From: Rhodosorus marinus CCMP1338
Lineage: Eukaryota; Plantae; Rhodophyta
Assembly: GCA_029953675.1 (NCBI GenBank)
Contig: JAMWBK010000005.1
Span: 1,550,001-1,614,000, forward strand
DNA: 64,000 nucleotides
Reading direction: 5' to 3'
The notes under the pieces: model-generated
What the model saw: the letters and a program-made list of their open reading frames with translations, nothing else
What the model was told of the DNA's origin: nothing
Databases searched by the model: none
Part shown: positions 1 through 64,000 of the stretch, in pieces
Layout: each line of letters begins with the position of its first letter
Position numbering within the stretch: position 1 is the first letter of the stretch
Made by a program: the position numbers and the translations under genes

Positions 1-62
1 AGTGAAACGTTGTTTCCTTTTTGCCGCTTCTGACTAGCATAATCTTGAATCTTGCTGCTCAG

Positions 63-823
63 AATCTGCCATCGAAGACTTGGACGAAGGTGCTGATGAC
101 TATGAAATGCAGAAGAGAATTCTGGAGCGCTCACTACCAGGGGTAGAAAGCGAGAAAATGAAGAGAAGAGCAATGGCTCATTGCGTCAGGTTTTCCCCCA
201 CAAGCCGAGCTTGGGCTGCAATGACGTCCGAAGGCCTTCTTATCTATTCCGCGGGTTCTAAATGGACCCAAAGCTTTGATCCAACCGCTCTCGAGGTGGA
301 TATTACAGCGGAAGCAGCGGAAGATGCTGCTGGGCGCTCTGACTATCCGCTCGCTATCCAAATCGCGATACGATACGGAGATTCCAAGGTGCTTTCCGAC
401 TTGATTTATCGAACACCAGTGGAGGCCTTCAGCTCCGTGCTCCAAAGCATCGAACCTCAGCATTTTGAAAAGTGAGTTCCGGGTATAAAGTGGTGATAGA
501 TGTATGGACCAAGCGTGCTAATCGCTTCTTTCTTCGGGCCTTTTAACAGATTGTTGACACTCCTGGTCTCGAGAATCGAACAGCGACCTTACATTGGTTT
601 CGACCTAGAGTTTACGAGAGCACTGTTGCTGGAGTTTGGCTACCGAGGACTACTTGGGGATCTGGAACTTGTCTCCGCGATTCGCGCGCTTCAGAGATCA
701 GTCAGCGGACATTGGGACCGTCTGTCGGGACTTTGTGAATCGAACGGACATAAGATCGACTTTATTCTCTCACAGTGTGTTTTGCCGAAGGACGAGGAGG
801 TGAATGGCCCTTCTGAACCCTAG
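63..823 (+). CDS. PWP2: Periodic tryptophan protein 2 (UTP1), C-terminal part; the gene starts upstream of the window
   Basis: CVRFSPTSRAWAAMTSEGLLIYS matches the last WD repeat of PWP2, followed by a Utp12/Dip2-like tail. GT-AG intron 472-549 joins HFEK to LLTLLVSRIEQRPYIGF in frame. Confidence 0.85.
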
Positions 824-2939
824 GAGAGCCAGTGAACACCTTTTTTTGCACAATGCCAGCCCCGCACCGTACAGCTGAGGTAGACAGAATACTTGTCTTA
901 CCACCGCGCTGAAGTTCTAGGACGTTTGACGAGTTGATTTTTTGAGGAAAGTCAGAATCGTTGAATGTAGCTATCAGCAGGCATGAGAGCTCTGCTCCGC
1001 ACTGGCTGGTGCTAACTTCAAGTCGCGTGTTTCAAGTGACGACTCGTACACGTTCGCGTCCCAGGAGGACTGAGACTACCTATACCAAACAGATGTGAAA
1101 TAGATGGTTGTCGATAGGTATCTACTATCCTAGTGCGAATTCACATGCCGATGACCGCTTGCCGTCAGGAACAGAAAAAGTCTGTTCATCCTCCACCAGC
1201 ATCGGGTTGAACGGGAGGCATGGATTCAGAGCGAAAGTCGGCGGAACACTGTGAACCAGACTTAAGGAATCTGACGATTTCTTCAGCGACGTCATCACCA
1301 CCACAGGAGCGAGTGACCCGTTCTTCTTAATACCACCGTTGGCATGGTGCTCCCCTTGGACGCGTTGTAAATAAATGCTTACGAACTAGGATACAATCGA
1401 GTCTCTCTGCATTAAGTAGACCTCTCACTAGTCACATCGTCATTCGAAACTGATGAACAGATGACCTACAATGGAGTTGTGCTTTTCGAAGCAGGGGGTC
1501 TTCGCCCTTGACGAACTCTCATGCCGCTCTCCTCTCTTCAGTGGCCTGATAGAACTAGGCGGACCCTTTGTTGGGACTGAGCTACTCGAGAGGTGTTGAG
1601 AACCTTGTACCAGCACAACGCCTTGGAGCGACTTGTGCTGCCCGCTTGGCATGCTTGGGAAAGTTGGAAAACTTACCTGCAGCCACTTCTGAGCCTTCTC
1701 TATCAGACCTGCTGGAAACTCAGCTGCTCTGGTACAACTTCGACAGTCAGAGATGACAGTCAAAGATTCACGTAAGGGTCCATTCGCTTGCGGTTTGCGT
1801 TGCTTAGGCCCCGTCGAGGGAAGGGCAGGAGCTTCCAATAGAGAATCAAGCTACAGAGAGGACGGCCCATAGCGGATAATAGTGTGAGTTAGGAAGCTCA
1901 TACGCCCTTAGGGAGGAGGGACTCAAGTTGTTGATCGAAAGGAGACATGGTTCATGACAACGAAATATGCATTCTCACAGGGTGAAATTCCGTGGTCACC
2001 GACTAGAGCAAGCAGTTTCTCCTCAACAGCCGAAGCCGGCCCAGCAGGATCATCTCCTTTCCACCAACACCCCAGCGACGTGTAACATTGCCCACCTACC
2101 CTTGGCCCGATGGAAAGTCCCGGAACATTGGGCACTTTGCTGGCCCACCAGATAATCTCTTTCAACCATTGCAACGACGGCAGCATTGGCCAAAACTCCC
2201 TTTTCGGCCCATGTCTACTGGTAGATCAACATTGGCCGTACCAAAGAGGGTTTTGGGCCAGGAAAAGATCTGGGAACATTGGGCACTTTCTATTCTACCA
2301 TGTTGTCCCGTAAGATATTGTCTCTTTTTTGATGAGCTCGTGCTTGCTCTCCGAAAGTCTGTTCCCTCCGCTACTTCGCAAACAGACGATGCCTGCCTAG
2401 CAAAGGTATGCATAGCCAGCCGCTTGCAAAGCGTACTTATGGAAATAGCTGACGAGCTCATCGTGAGAGAAATGTAACTAGTAAGGCCCTACTCTTTGCT
2501 CCTTTCTTGACTTGGTCAGTAGTTCACGACTTCTTTTGCGGCCTTTGGACCGTTGTTGAATATCTTGTTTTCCCCCCATTGTTCCTTTGACAGTCTTCCG
2601 GCTTAGGAGGTAAAACCTGAGCGCAGTTGCCGGCTCCTTCGCAGTGGGAGCTTTTTTGATTTGGGGAATCGCAACACCTCCGTTGATCAGAAGACGCAGG
2701 ATCTGCGGAAAGCCCTCGTCAGGCCGGTGGGAAACTCTACTTTTACGAAAGCGAGCAGGGAACGTCCCGGTGAGATGTAGGTGTATCTGAGGCGAAGCTT
2801 TAGTAATTGACTTTTATGTCTCAAGCAAGTGGCTAGCGTGTGAAAAATGCTATATACAAGTATTGAATCTTGGCCGGGGATTGAGTTCGAGTTTGCTTTT
2901 TTTTAGACGAACGTTTCAGCGGGGACAGTCGGGCGAGAG

Positions 2940-4852
2940 ATGGATCACTTACTGAGGAGGAAGAACCGTTCGAATGATGCGGAGAATGGGCTTCAGGAGA
3001 AGGATTATGATTCAAAGACGAAGGCCCTGCCCAGGCTTCCGAGGCTAACCCGGCAGAACGCGAAGAGTTATGCTGTAGCGTTGGTACTGTGTCTCGTTTT
3101 ATGCTTTGTGCTGCTGAACGCGGCTAGAATGTTTTTGTTCAGAAATTTGCTGGGCTCTGGATCACAGACTTACCAAAATTACGAATTGAGGTTCGTGAAC
3201 AAGTCGACGGCGATGAGGCAGATGGATCGAAACATGATGATTACAGCAAATCATAGAATTAACCTAAGAGAGCACGAGAAATTCATGACGAGGTTAATGA
3301 CTGTTCTGGACAGGGAAATTTCTCATTGCAACTACACCAGAGGCAATGCGCTTAATCTGTGCTGTTTGGTGAGTAGGTGATTGCAGAACCATTTGCAATG
3401 GGGGATGTTCTCTAATACGCGCTCTTCCAAACTTGGAATCAGTTCCGGAAAAATAATGTGATGAGATGCTTCCCATCACTTATCGGAATTGGAGCACAGA
3501 AGAGCGGAAGCACGGTCCTCTTTGCACGCATGATGGTAGATTCAAGGATTCATCAGGGTGATAAGAAAGAGCATCATTTTTTCGACTTTGACGACAGATG
3601 GGTTTTCGGGGCCGGTATGTATCTAAGAAGCTTTCCGGGGTTAAACCAGCAACAGATTTACGAGGGAATTGCTGCGGAGTATACTCCGTCCTACATTCTT
3701 CCGAGAATGGCAATGCGCCGAATGCGAAACTTGCTTCCGCATTCACGTTTGTTGATGGTCGTTAGAGATCCCGTGGATAGGGCTTGGAGCGAGATTCAGA
3801 TGAAACTGCGAAACGACGAAGCGCTAGTTGCCTACACTCGAACGTTGATGGCCGATCAAGACATTTCTTCTTGCTTTGTCAAGTACGGGAACTCAGCTTT
3901 TTTCAAACATCGAGTTTGCCGATCAATCTCAAGAGCCGCTTTCTTTGCTTCGTTTTCGGATAGGGGAAACGCAACGAGATTTGACAAAGTCTTCAAAGCC
4001 TGTGTCCCTAAAAACCTGCAGAAAAGCCCAAGAGCGTTCGGCTTTCAGATTCGAGCCACGAGATTCTTCCGCAACACCACCAGGGTCAACGACTGCATTG
4101 ACCAGCTGAAGCTCTCGGACATGCCTGGCGAGACCTGGACACACTGTATGATTACTCCTCCGAAAGACATGATCGCGCTTGAGGATGACGAGCACGACAT
4201 AGTGCAGGATCTGTATAGGGAAAGAACTCAGCTCGCTAATTGCTTCAAGACTCAGCAAAGATTGTGTCACGGAATGGCAAACCGGAAACCTTCGGACATT
4301 AGCACGGACTATTTATACCGGGGTACGTACTATGTGCAATTCGGTTGGCCCTGCTCGCGGACGAGGAAGCGCTGTTCTGAACGTCGCGTATATCCCTTAC
4401 GCTACCTTTTGTGCAGGGCTTTACGCTTATCACATCGAGGAATGCTGGAGATGGTTTCCGAAGGAGCAGCTACTTGTAATTGAAAACGAGGAAGTGAAGT
4501 CAGAGCCGGATAAAGTTATGCAGAAGATGCTTCGGCACGCAGGACTGCCGCCAGTAGATGCTGGCAACGATGAAGACGCATGGAAAGAGTTCAGGAAGCA
4601 CTATCCGGGCTTTGAAGATTCTACAGGCTGGAAGCATTCGAAGCCTATGCCAGATATACCCGCGAAGGTAAGCAGAAAAAGGCTAGCTACATTCCCTGAC
4701 TCTCATCAATTCGCGGCCTTACGAGTTAGGTTCTGTTGCTTGTATAGGTTCGAGAATTCCTAGTTTACTTTTATGAGAAGCCCGGTCAAAGGCTGGAGGA
4801 GCTGATTGGGAGGAAGTTTCCGCATTGGCAGAAACCTCAAAGACTAGAGTAA
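2940..4852 (+). CDS. Type II membrane (Golgi-type) PAPS-dependent sulfotransferase, heparan sulfate 3-O/NDST-like fold
   Basis: N-terminal TM (YAVALVLCLVLCFVLL), 5'-PSB loop IGIGAQKSGST, EYTPSY, 3'-PB motif RDPVDRAWS, RGLYAYHIEECWRWFPKEQLLVI and a C-terminal FLVYFYEKPGQRLEELIGRKFPHW. Introns 3369-3442, 4323-4416 and about 4668-4747 give a continuous frame. Confidence 0.85.
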
Positions 4853-6665
4853 CTCCCAGCATGTCTCAAGCACATCCCCTCACATTCTTCTTGTCATAAT
4901 ATTTCATATTTAGCCTGTGACTTGTCCCTAGTTGACACCTAATAACCCATAGGCGTACCTGTGCGCGCAGTTTTTGCTGAGCAACCGGGGGAGGGTTTTT
5001 GCAGCACTTTGTTAAGTTCGCCTAAGCAATCGTTGCTAAGCCGCGAAAGTAAATACCATTCTTAACTGAATCTACTCCAACATCTTTTGTCGGATGCGAG
5101 TTTTAATATCGAGGGCAAAACCTTCCTCAGCAGATTGCTGCCCAAACGAATCATCAGTTGCATTAAGGATTCGAAAAGTGCAGTGCTTGCATGGCGTACT
5201 TCTCGAAAAGATGGACATCGAGCTTGGAAACGTCCGCGCCGACCCTAGCGATCAAGATATAGCCCTGCTCGACAGGATTGGTACATGTTGGAGATTGCTG
5301 AGCTTCAGTACGGGGGCAGCAGATACTCGGGAAAAGAAATTTTTCAAGTTCTTACTGACGATGGGATGTCGGACATCCTCAAAGCTAATTCTCCGATGAA
5401 CATAAGGAGCAAGCAACCCTTTCCGATGTAGAGGTTTCCAACTTTGCTGATGTCAACAAGCAGTTCCACGCCGTGCATTTCCAGAACCACCTCATTCTGA
5501 ATGAGTCGCTTCATCCTTAACAAGAAACACGTTGCCACATACCTTTTCAGGGCTGTGACAGCGGGGGGAGGCATAGTTCTTCTTTGTGGGAAAGCAGGGG
5601 ATCAAAGAATTCAGCTCACCGACCAACCACCCGCACTGATGTACCAAGGAAGGATCCATCGCTTCCCTGAACCAATTCTTGTAAAAGTACAAGCTTTCCA
5701 TGATTAACCAAAGCATGACTCATTCTGATGAACGACCACCTGTCCTACCGTTCGCCCTGAACTATCTCTCAGAGGCAAACTCGAGAACTTCTTAAGCAAA
5801 ACATTCGACGGTAACATATTAACTATTCAATACCTTCCTGACCAATTAAAATACTGGCAGCTCGCGATTAGCGTAAATAGCTTAGTTATTTACACTTTAT
5901 TGGTTGATTCTATCCAATGAACATTCTTAAAGTACAGTACAGTGGACAATCATCCAATTAATCCAGAGAAATGTGCTTACTAGATTGGGTTGGGAGACAC
6001 CATTGGCGTGGACGCGGGCGTCCATGCTTAGAAGGTCACCAGTACATAGTCAATGTATTCTTTTGTAACGGAAAAGGGTTCCTTTAGCGAACGATGTTTT
6101 GGCCAAAGCTAAGCGAAAACTTCCCAATTCCTCCTGTCCTGGTGGACATGGACAGCCGTGGACGAGCAAAGTTCGGGAAGCTTTTTGCGCGCCACCGTCT
6201 TACAGACAGCCTTCAAGCTTGCTTTGATTACTTGTCTGGAGACAAGAGCACTTCTGTAGTTGATTAAGCAGAAATATCCGCTTTCTATTCCTTTTCGCAG
6301 AGGAAAAGGTTCCTCAGACCCGCCGCCCCCCTCCCCGGAGCCTAAGGACTGGCTGCCTTCGTTGACTTTCGTTAGCGAAGGCACCCCGTCCTTATGAACA
6401 GCTCCGCCGCAAGACCTCTTATCGGTGAAGTTCTTCGGCGTACGTACTAGATGCTCATTTGAAAGATTTCCGCAGTTCAAGTTGACGAGTTTGCTCTTCA
6501 CCAAAGCCCAAATGGAATTTGCACACTCGCCGTCGGCAACATTTTCTCGTCGATAGGCAGGCTCAGGATGCTGGAGCAAGGGGTATTTTGGATTACACCT
6601 CTCGCAGCTTTTTCCATTGACAGTGAGAGGTCCTAGTAGTTGGAGACTAGAAGACCTGAAACGTC

Positions 6666-7505
6666 ATGGCTGAGATGACAAGAAGTGAGCTGAGAAGGAA
6701 CCGGGTGCTGGTTTTAAGCACCCGAGGGGTGACGGCTAGGTTTCGCCACTTGATGGAAGACCTGAGGAAGCTTCTTCCTCACGGGAAGAAAGAATCAAAG
6801 CTGGATACGAAGGATAGGCTGAGTTCAGCGAACGAAATCTGCGAGCTTAGGAACTGCAATTGGTGTCTGCTCTTCGAATGCAGGAAACATGAGGATCTGT
6901 ACATGTGGGTGACGTCAATACCCAACGGGCCTTCTGTGAAGTTTCACGTTAGCAATGTACACACTATGGCCGAGTTGAAGTTTGCTGGCAACAATCTTCT
7001 GTTTTCACGTGCGCTCCTGTCGTTTGACGAGAAGTTTAAGAGCACTCCACATTTCCGTCTGCTTAAAGAAATGCTAACCAACCTGTTCTCGGCGCCGGAA
7101 GGACACCGCAAAACGAAGCCTTTCGTGGATCATATCATCAGCTTTCATATTCTGGACAAACGTATTTGGATTAGGCATTATCAGATCGTTGAAGCGACGG
7201 AAGGTCTGAAGACAACGAAGGCTGAGAAGTCCTCATCATCGGATCTCGTTGAAATCGGTCCTAGGTTGGTGTTGAGCCCCGTTCGAATCTTTTCCGAGAG
7301 CTTTTACGGCTCTACGCTGTACGAGAATCCAGTCTTTGTGCATCCCAATGTAGTTCGGAGGATGCTCCGAAACCAGAACTCAAAAGCATATGAGAGGAGA
7401 ACAATTCGCAAGCAGAAGACGGAGAAGCGGAAACAGAAACTCGGAAGGGAGAAGAACCAGGTTGACAACATTTTCGCGGAAGAACCAGAAAGCGAGGAGG
7501 ACTGA
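6666..7505 (+). CDS. BRX1: Ribosome biogenesis protein BRX1 (Brix domain), intronless ORF of 279 aa
   Basis: RVLVLSTRG..RFRHLMEDL..LLPHGKKESKLD, PNGPSVKFHVSNVHTMAELKFAGN, KTKPFVDH, LVEIGPRLVLSPVRIFSESFYGSTLYENP. Confidence 0.95.
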   Translation: MAEMTRSELRRNRVLVLSTRGVTARFRHLMEDLRKLLPHGKKESKLDTKDRLSSANEICELRNCNWCLLFECRKHEDLYMWVTSIPNGPSVKFHVSNVHTMAELKFAGNNLLFSRALLSFDEKFKSTPHFRLLKEMLTNLFSAPEGHRKTKPFVDHIISFHILDKRIWIRHYQIVEATEGLKTTKAEKSSSSDLVEIGPRLVLSPVRIFSESFYGSTLYENPVFVHPNVVRRMLRNQNSKAYERRTIRKQKTEKRKQKLGREKNQVDNIFAEEPESEED

Positions 7506-7719
7506 ATGGACCCAGGTTTTGCTGCTTGGTACTGAAACCCAGGCTTCGGCAGCACAGCGGCGACATCGACCTCGTCCGTACGTTGACATTGGGCCAAACG
7601 GACCTAAGCGTTGAAGACGGGCTACTGGGTGTTCGTTTTCAATAGAATCGTTATCGTCTCAACTTAGCCCTAACATATTGAGCTATGTACACGCTAAGAA
7701 CAAGAGCACAGAAAGAATG

Positions 7720-9764
7720 CTACGTGGTTTGCGGAGATCCACTGCGGGCAAGGACTTCTTTGTCGTCCACCGGTTCCTCCTCAGTGGGGCTGGCGTCATG
7801 GCGTTGGTCGTAAGAGGCGTTCGCATCTCCTGGCTCGGAGCTCTCGCTGACTTCTGGAACGACGTTGACTGGTTCTGGAAACCATCCTTCGTCGGGGAAA
7901 TTTGATCGGAACAGAGCTTCTGCCTGTTCGATTGCGCTGTTTTGTATCATGATTTTAGGAAAGATAATTTGAGAAAATCTGGCTTGGATATTAAGGACCG
8001 GCGCGTATTAATGAAGTGGTATGCGGGTCGCGACTCTTACCCTGTAAAGTCAATCTCAACTGGTACATCATGAATCCATTCCAAGTTACTCGGACGGGAT
8101 CCATGTTCCTTTCTTGTCCACATTCGCTGCTTGAAGATTATTCCGCGAGAAATTTTCTCACTATAGCTCTCACCAAGTACGCGAGCCAAAGCACTGCGGA
8201 TGTCCTCTTCCGTACCCGAACCGTCAACGCATTCCGCGTACAAGACGAAATAGCCGTCGCCGCATACCCCCAGCGAGGAATCAACCTGCCAGACTCGAAC
8301 GGTCGACGTACGACTGCCAACGCCTTTTGGAACGATGACCAGCGTCCGTGAATGTCCATCCAAGATTGCTCTTTGAAGAACTCCCACAAACCTCCACACA
8401 ACGTCTTCCTCACCTGTGCGCAGGGCTTGTTAGCAAAAGGTGAAATGTTCCGTTGACCATGGGACTCAACTCACCTAGTCTACCAGGGTCGAACATCGAG
8501 GAAGCAAAAACATGCCTGGTGTTCAACCTATCGCCTGCAGTCGTCAAGATCCCAGAAACCGCTCCATCCTCAAGGAGAATTTCTTCAACGGCTCTGCGGA
8601 GAACGTATATGCTGCCGTTCACAGCAGAGATTCTACAGAAAGCCTGCGAAAGCTCGCTTCCACCGTAGTTGGTCAGTAGGAGCGCGTTTCCAGTTCCATA
8701 TCTGAGTACATTCAAGTCGTCCGTGGTTTCAGCTATAGATGGTTTCCCCCAGAAAAGGAAGTGGCGCAAATACCTCGCAAGAGATGAGAAATAGAGCTGC
8801 AGCAAGTCCCTGCCGTGCTGCACAGATATGGATTTTGGATCTTCAACAAATATGAGAGCGTTTGATATTAGGGTTCGAAGCTTTTCATTCAGCAACATCG
8901 CCTCCATGTACTCATCAAAGTTCGAGCTCGACATCTGCTTTTCTCTTTGCTCGTCGGTGGTGGTATCTGCCAGCGAAGATAGAATCAACTAAGCGTCTGT
9001 CCTTCTTTGGTCGAGATGGAGATATCGACAACCTTCTTAGACTACCTTCATCTGTGCAGATTTTTACAAACCTCATTAAGAGTCGCTTCTCTGGGGCGGA
9101 AATCAGTCGACTCTGGAAGACTTCAGATCTTTGCGAAGGACAAAATCGGCAGTACGAAGATTTGAGATCAGATCTTGGGCAGGGAAGATGGACGCTTCAC
9201 TTGTGAGCTACCTCGACTGAGGAACTCTTTGAATTCCTCCTGGAGTATCTCCAAAGTCCAAGAAAGACGCGTTCAAAGCTTTGAAGTCTACGTAGTCCCC
9301 CCCGCCAGACTTAACGAGAAGGTTTACCATTGTTCCGTTGCAGAACAAAGGCCGCGGGGTAATGTCCACGGAAGCCTAGAGAACGAGGATACGCAACCAT
9401 TAGGTCCGCTATGGATTCGAACTCGGGAACAACTAAGCCGCTGTACCTTTATTGCATCATCGACGGACCCGAAGTTCGCCACAACTTCAATCCGAGACTG
9501 GAGCGATCTATTAGCAAGTTTGATTCTCTCAGAATTGATGCTCTCCCAAGTGTCATTCTCTGTAGCCAGGCCATTAGGTATCTCAGAAGTCCTGATCAAT
9601 TCTTCGAGGTCGATTGTCGTCCAACTGTCGCCATAAGTGGACCCTTTCTCCAAATGAAGCACTTGCCGCCCCGTTCGAGCGATAGCGGCCGCAAGTATGG
9701 ACTCGGATATACCAGTGCCAACGATCACTACATCCACGTCGCCTATATCTATAGCAGCGTCCAT
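7720..9764 (-). CDS. REP: Rab escort protein (Rab geranylgeranyltransferase component A; GDI/REP family), multi-exon
   Basis: N-terminus DVVIVGTGISESILAAAIARTGRQVLHLE, FCRISAVNGSIYVL, and a REP-type C-terminus AEALFRSNFPDEGWFPEP, spread over several minus-strand ORF pieces separated by introns. Confidence 0.85.
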
Positions 9765-12380
9765 GCTTCAAACAGGCTGTAACCTCTTCCCACTGGGTCC
9801 GGGAATCACCTTAGTACCACGAAACTGGCCACCACATGTTAACCTCCCCAGCGGAAAGCGACAGCGCGACTTCCGATCAGCACCCGTTGTACTCCGATGC
9901 TCAAAGGCTTAAAGCTTGAAGCCAGGAAAGCCTGCCTTGACTGTGGGCTTGCAACCTTAACAGAACTCCATCGCATGGAATCTCAACACCCCATTTGATC
10001 GGTTTTCGAAGCCTGTTCAATTGATGCGAGTGATTGGACAGAAAAGAACGATCTTTCAATGTACGCTAATTAAGACTTTGCACGTGTTTTATATACCATC
10101 CAAAAAACAACACACGTCCTTAAGATATTAAAAACAAGGTCTTCTATCGAATAGACAATTCATACGTGTCTTGTAACTTTTATCCAATGATTTATCATCA
10201 AATGTCCCAAGGAGCTTTTGTTCTCCTCAAAAGGGGATTACATCTTGGCCACTTGAAATACGAAGCTCAAGCCCAATCATCGGCGGCGACTAGGGTTCTC
10301 GGTTCAATCAACTGAATCCTACCTCAGGATTTCCCGAATTATTTCAGATTGGTTGAGATGTATCCAATCAAAATCAAGTCTAAGCGACAGGTGTCGACTT
10401 TTCGGTTCGTTTCGTTAGCTTTTCACCAATGATTTTTTACCGAGTATGTTTTATGAACGAGACATGGCTATTGTTCGGACCCCTGATCCCCCTCCCCCTC
10501 CCCCTCTCTACTATTCGCCTATATTTTTTTCAGGGCTTCAACGAAAATATCTTTAGTTTCTGAACGTCCCCGGACGCCTTCAATACTTCCGCTACGGGGG
10601 GGGGGGTACGGGGGATGTCCTTGGCTTCCAAGCTCTTTGGTTCTTGCTGTGGTTTAGGGGGGCAGGTCGTTTCGCCTCACCACTATTTCTTCAGTAAAAC
10701 AACGAATATTGTTGAAAGGCCCGGTACGAGTCTAAATCGTGGACCGGATTTTCAGGGCTGTTGTGGCCGTTGCATAGACGGCTGGCAAACCGGCAGTGCA
10801 TAGAGTAGGCGTCATTGACTGATGAAAGATCCTATTAATTTTCTTCCAATCAACAGTCCTTGATGAATAGTTTTCTCTTCAAAAGAGGAAACTACGGTCA
10901 ATGAAAGATCTCCATCACAACCTTGCTTCCCACATCACAATTTTTTTCAACTATATTAGTCAATATTCGCTGTCCATTGTCCAATCATTGGGCCTTTAGT
11001 ATTGTTCGCATCTTCATTGGTTCAGACGACGATTTTTTTAGTCCCATTCAAATGTCAAACCAACTACCAAGTTCTTCCACCCCCCTCCCCCCGCCCCCCG
11101 GTGGCCATCACGTGTCAAAAAGGCTTTCAAAGAATTATTTACTACTAAACTATAAAAAACGTGTCTAAGGCTCTGTTGACGAGGAGGGAGTAAGCTGTTC
11201 TTTGATTCCGCCGGCATGGGAAACGAACCCCCCTCTCACCCCCCTCTCACCTTCCGAACTCGAAATTCACTGAAACTCCGCAAGATAGTTCGATTTGGCA
11301 CTGCGGACCCGGACCCCGCATCCGCACGGCGGAGATTTTACATGATCAAAATATTAAAATGGCTATACCCATGGTAAATCGTTCATCCACAAAAAGAAAA
11401 AATCATATTATCATTTATTTAGGTACATTATGTGACGAAATGGTTGCAAAGGAAAGGGGGGTAAATCGGAAGTTCGTTGAAAAATTCCACGTTGGCGCTT
11501 CACCCCCTTTAATAAATATGGGACGATTCTAGTAGCAATCACAAGGATTCATAGATTCTTTTTTTTTTCTCGCTTTCTTTAGTCCTCTTGCGAAGTTTTT
11601 TTTTGGTCGAAGCTGTCCTGCACAACGAGCGGTAGAAAGACACAAAGAAGAAAAACTAAAAACACAAAACAAAAAAAGTATGTACGCTAATATTTGTACG
11701 ACCATAGCGTATACATATACTCCAATGTTTAATAAAATAAGAGGCATGGACAATTTTTTTCGCGGTTTGAAGTCCTTTTCTCGCGTAAGGGGTGGTACGT
11801 TCTTCATCCCTCCTACGTCTGCTGGTCTCTTTAAGGCAACATGCCAAAATCACCCTCCCCTAGAAATTCTCAATTATCCGGTCGAGTTCGCTTAATATTT
11901 CAAAGGGTTAGATTTCATGTTAATTTTCTATTATTTGTATTTCAAAATTATTTAGCTTAATATTTGGTATGTAGGTTTGTGAATAAGAGTGGGTACGATC
12001 AGAAATAAGATGTTATGACTCAATTGTTTTAGGGGTTGTTTATTCCTACGTGAACGCTAACTAGCGACAAGCGGGGTTTTTCGTTACGGGGGGTTAAAGG
12101 GGATAGAAGATCGGGGATTGCATGCAGAACGAGTTTGTTCCCAGGGCTTTTTCCTTTCTTCGGGGGAAGAGGATCGTTGGGGAAGCTTTTATTTGTGAAA
12201 GGAGTTGGTGAGGGTTTGATAGAGGTGCACTCATTTGTGGTGAGGTCGTTGGAGAGGGCAGGAGAACGTGTCTGTTTCTTTTAGGGAAGGCTTGGTTGGT
12301 TGGTACTCTTACGGTGGAGGGTTTGTGTTCGTCTGCCTTCTTTTTTTTTTGAGTAGGATCGTATTTTTTTGCTTTTCGAG

Positions 12381-13627
12381 ATGAACGCATTTGTGAATGT
12401 TGGCGCTGCGTCTTTCACGACGACGGGAAGGAATGTAGGGGGAAGGCAGCAGGATCTCTGCGCTGGAAGACCCGCGCGTGCGGCTCCGAGAGCTGCGCCC
12501 GTGATGATGGCCAATATGCAGGAAATCCGGAATCGGATCGAGTCTGTGAAGAACACTCAGAAAATCACTGAGGCGATGAAGCTCGTCGCAGCTGCCAAAG
12601 TACGACGTGCCCAGGACGCTGTGCTCCGATCCAGGCCTTTCTCGGAGTCTCTGCAGAAGGTCCTTGGAGGTCTCCTTAAGCGATTGAAGAAGGAGAAGAT
12701 CTATGATGTACCCCTTCTCCAAGAGAGAGAGGTGAAGAAGGTTTTGTTGTGCGTCATCACTGGAGACCGTGGGTTGTGCGGCTCTTACAACTCGTAAGTT
12801 ACTCTCTAAGGCCAGACGCAGTAGTTGATGTCGGATCGGGATGTCGCTCACGGTATCAACACCGCTCCTCAGGTACATGCTTAAGAAAACTGAGCAGCGA
12901 TGCGCTGAGCTCAAGGCCGAGGGTATTGACGTCTGCTTGTTCTGCATCGGAGGCAAGGGATACCAGTACTTCAAACGTCGAGATTATGAGATCATCAAGG
13001 ATATCAGATGCGGACAGGCGCCGACCAACGAGGTATGGAAGCAAAAAAGTACTTCTCATGGCTGAAGCAAGGGAACGGTGTTCATTATTTTCTTACATGA
13101 GCGCTCGCGGGTGGGAACATTTTTAGGACGCGATTTCGATTTCCGAGATTCTTCTCTCCTCGTACCTCTCTGGTGATGTTGACAGAGTGGAGTTGATGTA
13201 CACGAAGTTCGTTTCGCTTATCGCTTCTACACCGTCGGTTCGAACCATCGTGCCGTTGAGCCCGAGTGGTCTGGAGACCGAGGGCGACGAGATCTTCCAA
13301 TTGACTACCAAGGATGGCAAGTTTGTCGTCGAGAAGGAGACCGTTCCAGTTGCTAAGGCGGAAGAATTCCCCGCGGATATGATCTTTGAGCAGGACCCTG
13401 GACAGATCCTTAGCGCCCTTCTGCCTCTGTACCTTAATGGCCAGTTGCTCCGTACCCTGCAGGAATCGATTGCTTCCGAGCTTGCCTCCCGTATGAGTGC
13501 TATGTCCTCTGCTTCTGACAACGCCAAGGGCTTGAAGAAGGACCTCACTCTCGAGTATAACCGAGCTCGTCAGGCAGCGATTACGCAGGAACTTATGGAG
13601 ATCATCTCTGGAGCGTCTGCCTTGTAG
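12381..13627 (+). CDS. atpC: Plastid ATP synthase CF1 gamma subunit precursor
   Basis: Transit peptide MNAFVNVG..., then [41 protein letters not shown] and [20 protein letters not shown]. Introns 12794-12872 and 13033-13126. Confidence 0.97.
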
Positions 13628-14848
13628 ATGATTAGTAAGACATGTAGCTACTGCGGGAGGGGGAGAATACGGGGTTGAAGGTTTTGGAGAGCCACAGAGG
13701 CTGATTATGCAAACCACCGTTCAGACCCCTGCTCGACACCCCCGATCGGGGTGGTCCTGTAATCGCTAGGGGGGGAAGGCTTAACAAAACGAAATATTCT
13801 TTTTCTCAATTTGCGATGCTCTTCCCGCGCGTCAGTTGATGAGTCGACTACAGATTACATCCACCTTTTTCCGCCCCGCACTTACGGAAAGAATTCTAGG
13901 GGTAAGTGCGCGAATAGGAAGTGCATTCAAGCCCTACCAGCGACCAAGCAAGGTAGTTCAGAATGAAAATATTACAGGACCCAGTCAATCCAGAGAAACG
14001 TGCGTTTCTTCTAGCACGAGCGCGTCGTCCAGAGGAGAGGACTCCTGTCGTAGATATGCCTTTTGAGTATTCGGACTTGTCCCCGTATCAAAACTTTTTT
14101 TTGCTCAGAACCAGAGAACTAGCAGCGGGTGAGACCTTCTCTCTGCCTGTTTTTGTTCTTATTCCGTAACCCAGAGTACCTTGCCCTCCTTGGCCGGCAT
14201 CATCGAAAGGAAACAGCTGGTCAGCTGCGGTCCCTGACGATGGAAAAGGCTTCGACTTCAACGGTTTGGGATAATCCGTCTCCCCATTGCTCAGCTCCGG
14301 ACGATTGAGGTGCCTATTCTTCCGTGGAAGAATCAGTGAACTACGTTGGATGATCATGAAGTGGAGCACTTCAAGTAGACTATCAATGCGCAACGAAGCA
14401 ATGCAAGTCTCGGAGCTCACGAAGCATTCCTCATCTGCCCTGTGTCCAGTTAGGTCCATCTTATTCAGACTGAAGATCGCTGTGTTCGCCCAGGTTCCGG
14501 CTAAGAACCCAAAGCGCCAGCTGAACGATGACACGCACCAGCAAAAACGGTTGCGAGTGCAGCTGCATACAAGCGTAGACGCACTAGGGCTGACGAGAGG
14601 CTTTGGCAGCCCTTGAAAGCCTATAGCTTTTGAGCAAAAAAGTTCAGCTGTCTAGTGCAACGACCCGGCTCATTGGCTTCAGCTGTAGAGCTTGAACATC
14701 CTCACTGCACCCGTAGCTACTTCTATTCAAGTCAGGCGACAGATGCAATGGAAGCGCTCTATAGATATAAATGGATCTTATTATATATATTATGAAACAA
14801 CTCTAGATGAGAAAAGTTCCTTGGAAAAGCATAGTGTGCGGTTGCAGT

Positions 14849-15584
14849 TCAGGTTGTATAGTAGTGGATTCTGGTGGCAATTGCTGACCGGCAGCATGGG
14901 CATTTGTCAGTTGCTGCATTCTGTGATATTTGATAGTCACAGCTGCTGCAGACGATTCGGTGACCGCATCCATAAGCAACAGACCTCGGATTGTCCATGC
15001 AGACTATGCACGATTCAACATATTCCAGGTGGTTCACTCTCGCCTGTATCGTATTCAGTCTATCTCGGAGTTTTCGGTTCTCATGCTGGAGCCAGGCACA
15101 GGTCAGGGATGCTGCGACATAAACGGGGTTCGACGTCTGCAGGACTACCCCCTCGCGAACCGACGAATTTCCTGCGCAGGTGAAACAGATAGAGGTCAGA
15201 AAAGACCGTCTCGTACGGAATTCGTCGAAATAATTCATGCACTCTCTTACCCACGCCGTTCAGAAGGCTAGACGTGCCTACAGTCTCAAGCCTTGAAATG
15301 CGTTTCAGCCTCAGCTTCTCGAAACCTTCCCAACCGCCCAATCTCCCGAACGCCAACCGAACCAGCTCCCTCAACCTGTTTCTCCCGCTCTCCAAGTTCC
15401 ATTCCCTCCAGTACCGCTGAAAACGAAGCCTTTCCAGAGACGTAACAACCCCAGCCCTCGACGAGACACCCCGACTAACACCACTTCCTCCAGCCCCAGC
15501 CACCCCCCTATAAACCCTCGCAAACCTCGACAAATCACGCAGCTTGGCCGCAAGCCCAACCAGCCGACCAAGTCGTGACACCAT
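14849..15584 (-). CDS. RING-HC (C3HC4, MUL1/IAP-like) finger protein with an Arg-rich N-terminus
   Basis: CIVCMDNPRSVAYGCGHRIVCSSC...KCPCCRSAI at the C-terminus. Intron 15250-15172 (GTAAG...CAG) joins ORF 15584.. to ORF ..14849 in frame. Confidence 0.7.
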
Positions 15585-16631
15585 GACGGGTTTCTATGAA
15601 AAAAAATCCACACAATCTAGGATACTAAAACCTGAAATGTTCGGACCCGCCCACCATCTCCACACCCCAACCACCTCCCCCCTCATCTCCTCCAGCTCCA
15701 ACAGTCCATCTCATCCTGACCCTGAACTATCAGGCAACACATTCCACCACAGGCCCCCTCCCCCCCCCCCTTGTCTTCAATATCCAAAATATCTTGTATA
15801 TAAAATATTACAGTACAATATTGTATAATTAATACGATTTTGTGTGTGAATAAAAAAAGGGGGTTTGTTAAAGGAAAGCACGGAGATCGTTACTGATAAA
15901 TACGGTTACGAATGATTTTTGGGGCAGATTGGAGGGGGAGGTTTTAGTTGTGGAGAGGATGGATGTTGAAGTGGATGGCTCTGGCGGTTGGGCTGGGTGT
16001 GACTCGATGGATCCTAAGACTGCCCCTGTCCAAAAAATCAGAGCCTTAGGGAGGGCGTTTTCGGCAAAGCTTCCCTGACCCCATCCCCTCCCCCCCCAGC
16101 ACAAAAGGTTCGAGCTTAGACTTTCGCTCTGATGTGGAGAAGATAGAATTGAGCAGGATGCGGGAGGATCTGCATGGCTGGGTTGTGGATGGATACTAGG
16201 ACTGTTTTGAGACCAGATGCTCACGCAGTCCTGGTCTGTATGTCTGGCTCTTTAGCTGTATTCTGATCCGGATTCCGTCCTGAGGTCGAGGTCTGGACAG
16301 CCTTGGTCGCGTGATCCGGTGAGAGAACAACAACCAGCTAGTGTAGCCCAAAACGGGTCTACTGCAAGATCCTAAATGTACAAAAACTAAAAATAATTGC
16401 TTTAATTTAGATTTTAGGGAGGCATAATGTAAGCAAATATCGTTGTCATAGTATTCATTGTACTTTTTTCTCCTCATTGGAATCAGAACTTTTCTAAATA
16501 TAGAACTAGTTTTAGGTGGACTCAACAATTTTATTTATAAAATCAAAATTTGACCCATCAGGTTGCTATAAGCAACTAAAAAGCTCAAATTTTAGCCCCC
16601 GAGCTTATTCTAGACTTTTGTTTTCCTTTGT

Positions 16632-17003
16632 TTGGAGGATATTAGTCATAATACGTGGTTGGTACGTCTTGATGATTGTCCCAGTTGCTGGGACAGTGGA
16701 GGTCCGCTGTACAGAGCCGATGTGGTTACCAGAACGTTCGTGCAGCGCTCTGGTTGCAACATCGTTGTCGAGGACTGCCTGTCATATCCTCCTCTCTGCA
16801 GTGCTGCAGTGGAGAATTTGAAGGATGTGTATCCGCCTCCGAGCCTGGAAGGCGCAGGGAAATGTTGTGCACAACCAGAAGCGACATTCAAGGTGGTCTT
16901 CACGTTACGCGATTGTCTGTTCGCCCTGGCAACCCTCAAAATAATACGCTCGCCAACGTGCATGACGAGATCTTCTCGAGGTTGGACTGCGAGGGGCAGG
17001 TAG
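16632..17003 (+). CDS. Cys-rich hypothetical ORF; may be an exon or a remnant
   Basis: 123-aa ORF with 9 Cys and coding-like composition; no family recognised. Confidence 0.25.
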   Translation: MEDISHNTWLVRLDDCPSCWDSGGPLYRADVVTRTFVQRSGCNIVVEDCLSYPPLCSAAVENLKDVYPPPSLEGAGKCCAQPEATFKVVFTLRDCLFALATLKIIRSPTCMTRSSRGWTARGR

Positions 17004-17157
17004 TATGGTTGGGCTCCGCAATGGTCCTTCGCGGACTCTCCCGCTTAGGTGTGAGGAGTTCAGTGAGTGGAGTTCATAAGAAATCTTTCTGATCTTCTCT
17101 ATTGTTACACGTTAGGAATCAATGTTAGGTATCTGAGGTGAGTACCTCTGGCTTTCT

Positions 17158-20100
17158 TCAAAAGTCCAAGGTCAAGAGGAACTCTCGGCATTGAGCGAAG
17201 CTCGGTCGTTGCCTCGGTTCTGTATGCCAACACCTTTGCATTAGCAGCTTGATCGCATGCGGCCATTCGGGCTGCAGCTGAGGTCTGAGTCCGCGGCTAG
17301 AAACAGCTATTCCAACCTTAAAAACAAAAAAAAAAGGCGACCAGAACCCACATTTAGACCCTAACAGCATACTCTTTCTAATCCGTCAAAGAGCTCATCC
17401 AACCCTGTTCATGAGACCATACCTGCATAGGTTGCATGCCGAAATAAGGGAGCTGCTTCGCTGCCATTTCCCAGAGAATAATACCGAAGGAGAACACGTC
17501 TGCCTTCTCCGAATATGGACGACTGCCCAGCACCTCTGGGGCCATATACTGGAAAGTGCCACATTGCCCGGTCATCGGACCAAAAGACTGCTGCACGCGC
17601 GTGAGACCGAAATCTCCCACCTGTACACACACACAACCATCATTTGCATCTGTGAGCTTTTCTCTCGCTTCCTAGCTCCTGGACGATAGCACCACTCACC
17701 TTAATGTCAAAGTTGTTGCTCAACATGAGGTTCGAGCTTTTCAGATCCCTGTGCAGAAGGTTAGATGAATGAAGGTACATCATCCCCTGGCACAAATCAA
17801 GTGCCATCTTCTTATATAGTGCCCACGGTGGTTTCTGATTTTCCTTGTGCAGGTAATCAAAAAGAGTTCCCCGGGCGCAGAACTCGGTGACAATGATCAG
17901 GTTGGGTGGTTGAGTACACGCGCCCATGAATCGAAGAATATTAGGATGATTAAGCGCGCAGAGGACTGCAACTTCCCGTTGAAATTCTTCGATCGCTTTT
18001 CTACTCTTCAAGGTGTTTGCATGCGCCTTTTTTATGGCTACTATCTCGCCTCGGAAAAGACCTGGAAGCAAGCACAGGAGAGTAGCGAATGTAATCAGAC
18101 ATAATGAGAAACGGCACTCTGCGTTGTCTGGGCTTCATACCTTTGTAAACGGCGCCAAATCCGCCTTGGCCTATGAGCTTCCCGTATTGTATTTCCATTG
18201 GATTGACGATATGCTTCGGTGTCAGTCTTAGCTGACCTAGGTCTTGAATGGGCTGATCCGCCACGTGGCTAATTTCCGACTCTGAGTGAACCTCTCTCTT
18301 TGACTTTCTCTTGGCTTTTTTGCTCTTCTTAGTTTTGGAAGTTTTCGACTTTCTCCGAGTCCGTTCTACAGAACTCGAACCGTCCGAACTCGGACTCGCA
18401 CTGTCTCGGCGCCTACTAAGCATACGTGGCTGTAACTCAGTATGGAAAATTGATGCAACAGGCAGTGACAAAACCATTCTATTAGTCTCCGCACCTTGAG
18501 CTCTCCTTCTTTTTAGACTTTTCCTTCTTTTTCCGACGATCATCGGAAGTTCTTCTGTTCTTCGTAGCACTCCCTCTGGAATCATTTGAATGACGGTCAG
18601 GACCCCCCGAGCTGTAGTCTGCGGAATCAGATCCAGAATAATCTCTTCGCCGCTCCTCCTGAAGCGAATACTGAGATTAAAAAATCCAAAAGGTTCGAGA
18701 AATTGCTTAGCTGAGAGCCCAACCGAAGTCACTGCTGTCGAACAACTTTTCACGGCATCTCACCCGCGGAGCTCTTCCTCTAGCAGGAGGCTGGTCGTCG
18801 TAATGTCGCGAAAGTGGGACACGTTCCCGTCGATAGTAATCGTCGTCATGATGGTCCCTACGGTAGTTGCGGGGTCGTTCCTGTGAATTTAGGAAAACCT
18901 CTCTGTGTTAGAAGATTGTCCGTACACTATGTGAGATAGTTTTGCAGGTTTGAGTACAGCAAATCGCTCAGGTGGGTAAGGCGGCGGCTCGCGGTATGCA
19001 TTCCGAGGAGACCTATCCAGCTCGGGCCGATAGGATGCTTCCCTATATGCTTGTCTAGGAGGTGCAACCTCGACAGGGTTCGCAGGCGAATCTAGTGGGG
19101 TACTAGCCAGCATCTCTGCCACTTTTGGGGGCTGCGGTGTTGAAGTACTCGCCCTCCTACTCGGCAGATGGCGTACGTTCACCTTAACACCAGCTTCAAA
19201 TCCGGAGGAGACCCGCCTAGTCTCATCATTCTCGGAGCGCTTCGGCTGCTGTTTTCGCAAGCGGTGAAATAGTTTAGCATATCCAATCTGTAGCTAATGC
19301 CATGGAGAACGGGAACACTTACGGGTGCTGAGGGAATATCTCTGTCCTTCTGTTGTACCTCCCGCCGGGACTCAACTTCGTTGTCAACGGGCAGCTTTGC
19401 CATCATTGACTTTGATCTCCTGACGCGTTGGAGGTCGTTCGATGTAGCGTTAACGAGTCCGGAGCTTCCCAGGCCGTGAGCTCCATTGACGGCAAGTGCA
19501 GGTTCATCTGAAAGTTTCAGGAGTATCTAAAGGCAGGACGACAAAGCTGATTGCCATGAGACGGACGGAAACCGTGTTTCCCGCCTGCACCAGTTGCTAA
19601 GAAGGAACTACCTCGCCCCTGCACAGTTTGGCAGCATCGGGATTAGACAAAACTCCTTCCATAGTTTCTCTAGTGGCCTCATGGCACGCTCGGAAAACAT
19701 CAGACAGCTCAACCTGCTCTTGTTGCTGCGCCGTTTCAACAAGAAGGCACGTGCACGTGTAGGCGGCAGTAACTTCAAGAACGAGTCCCGGAACAGCTGA
19801 ATAGCTCAGGTCCTTGCAATTGTCAGAAAGGAGAAGTGCTTGAACCAGGGAGTTGGCTTTGTCGAGGATCTCTACGCTCATGGCCCAAAGCCGTCGAGCG
19901 AGCAAACTCCCATGATTAGCTTTCGAACTGGTTATAAGTAGATGGCATATTTTCTTGACTAACCGTGAATGCGCATGATTGCCGGCATCCTTCGACCGGC
20001 GATAGGATCGCTTCCGGCATCAAATAGAGTCCTCGACCAGTTTGGGAGGAAGGCGTCACTGTAGTCAGTATAAAACTTAGCCTTCAGGGAAACCAGCTGC

Positions 20101-22326
20101 GCGAAAGCGGTAATTTCGCCGTTGAAAAACGCGAGGGTTTTATCCTCCTAAGGAATTTTCGGACAAAGGCCAACGTCGGAAAACAAAATTTCATCAGTAT
20201 GTAGCGTAACTCTCCCTTGACGCGTCTCCTATCAGGAGCAGGGTCGTACCTGCTCTGAAGCTGCGTACTCCTCGATCCAAAGAAGAAACTGCTCCTGTTT
20301 CAGACTTTGTTCCAAGAATTCCACAGGTCCTTCGAGGCTTAGTCTGTGCAACAGCGCGACAGTTTTGAATCCAATAAAGCTCGACTTCTGAACAGGTTTC
20401 TTTCGAAGGCTCTTGTAGAGCTCCTCCGAGTAGTCCTTTCGGAGCTGGGCCTCTACTATATGGTAGCGCACATACTTGTCGTTGATAGGAAGGGCACTGT
20501 TGTCTACTACCTTGTTTACCAGAAAATCCACGGACGCCTGTGATAAAAGTAAAAGCAGTATCGAATTAAGAATACCGAGAGTTGTTCCCAATTCGACCAC
20601 GTAGTCGAATATCAGCGTCAATTCCTCACCTCTTTTCTCTTGGTCATCAGCTTTTCTGATAGGCTCCGCAGCACAGTTATCCCGTTAGACGGAGCCAGCG
20701 TGCTCTTCATTTCATGGCTAGCAACAGGAGTTTTCTTCCTCGCGGGTTTCAATGTGGAACCAGATTCTGAGGAGTCCAAAGCAGTATAAAGTCAGATTAG
20801 GAGACAAGCATGAAAAAAGAAGAGCGCCCAACTCGCAAACGGGCCAGGAAGGCTTGCCTATCTCTCCCTCATTGCGCGGGGTCCAGTCGAACTTGCATGG
20901 CACAAGTTGTCCTATGGGATAGCCTGTCAAAGAAATCGCTCTTACCTGGCGCTGCTCCTGGTGCTAGTTCTGAAACTCCAGGCTCGGCGATGGTTTGAAC
21001 TGTTGATCTTCCTCGGCTTGGAGCCATACTAGCACTTCTCACCGGTCGAGAGCTATTATCAGCCGGAATAGCGACAGCCTCAGAACGGGTTACCCTAGCT
21101 AGCTTTCCTGTAGAGGGATCATCTGCTTCCGAAGTATTCACTGAATCTTCGTGTGTTAGCCACACGATATGAAGGGTCAGACGGCGTATGCGAAACATAC
21201 CTTGAGAATTTCTCCTAACGGGACTGTCCGACGTGAGCTCTTTGGTCAGTCGCTTCTCACGCTTCTCCGGTTTTCTTTGCCTCGATGGGCGAACGGGGGT
21301 AGTTTCAGGCACTAAACCCTGTCCAACCGCGACTTCGAATCGAACCGCATCCATCGTAAGGGACTGCTTCCGGTGTTCATGAAGAAGTAGCTTAAGCAAA
21401 GACAGAACCTTCGGCGAGCATGACTTGGACTCCGGCGGAATACTATTTGCAAAATCGGACGATTTCTTCGTCTTTAGGCCGGCCGGTGGCTTCCGTGAGA
21501 ACTGGAGCTCGTACACGAGAAGCCCCAGCGAATAAATATCGTCTTTCGGGGAGTTATCTACAGTAAAAATCCGTTAGTCACAACGATGCTCAAAACTCAA
21601 GCCATAGCTTCGACTTGAACTACGTCAGGTTGTCCTACCATTGGCACGGGACCGACTATCTCCAAATCCACCAATTTTCGCTCGTAAATCGGTGCCAAAT
21701 TGAATGTGATCCATCACCAGGTCCCCATGTGCCTTTACGCCGGCATCGCACAATAACAAAAGTCCTGGAATTCAAAACCACGACGAACTATCAGTGAGCG
21801 AGAGCAAGATCGCGCACAAAATTGGAAACCCTTCTCGAAGGATGAATATGCCCCTCAAGTACGAACCGTTGCACACATCCCGGACGATGGAAAATATCTG
21901 GGCCTCGGAGATGCTCTTCGGGAACTCTGGTTCCGGGAGGTACTCCATCAGATAGACTACTGATTGCGGCTCTGAGTTGAAGACGATACAATCATGGAGC
22001 CGAACAATCGTTGCCGGCCATTTCTCATCCTGTTCACTTCTAATAATCTCAACGCAGCCTGGCATGCTATCGTTCGCTGCCACTGCGTTCACACCCACAT
22101 GCTTCCACAGAGCAGCCTCCTTGACCAATTTCCTGATCCTTTCCTCCGATTCTCCAAACTGCCTCTTCGCACACAATTTCAAACCAGTATTCGTATCCTC
22201 CACAACAGCCACCGTCGACACAGAGCCGCCCTTCTTTGCAGGAGTCAACGTCTTCACCATCCGAAGACTCCATTCTCTTCCACTTATCCCTTTAGCTTTC
22301 AGCAAACCCCCAGATTGGTCACCCAT
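17158..22326 (-). CDS. Multidomain protein: N-terminal pseudokinase, ANTH domain, charged low-complexity linker, C-terminal Raf-like/TKL Ser/Thr kinase
   Basis: C-terminal kinase has all motifs (GQGGFGAVYKG, VAIK, HRDLKSSN, DFG, GTFQYMAPE, DVFSFGIILWE). ANTH-like segment VNKVVDNSALPINDKYVR...FKTVALLHRLSLEG. N-terminal kinase fold CAKR/KEAALW/YLMEY/HGDL/DIYSLG. About 15 exons splice in frame using GT-AG sites. Confidence 0.75.
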
Positions 22327-23153
22327 ATCTTCAAAACTATCTCTTCCCCGGCCCTCGAACCCCCCTTTTTCAATACCTAAACCGTAAGACAGTCATCATA
22401 TCCATCTTATTGAATCTCTTCTCTCATTTCATCATCTCACACCGCTTCCCAATCCTATTCTCCTCCCCAAATGCACCTCAACCGGAAACACCTCCCTCAA
22501 CCCCCAAACCCCCCCCCCCTTTTACCACTGCCCGAAAGAAAAGACTACCAAATTCCCACACCGAAGAAACAATAGTTTACTCAATAATATTCATTGGACA
22601 ATGCACACATTTGGCCATTGTTACTAAACCGTTCGCATGCCTTCCCCAGCCCCTCAACTCTGTCCACACACCTCTCCATGTTCGGAGGCACTAAGGGGAA
22701 AGGCTTACTTTTTTAGAGGTAGGACCATCTAAATCACGTTGTGCTTCTATTTAAGAATCCTTGATTTTCATAAACAAGAAGGACCTTGGAGCAAGTAATG
22801 TTTAGAATAAAAATAATCAGATCAGTTTAGAATATGTTCCTTTATTTTAGAATACATTGGCTTAGAGCGTCGGGTAAACGGGGAGGGTTTTAGTGCCGGA
22901 GTACCTTCTATGGGATGGGGAACGGAACGAATCTTCCGGGCGTTAGCGACTGCTGTTTCTGATGGATGTGGAATTCTCTGTATGCTGTAGATTTACGGGC
23001 CCCTTACTGAGCTGTAGAGCCGTGGTAGTGCTTCCACAAACAGGAGAATCGACATGAGAGCACTACAAACAAATGGTCTGTAGTTTCAGCCAATCAGCAC
23101 TACGTTGAGGCTTTCCCTTCTTCAGCCTCTATGTTTTCCGAGCGTCATGGCGA

Positions 23154-23279
23154 GTTTGGTTTGGTCTGCTGGGGTGAAGACTTTTAGGGGCAAGTCGCTG
23201 ACCAGAGACTCATCAGGTTTGGTTTGGTCTGCTGGGGTGGAGACTTTTGGGGGTAAGTCGCTGATCAGAGACTCATCAG
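23154..23279. repeat. Tandem direct repeat, 2 x 63 bp
   Basis: 23154-23216 and 23217-23279 are 59/63 identical and all 4 differences are transitions. The unit is a multiple of 3 and lies inside open frames on both strands. Confidence 0.95.
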
Positions 23280-23688
23280 TAGCTTCTGTGTATGACGTAT
23301 GCTCAGCTAGCATCGAAGGCAGAGCGCACTGTGTATGGGGCCTGAAGTCCTGTCCTGGTTGCTGGGTATCGCGACCAACTCACTACGAACGCAACCTGTG
23401 AACTACCGCGGGAGGTCGTGCTCTTTAATATTCTCTCTTGTACATTGTTGTCCTATTTTAACTATTTTGCGAGAACTAACATTTGTTGGAAAGGACTAAG
23501 GTCCTACTTGCACTGTAAACATCTCTCCCACCAAGCAGATGGGCCTTCATAGTCGTGATAGACAACACTTGCTACAAACGTAGATCGTGCGCATTCGTTT
23601 TCAGACTTGTACAGTCTGCAGTTGGTCCGTCGCTTGCTGTCATCTTGTCGTTCCCGGTGACTAAACTATTTCAAAGATATGACAGAGA

Positions 23689-24386
23689 CTACCAGGGGCT
23701 TCTCTCAGCGTCCTCTTCCATTTTTTGCAATGTGCTTTTCATGTAGTCCATCATTGTGTTTCGATTCATGCCCATGTTCTCCAAACTCACTTCTATCTGC
23801 TTGATTGTAAGTTGGGCCTGAAAATCGTCCGAGAGTTCGATTCTCTTCAGATGGATCTCATACCGCTCCATCACTGCATTGAACGTCGCAAATGAACAAA
23901 CGAAAATGTCCGTTTGATTAGAAACTAGGCAGGTAAAAGAATCAATCCCTGAACGCTCAAGCGATGGCTAATCCACACTCACAATTTTTCCACTGTTGAA
24001 TAAAGAGCAGCTTTCCCCGCTTGTCGAACTTGCCGTACTATTGCGAGCACAAGATACACAAGTTCAGACTATAAGTTAGATCTTGAATGGGTTCTCAGTT
24101 CTACCTCGGCACCTTCAACATGTGCTGGAGGATACATGCTTTCAATCTGGCAACCTACCGTGGCCCCGAGCCTAATCAAGTCACTGTGCTCCTTCATAAT
24201 CGACTGGATTTCCCTGACAACAAGCTCACTCTCCATAAATCCTTTATCCTCCGGCGGCTGTCTCCTTCCCCGCGGACCCGGCCTGCTTGTCCGCATGCTA
24301 ACCTCGCCTCGCCTGCTGCATCCCTTAGTCCTGGACAGAGACCTTGCCAACCCACTTCCGTTCACAAATCCTACTACCCCCTCCAT
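23689..24386 (-). CDS. Plastid-targeted DUF1825 family protein of cyanobacterial origin
   Basis: Transit peptide MEGVVGFVNG..., then GFMESELVVREIQSIMKEHSDLIRLGAT / YGKFDKRGKLLFIQQ / MERYEIHLKRIELSDDFQAQLTIKQ, which I recall as matching the cyanobacterial DUF1825 pattern. Two introns. Confidence 0.8.
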
Positions 24387-26293
24387 CCTCCCTAGAATAC
24401 AAAGACAATTCAAAAAACCTCACCTGAACTAACCCCCCCAAAAAAAATCCGGTCCAACCCCAGCTCCCACCAACTATCCTCTCCTCACCGCTGACAAGAA
24501 AGCCAAAACCGCCCACACCTTCCCACCAGACCCTCTCCCCATCACACCTTAAACAGCCTATCATCAGGACTCGCATCTAGGTAAACACATGCGCCAACCC
24601 TTTTATATCGCAGAAGTCACGGGATCTCCGCAAATGCCGTCCACCGAAACAGAAAAAAGGAAGAGTTCCTCAGGTCTCATATTTGCATTTCCTTTTGCAT
24701 TCTTAGGTTGGGGGTTCGGTTAGTCTTCGAATGTTGTGTATTGTAGGGAGGATGGGAGGGGTTTTTGTGAATGGAAATGGGTTGTTACGGTCCATCCCGC
24801 ACCACCTGCCTCAAGATACCATGCCAGAGGAGCTCACAGGAGGCGGCAGTCTTCTCCCCCCCCGCGCCCCCAACCCCTAGAAGACGCTTCATTTCTGGTG
24901 GAACAGCAAGCCATTCGGTTGAAATAATGATTGATGACATATCAATTATAAGTAAAATAAAATACAAATCAGCCAATAATGACTGCGTTAGTCAATATTA
25001 TGGCGCTCTGCTTTGGAGCTCCGAAGGGCCCGGATTTCGTGATGAGGTTGAATTGGAGATGAATTTGGACCGGGTCTCGAGATATTTTTTGTAGGGATTT
25101 TCTTGCTGTTTTGATTGGCATTTAGCGAATGGAGTTTTGGTGAAGGAGTGAGGTAGACGAATGGGAGGAGAGAATAAGTGCATTAAAGTGGAAAAACAGT
25201 GAATTAGTTTAACAAGTTTTAAAAAGTTTTCGTCGATCCCAGGCCAATCAATAGTGAAGGTAGTGAAAATGTTTTCTGGAAAAGAAAGGCTGGTGGAAAG
25301 AAGTATTGGTTAAACAATAGTCCACCGGCTTCCAGAAAGCTGATTGATGGAAACGTGATGGACAGCTGCCCTTCTTCCGCGAAGTGCTCTCAAAAATGCC
25401 GTTTTTGCCGCAATGGAATCCTTGGAACTGAGCCTGTATGACTGTGCAAGCTATGTGACTGATGATGATTTGGAAACATGAGGTAGTAATTCTCAAGGTT
25501 TATCAACCCTCCAATCGGAAGATCTATCAGGCTTGGGCAATTGAAAGGATTTTGGCGGGGGATTGTCGGCAAAAAGCCAACTGTCCTCGGACAGTTGATC
25601 CCCGACTTTTCGAAGGCCATCCATCGTAGCCTGTAAGAGGACTGTTCCTCAAAAAAAAAACACAAGAAAGCGTAAGTCCCGGGACAAGACGAAATCCGTG
25701 ATCAGACAAAGAGCATCGACCGATAGGCATCAATTCCCAAGCTATCCCAACTTGAACAACGTCACTTGCGGTGTTATCGCTTCCCCCCGAAATGCATTCG
25801 TTCATCAAAAATTCAGATCCTGCTTTACATTTTGGAAAGATCGGCTCTTTCGTGCTCACCTTCGCGAGTCCCGTTTGCTGCCTCAAGCATGTCCGCAGAT
25901 TCACAAGCCTCGTTCCACGGGCGACCCCCAGCACCCGAGGAGTCTCCCCGCAACCTTCTCGTCACGCTCTTCTTGCTTCTAACCTCCGACATGATGCGAA
26001 AGGTCTTTTCCTGAGCATCAACCTATTCCACCCTAAGTTTGCCATGAAGAGCACGCCTCTCGCTCTTTACCATCACGTGTGATAACGAGTAAGGGCAAGG
26101 CACTGCGCCTTCAGTTGATCTAACGTTTCCAGCTATTGACTACCTTCAAAGTTGATACTGAAGTTTCAATGAGATCGGTTATGCGCAAGGACCCAAGGGA
26201 GAATGACGCTACTTGCTGATGACTTTGTGACTGAAAAGATCGGATTGAGCAACGGGATTGATTCACAAACCGCAGGGGAGTGCTTCCGTATAT

Positions 26294-29227
26294 TTACTTC
26301 AGCTTGCCACCTTCGGCCACACCAGCACTGCTCGCGAGCGTGTTGCTTTCGGCACTCTTCAGAACATACTTCTTCTCAAACAAAACTGATGACTCTTTTC
26401 CTACTCTAAGCCCCTTGCTCGCGGCTTGAAATGCTTTCCTGTCCAGAGCGGAACTCGGCTCCGATCTAGTACCTTCTGGCACCAGTCGCTCACCAATATT
26501 GGCGTCCGAGACCTCAAGTAGTTTTACATCCTTCTTCTTTTCTGCGGTTAGCATCATTCCTTGGCTTTCTATCCCAGCGAGTCTAGTTCTTGCCATATTA
26601 CACACCACGACGACCTTCCTACCGACAATTTCCTCTCTGCGGCAGAACAAGCAGGCAAGGGCAACCATTCAGAAGCTGGAGGATCTAAGAGAGAAAGACC
26701 GTAAACGCCATACATACCTCTTGTAGAACTCACGTAGACCGGCAACAAGTTCGCGTGGATTCTCTTCGCCAACGTCGACTTTGCATATGAACAACGTCTG
26801 ACTTTCTGGGTGCTCAACGCACTCATTGACAACGCCGACTCTCAGGTCCAGTCGAAAGACGGAATCTGCGTTGGCATCCGCCTGCACAGCAGAAGCCGAC
26901 CGCTCAGCTTGACTACCCGCGTATTTTTTCCTTAGCTCATCCCTCTCTTTGTCCTTGATTTCTCTAAACAAGAGTACAGGCTCTCCTGTTCGGTGTCCTG
27001 TTTTGAGCTTGAAAACAAAATGATCGCTTATCTTCGAGGTCGCCGCGGTGGCCTCAACGCCAAGCATCGAATAAACTTTCCCAGACCATTGGCTGCCTAG
27101 GAAGGGCTCCAAGAGATCGGCGAGCAGGTGCACTAAATTGCTAGCGAAGGCCAACACTGATCCAGCCCGCTTCTTGTCGGTTTTATCCAATACCCAGGGC
27201 TGATTGGTTTGAAGATATTGATTGCCGATTTTGGAAATGGCCATGGCCTTTTTGATTCCGGCCTTGAGAGCGACCTTTTGACCAAAGAACAGAGCACATC
27301 TTAGAAGCTAGTAAACCCAAGCGGACATCTTTCACTCACGAGAACTCCTTGGGTGCGGGGTTCACCTTATCCATTTGTTTGATGTACTCTTCTACCTCCA
27401 AGTTAATATTAGCGACGACCTCCTCATCCTCCTTCGATAGTTCCATGAGCGGTATCGTCGAATCAAAGTTTCTCGTGACGAAGGACAGGGTGCGATTTAT
27501 GAAGTTTCCAAGGTTCTTCAGGAGTTCATCGTTGTTTTTCGCTGTGAAGTCCGACCATAAGAACGTCGAATCCGCGAGTTCGGGACGATTGCTTAATAGA
27601 TAGTATCGCCAGACCTCGGCGGGGATATTCGTCTCTTTGGCGTCTGTTCCAAAAACACCGACTCCTACCACAATAAGAGGAACTCGATTGGTTAGAATCC
27701 CACTTGGTCAAATCTTCAGAACACTGACGGCTGCGATTCGACGGATAATACCATTTCGTTTGGAAAACTTCCCATCCTCATAATTTAGGTATTCCGTTGT
27801 CGAAATCGCTTGCATCCTAGTCCAGTCCTTCCGGGTAGCAATGAGCGTCGAAGGAAAGATCACTGTGTGGAAAGGTACATTGTCTTTCCCCATAAACTGA
27901 ACGAGTTCCACGTCCTGTCCTGTGCACCCAAAAGTACCCCGAAAGCCTTGTTAAGTTCTGCTCGCTGCTTCAGAGAACAAACAGCATTTTCGTCAAAAAC
28001 ACGCACCCGGTTGAGGAAACCACCACTTCCTCCACTCATCTGTGCAGCTTGCAGTGATGCTTATGTAGCCAATCGGGGCGTCAAACCAGACGTAAAAGAC
28101 CTTATCTGTATACCCTTCCAGAGGTACCGGAGTACCCCATTTCAAGTCCTGACGAAAGAGTCGAAGCGGAACACCGAGTCGAGGTCAGCGAACCGGCGCA
28201 GAAGCTGATTTGCTGTTGGGGGCTGTGTACACACCCTTGTGATACATCTCTGTCGTAGACCATCTCGCAGCCAGGTCTGGGTCATCGTCAAGGCATTGGC
28301 CGACCAGTCTCCTTTCTTTGAAGTTTCCTCAACATACTTGGCAAGTTCATCCTTGAGCTCTGGCAGATCTAGAAACAGATGTTTCGTTTTTTGAACCTAA
28401 TACGCAGATATGTAAGTTTCAGGACTTGCCTGCAAGTATGGGTCGAGTTGCAGTGCGAAAAAAAGTACCTCTGGTTCCGTTCCACACGTGCTACACTTAG
28501 CCGAGATTAACTCGATTGGATTCAAAAGGCGTCCGCAGTTGTCACATTGGTCACCTCGCGCATCTTCAAATCCACAAAGCGGGCACGTGCCTTGCACATA
28601 TCGATCGGCGAGGAAACGCTTATCGTTATTGCAGTACAGCTGTTCGAGTTGTCCCTCAACTACGTAGCCATTCCTGACATAACAAGAATAAATCTCCTTT
28701 TAGACGACTAGAACCGACTTGGTGGAAACACACCCATCCGAAGCGTACTTGTGAGCGTCCCAAAATATTGCTTGGCAGATTTCTGTCTGTTCATTCGTGG
28801 AGGTACGCCCGAAATAGTCAAAGTCAATGTCGAACCACTCGTACACCTCGCGATGCAACGCATTGTATTTGTCGCAGATTTCCTTCGCTGTAAGGCCCTC
28901 TTGCTGGGCTTTCGTTTCAGTTGCCGTGCCGTACTCATCTGTCCCACATACATACAAGCAGTTGACCCCTCTCTGGCGTAGATACCTCGAATAGACGTCC
29001 GCGGACAATACTGCGCCGATGAGATTTCCCAAGTGTGGAACATTGTTTACATACGGGAGCGCCGATGTGATCAAGACATTCCTCTTCCCGGTCGCTGGCA
29101 AAATCTTGGGCTTTTCATCACCCACCCTCAGCCAGGATAGCTTCCGGTCCAACTCGGTCGTCATCCTTTTAAGTTCTCTCACAATTCTTCCTATACCGCT
29201 TCCGTTCGCCGCAATGCCCCGCTGCAT
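26294..29227 (-). CDS. MARS: Cytosolic-type methionyl-tRNA synthetase with C-terminal EMAPII/Trbp111 tRNA-binding domain; 5' end may extend further
   Basis: [17 protein letters not shown] (HIGH), [11 protein letters not shown], Zn knuckle [34 protein letters not shown] (KMSKS), RLDLRVG...[18 protein letters not shown]. Confidence 0.95.
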
Positions 29228-29715
29228 CCAAACCTTCTCTCATACAGAAGGCCTGCGGAGGAGGTAATAAATTCAATTCCAAGTCAATGCTCGGCCTTCG
29301 ATCTGCGCTCAACCAAACTCGAAACCAACACGGCACGGTTACGGTCTAATAGCTTTTCACATGTTCCCATAACTCTTCTCTGAAATCGTTAGTCAGTCAC
29401 ACGCGAAAAGTTTTCCACAAAACAAGAGTTCCGACGTTGCCGGGACCGGGAACATGGCGCCCTGCAGGATTGACTGGGATAGGGACCAAGTTGAGTGGGC
29501 AAGCAGTGAAAGAGGTAAGGCCAGGTTCATGCCTAGTATTCGCTCTTGACAGAAACTTCGGAATCTAAATTGAACCCTTGTGTTTGTACCGGTCTCGGCT
29601 GTGCGAAGGTGGAACTTAGAAGCTTGACTTGGACTCTTGATTTTTTTCTTCGGTTTCCTTTAATCTGCGTCGCGGAAGTTTCTGCGAACGGGTGTTGGCC
29701 GTACTACTCTAACAA

Positions 29716-31540
<1,825 letters not shown>

Positions 31541-32909
31541 TTTCTCAGTCCCAAACCTCGTCCCACCGGACAAAACGCCCTTCCGATTCACTCCTCTCTA
31601 TTGAACCAAAATTCTTCCTTGAGTTCTCAATCCAGTACAAAACACACAAGATTCGCTTTAAAGCAAATCTAGTTCACTTTCCCCACTCCCCCTACCCCAT
31701 CATCCCATATACCCCCATCAGTGGAAACTTCTCCACTTCTACCTCTACGCTCCTCTTTCGCAATAATACATTTCCTCAATATCTCTTCAGCCACCATCCG
31801 GCTAGACCTAAAATGCCTATTCATGTTTAGTTTATGAACATTGCCGTTTTTTCCCGCTCATTTCGAACAGTATAGTTTCTTTCTGTATCTAATCTAGATT
31901 TATTCCTCTTAATCTGGAGACCATATGGATTGGGATTTGGAAGTCGATTCTTTTTCGTTTCCTGAAATTGGCTTTTGTTACCCAGGGGTGTAATTCAAAG
32001 GGGGAATGGTATCGGCAAAAGTATGTTGAGATGATGTGAGAAAGCCGGATTTTAAGGTTTCCTTCAAAGGACAGCGGTTCATGTGGCGTCAACTTTTGGT
32101 GCTTGCTGAAGTTCAATAAAATGTGCATGCTGAAATTGCGCGGTATGGTAGGGGGGGAACATTTTTAGCAATCCCAACTGCTTGAAAGAAGGTAATTTCA
32201 TACTTATCGGTCGGTTGTTCCGCTTCAGGGTGATCTTCTAAGGCCTGTGGCGAGTTAGATGGGCCGTCTCTGAGTCTATCGGTGGTAATGAAGCTCTATT
32301 TGCAGTGCAGTTCCTCGAGGGCGAGCGGCTAAAGAAGGCCCTGTAGTCCCGCCATTGAACATACGGGGGGCGATTTTGCATCACAAAGAGGAAACTCATT
32401 AGAGCATTCAAAGTCAGCCTGTGGGAGGGCAGTCCTTCACCCCGATCGACAGAAACACTAACCAACAGGACGCACTTTGCGGTCTGAGAAAGGAAGAAGA
32501 ACAAGCTTGAACTTGGCGCGTGCGGAGGACTGCTTGCGCCTCCTGGCGTCCCGTGTTTCTACTGAGATCGTGAGTTCTTTGCTGCATCTTGCTGAGGCTC
32601 TTCGCAGTGCGAGCGCTGAGAGTTTCCGTCAACTAGTCTTTGCTAGGATGTGTCCTCAGCCGCACGGAGCTTTACTGTCAACTGGGCTGGGTGGGTGGTG
32701 TGTGTGTACGTGTGTTCCATTGCGCGACAAATTTCAGGATGAAACCTTCCAGTCTTTCAGTTTAATATGTTCTTGTCTGAAGCTTCGCTAAATTACGAGA
32801 ATTAGAATATCGATCATAGCTATTGAAGAGCCATTGCTTAGACTGCGGAACTTGGTCTTGCTGGACAAGAGTCCACTGTGAAGTAGCGCCGAGCTGAACA
32901 TCTATTCAC

Positions 32910-33281
32910 TCAGTCAGGCTTTCCGGCGAGCATTTCAATCTCGTCTAAACTCAAGTTGGATACCCAGTCCAGCTGATCCCTCATCATTGTTCGCAGGATC
33001 TGGTTCGCCCTCTTTTCATCGAAGTACTTGTTAAGTATGTCACCTACTCTTTCCCAGTAGTCCACCGAAGGCGGTGACGCCTCATTCTTCTCTGGAGCCC
33101 TCGGAGGGTCCGGTAGGCTCGCTTTCGAGGATTCAATATTTGAACTCGCGTGGCGAACTTTCCTCGCCGAGCCATTATTCTCCAGCATAGGACCTCCTCT
33201 TGCACGCGGACCCCGATAAGACGAGTCAAACGCCACCGGGAGCTTTGCCAGCTCTTCATCAAGCTGAGCAAGAAAGCTCAT
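32910..33281 (-). CDS. Hypothetical protein of about 123 aa with a helical C-terminal segment
   Basis: Open frame MSFLAQLDEEL...YWERVGDILNKYFDEKRANQILRTMMRDQLDWVSNLSLDEIEML with coding-like composition; no family recognised. Confidence 0.5.
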   Translation of the reverse strand: MSFLAQLDEELAKLPVAFDSSYRGPRARGGPMLENNGSARKVRHASSNIESSKASLPDPPRAPEKNEASPPSVDYWERVGDILNKYFDEKRANQILRTMMRDQLDWVSNLSLDEIEMLAGKPD

Positions 33282-34264
33282 ACTGCAAAACCTTCTGACA
33301 AACTCCCCAATTCGCTGCTGCGTTTCACGCCAAGTAAATAACCCCGTCCTCACGATGAACAAATCCAAACTGGACTCGGAGCTCGCCGCGCAAACAAGTT
33401 TGACACTGTTGCTCTCTCGCTAAGTCCCAGTCCCAACAAGCACTTGAAATCCGGAAGTAGGAAAGTACATCTCGATGTCACTATGAACCTGCCACCCTGC
33501 CCAGACGCTGTATACTGCTCTTGTAACTCTTTCCCTAGCTGGGCGGTTGAGAAACAGAACCATAACTAGCAAAACGATGGCGGATGTACATGCTATTCGT
33601 TTCTTTGTTACGGTGCTTTGCCAAGAATTGTAGCCAGCGTTGAAGAGCATATTCGCGGAGCGAAAGGGCTTTATCTTATTTCCAAAGCGGTGCAGCTGTC
33701 GGATACTTGTCAGCACCTCCAAGATTGGCGACTTGAGGGTGATCTAGAATATTCTTGGACTCGCCTTCGCGCAACTTGTAGTTTCTCAGTCCACACCAGG
33801 AGAACAAGAACGTGCCAGGGTGGCGGTGTAGATTTTCTTGAGCTGTGGGCCCCGGCCGTTTCTAGGAGTGAGAGGGAGTGTGTTGGGAATGAATGTATTG
33901 CTTTAGAGGCGGCCTTTCAAAGCATGCCGTCAGGAATCTCGTGAGTTATTTGTTTAGATTCAAGACCAGCAGCGAGCTGTGCGATACCGTCAGCTTTTCG
34001 GCACTCCAGCACACTTGTCAGTTGCCTGTTAACCTGGGCTGTGAACACGTTTGGACTACGTACTGCGACTGGATCAGCAATTTGATACAACCGCACTGCT
34101 AGACGTTTTTAGCACAGTCGGACTTTCAATGGGCGAGCTGGATGCGGAAAGAGCTTATTTTAGTTCTCTTCAACGATTGTGTTCAAAGTTACGGTTCATA
34201 AAAGAGCATCCGACCCTGCAAATCGAGCGAAATCCTCCGCTCGCGCAAGATTCTATCTTCTTCA

Positions 34265-35023
34265 TTAGCTGGACAGTTCCGGAAGGTTGTCTTTCAAGAG
34301 ATCAAGCACCTTTTGCTTCCCAATTGCACCTTCAATTTGCGAGATGTTCTCGCCGTTCTTGAAAATTGCCAACGTGGGCAATCCATGGATGCTGTACTCG
34401 CGCACTATGTGGGAGACAATAAAAGTGACTTAATTAGCTCCCAAGATGTGGGATGCGGGATGGACGGAGTGCTTACCGAAGTTTGGGTACTTCTCAGTAT
34501 CAATCTTTACAACGCGCAGCTTTCCTTCGTACTCTGACGCGCACCAGTCCATTCTGCAAAAATAAGCAGGATGTCACCAACATAAGAACCCGACGAATGC
34601 ATCAGCACGGCGTAGATTGAGCATCAACTTACACTGGCGCGATCAGCTTGCAGGGGCCACACCAGGCGGCATAAAAATCAACAAGTACCGGAAGATCCTA
34701 TCAAAGCACATGTAAAGTTCTCGATTCAGACGAAAAAATTCCAAGCCATCCAGCCAGTTCAGATCGCGCATCGAATCTGACGCCCGTACGAAGACGCACG
34801 ACTGCAAAGTTTGGTTTCGAGAGCTACTTACGGACTCCATGACTTCCCCTTGGAAACTATCCTTTGATACCTCACCAACAGCCTTCATGGACAACGTACT
34901 TCTCCTTCGCACCCCGCCAACCTGTCCTCGCGAACGCTTGGGGCACCTGCTCGAAGAAGAGGATCCAAGGAAACTCCCCCGACCCCCCAAACTCCCAGTC
35001 ACTACAAAACCCATCGATTCCAT
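34265..35023 (-). CDS. trxX: Plastid thioredoxin, x-type
   Basis: Transit peptide MESMGFVV..., spliced product [40 protein letters not shown]...YSIHGLPTLAIFKNGE. The DW-x-S-EY motif after WCGPC is typical of Trx-x. Three introns; the WCGPC exon is absent from the ORF track. Confidence 0.85.
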
Positions 35024-36307
35024 GACCATCCAATTCCAACTGACCGAGAAACAGATAAACGCACAGATTATAATCAAGATCTCCTCCTCATCAATCATAC
35101 GAACCCCAAGCTCACCTGCAAGCTTCCCCAGCCCGTCAGTCCCATTCAGATTCGTCCTGTTCATCCAAAGTATCGCAGTTGTACCTCATTGCACCAGTTC
35201 CTAAGAATCAATCAATAAAGTCCATCTAGTCAAATAAATATAAAATAGTTAACGAAATAATACGATATGCAATCACTATGGAGCAAAAAGGTTGACTGGG
35301 AGGATGAGATCCGTTGGTCCGTGATCTAGTGGGTGAGAGCGTTTAAGTATCCCTTAGGACATTCAGCGGGGGGAGATGGAGCTGCAGTAACAGGTCAGAT
35401 CTACTGCACCGTTCATTATGACGATTAGTAGGTATTCGCCTTCGTACTCGTTTATGCACACCTTACTGTAGAGCACTAGAAAGAGCAGCTCGTAAGGATC
35501 CGCGATTGTTTTTGTGGGAGGGGAGGTGGTCGTTGGCTGGGATTGAAGTTCGGAGCTGCCCTTTTTGCCTTTTTTTTCAGAAGCCTCTTTTAGCTTAAGG
35601 TACGGCGTAAGTGCTATTGAGGGACGCGCTCCTGTCTCCTATGGACATGGTGAGTGACCGCGTCGAGTAGCCGGACAAGCGGCAGTTTGTCCGGTCAACG
35701 CTGACGACGTCGTCTGAGGTGAGAATAGTTCGTTGAAAAATTATCTTCAGATGTTGAGCCAGTTTCCTCTGTCCGAGGTAGTGAGCAGTGTAGACGTTTC
35801 CCCGAACTGTTTTCCGCTGTTGAGCACAAGGTCGCCACCCCGCTTGAAATAGCTGCCTCATAGACCAACAACTTTGCGCCAGCCTGCCCTCACTTAGTCT
35901 TCGAGCAGGGTGGACTCCATTCGTTTGACCATGAAGTACACGGTGTCAAGGTTGCGTGCCGACTCTATTCAACAGAGAGAGACAGGATGTTGCATTTCGT
36001 GCTTCACGAACGTGCCCTTTCATCGGGCAGGATTCGAAGCCGCACCGGCGAAAGCTGTGTGGCTGGATGCTGCTTGACTGTGCAGCACGGAGACTGCTCT
36101 GCATAAACAAACACCCAGCGCTACAATCCCAGCAGGATTATTCCCGGCCTCCAAGATTTGTCCTATCTCAACTACCCGTGATCGATTAATGTTGATCTCC
36201 ACAACCAAACGACCGTGGTCGTCTCGCGACCAGATCAGAGTCCATCAGCTCCCATAAGTCGATCAAAGTTCGCCTTTCGTGGACAGAATATTTTTCCAAC
36301 CAACTCT

Positions 36308-36450
36308 GTTTCGAAGTTTCCGCTTATAGCCCTCAGGTAGGTTCACACTGAGCCGCTTCCCAGAATAGATGTTTCTCGGAACCCAGCGACGTTTCGACCT
36401 TTCCGCGTATAGCCCTCGAGGTTTCATGTTGAGCCCTTCTCAGAATAGAA
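36308..36450. repeat. Degenerate direct repeat with about 83-bp period, plus a third partial copy near 36596
   Basis: GTTTCGA..TTTCCGC.TATAGCCCTC...GTT.CA..TGAGCC..T.CAGAATAGA at 36308 and 36391; TTTCC.ATATAGCCCTCGA near 36596. Confidence 0.75.
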
Positions 36451-38079
36451 AATGCGGACAATCAATATTTTCCAACTTCTACGTTTGCTTAAAAATAAAC
36501 TTCAGTACATCTCAGATTTACAATCATTTCGGTCTTGATATACCAAAAAAAGAACCAGTCAGAAAGAATCCACCCGTTCGCCAAGAACAGTACCTTTCCT
36601 ATATAGCCCTCGAATTTTTTCTTAGATTTAATCCCCATATGTTCTTATATCATAAATACTCAGCAGCTTACAGCCCACGGCACCCCCCGCCATTCACGTT
36701 CCATCCAAAACTACAGAAAAGAAAATGTACGCGATCCCAGTAAAAACCATCCAAAATCATATTTTTGTTTTACTATTTGAAACTATTCATTCCTCTTCCA
36801 ACCACCTACATATCCACCCTACCCCCTCACCCATTACCCCTTCCTACCAAGCCCACAATGCCATCTCAAAGTCGTTGTTGAAGGACCCAACTCCCCCCCC
36901 CCCTTACCTTCCACCACCTTGGCGAAAACCGGCTTTCGAAGGCGCTTGCGCCAAGGTGTAAGAACCAACTGTGCAATTCTATCCCCACTCCTCTCTGTGG
37001 TCATCTTTGTTTTTTTCCCCAACAATGTCCATACTCCACAGAAATTACATCTTGTTAAAAATTAATCCAAGCAATTTTAAATATCCTAAAACTAACATAA
37101 CAATAATCACATTCCCGCAATATTTATCAGAAAACTTTACTGTCAAACCCTCTCCCTTAAATACCACCTCCGCACCCCTCTGCCGATCAATGTATCAATT
37201 GCACTTGTTTCTAAACACCCTCTTCCTCCCCTCCCCCCTCTTCCCTTTGTCCTTCCCACCATATTCAGAAGCATATCTCAGATCCGGTTGAGAAACCGAA
37301 CGAGAAGTGTGGACTTCTCATCATTTAGTAAAAAAAAACCAACAACCATAGCCAAAAAAGGAAAAACAAATTGACTGAGTAAACCGTAAATTTATTCTTT
37401 ATATTCAATATAATATTCTAAATGATTGATATTTGTCAGGAGAAAGTCCGCGTGTCCCGGGACCGGAATGAGACCTGGGAAATTTTTTTTGGCATTGAGG
37501 AATGAGGAACGGGCGGGGGGGTTGGGGGCGGGGAGGTGGGGGAAGGTGTTAGTCTTCAGGTTTGTACGTGAGGTTGTTAATATATTTGTTCTTTTTTGAG
37601 AGGGTGGCCTACCTATTACCAGATTACCAACAAAATGAATTTTGATTGAGGAGATCGTGAGAATAGCCGTTTATGAACGGAAAAGAAGGACATGGTTTTG
37701 ATTGAATTGGAATTATATTGATGATATGAAAATAAATTTCGTTTAGGGCGATATGGTGAGGGGGGTTCTGGTTTTGTAGGGCAAGTGGGTTTGTGGGCTG
37801 GTGGTAGGAGGCCGCGATGTCAGACATGGGGGCGGATGAGACGATAAAGAGTGTGTAGAGGTTGCGATTGTGGGCGGCTGACAGGCGAGGGAGACAGAGT
37901 GGGTGTGGTGAGGAGGGACTAGGTTTTTCTGTGAAGCGGTGTAGTTGTTACCTAAATGTTTGGGATGGAGGTTTTGAGGTAGAGGAGTGTACGTATGGTC
38001 TTGGGCATTGTTTGAGAGTTGGGTGTGTGGTTGGCTTGAGTGTTTGTTGGGGTTTGGGTTTTCTAGGGGAATATAATTA

Positions 38080-39941
38080 ATGGCGGCGGCAGATGGGATT
38101 TCGCTGAGGATGGCGGATGGTTTTGGGCCTGGCGAGTTGCAGAAGTCGGATTTGGGGTTGAGCACCGAGATGCTGGACCTGTCCACCTCTGCGTTGGATA
38201 TTTCACGGCTTGCTCTTGAGGAGTCGGAAGTGCTTTCACCATCGACGATTACGTTTTCGAACTGTAGGTCTGCTTCGGAGGATGAGGTACCGAGTGAATG
38301 TGCCTCTGAAGACGACAAAGAGTTTTCGGAGCACAATTCTGGCTACTCCGCAGTTGGCTGCAATGAGCCCGGCAAGCTGAAGACGAGAAGAAAATCATCG
38401 AAGACCCTCTCCACGAAATTCATGCGAAAGCTGGGAATGAAATCTTCTTCTTCTTCTCTTGCAACCGCGTGCGGCGTCGACGATGTACGTGACTGAACGA
38501 CGCAGCTGCTATTCTCAACCCAAGCGAACCATCACGAGATCAAGGCTTATCGCAGATTTTACTCCTATCAACGTAGGAAAAGTACAAAGAGCATTTGGAA
38601 GACCAGCACACAGAGATCTGGACGAAGGAGCTCCTCCCCAATTGGAGCAGAAAGCAAAGCTGTTCTAAAGTTCGTTCGTTGTGCTTCAAGGGAATTCCCT
38701 CCCAGATTCGAGGACAGGTATGAATTATCTTGACGTCAACAATTGACAGTGTTTCGTAGTACTGGAACTAACGAACTAGCTGCATTGGACAAATCATAGG
38801 TGTGGTGCTCTTTGCTCGGGAACAAGCTGAACATCACCGCTGACCTGTTTCAAGTACTGTGCGAGCAAGCGGAAAAGTCAAGAGAGGCGTACGAGGAGGA
38901 GAAAGAGCACATCGAAAACGCTGACGGAGATGTTGGTGGTTTTGGTGGGAAGGCAGAGGAACTTCTCCTGAAGGCCATTTCTACCCACAAGATGATTCTC
39001 CTTGATTTGCCGAGGACGTACCCGGAGCTGGAAATTTTCCGCAATGAAAACAGCCCGTATCGGCAGCATCTTCTTGAGGTTCTTGAGGCGTTTGTTTGCT
39101 TCAGGCCCGAGGTACGATTCGACTGTCCGAAATCGTCATGAGGCAAACGGACTCCTTACAAATCGTTGTTAATCATCCCAATTTTTGCAGGTCGGCTATT
39201 CCCAAGGAATGTCCTTTCTTGCGGCGCTCCTGCTTCTTTACATGGAGCCAGCGGACGCGTTCATGGTCTTCACGAACATTTTGACCTCATCTTGCTTTGT
39301 GAATTTCTACAGAATGAAGATGCCCGAGGTAGGCTTACTCTGAGCAGAACTAGGCGCCTGCCACGCGAATTGCGTAGAAATTTGAGCTGATTGTTTAACC
39401 CCTTGTTTTCGCGACGAAACACAGGTAAAGATGTACATGTATGCTCATGAGAAATTTTTGAAGGAGGAGCTTCCCTATCTGTACAGCCACTTCAAGAAGC
39501 TTGGGATCCATCCAGAAATGTACATGGTGAAGTGGATCATGTGCCTGTTCTGCCAGCTGTTGCCATTGGAGTGTACCTGCAGGATATGGGACTTCTTTTT
39601 CCTCGATGGCGACGTCGCAATTTTTCGAACTGGGTTAGGAATTCTCAAGCTTCTTGAGAAGGACCTTCTGAAGATGTAAGTCCAGTTTCATAACTACCCA
39701 AGACGTTGAAGCCAGCGGAACTAACGCCAACGCTCGCCATTTGTAATGGCGACCTCAAAATTGCAGGTCGTTTGAGCAGATCGCTTACCAACTGTCGCAT
39801 CTACCATCTGACATTGACGAGGATGAGCTCATGCGCTCAGTTCGCAGCGTCCAAGTTGTTACGAACAGGAGGCTGAAGGACCTGTTGAAGGAGGCTTCGT
39901 CCGTATATCGAAAACAAGGATCAAAGAATGAGAACCCTTAA
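38080..39941 (+). CDS. TBC-domain Rab GTPase-activating protein (TBC1D12/14-like)
   Basis: ILLDLPRTYP (IxxDxxR arginine finger), YSQGMSFLAALL (YxQ glutamine finger) after splicing, LYSHFKKLGIHPEMYMVKWIMCLF, RIWDFFFLDG. Confidence 0.9.
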
Positions 39942-40300
39942 AAAGCGAGGCTCAACAGTCTTCGTTTAACTTATACATTTTTGTAGTGAATATTCGCGTG
40001 GAGTAATAGTTTATATTTCCGTTTTCTGACTGCTCTGGCCAGTGGACTGTTGTCCCAGCTTTCCAATTATTATTAAGTAACATTTAAACTGTATCACGGT
40101 CTTAAGCAAAATCGTTAGACAACCGATGAGCTCCTTGATTGCCCAGTCCAAAGCTCCCGCGAAGGAAGTGTTGTTGCTCACGATCAGCATGGCATGGCTT
40201 GCTCTTCCGAAACTATGTGCTCTAGTAAAGGCTCTTAGAACGCTACAGCCAGCACCCGGGCAGCATATCCGAGCTAGTTAGTTTCAAGGCAGCAGAGGAG

Positions 40301-40970
40301 CTACTTCACATCGCCAGACGTATTGTCTTCGCTTCTGGAGAGGTTCGACTCCTTGTGCTCATGGAGGTTTTCTGATCCCTCGGGTTTGTCCTTCCACGCA
40401 GCTCCTTTCTTTTGTTTTTTTAGCTCCATCTGCCTCTGCCTTTTCTTCTTGCGCTTCTGAGCCCTGTTTTTGTTGTTGAAAGGGAATGGTTTAATGGCGT
40501 GAGCACTTGGTTCAAGGTGCTTTTATGTCTTGCCACAACCGCACCTCTTCCTAGTTTTTTCCTCCTCCACTTCCTTCTTTTTCACCAGCTCCTCTTCAAA
40601 CTTTCGATCTTTTTCAATCTACGTGATGGTACTATGTTAGTTCCAGCCTGAGAACTAGACTTTCTTAGCGTTCGTGACCATTGCTTACATCAACAGACTG
40701 TTTCTCAAGTTTCTCAATCCTGAACAGCTCCTTCCGTCTCTGGTTTCGGTAAACATGAAAATCCCCACTTCCCGCACCAGCAGTAGATCCAGAAACATTT
40801 TTAGCCTGCGTTAAACCGAATCATTAGAACTCATCGCAAGAAGAACCTAAAATCTTTACTACTCCGAAACTCAAAATACTTACAACCACCTCCCGAGGAT
40901 CAAAGGGAAGCAAACTCGCATCCCAGACGCCGCTCTTCGGCGCGGTTTCCTTGTCGCCCTCATCCGCCAT
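40301..40970 (-). CDS. PRKRIP1: PRKR-interacting protein 1 homolog (DUF1168; spliceosomal C* factor)
   Basis: Spliced exons give NVSGSTAGAGSGDFHVYRNQRRKELFRIEKL followed by a Lys/Arg/Glu-rich tail (KNRARRRKRQRQ). Confidence 0.85.
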
Positions 40971-41099
40971 CGTTTCTTCCTCGCTGTCACTTGACAATTT
41001 CAATTGCCTGAGACCAAAAACAGAACACCACCAGCTATGAGTTGCTTTCGTTTCAGACCTCCCCACGTCTTCTTCATCAAACATATATCGTCATGGTAG

Positions 41100-42050
41100 T
41101 TGGAACGCAAGCGATGCACTTGAAGATGGTGGAGTTCTACGGCAGCCTGCTTTTGGTCAGGCTCGAACTTTTACAAGGGGCGCTTACTTTCCATGGTGAA
41201 GAAGAAGCAGGCCATTGCAGCGCTTACTAGCCTCGGCCAGAAAGCTGGCGCAACGTTCTGGTGAAACCATGCTTCAGGGTGATCTGTACCTACCTTTGGC
41301 GCTGGGGTTTGGCCTAGCTGCCAGAGGCGGATGGGAGAGCATGCACGGACTGCACAAGGCGTTTTCAAAGGATTGTTCAGTCGTTTTAAGTAATAACCAC
41401 GGCGTCGGTGGTCGAAAGCATGATAATGGGACTGACTTGTCGGCGTGACGAAGTATTCCAAGGTCTGCATGAACTCGACAGCTTGCTTCTGATCGGCAGC
41501 ATCCATCCTCTTGGTGGCAGCTATGCATTGGGTTCAATACAAACGCTGGTCTAGTTCTAGAAGTTAATGCGGGGCCGTGCACTGCTCTCAATCCGCTCCA
41601 CAAGTTTTGGTCGTGCGGTGGCATGGTCGGCGAATTGTTGTGGGAAACATACGTTTGGCCATCTGGTTGAACGCTTGAAATGATATCTCCCCTCCTGTGA
41701 GCAAATTGAATGCTAAAAACAGCAGCCATGTTTGAGCGCGTCTTTGTGCCCTCTGGTGATGAGATCCCCAGCAGTACCAGAGGCGAGAACGGAAACGACG
41801 AAAACAACAGAGCTGCCGGCAGCTAGCTCCATCGTCCTCATCGCAGCGGGTGCATGTGGTTCCTGTCAGGTCTTTGCTAGAAGAAACGTTCTGACCGCTT
41901 GCTCATCGTAAGTCAAGAGCGGAAATCTACATGCGTTCCAGTTCCCGATCGGAGAGCATCATCGTTGCTTTGAGTTCCTTCGTTAGTCTTTTTACACTGC
42001 CTGAAGCTGTCGACAATTTTTCGCCGGGTGGTGGGAAGCTACTGGTTCCG
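41100..42050 (-). CDS. Probable multi-exon hypothetical gene; structure unresolved
   Basis: Several minus-strand open pieces with splice signals, e.g. VKRLTKELKATMMLSDRELERI and AADQKQAVEFMQTLEYFVTP. Confidence 0.25.
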
Positions 42051-42164
42051 CCCTACCAATCGATCTAGTTGTACATTGCTTAGTGATTAGTTTTCAGCTT
42101 CTTCGAAGCCTTCGCATACTTCCCCTCCAGCAGGTTCGACGATAGGTTTGACGATAGGTTTGCG

Positions 42165-43838
42165 CTACTCTTTGCGCCACGATTTCCATTTTTTTCTGTT
42201 TGGGTAGTTTAGGGACGATACACGATTAGCACTTTTCAGAGAATTTCGCAGATACTCTTTGCCATCTATGAAAAGTTCTACGCAGCAGCGACACGTACTG
42301 ACTTTGGTCGCCCAACCAGTATCCTTATTTGGGTCCAGTGGTGTCACTGGTCTAGGCTTGTACGGGTCTCCGTTTACCAAAGCGCATCTTTTCGGCAACG
42401 GTTCCTCCTACAAGACGAAACGCGGAGAGAATGAAAGGCAGGGGCGATCAGAATCAATACAAACGGACGCGACTTAAGAATGGGGGAGCGTACCCTGAAG
42501 AACTCATGTTCTAGCGCTTGCTCGGCTGTAATCCGCTTTGACGGATCATACTCAAGCAATTTGGAAAGGAGGTCAAAGCCAGATGTCCCTGGTCTAAGGG
42601 CTGGTACTCGTTCATGCAAGATGTTCTTACTCTCCCTCCAGTTCTGCGCTTCGTTCCTGAGAAAGATTTTAGAGCGTGAGACATGAGTAAATAGAAAGTA
42701 ATTCGAGAGGCAGATGCTCTTGTTGTGTCTGAAAACGCGCGTACCAGTGCTGCAAGTCCACGATCCCGGGCCACTCCTTCTGAGTAGGTTTGCCAAGAAT
42801 TCTAAAAATCTGGGATACTTGATCCGACTGGAACGGATTCCGATCCTCTCCTTTCCGAATCTTTTCTTGACCTTGAAATAGAGGTTTGCTCGTGATGAGC
42901 TCCGCAAATATGCACCCGATTGCCCAAATGTCAACAGCCTTCGTGTAGTGTTTTGCCCCTGCCAGTGGACACCGAGGAAATGGTCTCAGCGGTGAGGAGC
43001 CCACTCCTGAAGGAAACATCTAGGACCCACATACCTAACAGTAGCTCTGGTGCTCTGTACCAAATTGTCACTACAACACTGTCCACATCTGTGAATGGAC
43101 GAAGCGGTGCTTGGAACAGTCTTGCAAGACCAAAGTCTGCTATCTTCACACATCCCTGTTCTTCAACAGGTTTGTCCGAGCCGGTGACAAGAATGTTGGA
43201 AGGCTTCAAGTCTCTGTGGATAACCCAATTTTTGTGCAGGTAGTTGATCCCCTGCAAAATCTGCCACAATAAGGACTTAACAGTTACCGGATCCATTCCA
43301 GCTCCCTACAACGGCGCGTGGAGAGCAAAGGAATCAGTTGCCTCGGATTTTCCACAGGTGAGAGCTGTACGCTGGAAATTACCTGATGAGCATGATTGCT
43401 TCTGATCATTTCGAGGAGGTCATGATCCGCGTAGTCAAAAACGAGATACAGAGCCTTGTCATCGGGATCAAGCATCACATCCATCAAGTCGACAATGTAA
43501 TCGTGTGAGAGCTCTCGAAGGAGCTTGATCTCTCGGATAGCCGTCGGAGAGATACCATCCCCACTTCTAAAAGACTTAAACTTCTTTACAGCCACAGAGC
43601 GCTTCGCCACTGCCACTTCACCTTCAGCGATCACCTGGGCCTTGTACACTAGTCCATACGTTCCTTCCCCAATCTTCCCGATAGGATCATACTTGTCTCT
43701 ACAAACCGAGGACAAAAACAAAGCCAGTGAAGAACCGTAGAGTTGAGTTACAGGTGCAGGGCTCGTGAAATACCCTCCGCCAAAACCTAAAAACAGGAGA
43801 AGTCTTCCTTACCGGAGAGACTTTCTCAACATCGTCAT
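42165..43838 (-). CDS. CDK8: Cyclin-dependent kinase 8/E (Mediator kinase module)
   Basis: [14 protein letters not shown], cyclin-binding helix [68 protein letters not shown]. The 3' end is approximate. Confidence 0.92.
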
Positions 43839-44444
43839 CTCAAAGGATTCATCAGCACTTGAATGAAACGCTTGCTTTAGACGGTGATCTCATCTTATTT
43901 CAGTTATAGAAAAGGTTACAGAAAAACAAGTCCCAAGGCGTCTCTAGTCAAAAACTAAAATGAAAAGTCCAGTGATCTACTTCAGCTCCTGCATCAGCTT
44001 GGAATCTCACCCGCCCCCTGCTCCTCAGCTCCTTCCTCAGCATTTACATTGTATAAAGAGCTGCCGGTGAGAGAAGAGACGATGGGAGTCGAGGGGAGGA
44101 AGGGGACTGGAGAGTATGTAGCTGTAGAAGACAATTTCATCATTCTCTTTATCTGTACATTTAGGTTTTGGTTAGATAGTGTGCTTAAGTTCACCTTCTT
44201 AAGGTCTCTTTGAAGCGTACTTTTTAAAGGGGGGGGGAGGTTCTTAGGTGAATTTTTTTTGGTCGCAATTCGTGTTTCTGGCCCCACGCGCAAGTACGGG
44301 AACAGGATTGCACTAGGTCGAGTTTGAGAGTACACGTTGTCGCTAGTCTTTCGATAAGGGGTGCTCGCTTAGGAATCTCTTGCTTTTGGATTGTTTGGTG
44401 GGATTTCGCTGAGGCGATTCACAGTTTTTGTGGTTTAGTGAGAA

Positions 44445-45067
44445 ATGTCGTATCTACTGCCCCGTAAGCTCTCAATTGTCGAAGTCTAGTTTCCTGTGGT
44501 TGGTTGTACGTACGAAACTGAGAATTTTATCCTTCGTTTGGCCTTACTCTAGATTTACGAAGCGGCTGGGCGGTTGACCAGGCGATTTTGACCGAGGAGA
44601 ATAGAGCTGTCGTTTGTAGGTTTGGGTCCGACACTGATCCGACATGTATGTTGATGGACGAGACACTATTCAAGGCCGCTGAGAAAGTTAAAAACTTTGC
44701 TGTCATATACCTCGTCGACATTCAGGAGGTCCCGGACTTCAACTCCATGTACGAACTTTATGATCCGTGTACAATCATGTTTTTCTTCCGGAACAAGCAT
44801 ATTATGGTGGATCTCGGAACTGGAAACAATAACAAGATCAACTGGCCCTTGCAAGATGTGCAAGAGTTCATAGACATTGTGGAGGTAGGGTTCAGCATCC
44901 GTTCTGGTGGGAATTCGTTGACGTTCACATCAATGCCAACAGTTTTCATTAACCACCGTGGTGTCGCTTATGCTTGCTCGTAACCGTAGGTTGTGTACAG
45001 AGGTGCTCGAAAAGGGAGAGGTTTGGTCATCTCTCCGAAGGACTATTCGACCAAGTACCGTTACTAG
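44445..45067 (+). CDS. TXNL4A: U5 snRNP thioredoxin-like protein Dim1
   Basis: MSYLLP/HLRSGWAVDQAILTEENRAVVCRFG, FFFRNKHIMVDLGTGNNNKINW, RGARKGRGLVISPKDYSTKYRY. Two introns. Confidence 0.97.
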
Positions 45068-45165
45068 GTGTTCACCCAAGAACGGTCAAATTCAACTTGT
45101 TCTCTCTCGAGCTCTGAAGCTCTTCTTTATTTACATTCGTTCTTGATAAATTTCGTCGTACTCTC

Positions 45166-48100
45166 TCACTGGAAAAAGCAGCTTTGCACAATTAGGTTAA
45201 GATTAGTATGGAGGGCGGAAGAACCTAAGTCACGAGTGCTCGCAGCAAGTCGGACAATCCCCTCCAGGGCCGAACGTGCGGTGGGACTCGATCCACGCCA
45301 CAAATTTCTAGCCTCAATTCCAACGTCGTCCTCCCTGTGCACCAGCTCCACGGTGAACTCGGGTATACCAAGTGCTCGCAACACGTAACAGAGGACTGAC
45401 CGAAACTCTTCCGCAGAATATATCTGCTCATCAACAGCTGGTTCACTATGGGAGCTCATCAGTCTTTGAGAAAGGGTGAGCGCCAGGGAGGCTAGTTCGT
45501 CCGACAAGCTTTCCTATGTTCCGTACACACAGGAAAGAAATTATAAGAAAACTGGTGAGCGTCAGCAAGCTCTTTCAGCGCGCCGCCGATAGGATACCTT
45601 GTAGCGTGCCGAGGAAACCACGCCTGGGGCGTATTCACCACCCTCCAGCTTCCGGATGGCAGACAGCAATGCTCTCCAACATACAGCATCGAACCCGTCC
45701 ACTGCAGTGCAGGGCCTAGTTCTGGAGGGTACGGGAAGCCGTGCAAGTGACCGACAAGCACCTATGCATACCTTGCAGTTGCCAGAATCTCTCAGCGCAG
45801 CGCTGAGCCCTTGCAGTGCAGCCTCCCAAGCACGATCTGCTTCGTGCGGTATGACCGGAGCAAGCGCATGACACGCGTTCCACCTAACTTTGACGTGTTG
45901 CTGCTGATCTGCTGCAGAGGCTGACACGACTTCCACCAATAGGTCCAGCTCGTTTCTTTCCTGCTCCTGGAAAAGCTTATCGATCAGAGCCGCGGCTGCT
46001 CTCATCGCTGCAGCGCGAATCGTCCAGGAGCTGCAGGATAATCCGTCATGAACAGCGTTGGCTATCTGGGCGTACTCGGAATCCGTGAAATGCCCAGCTT
46101 CAACCAACGACGAAAGGCTCGTTAAGCTTCTCGCACGAATATCAGATTGGCTCTCCCTAGCGCCGCTAAGTATGACCTGGTAGCACGCGTTGAACGAGTT
46201 CCGAATTCCAGAAAACCTCTCAAAGCCTTTGATGTACAAATGAGGTCGTTCAGTCATCCGTGAGGTGTTTATCGGAGATAGTTTTCGCCGATGGAAAGGC
46301 CTTACCAACTAGGTCGCCGATGGCAGAAACTGCGACTGCTCTTACGCGAAGGTCCTTGTCCGAGGCACCGCTCAATATAGTCGTTGAGACCTCTTTCGCA
46401 GTGCTGGCATCCAGCAATTGAAAAGAATCGTTGGGTATCGTTGCTAGAACTGCTATGGATGTCGCTCGTACGCTATGGAAAGAATCCCGAGCAGCCGCCC
46501 GCAGTTGCACAGAGATCACTTCCCACCACCAACCAGGAGTCAGAAAGCTTTCTCGAGAAGCCGCCATGTTCTTGATGCACCGAACAGCATGCAGCCTCAA
46601 CGCTTGAGTCTGGTTCACATCTAGAGCATCTGCAAGCAGAGAGCTTACAAAGTGCCAATGCTCCCCTATTTCAACGGCGTAGTTGATGCACATGGACTCT
46701 ATGCCAAGTACAATCTCTGCTCGAGGAACAGATGGATCCGGATTATAGTACAAGGACGAAAATGACGATAGTAGACCAGCAGGATGACCTGGAGATGGGC
46801 GAAAAGAGTTTAGGTCCCAGAGAAGTCCGCCCAAGATATTGCCTTTTTCGATGACGCTTACGAATACGTTCGGCCAGAAATCCACTTGACGGTGCGGCGT
46901 GGGCGTAGTGCGTGGCGATCGAAGAAAGTGCTCCGGCTCTAACTGTTGCATCTGTTGACGGGCTAAAGCAAAGCCCTTCGAGCTCATTCATCAGCTCCAG
47001 AGACATAGTTTCTGAAATGGAAGGAGGTGGAGCGCTTATCGCAAGCGTACTCGCACACCGCACCACCTGAGCAAGCACTGTTGGATTTGTCTCATCCTTC
47101 AGGGATTGAGTCAAAACGTGGCAAGCTGCTTCCGCGTTCTTCGTCATCTTTTCGGAGAGGCTCATGAAGGAGGTCCTAGCTTGGGTACCCCCACCACGAG
47201 AATCTGTACTCGATTTCAATGGTTGAGTGAACAGCTTCCGCGAACGACTGATCATCTTTCCAAGGGCTCCTAACGCAGCTCCTCTTATCTGCGGAGAGCT
47301 GAGTGGAAGGTAAAATCTCATGGCCTCAGCGAGGTGCCGCAATTTTTTTCAATCCTTCGGGCGCTTCCTTTCGAAAGGTACTTCCTTACCTATTAGTCAA
47401 GATTAGCGATGCAAGAACCTGCTCGTCATGAGACTCATTATCACCGTATCCGCAAGGAAGAAATAGTGCCCACGCCGTGGCGGCTGCATCAGGTAGCTGC
47501 TTCATAAACGCGGTGAGCACGTTCAGAACCGCTAGTATCTCTCCTTCGTAGAGATGAGCCGGATCGAGCCCGTTCCGCCTGCTGAGCTTTTGACTAGTTG
47601 ATCCAGTGTTCAGGCTGAGAAGGATCTAAAAGGGGTTCAATTGAAGTTCGACAGAGCCAGAGAACCGAAGAGAACCGACTGTACCTCGTGAAGCGTCTCG
47701 CTTATTGATCTGGTGAATCCCGACGGTTCCTGAGTTTTGTTCAAGCTTGGTATGAGCTCAGCCATTTCATCAAGAGCGAGTATCGCCGCTTTAGTGTTGA
47801 TACCAATAGCCTTTTGAACGACTTGCTGAAGCGACACTATGGCAGTGAATGGTTGACTTTTCTGCAACTTTTTCAAGTCACAGAGCAAGCGAGATTGCTC
47901 GAGAACGTCTTGAGAAGTCAGCGCTAGTTTTCCCAGGCTTTTGGCACACGAAGCGATCGCCATCTCATCTTCAATGCTAAGCAACTGCTTTTTCGCCAGT
48001 GCAAGCAGAATTTGCGCGCAAATTTGATCTCGAGGAAATCCCAGTAGAATGGAAACCAGCGCACCAGTCGCCTTCGTTGAGAACACTGAAGACCTGAATC

Positions 48101-48459
48101 ACATGAAATCAGAACACAATTCGAAGTGTGAATACTTCAAGTCGCTGAACCGTTGAGGTTGTTCTATGCCCTCAGTACCTCGGTAAGTTCCCCGCAATCT
48201 GCAGCATGATTCTGAAAACTGGGGAAATATTCTCCAATGGATGTTCTACGGCGAATCGCGCCATGTCCATGAGAAGGACCTCCGTGTCCTGCGAGCTCCG
48301 GGCCCTTTCTTCCGCCGCTCTGCAGAAATCTTTCACAACCAAGTCATCTGGGAGCCCGGATAACGGCTCATTCAGTATGACGTTCAAGTGACTTAGTTCT
48401 CGTAAGCAATTCGACCTCGGCCGAAGCATATCGTCATCCCCTTCACCAAGTTCCATCAT
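45166..48459 (-). CDS. HEATR6: HEAT repeat protein, HEATR6-like (DUF4042), multi-exon
   Basis: HEAT repeats IRGAALGALGKM, VRATSIAVL, VRAVAVSAIG, IRAAAMRAAAAL, and HEATR6-type KVRWNACHAL and NCKVCIGACRSL. Confidence 0.7.
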
Positions 48460-51047
48460 GGAACCTGTGGGCCCTGCTCAGGTCTCACAAAACTTTTGTT
48501 CCTCAGCACATCTCCATAGATTCTGAATCAGAAATAAATACTAAATCCCGGAAGGATCATACAATGATCGGAGACGACTCCGTTTGCACTGGCTGCCTTC
48601 TGCTTCACTCTCCCCGACAAAGAGTGGCGCGCTTCCTTCCGTGAATGGCCAATAAATACCTCGCCGTTATTTTCCCGCGGTTTTTCAAATTTTGAAAAGA
48701 AACAACTGTCTTTTGACTAGAATTTCATCGTCTGCGCCTACTATAAAGCAGGAGGGATTCGGTGTGCAGGTTCAGGTCTGAAGGCGAGAACTAGGATAAG
48801 AATTGATCGGTTCTGCATACTGCTCGTGGGAAAAGAAAGTTTTGCAGCTGGTAGTCTGTGTCTCATGATCAACGTAATTGTCTACATTCAGTGTTTTCCC
48901 GCGACTGTTGGGCATATCCGGGTATGGAATATCTACTTCCAGGCGATGCCCGTGAAGCATCCGTGTACAGCCTTCCCTTTGCCTTGCTAGCACTTTCGGT
49001 CTTAGTTTGCAAAACTTCATCTTCCGTGCTCCTTAGGGCTTCAGGATACGTTTTGCCTGAACTCAATCCCTTCACCCTTGGTGTGCAACTCCCATCGACA
49101 GCTTCAGTACTGCGAATGGAATATCTGGTCGAGTACGCTGCGCCAAATGCATTGCACAGCCTATCAGCTCCCTGAAGGGCACATCCTTTGATTTTGTCAT
49201 CAGCACTGCCGTAACCACCTCCTGTACTTTCATCCTCCAAGGAAACTTGACGAGCGAGAATTGTAGTTACACCTACATCAATATAAATGCGTCAAATCTG
49301 TTTTGGAGCGTCTCAATAAGTTCGATTGCAGGCCTGGCGACGCCGGCTTTGAAGGGCGAAAGTACAGGAGCAGGTTGCAGCGGTGCTGATGACAAGATAC
49401 TTGACGAGCTTAGTTCATAGGTAGCCTATTCGCGGTAAGCAGCACTTTCACTATTTCTTGTCCGATTCCATGGCGCGGTATCAGTTTGCGAGAATGGAGT
49501 ACATAGTAAAGTGCTGGTGTCTATTGCGCCTGCTGTTCGCGTCCATTCTGGCGAACGGAATTCCAACTCCGCCGTGACCGCCTAAGCTAATCCTTAGTGC
49601 GTTCGTAACTTCAGGGCCTCAGGGTCTATAACAAGCTCCTTGACATGTTCGTCGTTTATATCCAAGTCCTCGCCCCTGGATTCAGCCCTCTGTGCTGCGA
49701 TTCCATCGCAGTACCTTTCCGAGCGGCATCCGGAAGCGAAGAGTTTGTGTTTGCGAGGGAGTTTTCTCTTTGCCTGAGGTTAAGACATTTCCACGCAGAG
49801 CAATACCCGCTTCGCGCAAGTGATCAAGGGTCCCGGGGAAAGTCATCGTTTTAAGAGAACATTACGTTCAGGGAGTTAGTGTCGCAGGCAAAGGCCAAGC
49901 CCTTGAGCCAAGCTCAAACTGTTCACAAGAACAACATACACACGGGCGCGTGTGAAGTGCGTGTTATGGCGAATGAACGCCGTATTGTTGTTTGCGAAGC
50001 TTAACATGCGTCTTCGCTAGTTTTTTGGTCTCAGAGTGTATAGCCTCTGACAAATGCACCTGTCTGGTCTTCATGTTCCCTGCCGAGTTCGCAACATATG
50101 GGTTCAGTGAACCTCCAAATCGATACTGACGTTTCATTGATCTATTTTCTTCAGAAATAGTAGATAGATTATCACAATATTTTGTAATAATTACAATGTG
50201 TTTTAGTCCGAACATCATTGAATTTAAGAAATTTATAGATTGTTGCGAGCTCGGCGCCGAATGATCTAAATTTAGCCGTATTTCATTCTCTACGAGACGG
50301 TCCAGTAACGTCGTTGCATTCGGCCGTGGATCTTTCTCTGTGCCTTGCGGAGTTGAAACAGAAACAGAGCTCAAACAAGCCCTGAGACAATAAACGGATG
50401 GAGTATTTAGCTAGCTTTTGTTTTCAATGGTTGCACCCATCCGATTTTCGTTTCCTCACTCTCTCGGCGTTTGAGGCAGAGCCCATGTATCTCTATCAGA
50501 GGTGGCTGTGAACTTCAGCGCTCGAATTACGCTGAAGTCTAAGGCTTTTGATGGGACGCATATCAGGCCTTTTGATCCCAAGATTGGAGATGCTATTCAC
50601 GCCAACGTCGCAGGACCCTCGGCAAGATGCGTTCTTGACGCTCTCCAGCAACGGAGCTGAAGAGCTTACTTTTTTTTGCCGTTGCCAGAAGACAGAACCT
50701 TCGCATTCGCAAGACCAAATAATGTGGAAGAGGCAATTAATGATGAACACCGGGACTCTTGTTTCACCTAGGGTCCACGGTGCGGACACTCCCGTGCTGT
50801 CGAGCCCTGTATCAAGTCCCGCAGGCGCTTCACACGGATGTCATAGTCTTTAAAAGACGAAACTGGCGTCTGTGAACTTGGGTTTTGAAGTCAACGGCAG
50901 AGACAAAGCTTTCTGCGGGTTTTTCTGCTTCGGATAAGCTGCTGTACAGGACCGAAGCTCACACATGCTCGATTAGTATGTATTGTATTAGCTCAGAGAA
51001 CTAAGTGCGCTGATTACTGTCGTTTTTTGCAGTGGTTGGGAGGAGAA

Positions 51048-52957
51048 ATGACGCTTTCTCTTCTGACAAATAGCCGACGAGGTGTTTCTCTGTTCCAGAG
51101 TGCCTCAAGATCTCTAAGTAGAACGGTGCAGAAGAATCAGCCGGATCGCGACCCGACAGGAAACGGAGGAATCGGCGGGAGTATGGTCAATGAAGCGGAG
51201 CACTCGCAGACGAATGGCAGAAGAACCGAACAGGTCGAAACAACGCATTTCGGTTTCCAGGATATCCCTGTTAATGAAAAGGTAGCAACTAAGGATCTGC
51301 TCTTTCTTTTCAAGAGAAAAGGACTCTGAGTCTTCCTCGGTTCTACGTCGTGAACTAGTCCGATCGAGTTCGGGGAGTTTTCGCAAACGTGGCGGAGAAC
51401 TATGACCTAATGAACGATCTGAGTACGCCTCAATGAGGGACAATCTATCGATAGATCTGGCAGAATTCTGCTACAACCCTCACCGAGTCGATTTTGTTGT
51501 GTTCCTCTTAGTGTCTGGGGGCATGCACAGAAGGTGGAAGGCCAGTTTTGTGAAATCCCTAGGCGCGACACCAGATATGAAAATAATCGTAAGCAACCAG
51601 AGCTCCAATCTACCACGCTGTCATTTGAGAGACAGGTTTTTGACCTAGTAGATGCCGTTCGCTGACCTTCCAGGACGTAGCAGGTGGAACTGGTGATATC
51701 TCGTTCCGAATTTTGGACGATATAAAGCAAATCGGTGCTTTGGAATCTCCCATAAAGGTGAGCATGGAACCCCTTCTTCCCGGCATCCAATATTTCAAGG
51801 CTTAAGAACGGCTGGTTACACCCTCCTACTTCTCCGTTTTCTTCTACACAAAAACCTCCTCAACAAATGGAAAGGTTCTTGACCCATCCGTGCCTATGCT
51901 TGAAGTTGGGAGAAGAAGAGCGAGCGAATTGAGTAAGGCGCAGTTGCCCTCCATCCCGACGCCTGTGGCTTTCCACAAGTGTTGCTCAAACAAGCTGGTT
52001 TTTACCTTCTCCACCCAACAGATTACGCAGGGCAGGTCGAGTTCGAAATCGATGATGCTGAAGAACTGTCTACTGTTGCGGATGACTCGGTGGTATGCCG
52101 TTACTCCCTTGTATCCACCAAAGGCTTTTCCAAAACCCTCTTTATCAATCCTCCGGATCTTGACATCCACTAGTGTCCTTGAGGCTCACAACACTATGGG
52201 CGAGCAAACGTGGCGTGATCAACATGGTACAATACAAGGAGCACCACGGCTAAAAGACCACCTCGTCCTCCTTCTGCCTTCCTCTTAGGACGCTTATTTA
52301 ATCTCATTCGGTATGAGGAATGTAACAAACCCTGCGAAAGCTCTTCAGCAGGTACGTACCACGAAACCACTACTGAAGGGGAACAGCACCGGTGCTACAA
52401 TGAGGATGTCGCATACCAAGTCTGACAAATTCGAGGATCAGTTTTGGTACGATGCCCCTGACTGTTTTGTATCTTTTCGGGTCCACTTTTCATTGCCTTG
52501 CAGGCGCTTCGAGTGCTTAGACGCGGTGGGCGATTCATGATGTTGGAGTTTGCTAAAGTTGATAATCGTAAGCACGCTTCCCGAGCGCTCAGCACACTGC
52601 ATCGCAGGTGCACTGCTTATCGATTGTTTCTGCTTTGGTTCGCGTTTTTAGCTATCGGCGAGCAACTGTATGACGCTTACTCCGTTAACTTGATTCCTAG
52701 CATGGGAGAGGCTGTTACCGGTGATCGGGCTTCCTATACCTACCTTGTCGAAAGCATTAGGAGGTTCCCTGGGCAGGAGGTGAGTTTTAAGCCATCCTCT
52801 TCATGAGGTTGCGCTGTAAGGGCTAAACCGGAGGGATTCTTGCTGGACATCTTCGTAGGAGTTTGGTGCGATGATGGAAGAAGCAGGTTTTAGAAGCGTC
52901 CAGAAGGAGAATCTTTCGTTCGGAGTCGTTTGTCAGTATTCAGGCTTCAAGCTTTAA
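51048..52957 (+). CDS. COQ5: Mitochondrial 2-methoxy-6-polyprenyl-1,4-benzoquinol methylase (UbiE/COQ5)
   Basis: Presequence, [69 protein letters not shown] stop. Many introns. Confidence 0.92.
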
Positions 52958-53239
52958 CTTGGCTTTGAGTTTTGGCCTTCTAGGGGATGCATTTTCCACG
53001 TCTGTTTGGAAATCGCGTAGCAGCTGTTTCTAGCACCTCCTTGCAAACGAGCCAACTCAAGCTAATTCACAGGAACTATGTCTCAGCACGCCGAGTCTCA
53101 GCACGCCGACCGTTGGAGCTCGCACTCCAGCTAGTTCAAAAACTCGTCACCGAACGCAAGCTGCCGGGAACAGATCGTTAGGAAACATCACGTGGACGCG
53201 CATTCGCACGACTTGAAACTAGATTTACATGACTCAGAC

Positions 53240-54973
53240 CTACTGCGTCGCCTTGACAACCGCCTCAAGCCACAAGCTGACGGCGACCGCTCCAGGGTCC
53301 GGAGTACCTATAAGTTTCTCGCTTGGAACGTACGACGACCTGCCCGCTTGGGCCAATGCATTTTGGGCAGTGTCACCCGCCCCTTTCTTCGCCGCGGCAA
53401 CCATCGCCTCTAAAGACGAGGAGTTCCTCGTCGCTGGGTAGAGTGCATCCAACATTGTCCTCATGCCTTCCGTAGCTCCGCCGTATTTCGATATAGCTTC
53501 AGTACCTGCGAGCAGGGCGTCCTGCCATGTTCCTCCGTTTGCGACGCTTGATCCAGCTGCCGTGAAGCCAAGATGGTACAAAACACCCGACGTACCTCCC
53601 ATTGACTGGCCAGCCGATAATCCAATCGCATTCAGAGTGCTCGACAGTGAATCCACAGGGTATCCATCAAGATCCTTTAGAATCCGCTCAGCCCCCTGCT
53701 TGAGTGTTAGCCCGCAGTCTCCGTCTCCCACTATCTTGTCCTGAGCGGTAAGCTCAGGTTCCGCTTGTATGATCACCTCACAAGCGGCCTTGATTCTCTC
53801 CTTCATGGCCATTCCAGCCTCGTCCAGCTGTCCAGGAGCTGCAGCTACGCTCGGAGGAGTAACATCTGGACAGTCTACAACGAATACGTCCGGAGTCAAG
53901 TCTCGGAAAGGAAGCCATGACAAGGCGGAGGATGGAGCCAACAGGTAATTCTCCACCCCACTGAGATTGCATAAGCTTATACTGAACCCGGTCATGTCGA
54001 GGCTCGTCATTGCTGTCATAACGGTGATCTTTGTAACATTTATCCCTGCGCCCTGCAAAGCTCGAACAGAATCTCGGACGACTATATTCATTTCCAGAGG
54101 AGGCAGAGTACCCAAATTGTTGACGAGGAGCGCGTAGCTCGCGGTGGAGTCCTTCAGTGACTCCACGACGTGATCAACGAGTATCTGCGCCGTCTCTTTG
54201 CTGGATTTCACAGGCTCCGTAAATCTCCCGGGTTCTCCATGAATTCCGAGACCGTACTCTGTGAGGTCGCCCGCTAACCTGTTCGACGGTTGGGCGCCTG
54301 GTATTGTACAAGTTGTCAAGGCCATACCCATGGATGCGACTCCCCGGGCCGCTTCACTAAGCGTTTGCAAGATCTGTACGAAAGTTAGAGGCAGGGTAAG
54401 GACCAAGTCCACGACTCAGGCAAAAAGCTATATCAAGTTCTCCAGTACCTGATCTTTAGGCATTCCCTGTTCAGCGGCTGCACCCGCAATCTTGATGATG
54501 AAAAGCGCTCCCGCGATTCCTCTCGGCTGTGGTGCGTCCTTGATTGCTACATCATCCGCTACCATGAAGTAGTCACAGTTGTATCCTTCTCCTTTGGCTT
54601 GCTCAACAGCAACGCCAAAGTTGAGCCTATCTCCAGTGTAGTTTTTTGATATTACGATACATCCCGCAGGTCCAGTCACCGCCTTTACTGCGGCGAGCAC
54701 TGCCTCCGTCGACGGAGAAGCAAAAACATCACCACAGACCGCCGCGCTGAGCATCCCCTTTCCAACCCATCCAGCGTGTGAGGGTTCATGCCCAGATCCC
54801 CCACCACATACAAGCGCGACTTTATCCCTCTTGAAATCCTCATCATTCCTTACCACAACCTTAACTGTATTCTTATACTCCAGCCTCGCTAACTTCCCTC
54901 CAGAACCCAGCAGGACCCCCTCGATCGAGTCCTGTACCAACCGATCCTGATCATTGTACAGCCTCTTCGCCAT
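53240..54973 (-). CDS. DAK1: ATP-dependent dihydroxyacetone kinase/triokinase (fused DhaK-DhaL, about 552 aa)
   Basis: GGGSGHEPSHAGWVGKGML, KNYTGDRLNFG, GIHGEPG, GDGDCG, MGGTSGVLY, RTMLDAL, GRSSY, PDPGA. A single intron 54448-54374 joins the two ORFs in frame. Confidence 0.96.
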
Positions 54974-55424
54974 CGCTCTTTTTCAAAAAGCTCCTAAGTA
55001 ATCTGCCCTCTCGTCACTTCACAACACACCTCCGCTATTCTCCTCTGCCTTATTGACCTCAGGGTCTGTGATCTCCTCAAGACAACCCCCCAAAAAGCTC
55101 AGCACATGTTCCTCAAACCATATACCCCTAAACACAATATGATCTATCCAAATCAATCCGCCAAATGGATACGATACCAGCAAGACATCAATCTGAGATA
55201 TTTCCAAAGTCGATCCATCCACCAATACCAAGCAAACCCTGAAAACAACGAGTTGAGGCAACTTCAAATTTTTTAGTATATAGTAAAAAAGTGTGACTGT
55301 CGAGCTCGTATCACGACCGGACAGGGAGATCATGACTCACATAAGTTCTTTAACTTTTGACCCCAAGCCAGCCAGCAATACTAAAGCCACTTCAAATTTC
55401 TATTATATCTAGCGAAGTGATTAG

Positions 55425-55498
55425 GTCTCGGTAGCTCAGCTGGTTAGAGCGTACGGCTGTTAACCGTAAGGTCGAGAGTTCAATCCTCTCCCGGGACG
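55425..55498 (+). tRNA. trnN: tRNA-Asn (GTT), copy 1
   Basis: Acceptor stem GTCTCGG/CCGGGAC, D-arm AGCTCAGCTGGTTAGAGC, anticodon arm TACGG-CT GTT AA-CCGTA, T-loop GTTCAATC, downstream T-run. Confidence 0.97.
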
Positions 55499-55902
55499 TT
55501 TGTTTTATTTACAATTTTCATGAAAAGGTATACCCTCGAAGTTTTTAAAATATTCCCTTTTTCTCTTCTCGTAAACATCGGAACAAATATCTGCACGTAG
55601 ACAAGAGCCAATATTTCATATTCATTTCAATCTTCTCCGAGCCAAGGACGGAGTTATTACTGCAAGTTCGTGGAAAAAAAAACCGTCGGATTTCCTATTT
55701 CTTAAACTATTCTATTATAATTTTATCATATCATCGAAAAACATTGTAATGGAGTATGGAAGCGCTTTGTTCTTTTCTGAATTCAGTCTCTCGAGTTGTA
55801 CCCGTCGATGTTATAATTTCCTAAAGAAACCACTTGAATATCTAGTTTCTTTCTCATTGATACTACAACATAAATCCTGTTTTTATCACCTCGAGCGGGA
55901 AG

Positions 55903-55976
55903 GTCTCGGTAGCTCAGCTGGTTAGAGCGTACGGCTGTTAACCGTAAGGTCGAGAGTTCAATCCTCTCCCGGGACG
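55903..55976 (+). tRNA. trnN: tRNA-Asn (GTT), copy 2, identical to copy 1
   Basis: 74 nt identical to 55425-55498. Confidence 0.97.
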
Positions 55977-56627
55977 GTGGTTTCCAGCTAACAATTTTTA
56001 TGAGAGAAAAGAACTTAGCTAGTTCCTGAAATCTTTAATCATTGTTTTCTCATATCATCGAAAAAAACAAATCAATAAACTAGCAAATTCTAATTTTTTA
56101 TTGAATTCAAACTATTGTGTTGTACGGGCGAATTTTACGGTTTTCTGAGCAACACCCGAAATATATCGTTTCCATTGAATACTCAATAGATTTATCATAT
56201 TACCAAAAAACTTTCGTCGGCATCTTGTTGAATCCCAAATATTTTATATCGCATTTCAATCATATTCAGATTTCGGTAAGGTCACGATCGTGGATTTCGA
56301 TTGGTTGGTAAAAAAGCTAGTTTCCGAAACATTGGCGAAATTTTGATTATTTTCGGGAACAGGATTTTTTGGGGGGTAGTTTTTTTGGAATTGTTGAAAG
56401 TTTTAGCAAAAAACGGAATTGTTTTTTATCCCACCTAAATCGGATTTTCACGTGAGAAAACAAGCATTGTACTAGGAGGTATCGTATCCTGTCGTATCCT
56501 GTCGGTGGGATTGACGTAGGATGGCTTGAGGGGGTTGAGATGGGGTGGGAGATTGGGAGTATTCTGTCATTAAAAAATGGGGGCGAGGTCGAGGTCGGGT
56601 TGGACGTGAGACACCATCTGGAATTTC

Positions 56628-56634
56628 TATATAA
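56628..56634 (+). promoter_or_regulatory. Putative TATA box of the glycerol dehydrogenase gene
   Basis: TATATAA about 120 nt upstream of ATG 56755, followed by a G/T-rich 5'UTR-like tract; CACGTG (G-box-like) near 56450. Confidence 0.4.
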
Positions 56635-56754
56635 GGAGCTGGGGAAGAACTCTGTTTAGGGGGGTTGGGGGGAAGAGAAGGTAGTGTGTGGTGTGTGTTT
56701 GGGTAGTTGTGGTTGAACGGATTTTTTTGGGGGTGAATATTTGAGCTTGTGGAG

Positions 56755-57903
56755 ATGGCGGAATCTGAAGCGAGGTTTGATCCCTTCAAGGATTATGGTT
56801 CGGTGGAAGCGAAGGTGTACAGCTCGCCGCATAAATATGTGCAAAAGAAAGGTTTGATAAAGGATTTTGGGACTTTCCTGAAGGGCCTTGAGGCAGAGAA
56901 GGCGGGGATTATTGGTGAGAAGTTCCTTCTGGATATACACGGGGAGGCGATCGTCAGTTCATTGAAGGATAAAGCTGGTGTTGACGCACGCATGTTGAAC
57001 TTTGGCGGTGAGAGCTCATGGCAGGAGGTGACGAACATCGTTGAGGATGTGAAGAAGGACTCCATTGATTTCTTGGTTGGGTTTGGAGGTGGTAAGACTA
57101 TTGACACCGCAAAGGCAGCCGGCTATAAGCTTCGAATCCCAGTCGTCATCGCGCCCACACTCGCATCCAATGACGCACCCTGCAGTGCGCTGAGTGTGAT
57201 CTATTCTGCTGAAGGCGAATTTGAGGAGTATTTTTTTTTCCCGGACAACCCTTACATCGTGCTTGTGGACACTGCAGTTGTTGGGACAGCACCTGAGAGG
57301 TTCGTTGTCTCCGGAATGGGGGATGCCATGGCTACCTACTATGAAGCCGACGCTTGCAATCGTGCGCCACACGGTAGGAACATGGTGGGCGGAAGACCCA
57401 CCATGTGCGGATTGGCAATCGGTGTACTATGCAAGGACGTTCTTTATGAGTATGGGCCACAGGCGGCCAAGGACGCTGCAAAGAAAGAGGTAACTGACGC
57501 TGTTGAGAAGATCATCGAGTGCAACACACTTCTCAGCGGACTTGGTTTTGAAAGTGGAGGCTTGGGAGCAGCGCATGCTATTCACAATGGCATGACGATC
57601 ACTCCGAAGACACACCACGCAATCCATGGGGAAAAGGTTGCGTTCGCGCTGGTTGCTCAGCTAGTAATGGAGGACAATAGGGAGGAAGCGCTCAGGGTTT
57701 CAAAATTCAACAAGGAGGTTGGGCTTCCTTATAAGCTAAGTGAACTACATCTCGAAGCATCGGACACCGAAACCCTTGAACTAATTGCCAAGCGCTCCTT
57801 GGAACCTGGAGAGTCGATTTACAACATGCCTTTCACAGTCACACCTCAGATGGTCGTTGACGGCATGATCGGTGCGGACGAACTTGGTATCTCACTGGAT
57901 TAA
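56755..57903 (+). CDS. gldA: NAD+-dependent glycerol dehydrogenase (family III metal-dependent polyol dehydrogenase), intronless, 382 aa
   Basis: SSPHKYVQ, GFGGGKTIDTAKA, PTLASNDAPCSALSVIY, metal ligands in SGMGDAMATYYEA, SGLGFESGGLGAAHAIHNG and HGEKVAF. Confidence 0.96.
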   Translation: MAESEARFDPFKDYGSVEAKVYSSPHKYVQKKGLIKDFGTFLKGLEAEKAGIIGEKFLLDIHGEAIVSSLKDKAGVDARMLNFGGESSWQEVTNIVEDVKKDSIDFLVGFGGGKTIDTAKAAGYKLRIPVVIAPTLASNDAPCSALSVIYSAEGEFEEYFFFPDNPYIVLVDTAVVGTAPERFVVSGMGDAMATYYEADACNRAPHGRNMVGGRPTMCGLAIGVLCKDVLYEYGPQAAKDAAKKEVTDAVEKIIECNTLLSGLGFESGGLGAAHAIHNGMTITPKTHHAIHGEKVAFALVAQLVMEDNREEALRVSKFNKEVGLPYKLSELHLEASDTETLELIAKRSLEPGESIYNMPFTVTPQMVVDGMIGADELGISLD

Positions 57904-58058
57904 TCGGCCAAAGCTGAAAGCTCTTTCGACGATATCCCTGATCCAGTTTTATATAACCCCACAAGCGATTAGCAGGCTCGTTCGAAGTAAAACACGTCAA
58001 CGCCACGTAGAGGCAGCTGAAACCTCCTGGTTCAAACCCATTTCCACAATGATGGGCT

Positions 58059-59545
58059 TCATATTTGTGTGTCAGAAACGACTTGGATCTTGATGCCTCT
58101 CTTCCGTAGCCGATCTAAGATCGACGTTTTTCTTAGAGCAACAGTCGGCGTGTGTACTCCGAAGGGGATCTTGGATCGTTCTTCAAGAATGCACCTCGCC
58201 GACGCCACCACAGCTGCTGCCGTGAACCGATAAAATGGGTCCTCGGCACCTGCAAACGTTGTGACGACCTTCCTCGTGGGTTTTCCAGACGACTCTGAGG
58301 CCGAGTTCCATCCCTCCGCAACAAATCGCATCTCAAACGTGCTCTTGTCCAGCAGCTCGTCGCTGGGGCCTTCCCTAGAGAAAAATCCGCCGCTGAAAAA
58401 TTCAGGGAACCTCAGCAACAGGTTCACTCCCAACGGAAACCTGCGAACCCAGAATCAGAAATAGATAGAGGAGGGTGAGAACAGAAACTAACAGGGGTTA
58501 GATAGACTGATGCTGCAAGTGCTACAGCCACCTCGCCGAGAAGGCCAATGCCGGAACGGACCAACAATTTAGGTTAGTACAAACCCGGCCCAGTACTAAT
58601 ATACACTAACTAAGGCAGCGGGAGGCAGGTTGTTCACTTCGGCGAGGGGGCGGGAAATGAGCTCTGAGCGATACTTTTCCGCGAAATTTGGACTTACGAC
58701 GTCATAACCGTTAGTAAAATCCCGAACAAGGCAGAGAGCATCACATAAAACCAGCTCCCTACGGTGAAGTAGCACTGAAACTGAACTGGGGTGATCTTGT
58801 CTCGCAAGAAGAGGGTTGCCTGACTTCGTCTGACTACTGACGCATCAGCACCAGGGAAGGGCATCGAGTAGAGCCCGCTGTCCAGCTTGTCTCCGGCTTT
58901 TGTCATCTTCTGCTTTCCTCCTGGATACTCAAGCTTCACTTTCGAAGTGGGAAGTTCCTTCCTAATTGAAGCCAGTTCACCAGAGTTCCTCATGCTATGT
59001 ACAGCAGATTCAAAGGTCGTGAAGTTGGCTTTGGATGCGTTGTGCACGATATGATAGGCGCGGATTAAACTTATAAGCTGAGTTGAAGGAAAGATTGTCG
59101 ACGTGAAGTAAGCGCCGAGATCCGCAGGGATACTGTCAAACCCACAAGAGCCAATCGCGATTAGCTTCTTCTTTTCATATTCCTCAGAAAACTCAACCAC
59201 GGCTCTTTCCAGGAACGCCGGCTCTCCAGAGACGTCCACATAATGTGAATTGGCCAGTAAGCAAGCGCGCATAACCGCCTCCCCATAAAACCGGTACGGC
59301 CCAGTTGCATTGATCACAACATCAGCGCCAGTGAAGGCATTGACCATCGATTCCTCATCAGCAGCGTCTGCAACCACAGCACGCTCCTCAGGAAAACATG
59401 ACTTCAACTTTTCCTCGCTTCTCCCACATACCGCGTAGCTAAGCCTCTTAGCTCCTCTCACCTCCTTCTCATTCTTCAGCTCCTTCACAATAAACTTCCC
59501 AGTGAACCCGGTAGCTCCAAATACAATTATGTTCACTCCCCTCAT
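58059..59545 (-). CDS. SCCPDH: Saccharopine dehydrogenase-like oxidoreductase
   Basis: IIVFGATGFTGKF, CGRSEEKL, VINATGPYRFYGEAVMRAC, HYVDVSGEP, CGFDSIPADLG, C-terminal GVHTPTVAL...LDRLRKRGIKIQV. Confidence 0.9.
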
Positions 59546-60489
59546 CTTCGCTCAACTCCAAGGACCCCCAAAAGCGGCTCCGCCGAAATCCGTATCGAAA
59601 CCGTCGACCAAAGGCCAACACTCCCAACTCTTTTTAGGCTGTGAAGAAGACAGTCACCTCCGCACAATCCGAAAAGCCTGAAAAAGGCTTTAGAAAAGAT
59701 CTGAAAAGACGCAGCGCGATGAGCCAACACAGAAGAGAGCATATAGCAGCATGCTGAAGATGTCTAATACGCTGTCAGCCAGCTGCTCAAGACCCTCCAG
59801 GCTTGTTGGGTTCGAGATGGTTGAACTTGATCGGTCTGGAGGGAGAATGCAGGTTCCCTCTCACTCAATAGCAAAAGTATGACCGTTGAAATGGTTCTGA
59901 GTCGCGGTGAGGACAGAGTTTGTGGGAGGCGACGAGTGGAATCGGGTTACAGCTGAAGCTGTGAGGTTGTCTGCTTAGCCTTTGGGTACGTGAGGCTGAC
60001 GTATATCCGGGGCAGTCATATGGATGGCACATCACTCTCAGAAAGCGGAAACCTGGAGGGCCAAACTACTGCAGAGATTTGCATCTAGATAGGAGCCTAC
60101 AGAAGCTGGTTTCTTCTGAGCTCGCCAGGGAGACGAGTATACTTCAAATAGGAGGGTTCAAGAGCCAACCGCGCAAAAGAGCCGTTTTACCAATGTGTTA
60201 GTTTCGTTAGATCTATTTGTCCGTGTCGGGCACTGTTGCTCATCATTCAGAGGCGGATCGGAATTGGGAGAGCGGAAGAGCCCTTGTGCGTTGAGTTCAA
60301 TTTTTTCTCGCTCGATGCTCAACCGCTTGCTCGGTCTCAGCACATCAGGCACTTGGTACCTGGTTCTAGGCGTCGATTTGATCAACCAATTGTGACCGAT
60401 GTGCAAACAGCGTTGCGTTCTCAACATACATATTTATACATCATTATACATTTCCTCCTCGAGTCGATAAGCGTATTGCGATGATTCAG

Positions 60490-62418
60490 TTACGCAATTC
60501 GATTTGACTTGATGAAAGTTTTCACTTGATCCGCGGCTCCGTCAGCAACGACGAGCGTTTTGAGAATCCTACTCGACCAGAGCTTTGCATCCATCTCGAA
60601 CGCGTACTTCTCCACCTGTCGAATAGAATAGACGAGTTGACTTCAGCGGACTGCACCTCCGAATGAAAGCGTACCTCGACCCAAAATGCGGATGCGTTTA
60701 CCATGTCAAAGGCCTCCTCCGTTTCAAACTTATCGAACAGGACACCGCTCTTAGTCTTCACTCTGTCCTTTTCCGCCTCCCAAAGTCGAATCATCTGCGA
60801 TACGTTCGAAGGGATTCTTTCGCTCCTGCATCGAGAGCTAGCATGTGCGTTCAGGTAGGCAATGATCTGTTCGGCAGAGATACCATTCCTCAACGCCATC
60901 CTGACGCTCTCGTTCGTAATATGTCCCACCGCCAGGTTGGGCAACCGTGTTCTCATATGTACAAACATTGAGATCAAATCAACCTAGTTCGTTTCCATAC
61001 CAGCAGGTTCATGAATCAAATCATTGCATGTCTCCGTTAGCACCAAAATTAGGCAGAGCCCAAATTCTCCCGGGGAACAGCAAGCACGTACCTGTAGCTT
61101 TGATGTCGTATACGCGTAGAGCCGAAAATTCGTTTCCACGATGATCTCACACGTCCCTAGACTGGCGCTGACGTTCTTTTCATCAGTCCTCCCGCCTGAA
61201 CCAGTATTTGCCACCAACCTCCTGCCTACTTTCGTTGGGAAGAAAGTATTGCTCTGTCTGGAGGATTTGTAGACCAGTCCAAGAGCAACCAGCGCCTCCA
61301 TGGCCTCGACCTAGTCAACCGAGACACAACTACTTAGCAACGTGCAGCCTCCCAGGATGGACATGCGTGCTTCGACCATGATCTTACAGGTCCATCCTTC
61401 AGATCTGAGATATTATAACCCACACCGGGCTCGGAGTAGTTCATTTCGAACAGAAACTGTAGCACTTCTCTCTTAGCTTTTATCGATCCATTCGAAACTG
61501 AGTTGACCAGTTCCAGTAGCAGGACCCAGACCTGGACAAGCCGAGGCAATCGTTTGGATTAGGTTGGGATCTTTCTAGACGTGGTCAGCTGCTGCTCTTC
61601 TTTAAAGCACCGATCGGACGGCGTTCCCAAAGACGATTGGGCCCATTAGGAAGCTATTCTACTCCCTCGAGGTCCTCGTTGCGGTAGCGTACCTGCGAAT
61701 AAGGATCCCTCAATAAGAACTGGAACCCCTTGCTCGTAATCTTCAGTCCTTCGCCGGTGTCATTCAATAAGTTAATCCTTCTCAATGCCTTGATGATTGC
61801 TTTCGGTGGTTTGGTGGTGCTGGTTGAGTTCGGATCCATGCCCACTAGAAAGTGCAGAACAGATTCCCACTTTTTCTGACCGAAGCTTTCCAGCTGTTCC
61901 TCGGAGACGCTTTCTGACTGCATTCAAGGAAGTACCAGCGCGTTGATGTGAGAATAGACCTCGGGTCAAGTGTACTCGGGTCTGCGTGTTTGGATATGGC
62001 GTACACTGCCATCTGCTCGCTGGAAGGGAGCTTCAAGGTCCATGCTGATCGACTTCCTTAGGTTCTCTGCGAAGGCCGCGTTGAGCGTAAACGAGATGAC
62101 ACTTCCGATAGCTTCCCTTTCCATGATCCTCAGATCGAGCAGCTGTGTGCTCGCGGTTTGGTACGATCTGTCCGACTCAAAAGACGCCCGAGCAACGTCG
62201 TAGGGGATCGGACTCGAATCGGAGTTGGGCAGGTACAGCAACCGCATCAGCAGATGTCGACAAGCCGGCGGAATCGCTCTAAGCAAACCACAAACGGCAA
62301 AACGAGATTTGTACAACAGCCTCAACTCCTTTGATTCCCATCCGAGCAGCTCCTCCACGATCGGACCGGGGAGTTGACCCCCACCTTCTCGGCTACCCCC
62401 CCTGCTCTCGGATCCCAT
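60490..62418 (-). CDS. TFB2: TFIIH core subunit p52 (GTF2H4), multi-exon
   Basis: LYKSRFAVCGLLRAIPPACRHLLMRLLY, KKWESVLHFLVG, ITSKGFQFLLRD, IIVETNFRLYAYT, LPNLAVGHITNESVRMALRNGISAEQIIAYL, QMIRLWEAEKDRV. Confidence 0.93.
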
Positions 62419-64000
62419 CACATGAAAAAGACAAAAGGAAACGCACCGGTGTCGCCAGGAACTGAGCTCCCCGACTACTGCCCTAAGATATCAATCTATC
62501 TCAATCTCCTCCCATACTTGTCAACCCCACCTGCGTTCTTTTCAAATGCCGTCGTCGGCAACCACCCCTGTTGACGGGACAAGCCGACGCCAACACGAGT
62601 CTGCTCTTCCAGAACCTCGCACATTTCGTTACCGCGTCGAACTTCTAGTACGATAATAGTAAATACTAGCGTTTGTACTAATATGTAGTTCAGATTGCTC
62701 GTCGCTGGAATAGATTGAATTTTGGTAAATTTGAAATTCGGCAGCTGTCCTTAAGTGAATCCCTCAAAATAATTTTATTATATGAATACATAGTTAGGGC
62801 CTTTAATTTATTTCGGAATTATGATTTCAACGTTCACCAACACAGATTACTTAAATATTACGTAAAATCTATAATAGTGTATGGATTTCTGAGAAAAAGA
62901 GTAGTGGAGAGTAATTTGTTAAGTAATTCATGGTCAAAATTGGCTTCGTTTGCTGTTCGTGGACGTGTAGTTGGCCACTTGCGGCGACGTTCAAGGAGCG
63001 AGAAGAAATCCGTTTAGACTTGGCAGGGTCGGAGCAATAAAAGCTTTCGTAACTTGGGAGGCTGAGTGAGGTGCGCTAGGTGAACTTTTCGCGGCAAACG
63101 GGGTTGGTAGTAGTACTGCCGGTGAGCGGAGTTCAAAGTACAATAAGAGCACCTCAGCACCGCTTTTTTGGCGAGCGCTTTTCTTGGACTTCAGTTAAAT
63201 TCAAGCAACGAGTACACGCGTTTCGTAGCTTCTGGCGTGCTGGTTAAGGCCAATTGATGACTCCTCATTACAATTTCGCCAACTTTTTCCGGAGGCTGAG
63301 ATCGCGCCCGAGGAACGCAATCTGTAGATGAAAGAGGGGTAGTTTGTTCGCTGGAAACCTAAATTCCGGGAAAACAAATTGCTTAAGAAAATAGGATTCC
63401 TGCAACAGCCGCAGGAGCAGTCGGAGCTCCACGGCCGCGGGTAGTAGCCTCGTTCTACTCAGGTATTATCACAAAAGTGCGGTCAAAAGAAGAACGCCAA
63501 CATTCCGACGAATACTATACAACTTCCCACAGAGAGCTACTTAGGTCTAGACCACCAGGTCACCAGCATCACCCTGCATATATCCCCCTCCATCCCCTAC
63601 AAAAAATCAAAACCCTCGCACCGGATTTTTGCAAAGAGTAACCCACTGCGGCCACATTGAGAAGCCACAGTCCAGCAACCACATCTGAACAAACACGCAA
63701 TCGTCCTTGTCCATTTAACGCTATTAGAATCTGAGCCAAATGTACGACGACCAACCCCCAGGGGTGCGAAGTCCTTCCCATTATTCACAAAAAAACAAAA
63801 AAACTTCGCCCCTGTGCTAGGTTCCAAGCTTGTTTTTGATAAGAATTTAACCCCTTCCGTATCGATGAATGGAAATTCTCGAATGAACTTGGATATCCCC
63901 ACCCTCACCCCATAAAAAAAAAAGCAAAATGTGGAACCTACTCAGATATCTACACTCTCCGTAACTGATTAGTAGACTACTCAGGGTTTCTTATTGCAAA

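Follow-up and report, generated by a model that had tools for sequence, protein, structure and literature searches.

Kinases of the NAK/Ark family (AAK1, BIKE/BMP2K, GAK and STK16; Ark1p/Prk1p) act on clathrin adaptors: they dock on adaptor complexes and phosphorylate them. ANTH domains are themselves adaptors, which bind lipid, SNAREs and ubiquitin. SCYL2/CVAK104 is a coated-vesicle-associated pseudokinase that binds clathrin/AP. In yeast, Ark1p was isolated as a Sla2p-binding protein, and the two-hybrid contact was mapped to residues 503-968 of Sla2 and, on the Ark1p side, to sequence outside the kinase domain, that is, to neither the ANTH nor the kinase domain (PMC2150571).

The locus described here combines such modules within one polypeptide. 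It lies in a window of 64,000 nucleotides of Rhodosorus marinus CCMP1338 (contig JAMWBK010000005.1, positions 1,550,001 to 1,614,000), and all coordinates below are positions in that window. After the gene had been rebuilt from the sequence, minus-strand positions 22326..17158 yielded, upon splicing, a single open frame of 1260 aa. The domain order proposed in the initial annotation (kinase fold, linker, ANTH-like helices, R/D/S/K-rich region, intact kinase) was confirmed, and the peptides quoted there were all found in the protein. The parts are:

17158..22326, minus strand: whole coding region, 16 exons, 1260 aa plus stop (spliced model; collinear with P0102, a sister-species transcript ORF)
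21292..22326, minus strand: putative NAK-like pseudokinase, aa 1-284, introns 1-2 inside (profile, AF2, Foldseek, motifs)
20633..21291, minus strand: linker 1, aa 285-424, low-complexity, S/R/P/K-rich (86% identity to the sister species)
19476..20632, minus strand: ANTH domain, aa 425-686, introns 5-8 inside, nearest to the Sla2/HIP1R type (Pfam, profile, AF2, Foldseek)
20472..20513, minus strand: position of the PI(4,5)P2 signature, K434-x9-N444-D-K446-Y447, three of four residues kept (hmmalign with CALM and Sla2 fragments)
19503..19523, minus strand: clathrin-box-like L-L-K-L-S-D-E, aa 671-677, in the tail just after ANTH (family alignment)
18190..19475, minus strand: linker 2, aa 687-1005, ~320 aa, predicted disordered, R/D/S/K-rich (spliced model)
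17161..18189, minus strand: TKL (Raf/MLK-like) kinase, aa 1006-1260 (Pfam, PDB matches, motifs)

The ANTH domain and the C-terminal kinase

The presence of a genuine ANTH fold is borne out by several methods. Pfam PF07651 is matched at 21.9-26.1 bits (cut-off 21.5), and a PDB profile search retrieves Sla2 (1.8e-4) as well as CALM, over helices 1-4. The AF2 models used in this study were made on the orthologue P0102 as a stand-in, the modelled domains of which are 91-93% identical to those of R. marinus. Its ANTH model (pLDDT 89.3, pTM 0.89) returned ANTH domains at all of the first 14 ranks in Foldseek, with TM scores of 0.68-0.77 for HIP1R and Sla2 and of 0.53-0.64 for CALM and AP180. Although the fold is thus shared with these proteins across the full ~260 residues, the red-algal protein lacks their coiled coil, their THATCH/talin-like actin-binding end and the long assembly region bearing clathrin/AP2 motifs, and its ANTH domain sits mid-protein, between pseudokinase and kinase. 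The lipid signature differs as well: the canonical K-x9-K-x-(K/R)-(H/Y) reads K-x9-N-x-K-Y in R. marinus, where Asn takes the place of the second Lys and only three of the four residues are kept.

The C-terminal domain is, as judged from its sequence, a TKL kinase with complete catalytic machinery, of the Raf/CTR1/MLK kind and closest to CTR1, in line with the intact Raf-like kinase of the initial annotation. Every catalytic motif is present, the Pfam PK_Tyr_Ser-Thr match reaches 1.2e-68, and the best PDB match is CTR1 (1.1e-58), followed by TNNI3K, DLK, MLK4 and B-Raf; identity to plant TKLs is 38-43%. The intact motifs are shared with the Raf/MLK-like TKL MAP3Ks (Arabidopsis CTR1, plant STY8/STY17-type 'TKL-Pl-4', DLK, MLK4, B-Raf). 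In contrast to these, the protein has no ACT, PAS, EDR1, RBD/C1 or leucine zipper part, the accessory parts being the ANTH domain and the pseudokinase.

Proposed placement of the kinase at clathrin coats

The pseudokinase-ANTH-TKL architecture is conserved across the Rhodophyta. Family members were found in Galdieria, Pyropia, Porphyra, Gracilaria, Chondrus, Hildenbrandia and Timspurckia, and more distant AAK1-like–ANTH(–TKL) proteins exist besides them. In public protein sets the members are uncharacterised and appear as 'serine/threonine protein kinase' or 'hypothetical protein'. The literature searched contained neither a paper on the family nor a characterised protein with this architecture; the initial annotation, too, knew of no such characterised protein. 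It had named an architecture already widespread and described as grounds for refutation: the architecture is widespread within the red algae, and no description of it turned up in the papers searched.

Both non-catalytic modules, the NAK-like and the ANTH domain, would belong to the clathrin-coat toolkit and could bring the protein to coated membranes or to adaptor proteins. The polybasic stretch at the end of linker 2 (KKKEKSKKK ... KSKTSKTKKSKKAKRKSKR) and the clathrin-box-like motif may assist in this. The LLxLx[DE] pattern of the latter is conserved in the family, within a flexible tail of low pLDDT, and we infer from it that the motif might bind clathrin. At that site, the substrates of the TKL kinase would be coat, cargo or signalling proteins, and the dead NAK domain would serve in docking or allostery, not in catalysis. 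By analogy, the Ark1p-Sla2p pair offers a parallel, though one between partner proteins only. Taken together, a single four-part gene encoding a coat-localised TKL kinase with NAK-like and ANTH targeting modules is the reading towards which we lean, if only slightly.

The PI(4,5)P2 signature, incomplete here, is missing from the majority of the family, and florideophyte members have acidic or neutral residues in its place; recruitment through the canonical lipid contact is therefore no property of the family as a whole. Given the three residues kept in R. marinus and the perfect motif of Galdieria, recruitment to membranes remains plausible. The 'membrane-recruited endocytic kinase' of the initial annotation is not supported as worded, and should be put as a proposal. 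The same loss of the signature would suit an alternative in which the architecture stands but the protein is no endocytic-coat kinase: the ANTH domain would have been co-opted, for regulation or for protein-protein contacts, by a Raf-like signalling kinase of the cytosol or nucleus, with the K/R-rich linkers acting as nuclear localisation signals or as RNA- or chromatin-binding regions. The RS, RD and poly-K stretches in which the linker is rich are typical of nuclear proteins, and its K/R-rich sequence may just as well be a nuclear localisation signal; moreover, the nearest kinases, CTR1 and the STY8/STY17-like TKLs, are signalling and not coat enzymes. However, two independent types of coat-associated module recur together, in an unchanged order, in several divergent clades, the clathrin-box-like motif is conserved, and the Galdieria orthologue retains an exact PI(4,5)P2 motif (K-x9-K-x-K-H) together with a UBA domain. 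We regard a purely signalling role as unlikely, though it is the strongest competitor of the coat-localised kinase.

Origin of the N-terminal pseudokinase

The N-terminal domain is a degenerate kinase fold, as had been proposed. The beta3 Lys (Lys53) and the alpha-C Glu (Glu70) are retained; HGDLVMDH (21706-21729) stands where HRDLKxxN is expected, with loss of the catalytic-loop Lys and Asn, GFG (21661-21669) replaces DFG with loss of its Asp, and of the mostly deleted activation segment ~15 residues are left. All of 19 family sequences show the change from DFG to G(F/W)G, and most have Asn for the catalytic Asp, the HGD of the R. marinus protein being HGN or HAN in the remaining family. The Pfam Pkinase match (28.5 bits) falls under its cut-off of 31.7, and the AF2 model of the orthologue has a pLDDT of 83.8.

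The fold appears to descend from, or at least to resemble most closely, the NAK/Ark family (AAK1, BIKE, GAK, STK16) rather than Raf or JAK, by modest margins. A profile of the 19 sequences matches AAK1 (2.8e-19), BIKE (4.9e-19), STK16 (8e-16) and GAK (2.4e-15), with a lead of only ~5 bits above NEK kinases; Foldseek ranks 1-10 are all GAK, AAK1 and STK16, by an E-value factor of ~50 over bacterial PknB. In both the red-algal protein and the NAK/Ark kinases the kinase fold is N-terminal, whereas the red-algal domain is predicted to be dead. Since the NAK/Ark hallmarks HRDLKxEN and CDFGSA are gone, membership is judged by overall similarity only. The distant relative P0149 carries a true AAK1-type kinase (2e-74 to AAK1) with an ANTH domain of the same subfamily, and hhalign relates the pseudokinase family to this kinase at 99.1% probability. 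SCYL2/CVAK104 offers a precedent for an inactive kinase fold as a coated-vesicle component, but has HEAT repeats and neither an ANTH domain nor a second kinase.

The initial annotation had compared the two kinase folds with the JAK tandem. As in JAK JH2-JH1, a dead fold lies N-terminal to a live one in a single polypeptide, and regulation in cis is conceivable. Unlike there, the folds are not neighbours and probably not duplicates: ~720 residues including the ANTH domain separate them, they appear to stem from different kinase groups (NAK-like and TKL), and FERM and SH2 domains are lacking. The comparison is not supported in the form given. A decayed internal duplicate of the TKL kinase, regulating the active domain by JH2/JH1 logic, would account for a shallower profile of four sequences, which puts B-Raf (2.1e-8) first and CTR1 also ahead of BIKE, and for a weak BLASTP match of the active kinase to the N-terminal domain of the sister-species orthologue P0001 (E 8e-6, 25% identity). 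Against such a duplication, AAK1 and BIKE lead once the profile holds 19 sequences, the ten best structural matches are NAK kinases without exception, distant relatives have bona fide AAK1-type kinases in the same position, and the intervening distance is large. We consider it improbable.

Gene structure and transcript support

The gene consists of 16 exons and 15 introns of 60-179 nt, every one of which is GT..AG, from the start ATG at 22326 to the stop TGA at 17160-17158 on the minus strand:

21867..22326, minus strand: exon 1, aa 1-153, start codon 22326-22324 (MGDQSGG start shared with P0102)
21639..21764, minus strand: exon 2, aa 154-195, degenerate motifs HGDLVMDH and GGFGDS
21201..21557, minus strand: exon 3, aa 196-314, pseudokinase C-lobe and start of linker 1
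20946..21140, minus strand: exon 4, aa 315-379, after the 60-nt in-frame intron 21200-21141
20630..20766, minus strand: exon 5, aa 380-425
20250..20537, minus strand: exon 6, aa 426-521, first part of ANTH
19964..20147, minus strand: exon 7, aa 522-582, ANTH
19612..19871, minus strand: exon 8, aa 583-669, ANTH
19323..19526, minus strand: exon 9, aa 670-737, last part of ANTH, beginning of linker 2
18958..19245, minus strand: exon 10, aa 738-833 (NAGNAG acceptor; a start at 19248 would add one Gln)
18764..18880, minus strand: exon 11, aa 834-872 (P0101 and P0001 isoforms read into flanking introns)
18495..18670, minus strand: exon 12, aa 873-930 (acceptor 18659 would give an exon from 18658, without YSLQ)
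18141..18412, minus strand: exon 13, aa 931-1021, K-rich end of linker 2, then the active kinase's Gly-rich loop GQGGFG
17700..18061, minus strand: exon 14, aa 1022-1142, VAIKK, alpha-C Glu and HRDLKSSN
17423..17620, minus strand: exon 15, aa 1143-1208, DFG and APE
17158..17316, minus strand: exon 16, aa 1209-1260, stop TGA 17160-17158

The splicing by eye of the initial annotation was largely accurate: introns 21866-21765, 21638-21558 and 20945-20767 have exact boundaries, the intron from 20629 starts as given and ends at 20538, and the model has further GT-AG introns down to the stop. The intron near 21200 is in frame as described, with a length of 60 rather than 54 nt, and is removed in the sister-species transcript.

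P0102, a 1260-aa ORF of a sister-species MMETSP transcript, aligns over its entire length, with 90.2% identity and only 2 gap columns (kinase 98.5%, ANTH 92.7%, N-terminal domain 91.2%, linkers 82-86%). Each of the 15 junctions thus has its match in a sequence obtained from the cDNA of a close relative, an agreement far above chance. Related red-algal contigs carry all three domains in intronless ORFs of 1258 aa (L003, 5450-9226) and 1195 aa (L004, 564-4151), and ANTH and kinase are joined within single ORFs in L001 and L002. The fusion, from a red alga of stylonematophycean type, is a single protein-coding gene, not two or three, and its frame is uninterrupted as first read.

Separate pseudokinase, ANTH and kinase genes, joined by an artefact of splicing by eye, deserve hardly any credence and are already contradicted: sister-species ORFs of 887 and 849 aa do end just past the ANTH/linker part, a 258-aa ORF with the kinase alone exists there, and intron 12 contains an in-frame ATG (18423-18421) from which a kinase-only gene might start, but the short ORFs run on into introns 11 and 10, where they end, and are therefore retained-intron isoforms, the kinase-only ORF (P0103) shares Transcript_27636 with the N-terminal ORF P0101, P0102 is full-length, and the four intronless homologues unite the parts in one unbroken ORF.

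Three acceptors are ambiguous, all of them frame-neutral (intron 9, 19249/19246; intron 11, 18671/18659; intron 12, 18416/18413). They were settled by the sister-species transcript; the alternative choices lead to a protein of 1258 aa.

Gene structure and transcript support

The gene at 22326..17158 encodes a single polypeptide in which a dead NAK-like kinase fold is followed by an ANTH domain, a long linker of polybasic/acidic character and, at the C-terminus, a live TKL kinase; this organisation is conserved across the phylum. The gene and the parts of its product are as follows.

Fusion gene and protein
22326..17158, minus strand: fusion gene, 1260 aa
aa 1-284: N-terminal pseudokinase
aa 285-424: linker 1
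aa 425-686: ANTH domain
aa 687-1005: linker 2, R/D/S/K-rich, with a polybasic end
aa 1006-1260: C-terminal kinase

Translation of 22800..16800 of the minus strand in three frames, by hand and by script, placed the start codon ATG at 22326 and the stop codon TGA at 17160-17158, with 16 exons and 15 introns in between. Every intron is bounded by GT..AG and measures 60-179 nt. For introns 1, 2 and 4, and where intron 5 begins, the rebuilt model recovered the coordinates of the initial annotation; the "in-frame 54-nt intron" of that annotation is actually 60 nt long (21200-21141). In-frame alternative acceptors are present at intron 9 (19249/19246), intron 11 (18671/18659) and intron 12 (18416/18413), and the choice that matches the related transcript leads to a protein of 1260 aa, the other choice to one of 1258 aa. 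The pairs at introns 9 and 12 are NAGNAG tandem acceptors and the pair at intron 11 is spaced 12 nt apart; their alternative use gives small in-frame variants (+/- Q, S or YSLQ). A run of about ten G and further G-rich sequence (22505-22520) lie some 190 nt upstream of the ATG, in the presumed 5' UTR or promoter.

Residues 1-684 of the fusion protein matched one close relative, P0001, an 887-aa ORF from a sister-species transcript (MMETSP), whose 90% cluster consists of four ORFs from three consecutively numbered transcripts.

Transcript ORFs of the sister species
P0102, 1260 aa: full length
P0001, 887 aa: stops after reading into the equivalent of intron 11 (18671-18763)
P0101, 849 aa: stops after reading into the equivalent of intron 10 (18881-18957)
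P0103, 258 aa: kinase only, from the transcript that also carries P0101

The full-length ORF aligns end to end with the window model at 90.2% identity with two gap columns (kinase 98.5%, ANTH 92.7%, N-terminal domain 91.2%, linkers 82-86%), and all junctions thus have support in cDNA-derived sequence from a sister species. Judged from where their reading frames end, the short ORFs are retained-intron isoforms. Retention of intron 10 or 11 would therefore result in a pseudokinase-ANTH protein without the kinase; the isoforms may be regulated or may represent assembly noise. An exact look-up found no contig on record that encodes the exact P0001 sequence.

The same parts are found in uninterrupted ORFs of intron-poor relatives, on five contigs of related red algae (L001-L005).

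Uninterrupted ORFs in related red algae
L003, 5450-9226: 1258 aa
L004, 564-4151: 1195 aa (L005 likewise 1195 aa)
L001, 4084-6495: 803 aa, only ANTH and kinase
L002, 2227-4437: 736 aa, only ANTH and kinase

The 15 introns of the window gene have no equivalent in its florideophyte counterparts, which are intronless. The Chondrus crispus "fragment" XP_005718571 clusters at 90% with the 1195-aa protein of L004 and L005. The fusion in one gene, as initially claimed, is borne out by the collinearity of P0102 and by the uninterrupted ORFs of the relatives; models with separate genes are ruled out by these ORFs and by the nature of the short sister-species ORFs as retained-intron isoforms. After the orthologue, the florideophyte-type contigs L003 (9374-14353) and L004 (4359-9102) carry the same genes, namely RRS1, a Myb/Cdc5-like gene and one further downstream gene, which in L003 encodes DHBP synthase/GTP cyclohydrolase II. 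The RRS1, Myb-Cdc5 and ribBA neighbours of these two loci had no tblastn match in the window.

The three domains

Three domain assignments had been made from the sequence at the outset. The intact Raf-like TKL kinase is correct, in view of its full motif set and its TKL nearest relatives; the pseudokinase holds, as catalytic residues are lost and the loss is conserved in relatives; and the ANTH domain is confirmed by Pfam, by a profile search of the PDB and by an AF2 model of P0102 with its Foldseek matches.

The C-terminal domain matches the Pfam family PK_Tyr_Ser-Thr with an E-value of 1.2e-68. Its motif set is complete: GQGGFG at 1012, VAIKK at 1029, HRDLKSSN at 1125 and DFG at 1145, together with the alpha-C Glu and the APE (in YMAPEV), and these catalytic motifs are nearly invariant across the fusion family. 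The nearest solved structures are CTR1 (1.1e-58), followed by TNNI3K, DLK, MLK4 and B-Raf, and the nearest named sequences outside the fusion family are plant STY17-like / TKL-Pl-4 kinases (38-43% identity). The domain is a TKL-group (Raf/MLK-like) kinase, predicted from its motifs to be catalytically intact. About 12 residues before the Gly-rich loop lies a Thr-Pro pair (about 18226-18231; aa 993-994 of the 1258-aa model), which is invariant in eight of the eight aligned family members and is a candidate site for proline-directed phosphorylation.

The N-terminal domain scores 28.5 bits against Pfam Pkinase, under the cut-off of 31.7. In an alignment of 19 N-terminal domains, gathered after a large ANTH-profile search, the catalytic-loop His, G186, G188, R191 and D202 are invariant, and the DFG is changed to G(F/W)G in all 19 (GFG in the window). 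The catalytic loop of the window protein reads HGDLVMDH instead of HRDLKxxN, so that the Lys and the Asn are gone; the catalytic Asp is retained only in the clade of the window protein (HGD) and is otherwise Asn, His, Tyr or Arg. The beta3 Lys (17 of 19) and the alpha-C acid are retained, and the activation segment is deleted to about 15 residues. An AF2 model of the domain, made on the orthologue P0102 (pLDDT 83.8, pTM 0.83), matched more than 1900 kinase structures at E<=1e-3 in Foldseek. As read from its residues, the domain is a protein-kinase fold with a conserved loss of catalytic residues, that is, a long-standing pseudokinase.

A profile of four N-terminal domains matched kinases from 2e-8, with B-Raf first, as for a JAK-like duplicate of the active kinase. 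That ranking was overturned by the 19-sequence profile, for which the PDB matches were AAK1 (2.8e-19), BIKE (4.9e-19), NEK1 (1.1e-17), STK16 (8e-16) and GAK (2.4e-15), and by Foldseek, where ranks 1-10 are taken by GAK (seven), AAK1 (two) and STK16 (one). The lead of AAK1/BIKE over NEK1 in the profile search is a modest margin of about 5 bits. Since profile and Foldseek agree, an affinity with the NAK/Ark family is suggested, with modest margins. The NAK hallmarks HRDLKxENxL, K-L-C-DFGSA and the NAK-type activation segment are degenerate or deleted in the window domain, and it is therefore termed "NAK-like" or "NAK-derived" here, and not a NAK kinase. In the JAK tandem the pseudokinase lies directly N-terminal to the active kinase and is paralogous to it. 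The window protein differs on both counts: linker 1, ANTH and linker 2 (aa 285-1005) separate the two domains, and these match different kinase groups best. The initial description of the tandem as "JAK-like" was thus abandoned, and an origin of the pseudokinase by such a duplication is improbable. N-myristoylation of the N-terminal MGDQSG was rejected by eye, as the Asp at position 3 misfits the PROSITE pattern, which we take not to accept Asp there, and the family shows no conservation of this motif.

The score against the Pfam ANTH model (PF07651) barely passes the cut-off of 21.5 bits: the whole protein reaches 21.9 and the isolated domain 26.1. Six of the eight aligned relatives match the model as well, and Galdieria scores 49.2 bits. 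A profile of seven family sequences found the ANTH domains of Sla2 (1.8e-4) and CALM (0.01) in the PDB. ANTH folds add helices to an ENTH-like N-terminal set and reach about 260-280 residues. The structure was modelled with AF2 on the 93%-identical ANTH domain of the orthologue P0102 together with six family sequences, not on the window protein itself, and shows twelve helices (pLDDT 89.3, pTM 0.89). The first 14 Foldseek ranks for this model are exclusively ANTH domains (HIP1R, Sla2, CALM, AP180), with an E-value of 1.2e-6 for HIP1R and TM scores of 0.73-0.77 for Sla2; rank 15 is already at E 0.2. The ANTH fold of the middle domain is established by way of the modelled orthologue, and appears nearest to the Sla2/HIP1R type.

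The PI(4,5)P2-binding consensus of ANTH domains, on helices 1-2, is K-x9-K-x-(K/R)-(H/Y). Aligned to the CALM and Sla2 segments, the window domain reads K434-x9-N444-D-K446-Y447 and agrees at three of the four positions. The signature is perfect in Galdieria partita (KATTNTPKPAKPKH, about residues 426-445 of P0138), and the two distant relatives P0161 and P0181 have K-x9-K-L-K-Y, with all four positions; the florideophyte members carry acidic or neutral residues. Because of this gradation, lipid binding at the canonical site would be possible in the window ANTH, likely in Galdieria and unlikely in florideophytes. The gradient offers a comparative test of the need for lipid binding by ANTH. Right behind the domain, in a low-confidence tail, follows a conserved L-L-x-L-x-[DE] motif, which is LLKLSDE in the window and LLDLGDE, LLNLDER or ILDLDEK in other family members, with poly-Lys after it in florideophytes. 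Its resemblance to a clathrin box is only a lead; this motif and the UBA domain of the Galdieria orthologue are the sole indirect hints at possible binding of membranes, clathrin, SNAREs or ubiquitin.

Distribution of the family

Among 1.84 billion representatives searched with HMMER, the ANTH profile matched only 67 proteins at E<=1e-3, of which 30 reach <=1e-10 and 19 reach <=1e-30. With hmmsearch profiles of the three parts, about 20 representatives (1083-1306 aa) show the order pseudokinase-ANTH-kinase.

Named members of the fusion family
Gracilaria domingensis, KAI0567154.1: 1187 aa
Pyropia vietnamensis, GAB0493541.1: 1292 aa
Galdieria partita, GJQ14531.1 / A0A9C7USY7 (P0138): 1306 aa
Timspurckia oligopyrenoides, MMETSP1172: 1157 aa
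Hildenbrandia rubra, two entries: 1189 and 1196 aa

As the named members span Galdieria to the florideophytes, the family is Rhodophyta-wide, from Cyanidiophyceae to Florideophyceae. Public protein sets already contain its members, though generically named, and the models in Chondrus, Porphyra and Pyropia yezoensis are shortened. Chondrus crispus XP_005718571.1 (252 aa) and Porphyra umbilicalis OSX78250.1 (270 aa) hold the kinase domain only, cluster with full-length ORFs of other assemblies (1195 and 823 aa, respectively) and are probably truncated annotations.

The Galdieria orthologue P0138 has a UBA domain in its linker (residues 757-785), which together with the perfect lipid signature sets it apart from the other red-algal members examined. 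This domain deserves attention because ubiquitin binding has been reported for the ANTH domains of CALM, HIP1R and Sla2 (PMC8648300).

In the related protein P0149 the N-terminus is a true AAK1-type kinase with intact hallmarks (AAK1 2e-74, BIKE 4e-70, GAK 2e-51), followed by the same ANTH subfamily (Pfam 49.7 bits); hhalign aligned the red-algal N-terminal profile to this kinase with 99.1% probability (E 1.7e-18). Two further, separate clades, one with P0161, P0181, P0153 and P0160, the other with P0177, P0162 and P0148, have a NAK-like N-terminus followed by ANTH and, at the C-terminus, a TKL kinase. When local BLAST was used to judge the orthology of the TKL domains of the non-red relatives, identities were about 40-43%, a level that other TKLs reach as well. 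A weak match, P0178 (KAH9260349.1, labelled Batrachochytrium salamandrivorans BASA81; 1089 aa), has an ANTH domain (32.7 bits) and a C-terminal TKL kinase; its chytrid label is possibly due to contamination.

We tentatively consider an old eukaryotic family that unites, by fusion, an AAK1/Ark-type kinase with a Sla2/HIP1R-like ANTH and a Raf-like TKL, the NAK part being live in some protists and a conserved pseudokinase across red algae. This reading, which we think possible though rather doubtful, would make the family a NAK-ANTH "Rosetta-stone" and would tie clathrin-coat assembly directly to MAP3K-type signalling.

Possible function and neighbouring genes

The clathrin-coat machinery includes both ANTH adaptors and NAK kinases. 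NAK kinases (AAK1, GAK, Ark1/Prk1) and ANTH adaptors (Sla2/HIP1R, AP180/CALM) are functional partners, and the fusion family represents a natural covalent version of this pairing. Most economically, the protein would be a coat- or adaptor-associated scaffold that brings Raf/MLK-type kinase activity to coated membranes, with the pseudokinase as a docking or allosteric module. We lean towards this role with modest confidence, and the putative "membrane-recruited endocytic" function of the initial annotation is plausible. Red algae would then couple a Raf/MLK-type kinase directly to clathrin-adaptor modules; to our knowledge, their trafficking and signalling machinery has been little studied. The conserved NAK-derived pseudokinase also gives an opening to non-catalytic roles of NAK folds. 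The lipid motif has decayed in most family members and the linker is NLS-like, which would suit the main alternative, that the same protein acts in cytosolic or nuclear signalling with a re-purposed ANTH fold; we regard this as less likely than the scaffold at coated membranes.

In yeast, Ark1p was recovered through its binding to Sla2p (PMC2150571). The two-hybrid contact involves residues 503-968 of Sla2 and a portion of Ark1p outside its kinase domain (PMC2150571), so the parallel holds between the proteins and not between the domains found here, and a domain-level reading of it is ruled out. In the literature searched, of which coverage is incomplete, neither ANTH-kinase nor NAK-ANTH fusions turned up, and the relevant sections of a paper on the ENTH/ANTH/VHS superfamily make no mention of an ANTH-kinase fusion. 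Three well-known folds are thus joined in one conserved protein, a union without description in that literature. Each kind of domain was already known; as far as we can tell, what is new is their combination, the conservation of this combination and the NAK-derived pseudokinase.

Pfam recognised further exons elsewhere in the window.

Other Pfam-recognised exons
26669-27244 and 28700-29227: minus strand
53240-54973: minus strand
56749-57903: plus strand
58694-59545: minus strand
8410-8988: minus strand
45562-46987: minus strand
3458-4483: plus strand

The identities are methionyl-tRNA synthetase, dihydroxyacetone kinase (Dak1/Dak2), iron-containing alcohol dehydrogenase, a saccharopine-dehydrogenase-like NAD(P)-binding protein and a GDI/REP-like protein; importin/HEAT-like repeats and a sulfotransferase-like ORF are weaker and fall under the Pfam cut-offs. 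A second, unrelated protein-kinase gene lies at 42374-42934 and 43039-43278 on the minus strand, the latter exon matching Pkinase at 2.5e-23 and showing 34% identity to the kinase of the fusion gene. The single-exon ribosome-biogenesis gene BRX1 (6666-7505, plus strand; Brix domain 3.6e-46) finds its best named match in the stylonematophycean red alga Purpureofilum apyrenoidigerum (68%), followed by other Rhodophyta, which places the window in or near this group of red algae, and an MMETSP sequence is 95% identical to BRX1.

Follow-up and report, generated by a model that had tools for sequence, protein, structure and literature searches.

In the 64,000-nucleotide window analysed here (contig JAMWBK010000005.1, assembly GCA_029953675.1, of the red alga Rhodosorus marinus CCMP1338) a dihydroxyacetone kinase gene (DAK, minus strand) and a glycerol dehydrogenase-type gene (gldA, plus strand) lie head-to-head with 1,781 bp between them (54974-56754). 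An earlier note on this DNA had placed the start codons at 54973 (DAK) and 56755 (gldA). These coordinates were borne out, as was the view that the flanking COQ5 and SCCPDH genes are unrelated to the pathway (gene models, Pfam). The features are as follows.

51048-52957, plus strand: COQ5/UbiE methyltransferase gene, convergent with DAK (gene model, Pfam)
53240-54373, minus strand: DAK exon 2, C-terminal part of Dak1 (K), Dak2 (L) and stop (ORF/splice reconstruction, Pfam, transcript L010)
54374-54448, minus strand: DAK intron of 75 nt (GT..AG) with a stop codon in frame (sequence, MMETSP transcript, 552-aa model)
54449-54973, minus strand: DAK exon 1, 175 codons, N-terminal part of Dak1 with the GGGSGHEP motif
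54974-55029, minus strand: DAK 5' leader, 56 nt upstream of the ATG, sense strand G/T-rich (L010, GC skew)
55425-55498, plus strand: tRNA-Asn (GTT), copy 1 (ARAGORN; Rfam RF00005, 68.1 bits)
55903-55976, plus strand: tRNA-Asn (GTT), copy 2, identical to copy 1 (ARAGORN, Rfam)
56628-56636, plus strand: TATA-like box TATATAAGG of putative function, some 125 nt 5' of the gldA start codon (sequence)
56685-56754, plus strand: gldA 5' leader, 69 nt upstream of the ATG, G-rich (L008, alignment starts at 56701)
56755-57903, plus strand: gldA coding sequence, 382 aa, intronless, GldA-type (family III, Zn-dependent) polyol dehydrogenase
58059-59545, minus strand: saccharopine-dehydrogenase-like gene (SCCPDH), convergent with gldA (gene model, Pfam)

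Identity of the two enzymes

The DAK frame was read in the window from the ATG at 54973 to 53240 (minus strand, stop included) and is split into two ORFs by a single in-frame GT..AG intron of 75 nt (54448-54374). After splicing the protein has 552 aa in agreement with the public gene model. The splice is backed by the MMETSP Rhodosorus transcript L010, which aligned across the junction and in which the intron is missing. Pfam detected Dak1 and Dak2 in a single chain; members of this family likewise phosphorylate glyceraldehyde or other ketoses. The motifs GGGSGHEP and GDRLNF, the hemiaminal His in GIHGEPG and the Asp triad DxxxxDxD (DKIVGDGD) are conserved, and the protein aligned end-to-end with the ATP-dependent DAK from Citrobacter freundii (1UN8/1UN9, E = 2e-105). 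The full-length scores for NCBIfam TIGR02361 (489.7) and PRK14479 (451.6) were below the curated cutoffs of 574.95 and 492, respectively. Therefore, the same substrate as that of the characterised DAKs is not guaranteed.

GldA scored 439 bits against the glycerol dehydrogenase model PRK09423 (NCBIfam, cutoff 336), a subfamily-level model and the sole level passed. It remained under the equivalog cutoffs for bifunctional propanediol/glycerol dehydrogenase and for glycolaldehyde reductase, the latter being the second-best model. Solved glycerol dehydrogenases aligned end-to-end (query 20-378 with chain 3-359, E = 3.5e-95) and the Schizosaccharomyces pombe structure 1TA9 matched with E = 7e-74. 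The NAD motif GGGKTID and the Zn-ligand contexts GDAMAT, AAHAIHN and HGEKVA are conserved. By Pfam, PRK09423 and structure alignments the assignment of the genes as GldA and DAK, which had been made from the letters, was confirmed. GldA has no more than a short N-terminal extension, 19 aa long and acidic. In alignments DAK starts without an extension, unlike the DAKs of Porphyridiophyceae in which transit-peptide-like extensions are present. Probably, neither protein carries a targeting sequence and both are cytosolic. GC3 is 0.55 in gldA and DAK, like in the neighbours; judged by this and by the spliceosomal intron in DAK, both are native nuclear genes. MMETSP Rhodosorus transcripts cover both, i.e. 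a sister strain expresses gldA and DAK.

Spacer, leaders and promoters

The spacer as a whole has a GC content of 40% and its core one of 36.6%, compared with about 50-54% in the genes. Two genes and no more can be recognised in it, both tRNA-Asn (GTT) of the same sequence on the plus strand. The earlier description as AT-rich, with two tRNA genes and nothing else recognisable, therefore stands (ARAGORN, Rfam, GC). Copy 2 belongs to a tandem duplication, roughly 478 bp long, that has since diverged (repeat family D1); the flanking repeats D2/D3 are 77-79% identical.

The 5' ends of the assembled transcripts map to about 55029 for DAK and 56685 for gldA, approximately 1.66 kb apart. The leaders are given as far as the assembled transcripts reach, and up to these ends neither contains an upstream ATG. 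A box similar to the TATA-like element of gldA, GATATAAGG, is located 5' of gldA in a 73%-identical relative (upstream region of L003/L004). The only motif common to both upstream regions was TTTTGGGGGGT. As a joint regulatory motif it was rejected; it is a G-rich leader feature generic to gene starts genome-wide. A bidirectional promoter, as considered earlier, is unlikely given the distance of the 5' ends, the TATA-like box of gldA and the two Pol III-transcribed tRNA genes in between. DAK and gldA would thus each have a separate proximal promoter and leader. Between them the tRNA genes may have an insulating effect, an idea drawn from tDNA barrier studies in yeast and mammals.

Conservation of the pairing

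The pairing COQ5/DAK is kept in three other lineages of the Rhodosorus group, the pairing gldA/SCCPDH in two (MMETSP strain A and a Logan relative). In these relatives coding DNA is about 66-72% identical. With the contigs available, the DAK-gldA junction is known from the present assembly alone. Because the outer flanks are kept in diverged relatives the junction may be old. This is compatible with a long-maintained block, which would favour selection over accident.

Beyond this group the adjacency is missing in Porphyridium and Galdieria. No GldA is encoded near the Porphyridium DAK, and four gldA genes of Galdieria, at three loci, have no DAK within 10 kb. In Galdieria sulphuraria a glycerol kinase gene follows one gldA in tandem, 119 bp downstream; other Galdieria copies form a gldA/Zn-ADH/gldA trio near a gene of the acetate-permease family. 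In line with the note, we found no earlier account of a DAK-gldA adjacency in algae in the searchable literature. The GldA/DAK pathway is already known from bacteria and fission yeast.

Function and origin of the pair

The coherent two-step route from GldA to DAK proposed earlier is sound; bacteria with the dha system are established to use it, and so is S. pombe with gld1/dak. In S. pombe, gld1+ codes for a GldA-homologous NAD-dependent glycerol dehydrogenase that the yeast needs to assimilate glycerol via DHA, and DAK (dak1+, dak2+) catalyses the next step, the same order of reactions as proposed here. The yeast function is genetically demonstrated whereas that in R. marinus is predicted from sequence. 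To our knowledge, going by their systematic names, these genes do not lie next to each other in S. pombe. The Galdieria gldA loci belong to the same broad clade, and one G. sulphuraria copy is likewise linked to a glycerol-pathway gene; there, however, gldA is paired in tandem with glycerol kinase, which belongs to the other route of entry, and not head-to-head with DAK. An algal precedent for glycerol dissimilation through DHA and DHA kinase is the Dunaliella-type glycerol cycle (PMC12296084). It is tied to glycerol as the principal osmolyte, unlike the R. marinus case. As far as we know the Dunaliella-type enzyme depends on NADP and is not homologous to GldA, and we know of no gene linkage reported for this cycle. 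Eukaryotic microbes also have small gene clusters for primary metabolism, for example those for nitrate assimilation in green algae and fungi and the GAL and DAL clusters of yeast. There, non-homologous genes whose products act one after the other in the use of a nutrient adjoin, sometimes divergently, as here. Those clusters are backed by demonstrated co-regulation and are themselves kept across species; R. marinus has two genes, joined in one assembly.

We consider it most likely, with a probability of about 0.5, that the two intact and expressed genes encode a sequential DHA branch and that their adjacency is a juxtaposition within the Rhodosorus lineage, neither operon relic nor consequence of a shared promoter. 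The NAD-linked, Zn-dependent GldA would oxidise glycerol to DHA, the single-chain DAK would phosphorylate DHA with ATP, and DHAP would enter glycolysis or gluconeogenesis. The probable role would be salvage of glycerol freed by lipid or heteroside turnover, and the head-to-head arrangement may have arisen by genome rearrangement from genes with separate histories. Substrate, direction of flux, compartment and the regulatory effect of the adjacency are what we infer; the last of these we judge likelier to be neutral, or of slight benefit, than the mark of a selected cluster.

Possibly, although we doubt it, the adjacency is fortuitous and the enzymes are not sequential. GldA would then be a reductase or detoxifier, acting on DHA, hydroxyacetone, glycolaldehyde or methylglyoxal-derived carbonyls, or an enzyme for other polyols. 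Independently, DAK would clear free DHA or glyceraldehyde like a triokinase, or phosphorylate another ketose. For E. coli GldA a physiological role in DHA reduction has been proposed, and yeast Dak enzymes detoxify DHA. That neither protein reaches an equivalog-level cutoff, that glycolaldehyde reductase ranks second for GldA, that the promoters are independent and that the pairing is not kept outside the lineage would all fit. In addition, the Galdieria GldA paralogue Gasu_57960 is associated with light and phototrophy and strongly repressed in heterotrophy (log2FC -9.26); an oxidative-stress role was proposed by the authors of that study. Therefore, red-algal GldAs cannot be assumed to be glycerol-assimilation enzymes. 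On the other hand, S. pombe runs the sequential route in a eukaryote with a GldA homologue, and the R. marinus proteins have kept every residue needed to oxidise polyols and to bind DHA. Since DHA is common to both enzymes even if the adjacency is fortuitous, a functional connection is still likely.

The earlier note had favoured a selected, co-regulated two-gene catabolic cluster for recycling of glycerol from floridoside or for growth on external glycerol, in which linkage limits reactive DHA. Adjacency, identities and layout agree with it; the separate promoters and the missing pairing in Porphyridium and at the three Galdieria loci do not, and we regard it as unlikely. In its favour are the conservation of both outer flanks of the four-gene block at this divergence, G. 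sulphuraria as a second red alga linking gldA to a glycerol-pathway gene, the apparently cytosolic location of both enzymes as opposed to the extended DAKs of Porphyridiophyceae, and the frequent linkage of gldA and DAK in bacteria. The probability that two named single-copy genes are immediate neighbours among 8,392 genes is about 2.4e-4. However, when between a few hundred and one thousand pairs of consecutive enzymes are considered, chance would give 0.05-0.24 such adjacencies per genome, or one per few genomes, and adjacency alone is therefore weak evidence in a genome-wide scan. Further points against selection are the single assembly with the junction, 5' ends about 1.66 kb apart with two tRNA genes in between and the generic nature of the shared motif. 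The floridoside rationale is weakened: the accessible literature does not document this compound in Rhodosorus, where the main polyol reported is sorbitol, and the report of glycerol derives from a hot acid hydrolysate. The DAK-gldA adjacency is real and the proposal partly supported; the pairing may be a lineage-specific accident and not a co-regulated cluster.

The bacterial dha system of C. freundii and Klebsiella (gldA/dhaD and dhaK) uses the same two families for the same conversion of glycerol via DHA to DHAP, and physical linkage of the two genes, seen also in R. marinus, is common there (7 of 21 sampled bacterial loci have gldA linked to DAK/DhaK). Yet the bacterial genes are co-directional, 6-12 bp apart and operonic, whereas the R. 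marinus genes are divergent, 1.78 kb apart, and have separate promoters, tRNA genes between them and a spliceosomal intron in one gene. GldA groups with Galdieria (49-51% identity), Cyanophora, Chromera and a small number of prokaryotes with 96% bootstrap, and not with the Firmicutes that were sampled; DAK groups with Porphyridium and Timspurckia (100%). That the pair goes back to one horizontal transfer of a gldA-dhaK operon, followed by an inversion, is very improbable and already largely refuted: both families are patchy among eukaryotes with bacterial best non-algal matches and gldA is commonly followed directly by DAK/DhaK in bacteria, but the clades differ, the Porphyridium/Timspurckia DAK is unlinked to any GldA, the nearest bacteria are of Firmicutes/Halanaerobiales type for GldA and Alphaproteobacteria for DAK (45-47% identity), and intron and GC3 are native. 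Given such different affinities, the source of the linkage is not a bacterial dha operon passed on by transfer. DAKs tied to gldA operons in bacteria share just 31-41% identity with R. marinus DAK and are more distant than unlinked ones.

Gene pair, spacer and neighbours

The unicellular red alga Rhodosorus marinus (Stylonematophyceae) has a nuclear genome of 31.2 Mb with 8,392 genes. The dihydroxyacetone kinase gene (DAK) on the minus strand and the glycerol dehydrogenase gene (gldA) on the plus strand are immediately adjacent, non-homologous members of one pathway, with no protein-coding gene between them. Each feature listed by the earlier note was recovered in its place, including the head-to-head layout. 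The elements of the locus are as follows.

54973 (ATG) to 53240 (stop), minus strand: DAK, 552 aa after splicing
54448-54374, minus strand: DAK intron, 75 nt, GT..AG, splitting the DAK reading frame
55425-55498: tRNA-Asn(GTT), first copy, ARAGORN and Rfam in agreement
55903-55976: tRNA-Asn(GTT), second copy, identical to the first, ARAGORN and Rfam in agreement
56628-56636: TATA-like box upstream of gldA
56755-57903, plus strand: gldA, 382 aa, intronless

The DAK splice junction is spanned by an aligned MMETSP Rhodosorus transcript. The spliced product is the public gene model KAJ8904945.1 (NDN08_001458), a 'hypothetical protein' in GenBank but a dihydroxyacetone kinase in the UniRef record of identical sequence. 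The spacer measures 1,781 bp and has a GC content of 40%, compared with 51% and 54% in the coding regions of gldA and DAK, respectively. As the earlier note had it, two tRNA genes are its only genes (ARAGORN, Rfam). Both are part of a tandem duplication (about 478 bp) whose copies have diverged. Between 55423 and 56069 the flanks of the tRNAs (repeat families D1-D3; spacing 478 and 324 nt) are 77-79% alike whereas the tRNAs are identical, which indicates an old tandem duplication in which the tRNA sequence was kept constant.

The neighbours were also named correctly: COQ5/UbiE lies beside DAK and an SCCPDH-like oxidoreductase beside gldA, both convergent. The convergent gaps amount to about 280 bp for COQ5/DAK (52857-53240) and about 155 bp for gldA/SCCPDH (57903-58059). 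MMETSP transcript contigs (loci L008-L013 and L019) fuse DAK with COQ5 and gldA with SCCPDH; therefore, the 3' ends of the convergent neighbours overlap or abut. Further glycerol-related genes were absent among the called genes within 10 kb and among window ORFs of at least 170 aa, a search which short exons would escape.

Transcripts of DAK and gldA are present together in one MMETSP Rhodosorus sample, from a strain which is about 90% identical. GC3 is 0.55 in DAK and gldA, equal to that of their neighbours. A contamination or a foreign island was ruled out by the 3.19-Mb contig, the spliceosomal intron, the native GC3 and the eukaryotic neighbours. DAK and gldA are native genes, neither contamination nor recently transferred.

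Enzyme families, compartment and pathway

DAK was compared with the family of ATP-dependent single-chain dihydroxyacetone (glycerone) kinases (TIGR02361, dak_ATP). The match was end-to-end (3-547 against 1-582 of 583). The Pfam domains Dak1 (195.9 and 125.3 bits in the two exon ORFs) and Dak2 (114.6 bits) are fused in one polypeptide, and the protein aligns over its entire length with the ATP-dependent DAK of Citrobacter freundii (E = 2e-105). GGGSGHEP at 57, YTGDRLNF (Asp of GDRLNF at 114), GIHGEPG at 218 and DKIVGDGD at 387 align with the motifs of 1UN9. Thus, the hemiaminal His which binds dihydroxyacetone (DHA), the catalytic Asp of the K-domain and the Mg/ATP-binding Asp triad of the L-domain are retained. 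The full-length scores fell short of the curated NCBIfam cutoffs (489.7 versus 574.95 for TIGR02361; 451.6 versus 492 for PRK14479), and DAK was therefore assigned at the level of the family and not of the equivalog. Because these models are tuned for prokaryotic annotation, the low scores make the exact specificity less certain and leave the certainty of fold and family unaffected. Taken together, the evidence supports naming the protein as a member of the ATP-dependent dihydroxyacetone kinase family.

The second protein was compared with the GldA-type glycerol dehydrogenases, i.e. family III polyol dehydrogenases (NCBIfam PRK09423, CDD cd08550). It scored 439.4 bits with PRK09423 (cutoff 336; residues 22-381 of 384 covered), and the Pfam families Fe-ADH and Fe-ADH_2 exceeded their cutoffs as well. 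Solved glycerol dehydrogenases of bacteria and the Schizosaccharomyces pombe enzyme 1TA9 align with it from end to end. The NAD motif GGGKTID at 111 (GGGxxxD) and the Asp/His/His zinc-ligand contexts GDAMAT at 190, AAHAIHN at 273 and HGEKVA at 291 align with identical motifs of the solved glycerol dehydrogenases 6CSJ and 8K1G. Two equivalog models gave scores below their cutoffs, NF047954 for the bifunctional 1,2-propanediol/glycerol dehydrogenase (363.7 versus 700) and NF053832 for glycolaldehyde reductase (383.4 versus 550). The protein is thus assigned as a GldA-type enzyme at the subfamily level. As no equivalog cutoff was reached, it may prefer glycerol or another polyol or carbonyl.

A targeting-type N-terminal extension is absent from both DAK and GldA. 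For this reason both are predicted to be cytosolic, which is the probable location. The DAKs of the Porphyridiophyceae Porphyridium purpureum (protein P0124, locus L005:10001-11860) and Timspurckia (P0123) are extended at the N-terminus by about 45-60 aa with AFI or AAFVP motifs, which are typical of plastid transit peptides of red algae. The DAKs of the Rhodosorus group (550-552 aa) begin right at the conserved domain. This suggests that the compartment of DAK may differ between the Porphyridiophyceae and the Rhodosorus group.

GldA and DAK would catalyze two consecutive steps, from glycerol to DHA and from DHA to dihydroxyacetone phosphate. We consider this the most likely function of the pair, at a probability of roughly 0.5-0.7 which includes the variant of a cluster. 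R. marinus encodes both types of enzyme that make up a DHA route as found in bacteria and fission yeast. The sequence of GldA followed by DAK is an established route of bacteria and of fission yeast; in the latter, gld1+, a homologue of gldA, is needed for glycerol assimilation. This sequence has also been drawn as a route in the carbon metabolism of Galdieria. One GldA paralogue of Galdieria belongs to the genes with the strongest repression under heterotrophy (log2FC -9.26), and the authors of that study propose a link to oxidative stress. Therefore, a reductive or detoxifying role of GldA is a live alternative to glycerol oxidation.

The earlier note had derived the glycerol from floridoside. 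For R. marinus this rationale is weak: the accessible data comprise a hot acid hydrolysate with sorbitol and glycerol as major components, and this glycerol could stem from lipids or heterosides. Stylonematophyceae have been described to contain mostly digeneaside, sorbitol and floridoside. A search of the accessible literature for glycerol use or floridoside in Rhodosorus yielded no data.

Separate ancestries and linkage in other genomes

The origin of the genes was examined with distance-based neighbour-joining trees of limited eukaryotic sampling. The GldAs of the Rhodosorus group clustered at 100% support. A wider clade (96%) comprised the Rhodosorus group, Galdieria, Cyanophora, Chromera and a few prokaryotic sequences, with the sampled Firmicutes outside. 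Two proteins, P0004 and P0055, had been candidates for further eukaryotic contexts by length and tree position; they were discarded as their neighbourhoods are plainly bacterial. With P0055 being bacterial, the 96% clade is therefore not purely eukaryotic. DAK formed a clade at 100% with Porphyridium and Timspurckia; the outgroups closest to it were Alphaproteobacteria at 45-47% identity.

Bacterial-grade metagenome contigs were reused as a background for linkage. DAK or DhaK/DhaL starts 6-12 bp after gldA in one third of these loci (7/21; L022, L023, L025, L026, L027, L033 and L036). Additional DhaK copies are located upstream in L022 and L023. The bacterial DAKs linked to gldA are 31-41% identical to the algal DAK, i.e. 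they are more distant than unlinked ones. A horizontally acquired bacterial dha operon was rejected because DAK and gldA have different nearest relatives among bacteria and different sister groups among eukaryotes; it is contradicted also by the divergent layout, the DAK intron, the native GC3 and the distance of the operon-linked DAKs. The differing affinities and the low identity of the linked bacterial DAKs argue for separate gene histories and for a linkage which arose in the algal lineage and was not inherited from a dha operon.

Synteny was among the checks which the earlier note had put forward. The pairing is absent from the examined red algae outside the Rhodosorus group: no GldA is encoded within 10 kb of the Porphyridium purpureum DAK (56% identical), and no DAK within 10 kb of the gldA loci of Galdieria sulphuraria and G. 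partita. Within the Rhodosorus group the evidence is indirect, as only the outer pairs are seen in relatives. COQ5 is convergent with DAK in two MMETSP Rhodosorus strains, A and B (the latter with 66% DAK identity), and in a relative assembled from Logan; strain A and the Logan relative also have gldA convergent with SCCPDH. Therefore, the four-gene block is conserved at either outer edge. The junction of DAK and gldA itself is seen in this assembly only, the contigs of the relatives stopping short of the spacer. In the Logan data (SRR22824282/90) the gldA contigs (L003/L004) and the DAK contigs (L006/L007) do not overlap and end in simple repeats before the spacer, with no tRNA. A metagenome scan for close genomic relatives returned bacterial-grade matches only, at 55% identity or less.

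Two other arrangements were observed in Galdieria. In G. sulphuraria KB454485.1 (L002:10001-13106) gldA is followed 119 bp downstream by a glycerol kinase on the same strand (GlpK equivalog, 377 and 103 bits in two exon ORFs). At this locus of another red alga, the enzymes with which the two alternative glycerol routes begin are thus encoded side by side. A trio of gldA (minus), a Zn-dependent alcohol dehydrogenase (plus) and gldA (plus) is conserved between G. partita (L015:6042-11336) and G. sulphuraria (L018:5896-11340). It adjoins a gene of the Gpr1/Fun34/YaaH acetate-permease family and looks like a small neighbourhood for utilisation of alcohols and organic acids.

The chance that two named single-copy genes out of 8,392 are direct neighbours is p ~2.4e-4. 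With 200-1,000 equally notable pairs of consecutive enzymes, 0.05-0.24 chance adjacencies are expected per genome, and a pair of this kind is by itself no surprise when many windows are scanned. In the accessible literature we found no report of this linkage in algae. The enzymes and their pathway are already well known; the adjacency is new but minor.

Promoters in the spacer and the proposed co-regulation

The assembled transcript 5' ends are at about 55029 for DAK and 56685 for gldA, approximately 1.66 kb apart, and the two Pol III tRNA genes sit between the promoters. Such 5' ends are approximate and true starts may be somewhat further upstream, yet the TATA-like box of gldA is at 56628; a similar box precedes gldA in a 73%-identical relative. 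The usual definition of a bidirectional promoter asks for start sites within about 1 kb of each other and for no gene between. The DAK-gldA pair does not fit this definition.

A selected, co-regulated cluster for recycling of glycerol from floridoside, the central proposal of the earlier note, is unproven. It is less likely than a lineage-specific juxtaposition of two genes with independent promoters. A more far-reaching version, which we regard as unlikely, would have the junction conserved across the Rhodosorus group or the Stylonematophyceae and a cytosolic glycerol/DHA module newly put together within a eukaryote. A GldA would have moved beside a DAK of different, bacterial-like ancestry; DAK, seemingly targeted to plastids in Porphyridiophyceae, would have lost its presequence in the Rhodosorus lineage; and both genes would be co-induced upon release of glycerol, e.g. 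by osmotic downshift, darkness or lipid turnover. If true, this module and the independent linkage of gldA and glycerol kinase in Galdieria would point to recurrent selection for linked glycerol-catabolic genes in red algae. A conserved and co-regulated pair would be a rare gene cluster of primary metabolism in a red alga, which would owe its origin to relocation of genes and not to transfer of an operon. Such a pair would also provide a handle on glycerol recycling and on the control of reactive DHA in non-floridean red microalgae. The present value is more modest and consists of well-supported annotations, including that of the DAK which GenBank lists as hypothetical.

A candidate for a shared cis-element was the exact 11-mer TTTTGGGGGGT. 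Its two exact copies in 64 kb (0.08 expected) are both in this spacer, about 100 nt upstream of DAK and about 390 nt upstream of gldA, each facing its gene. The window contains 40 G-runs of six or more, and a G-skew of the sense strand marks about 12 putative gene starts. As a pair-specific element TTTTGGGGGGT was therefore dismissed, and we regard it as a generic leader feature. The skew of G over C on the sense strand is strong (|skew| 0.4-0.66) at 54700-55300, at 56300-57100 and at about 12 other sites, e.g. 36500-38300. At about 37400 its sign flips abruptly, which suggests a compact divergent promoter at this site, unlike the spacer between DAK and gldA.
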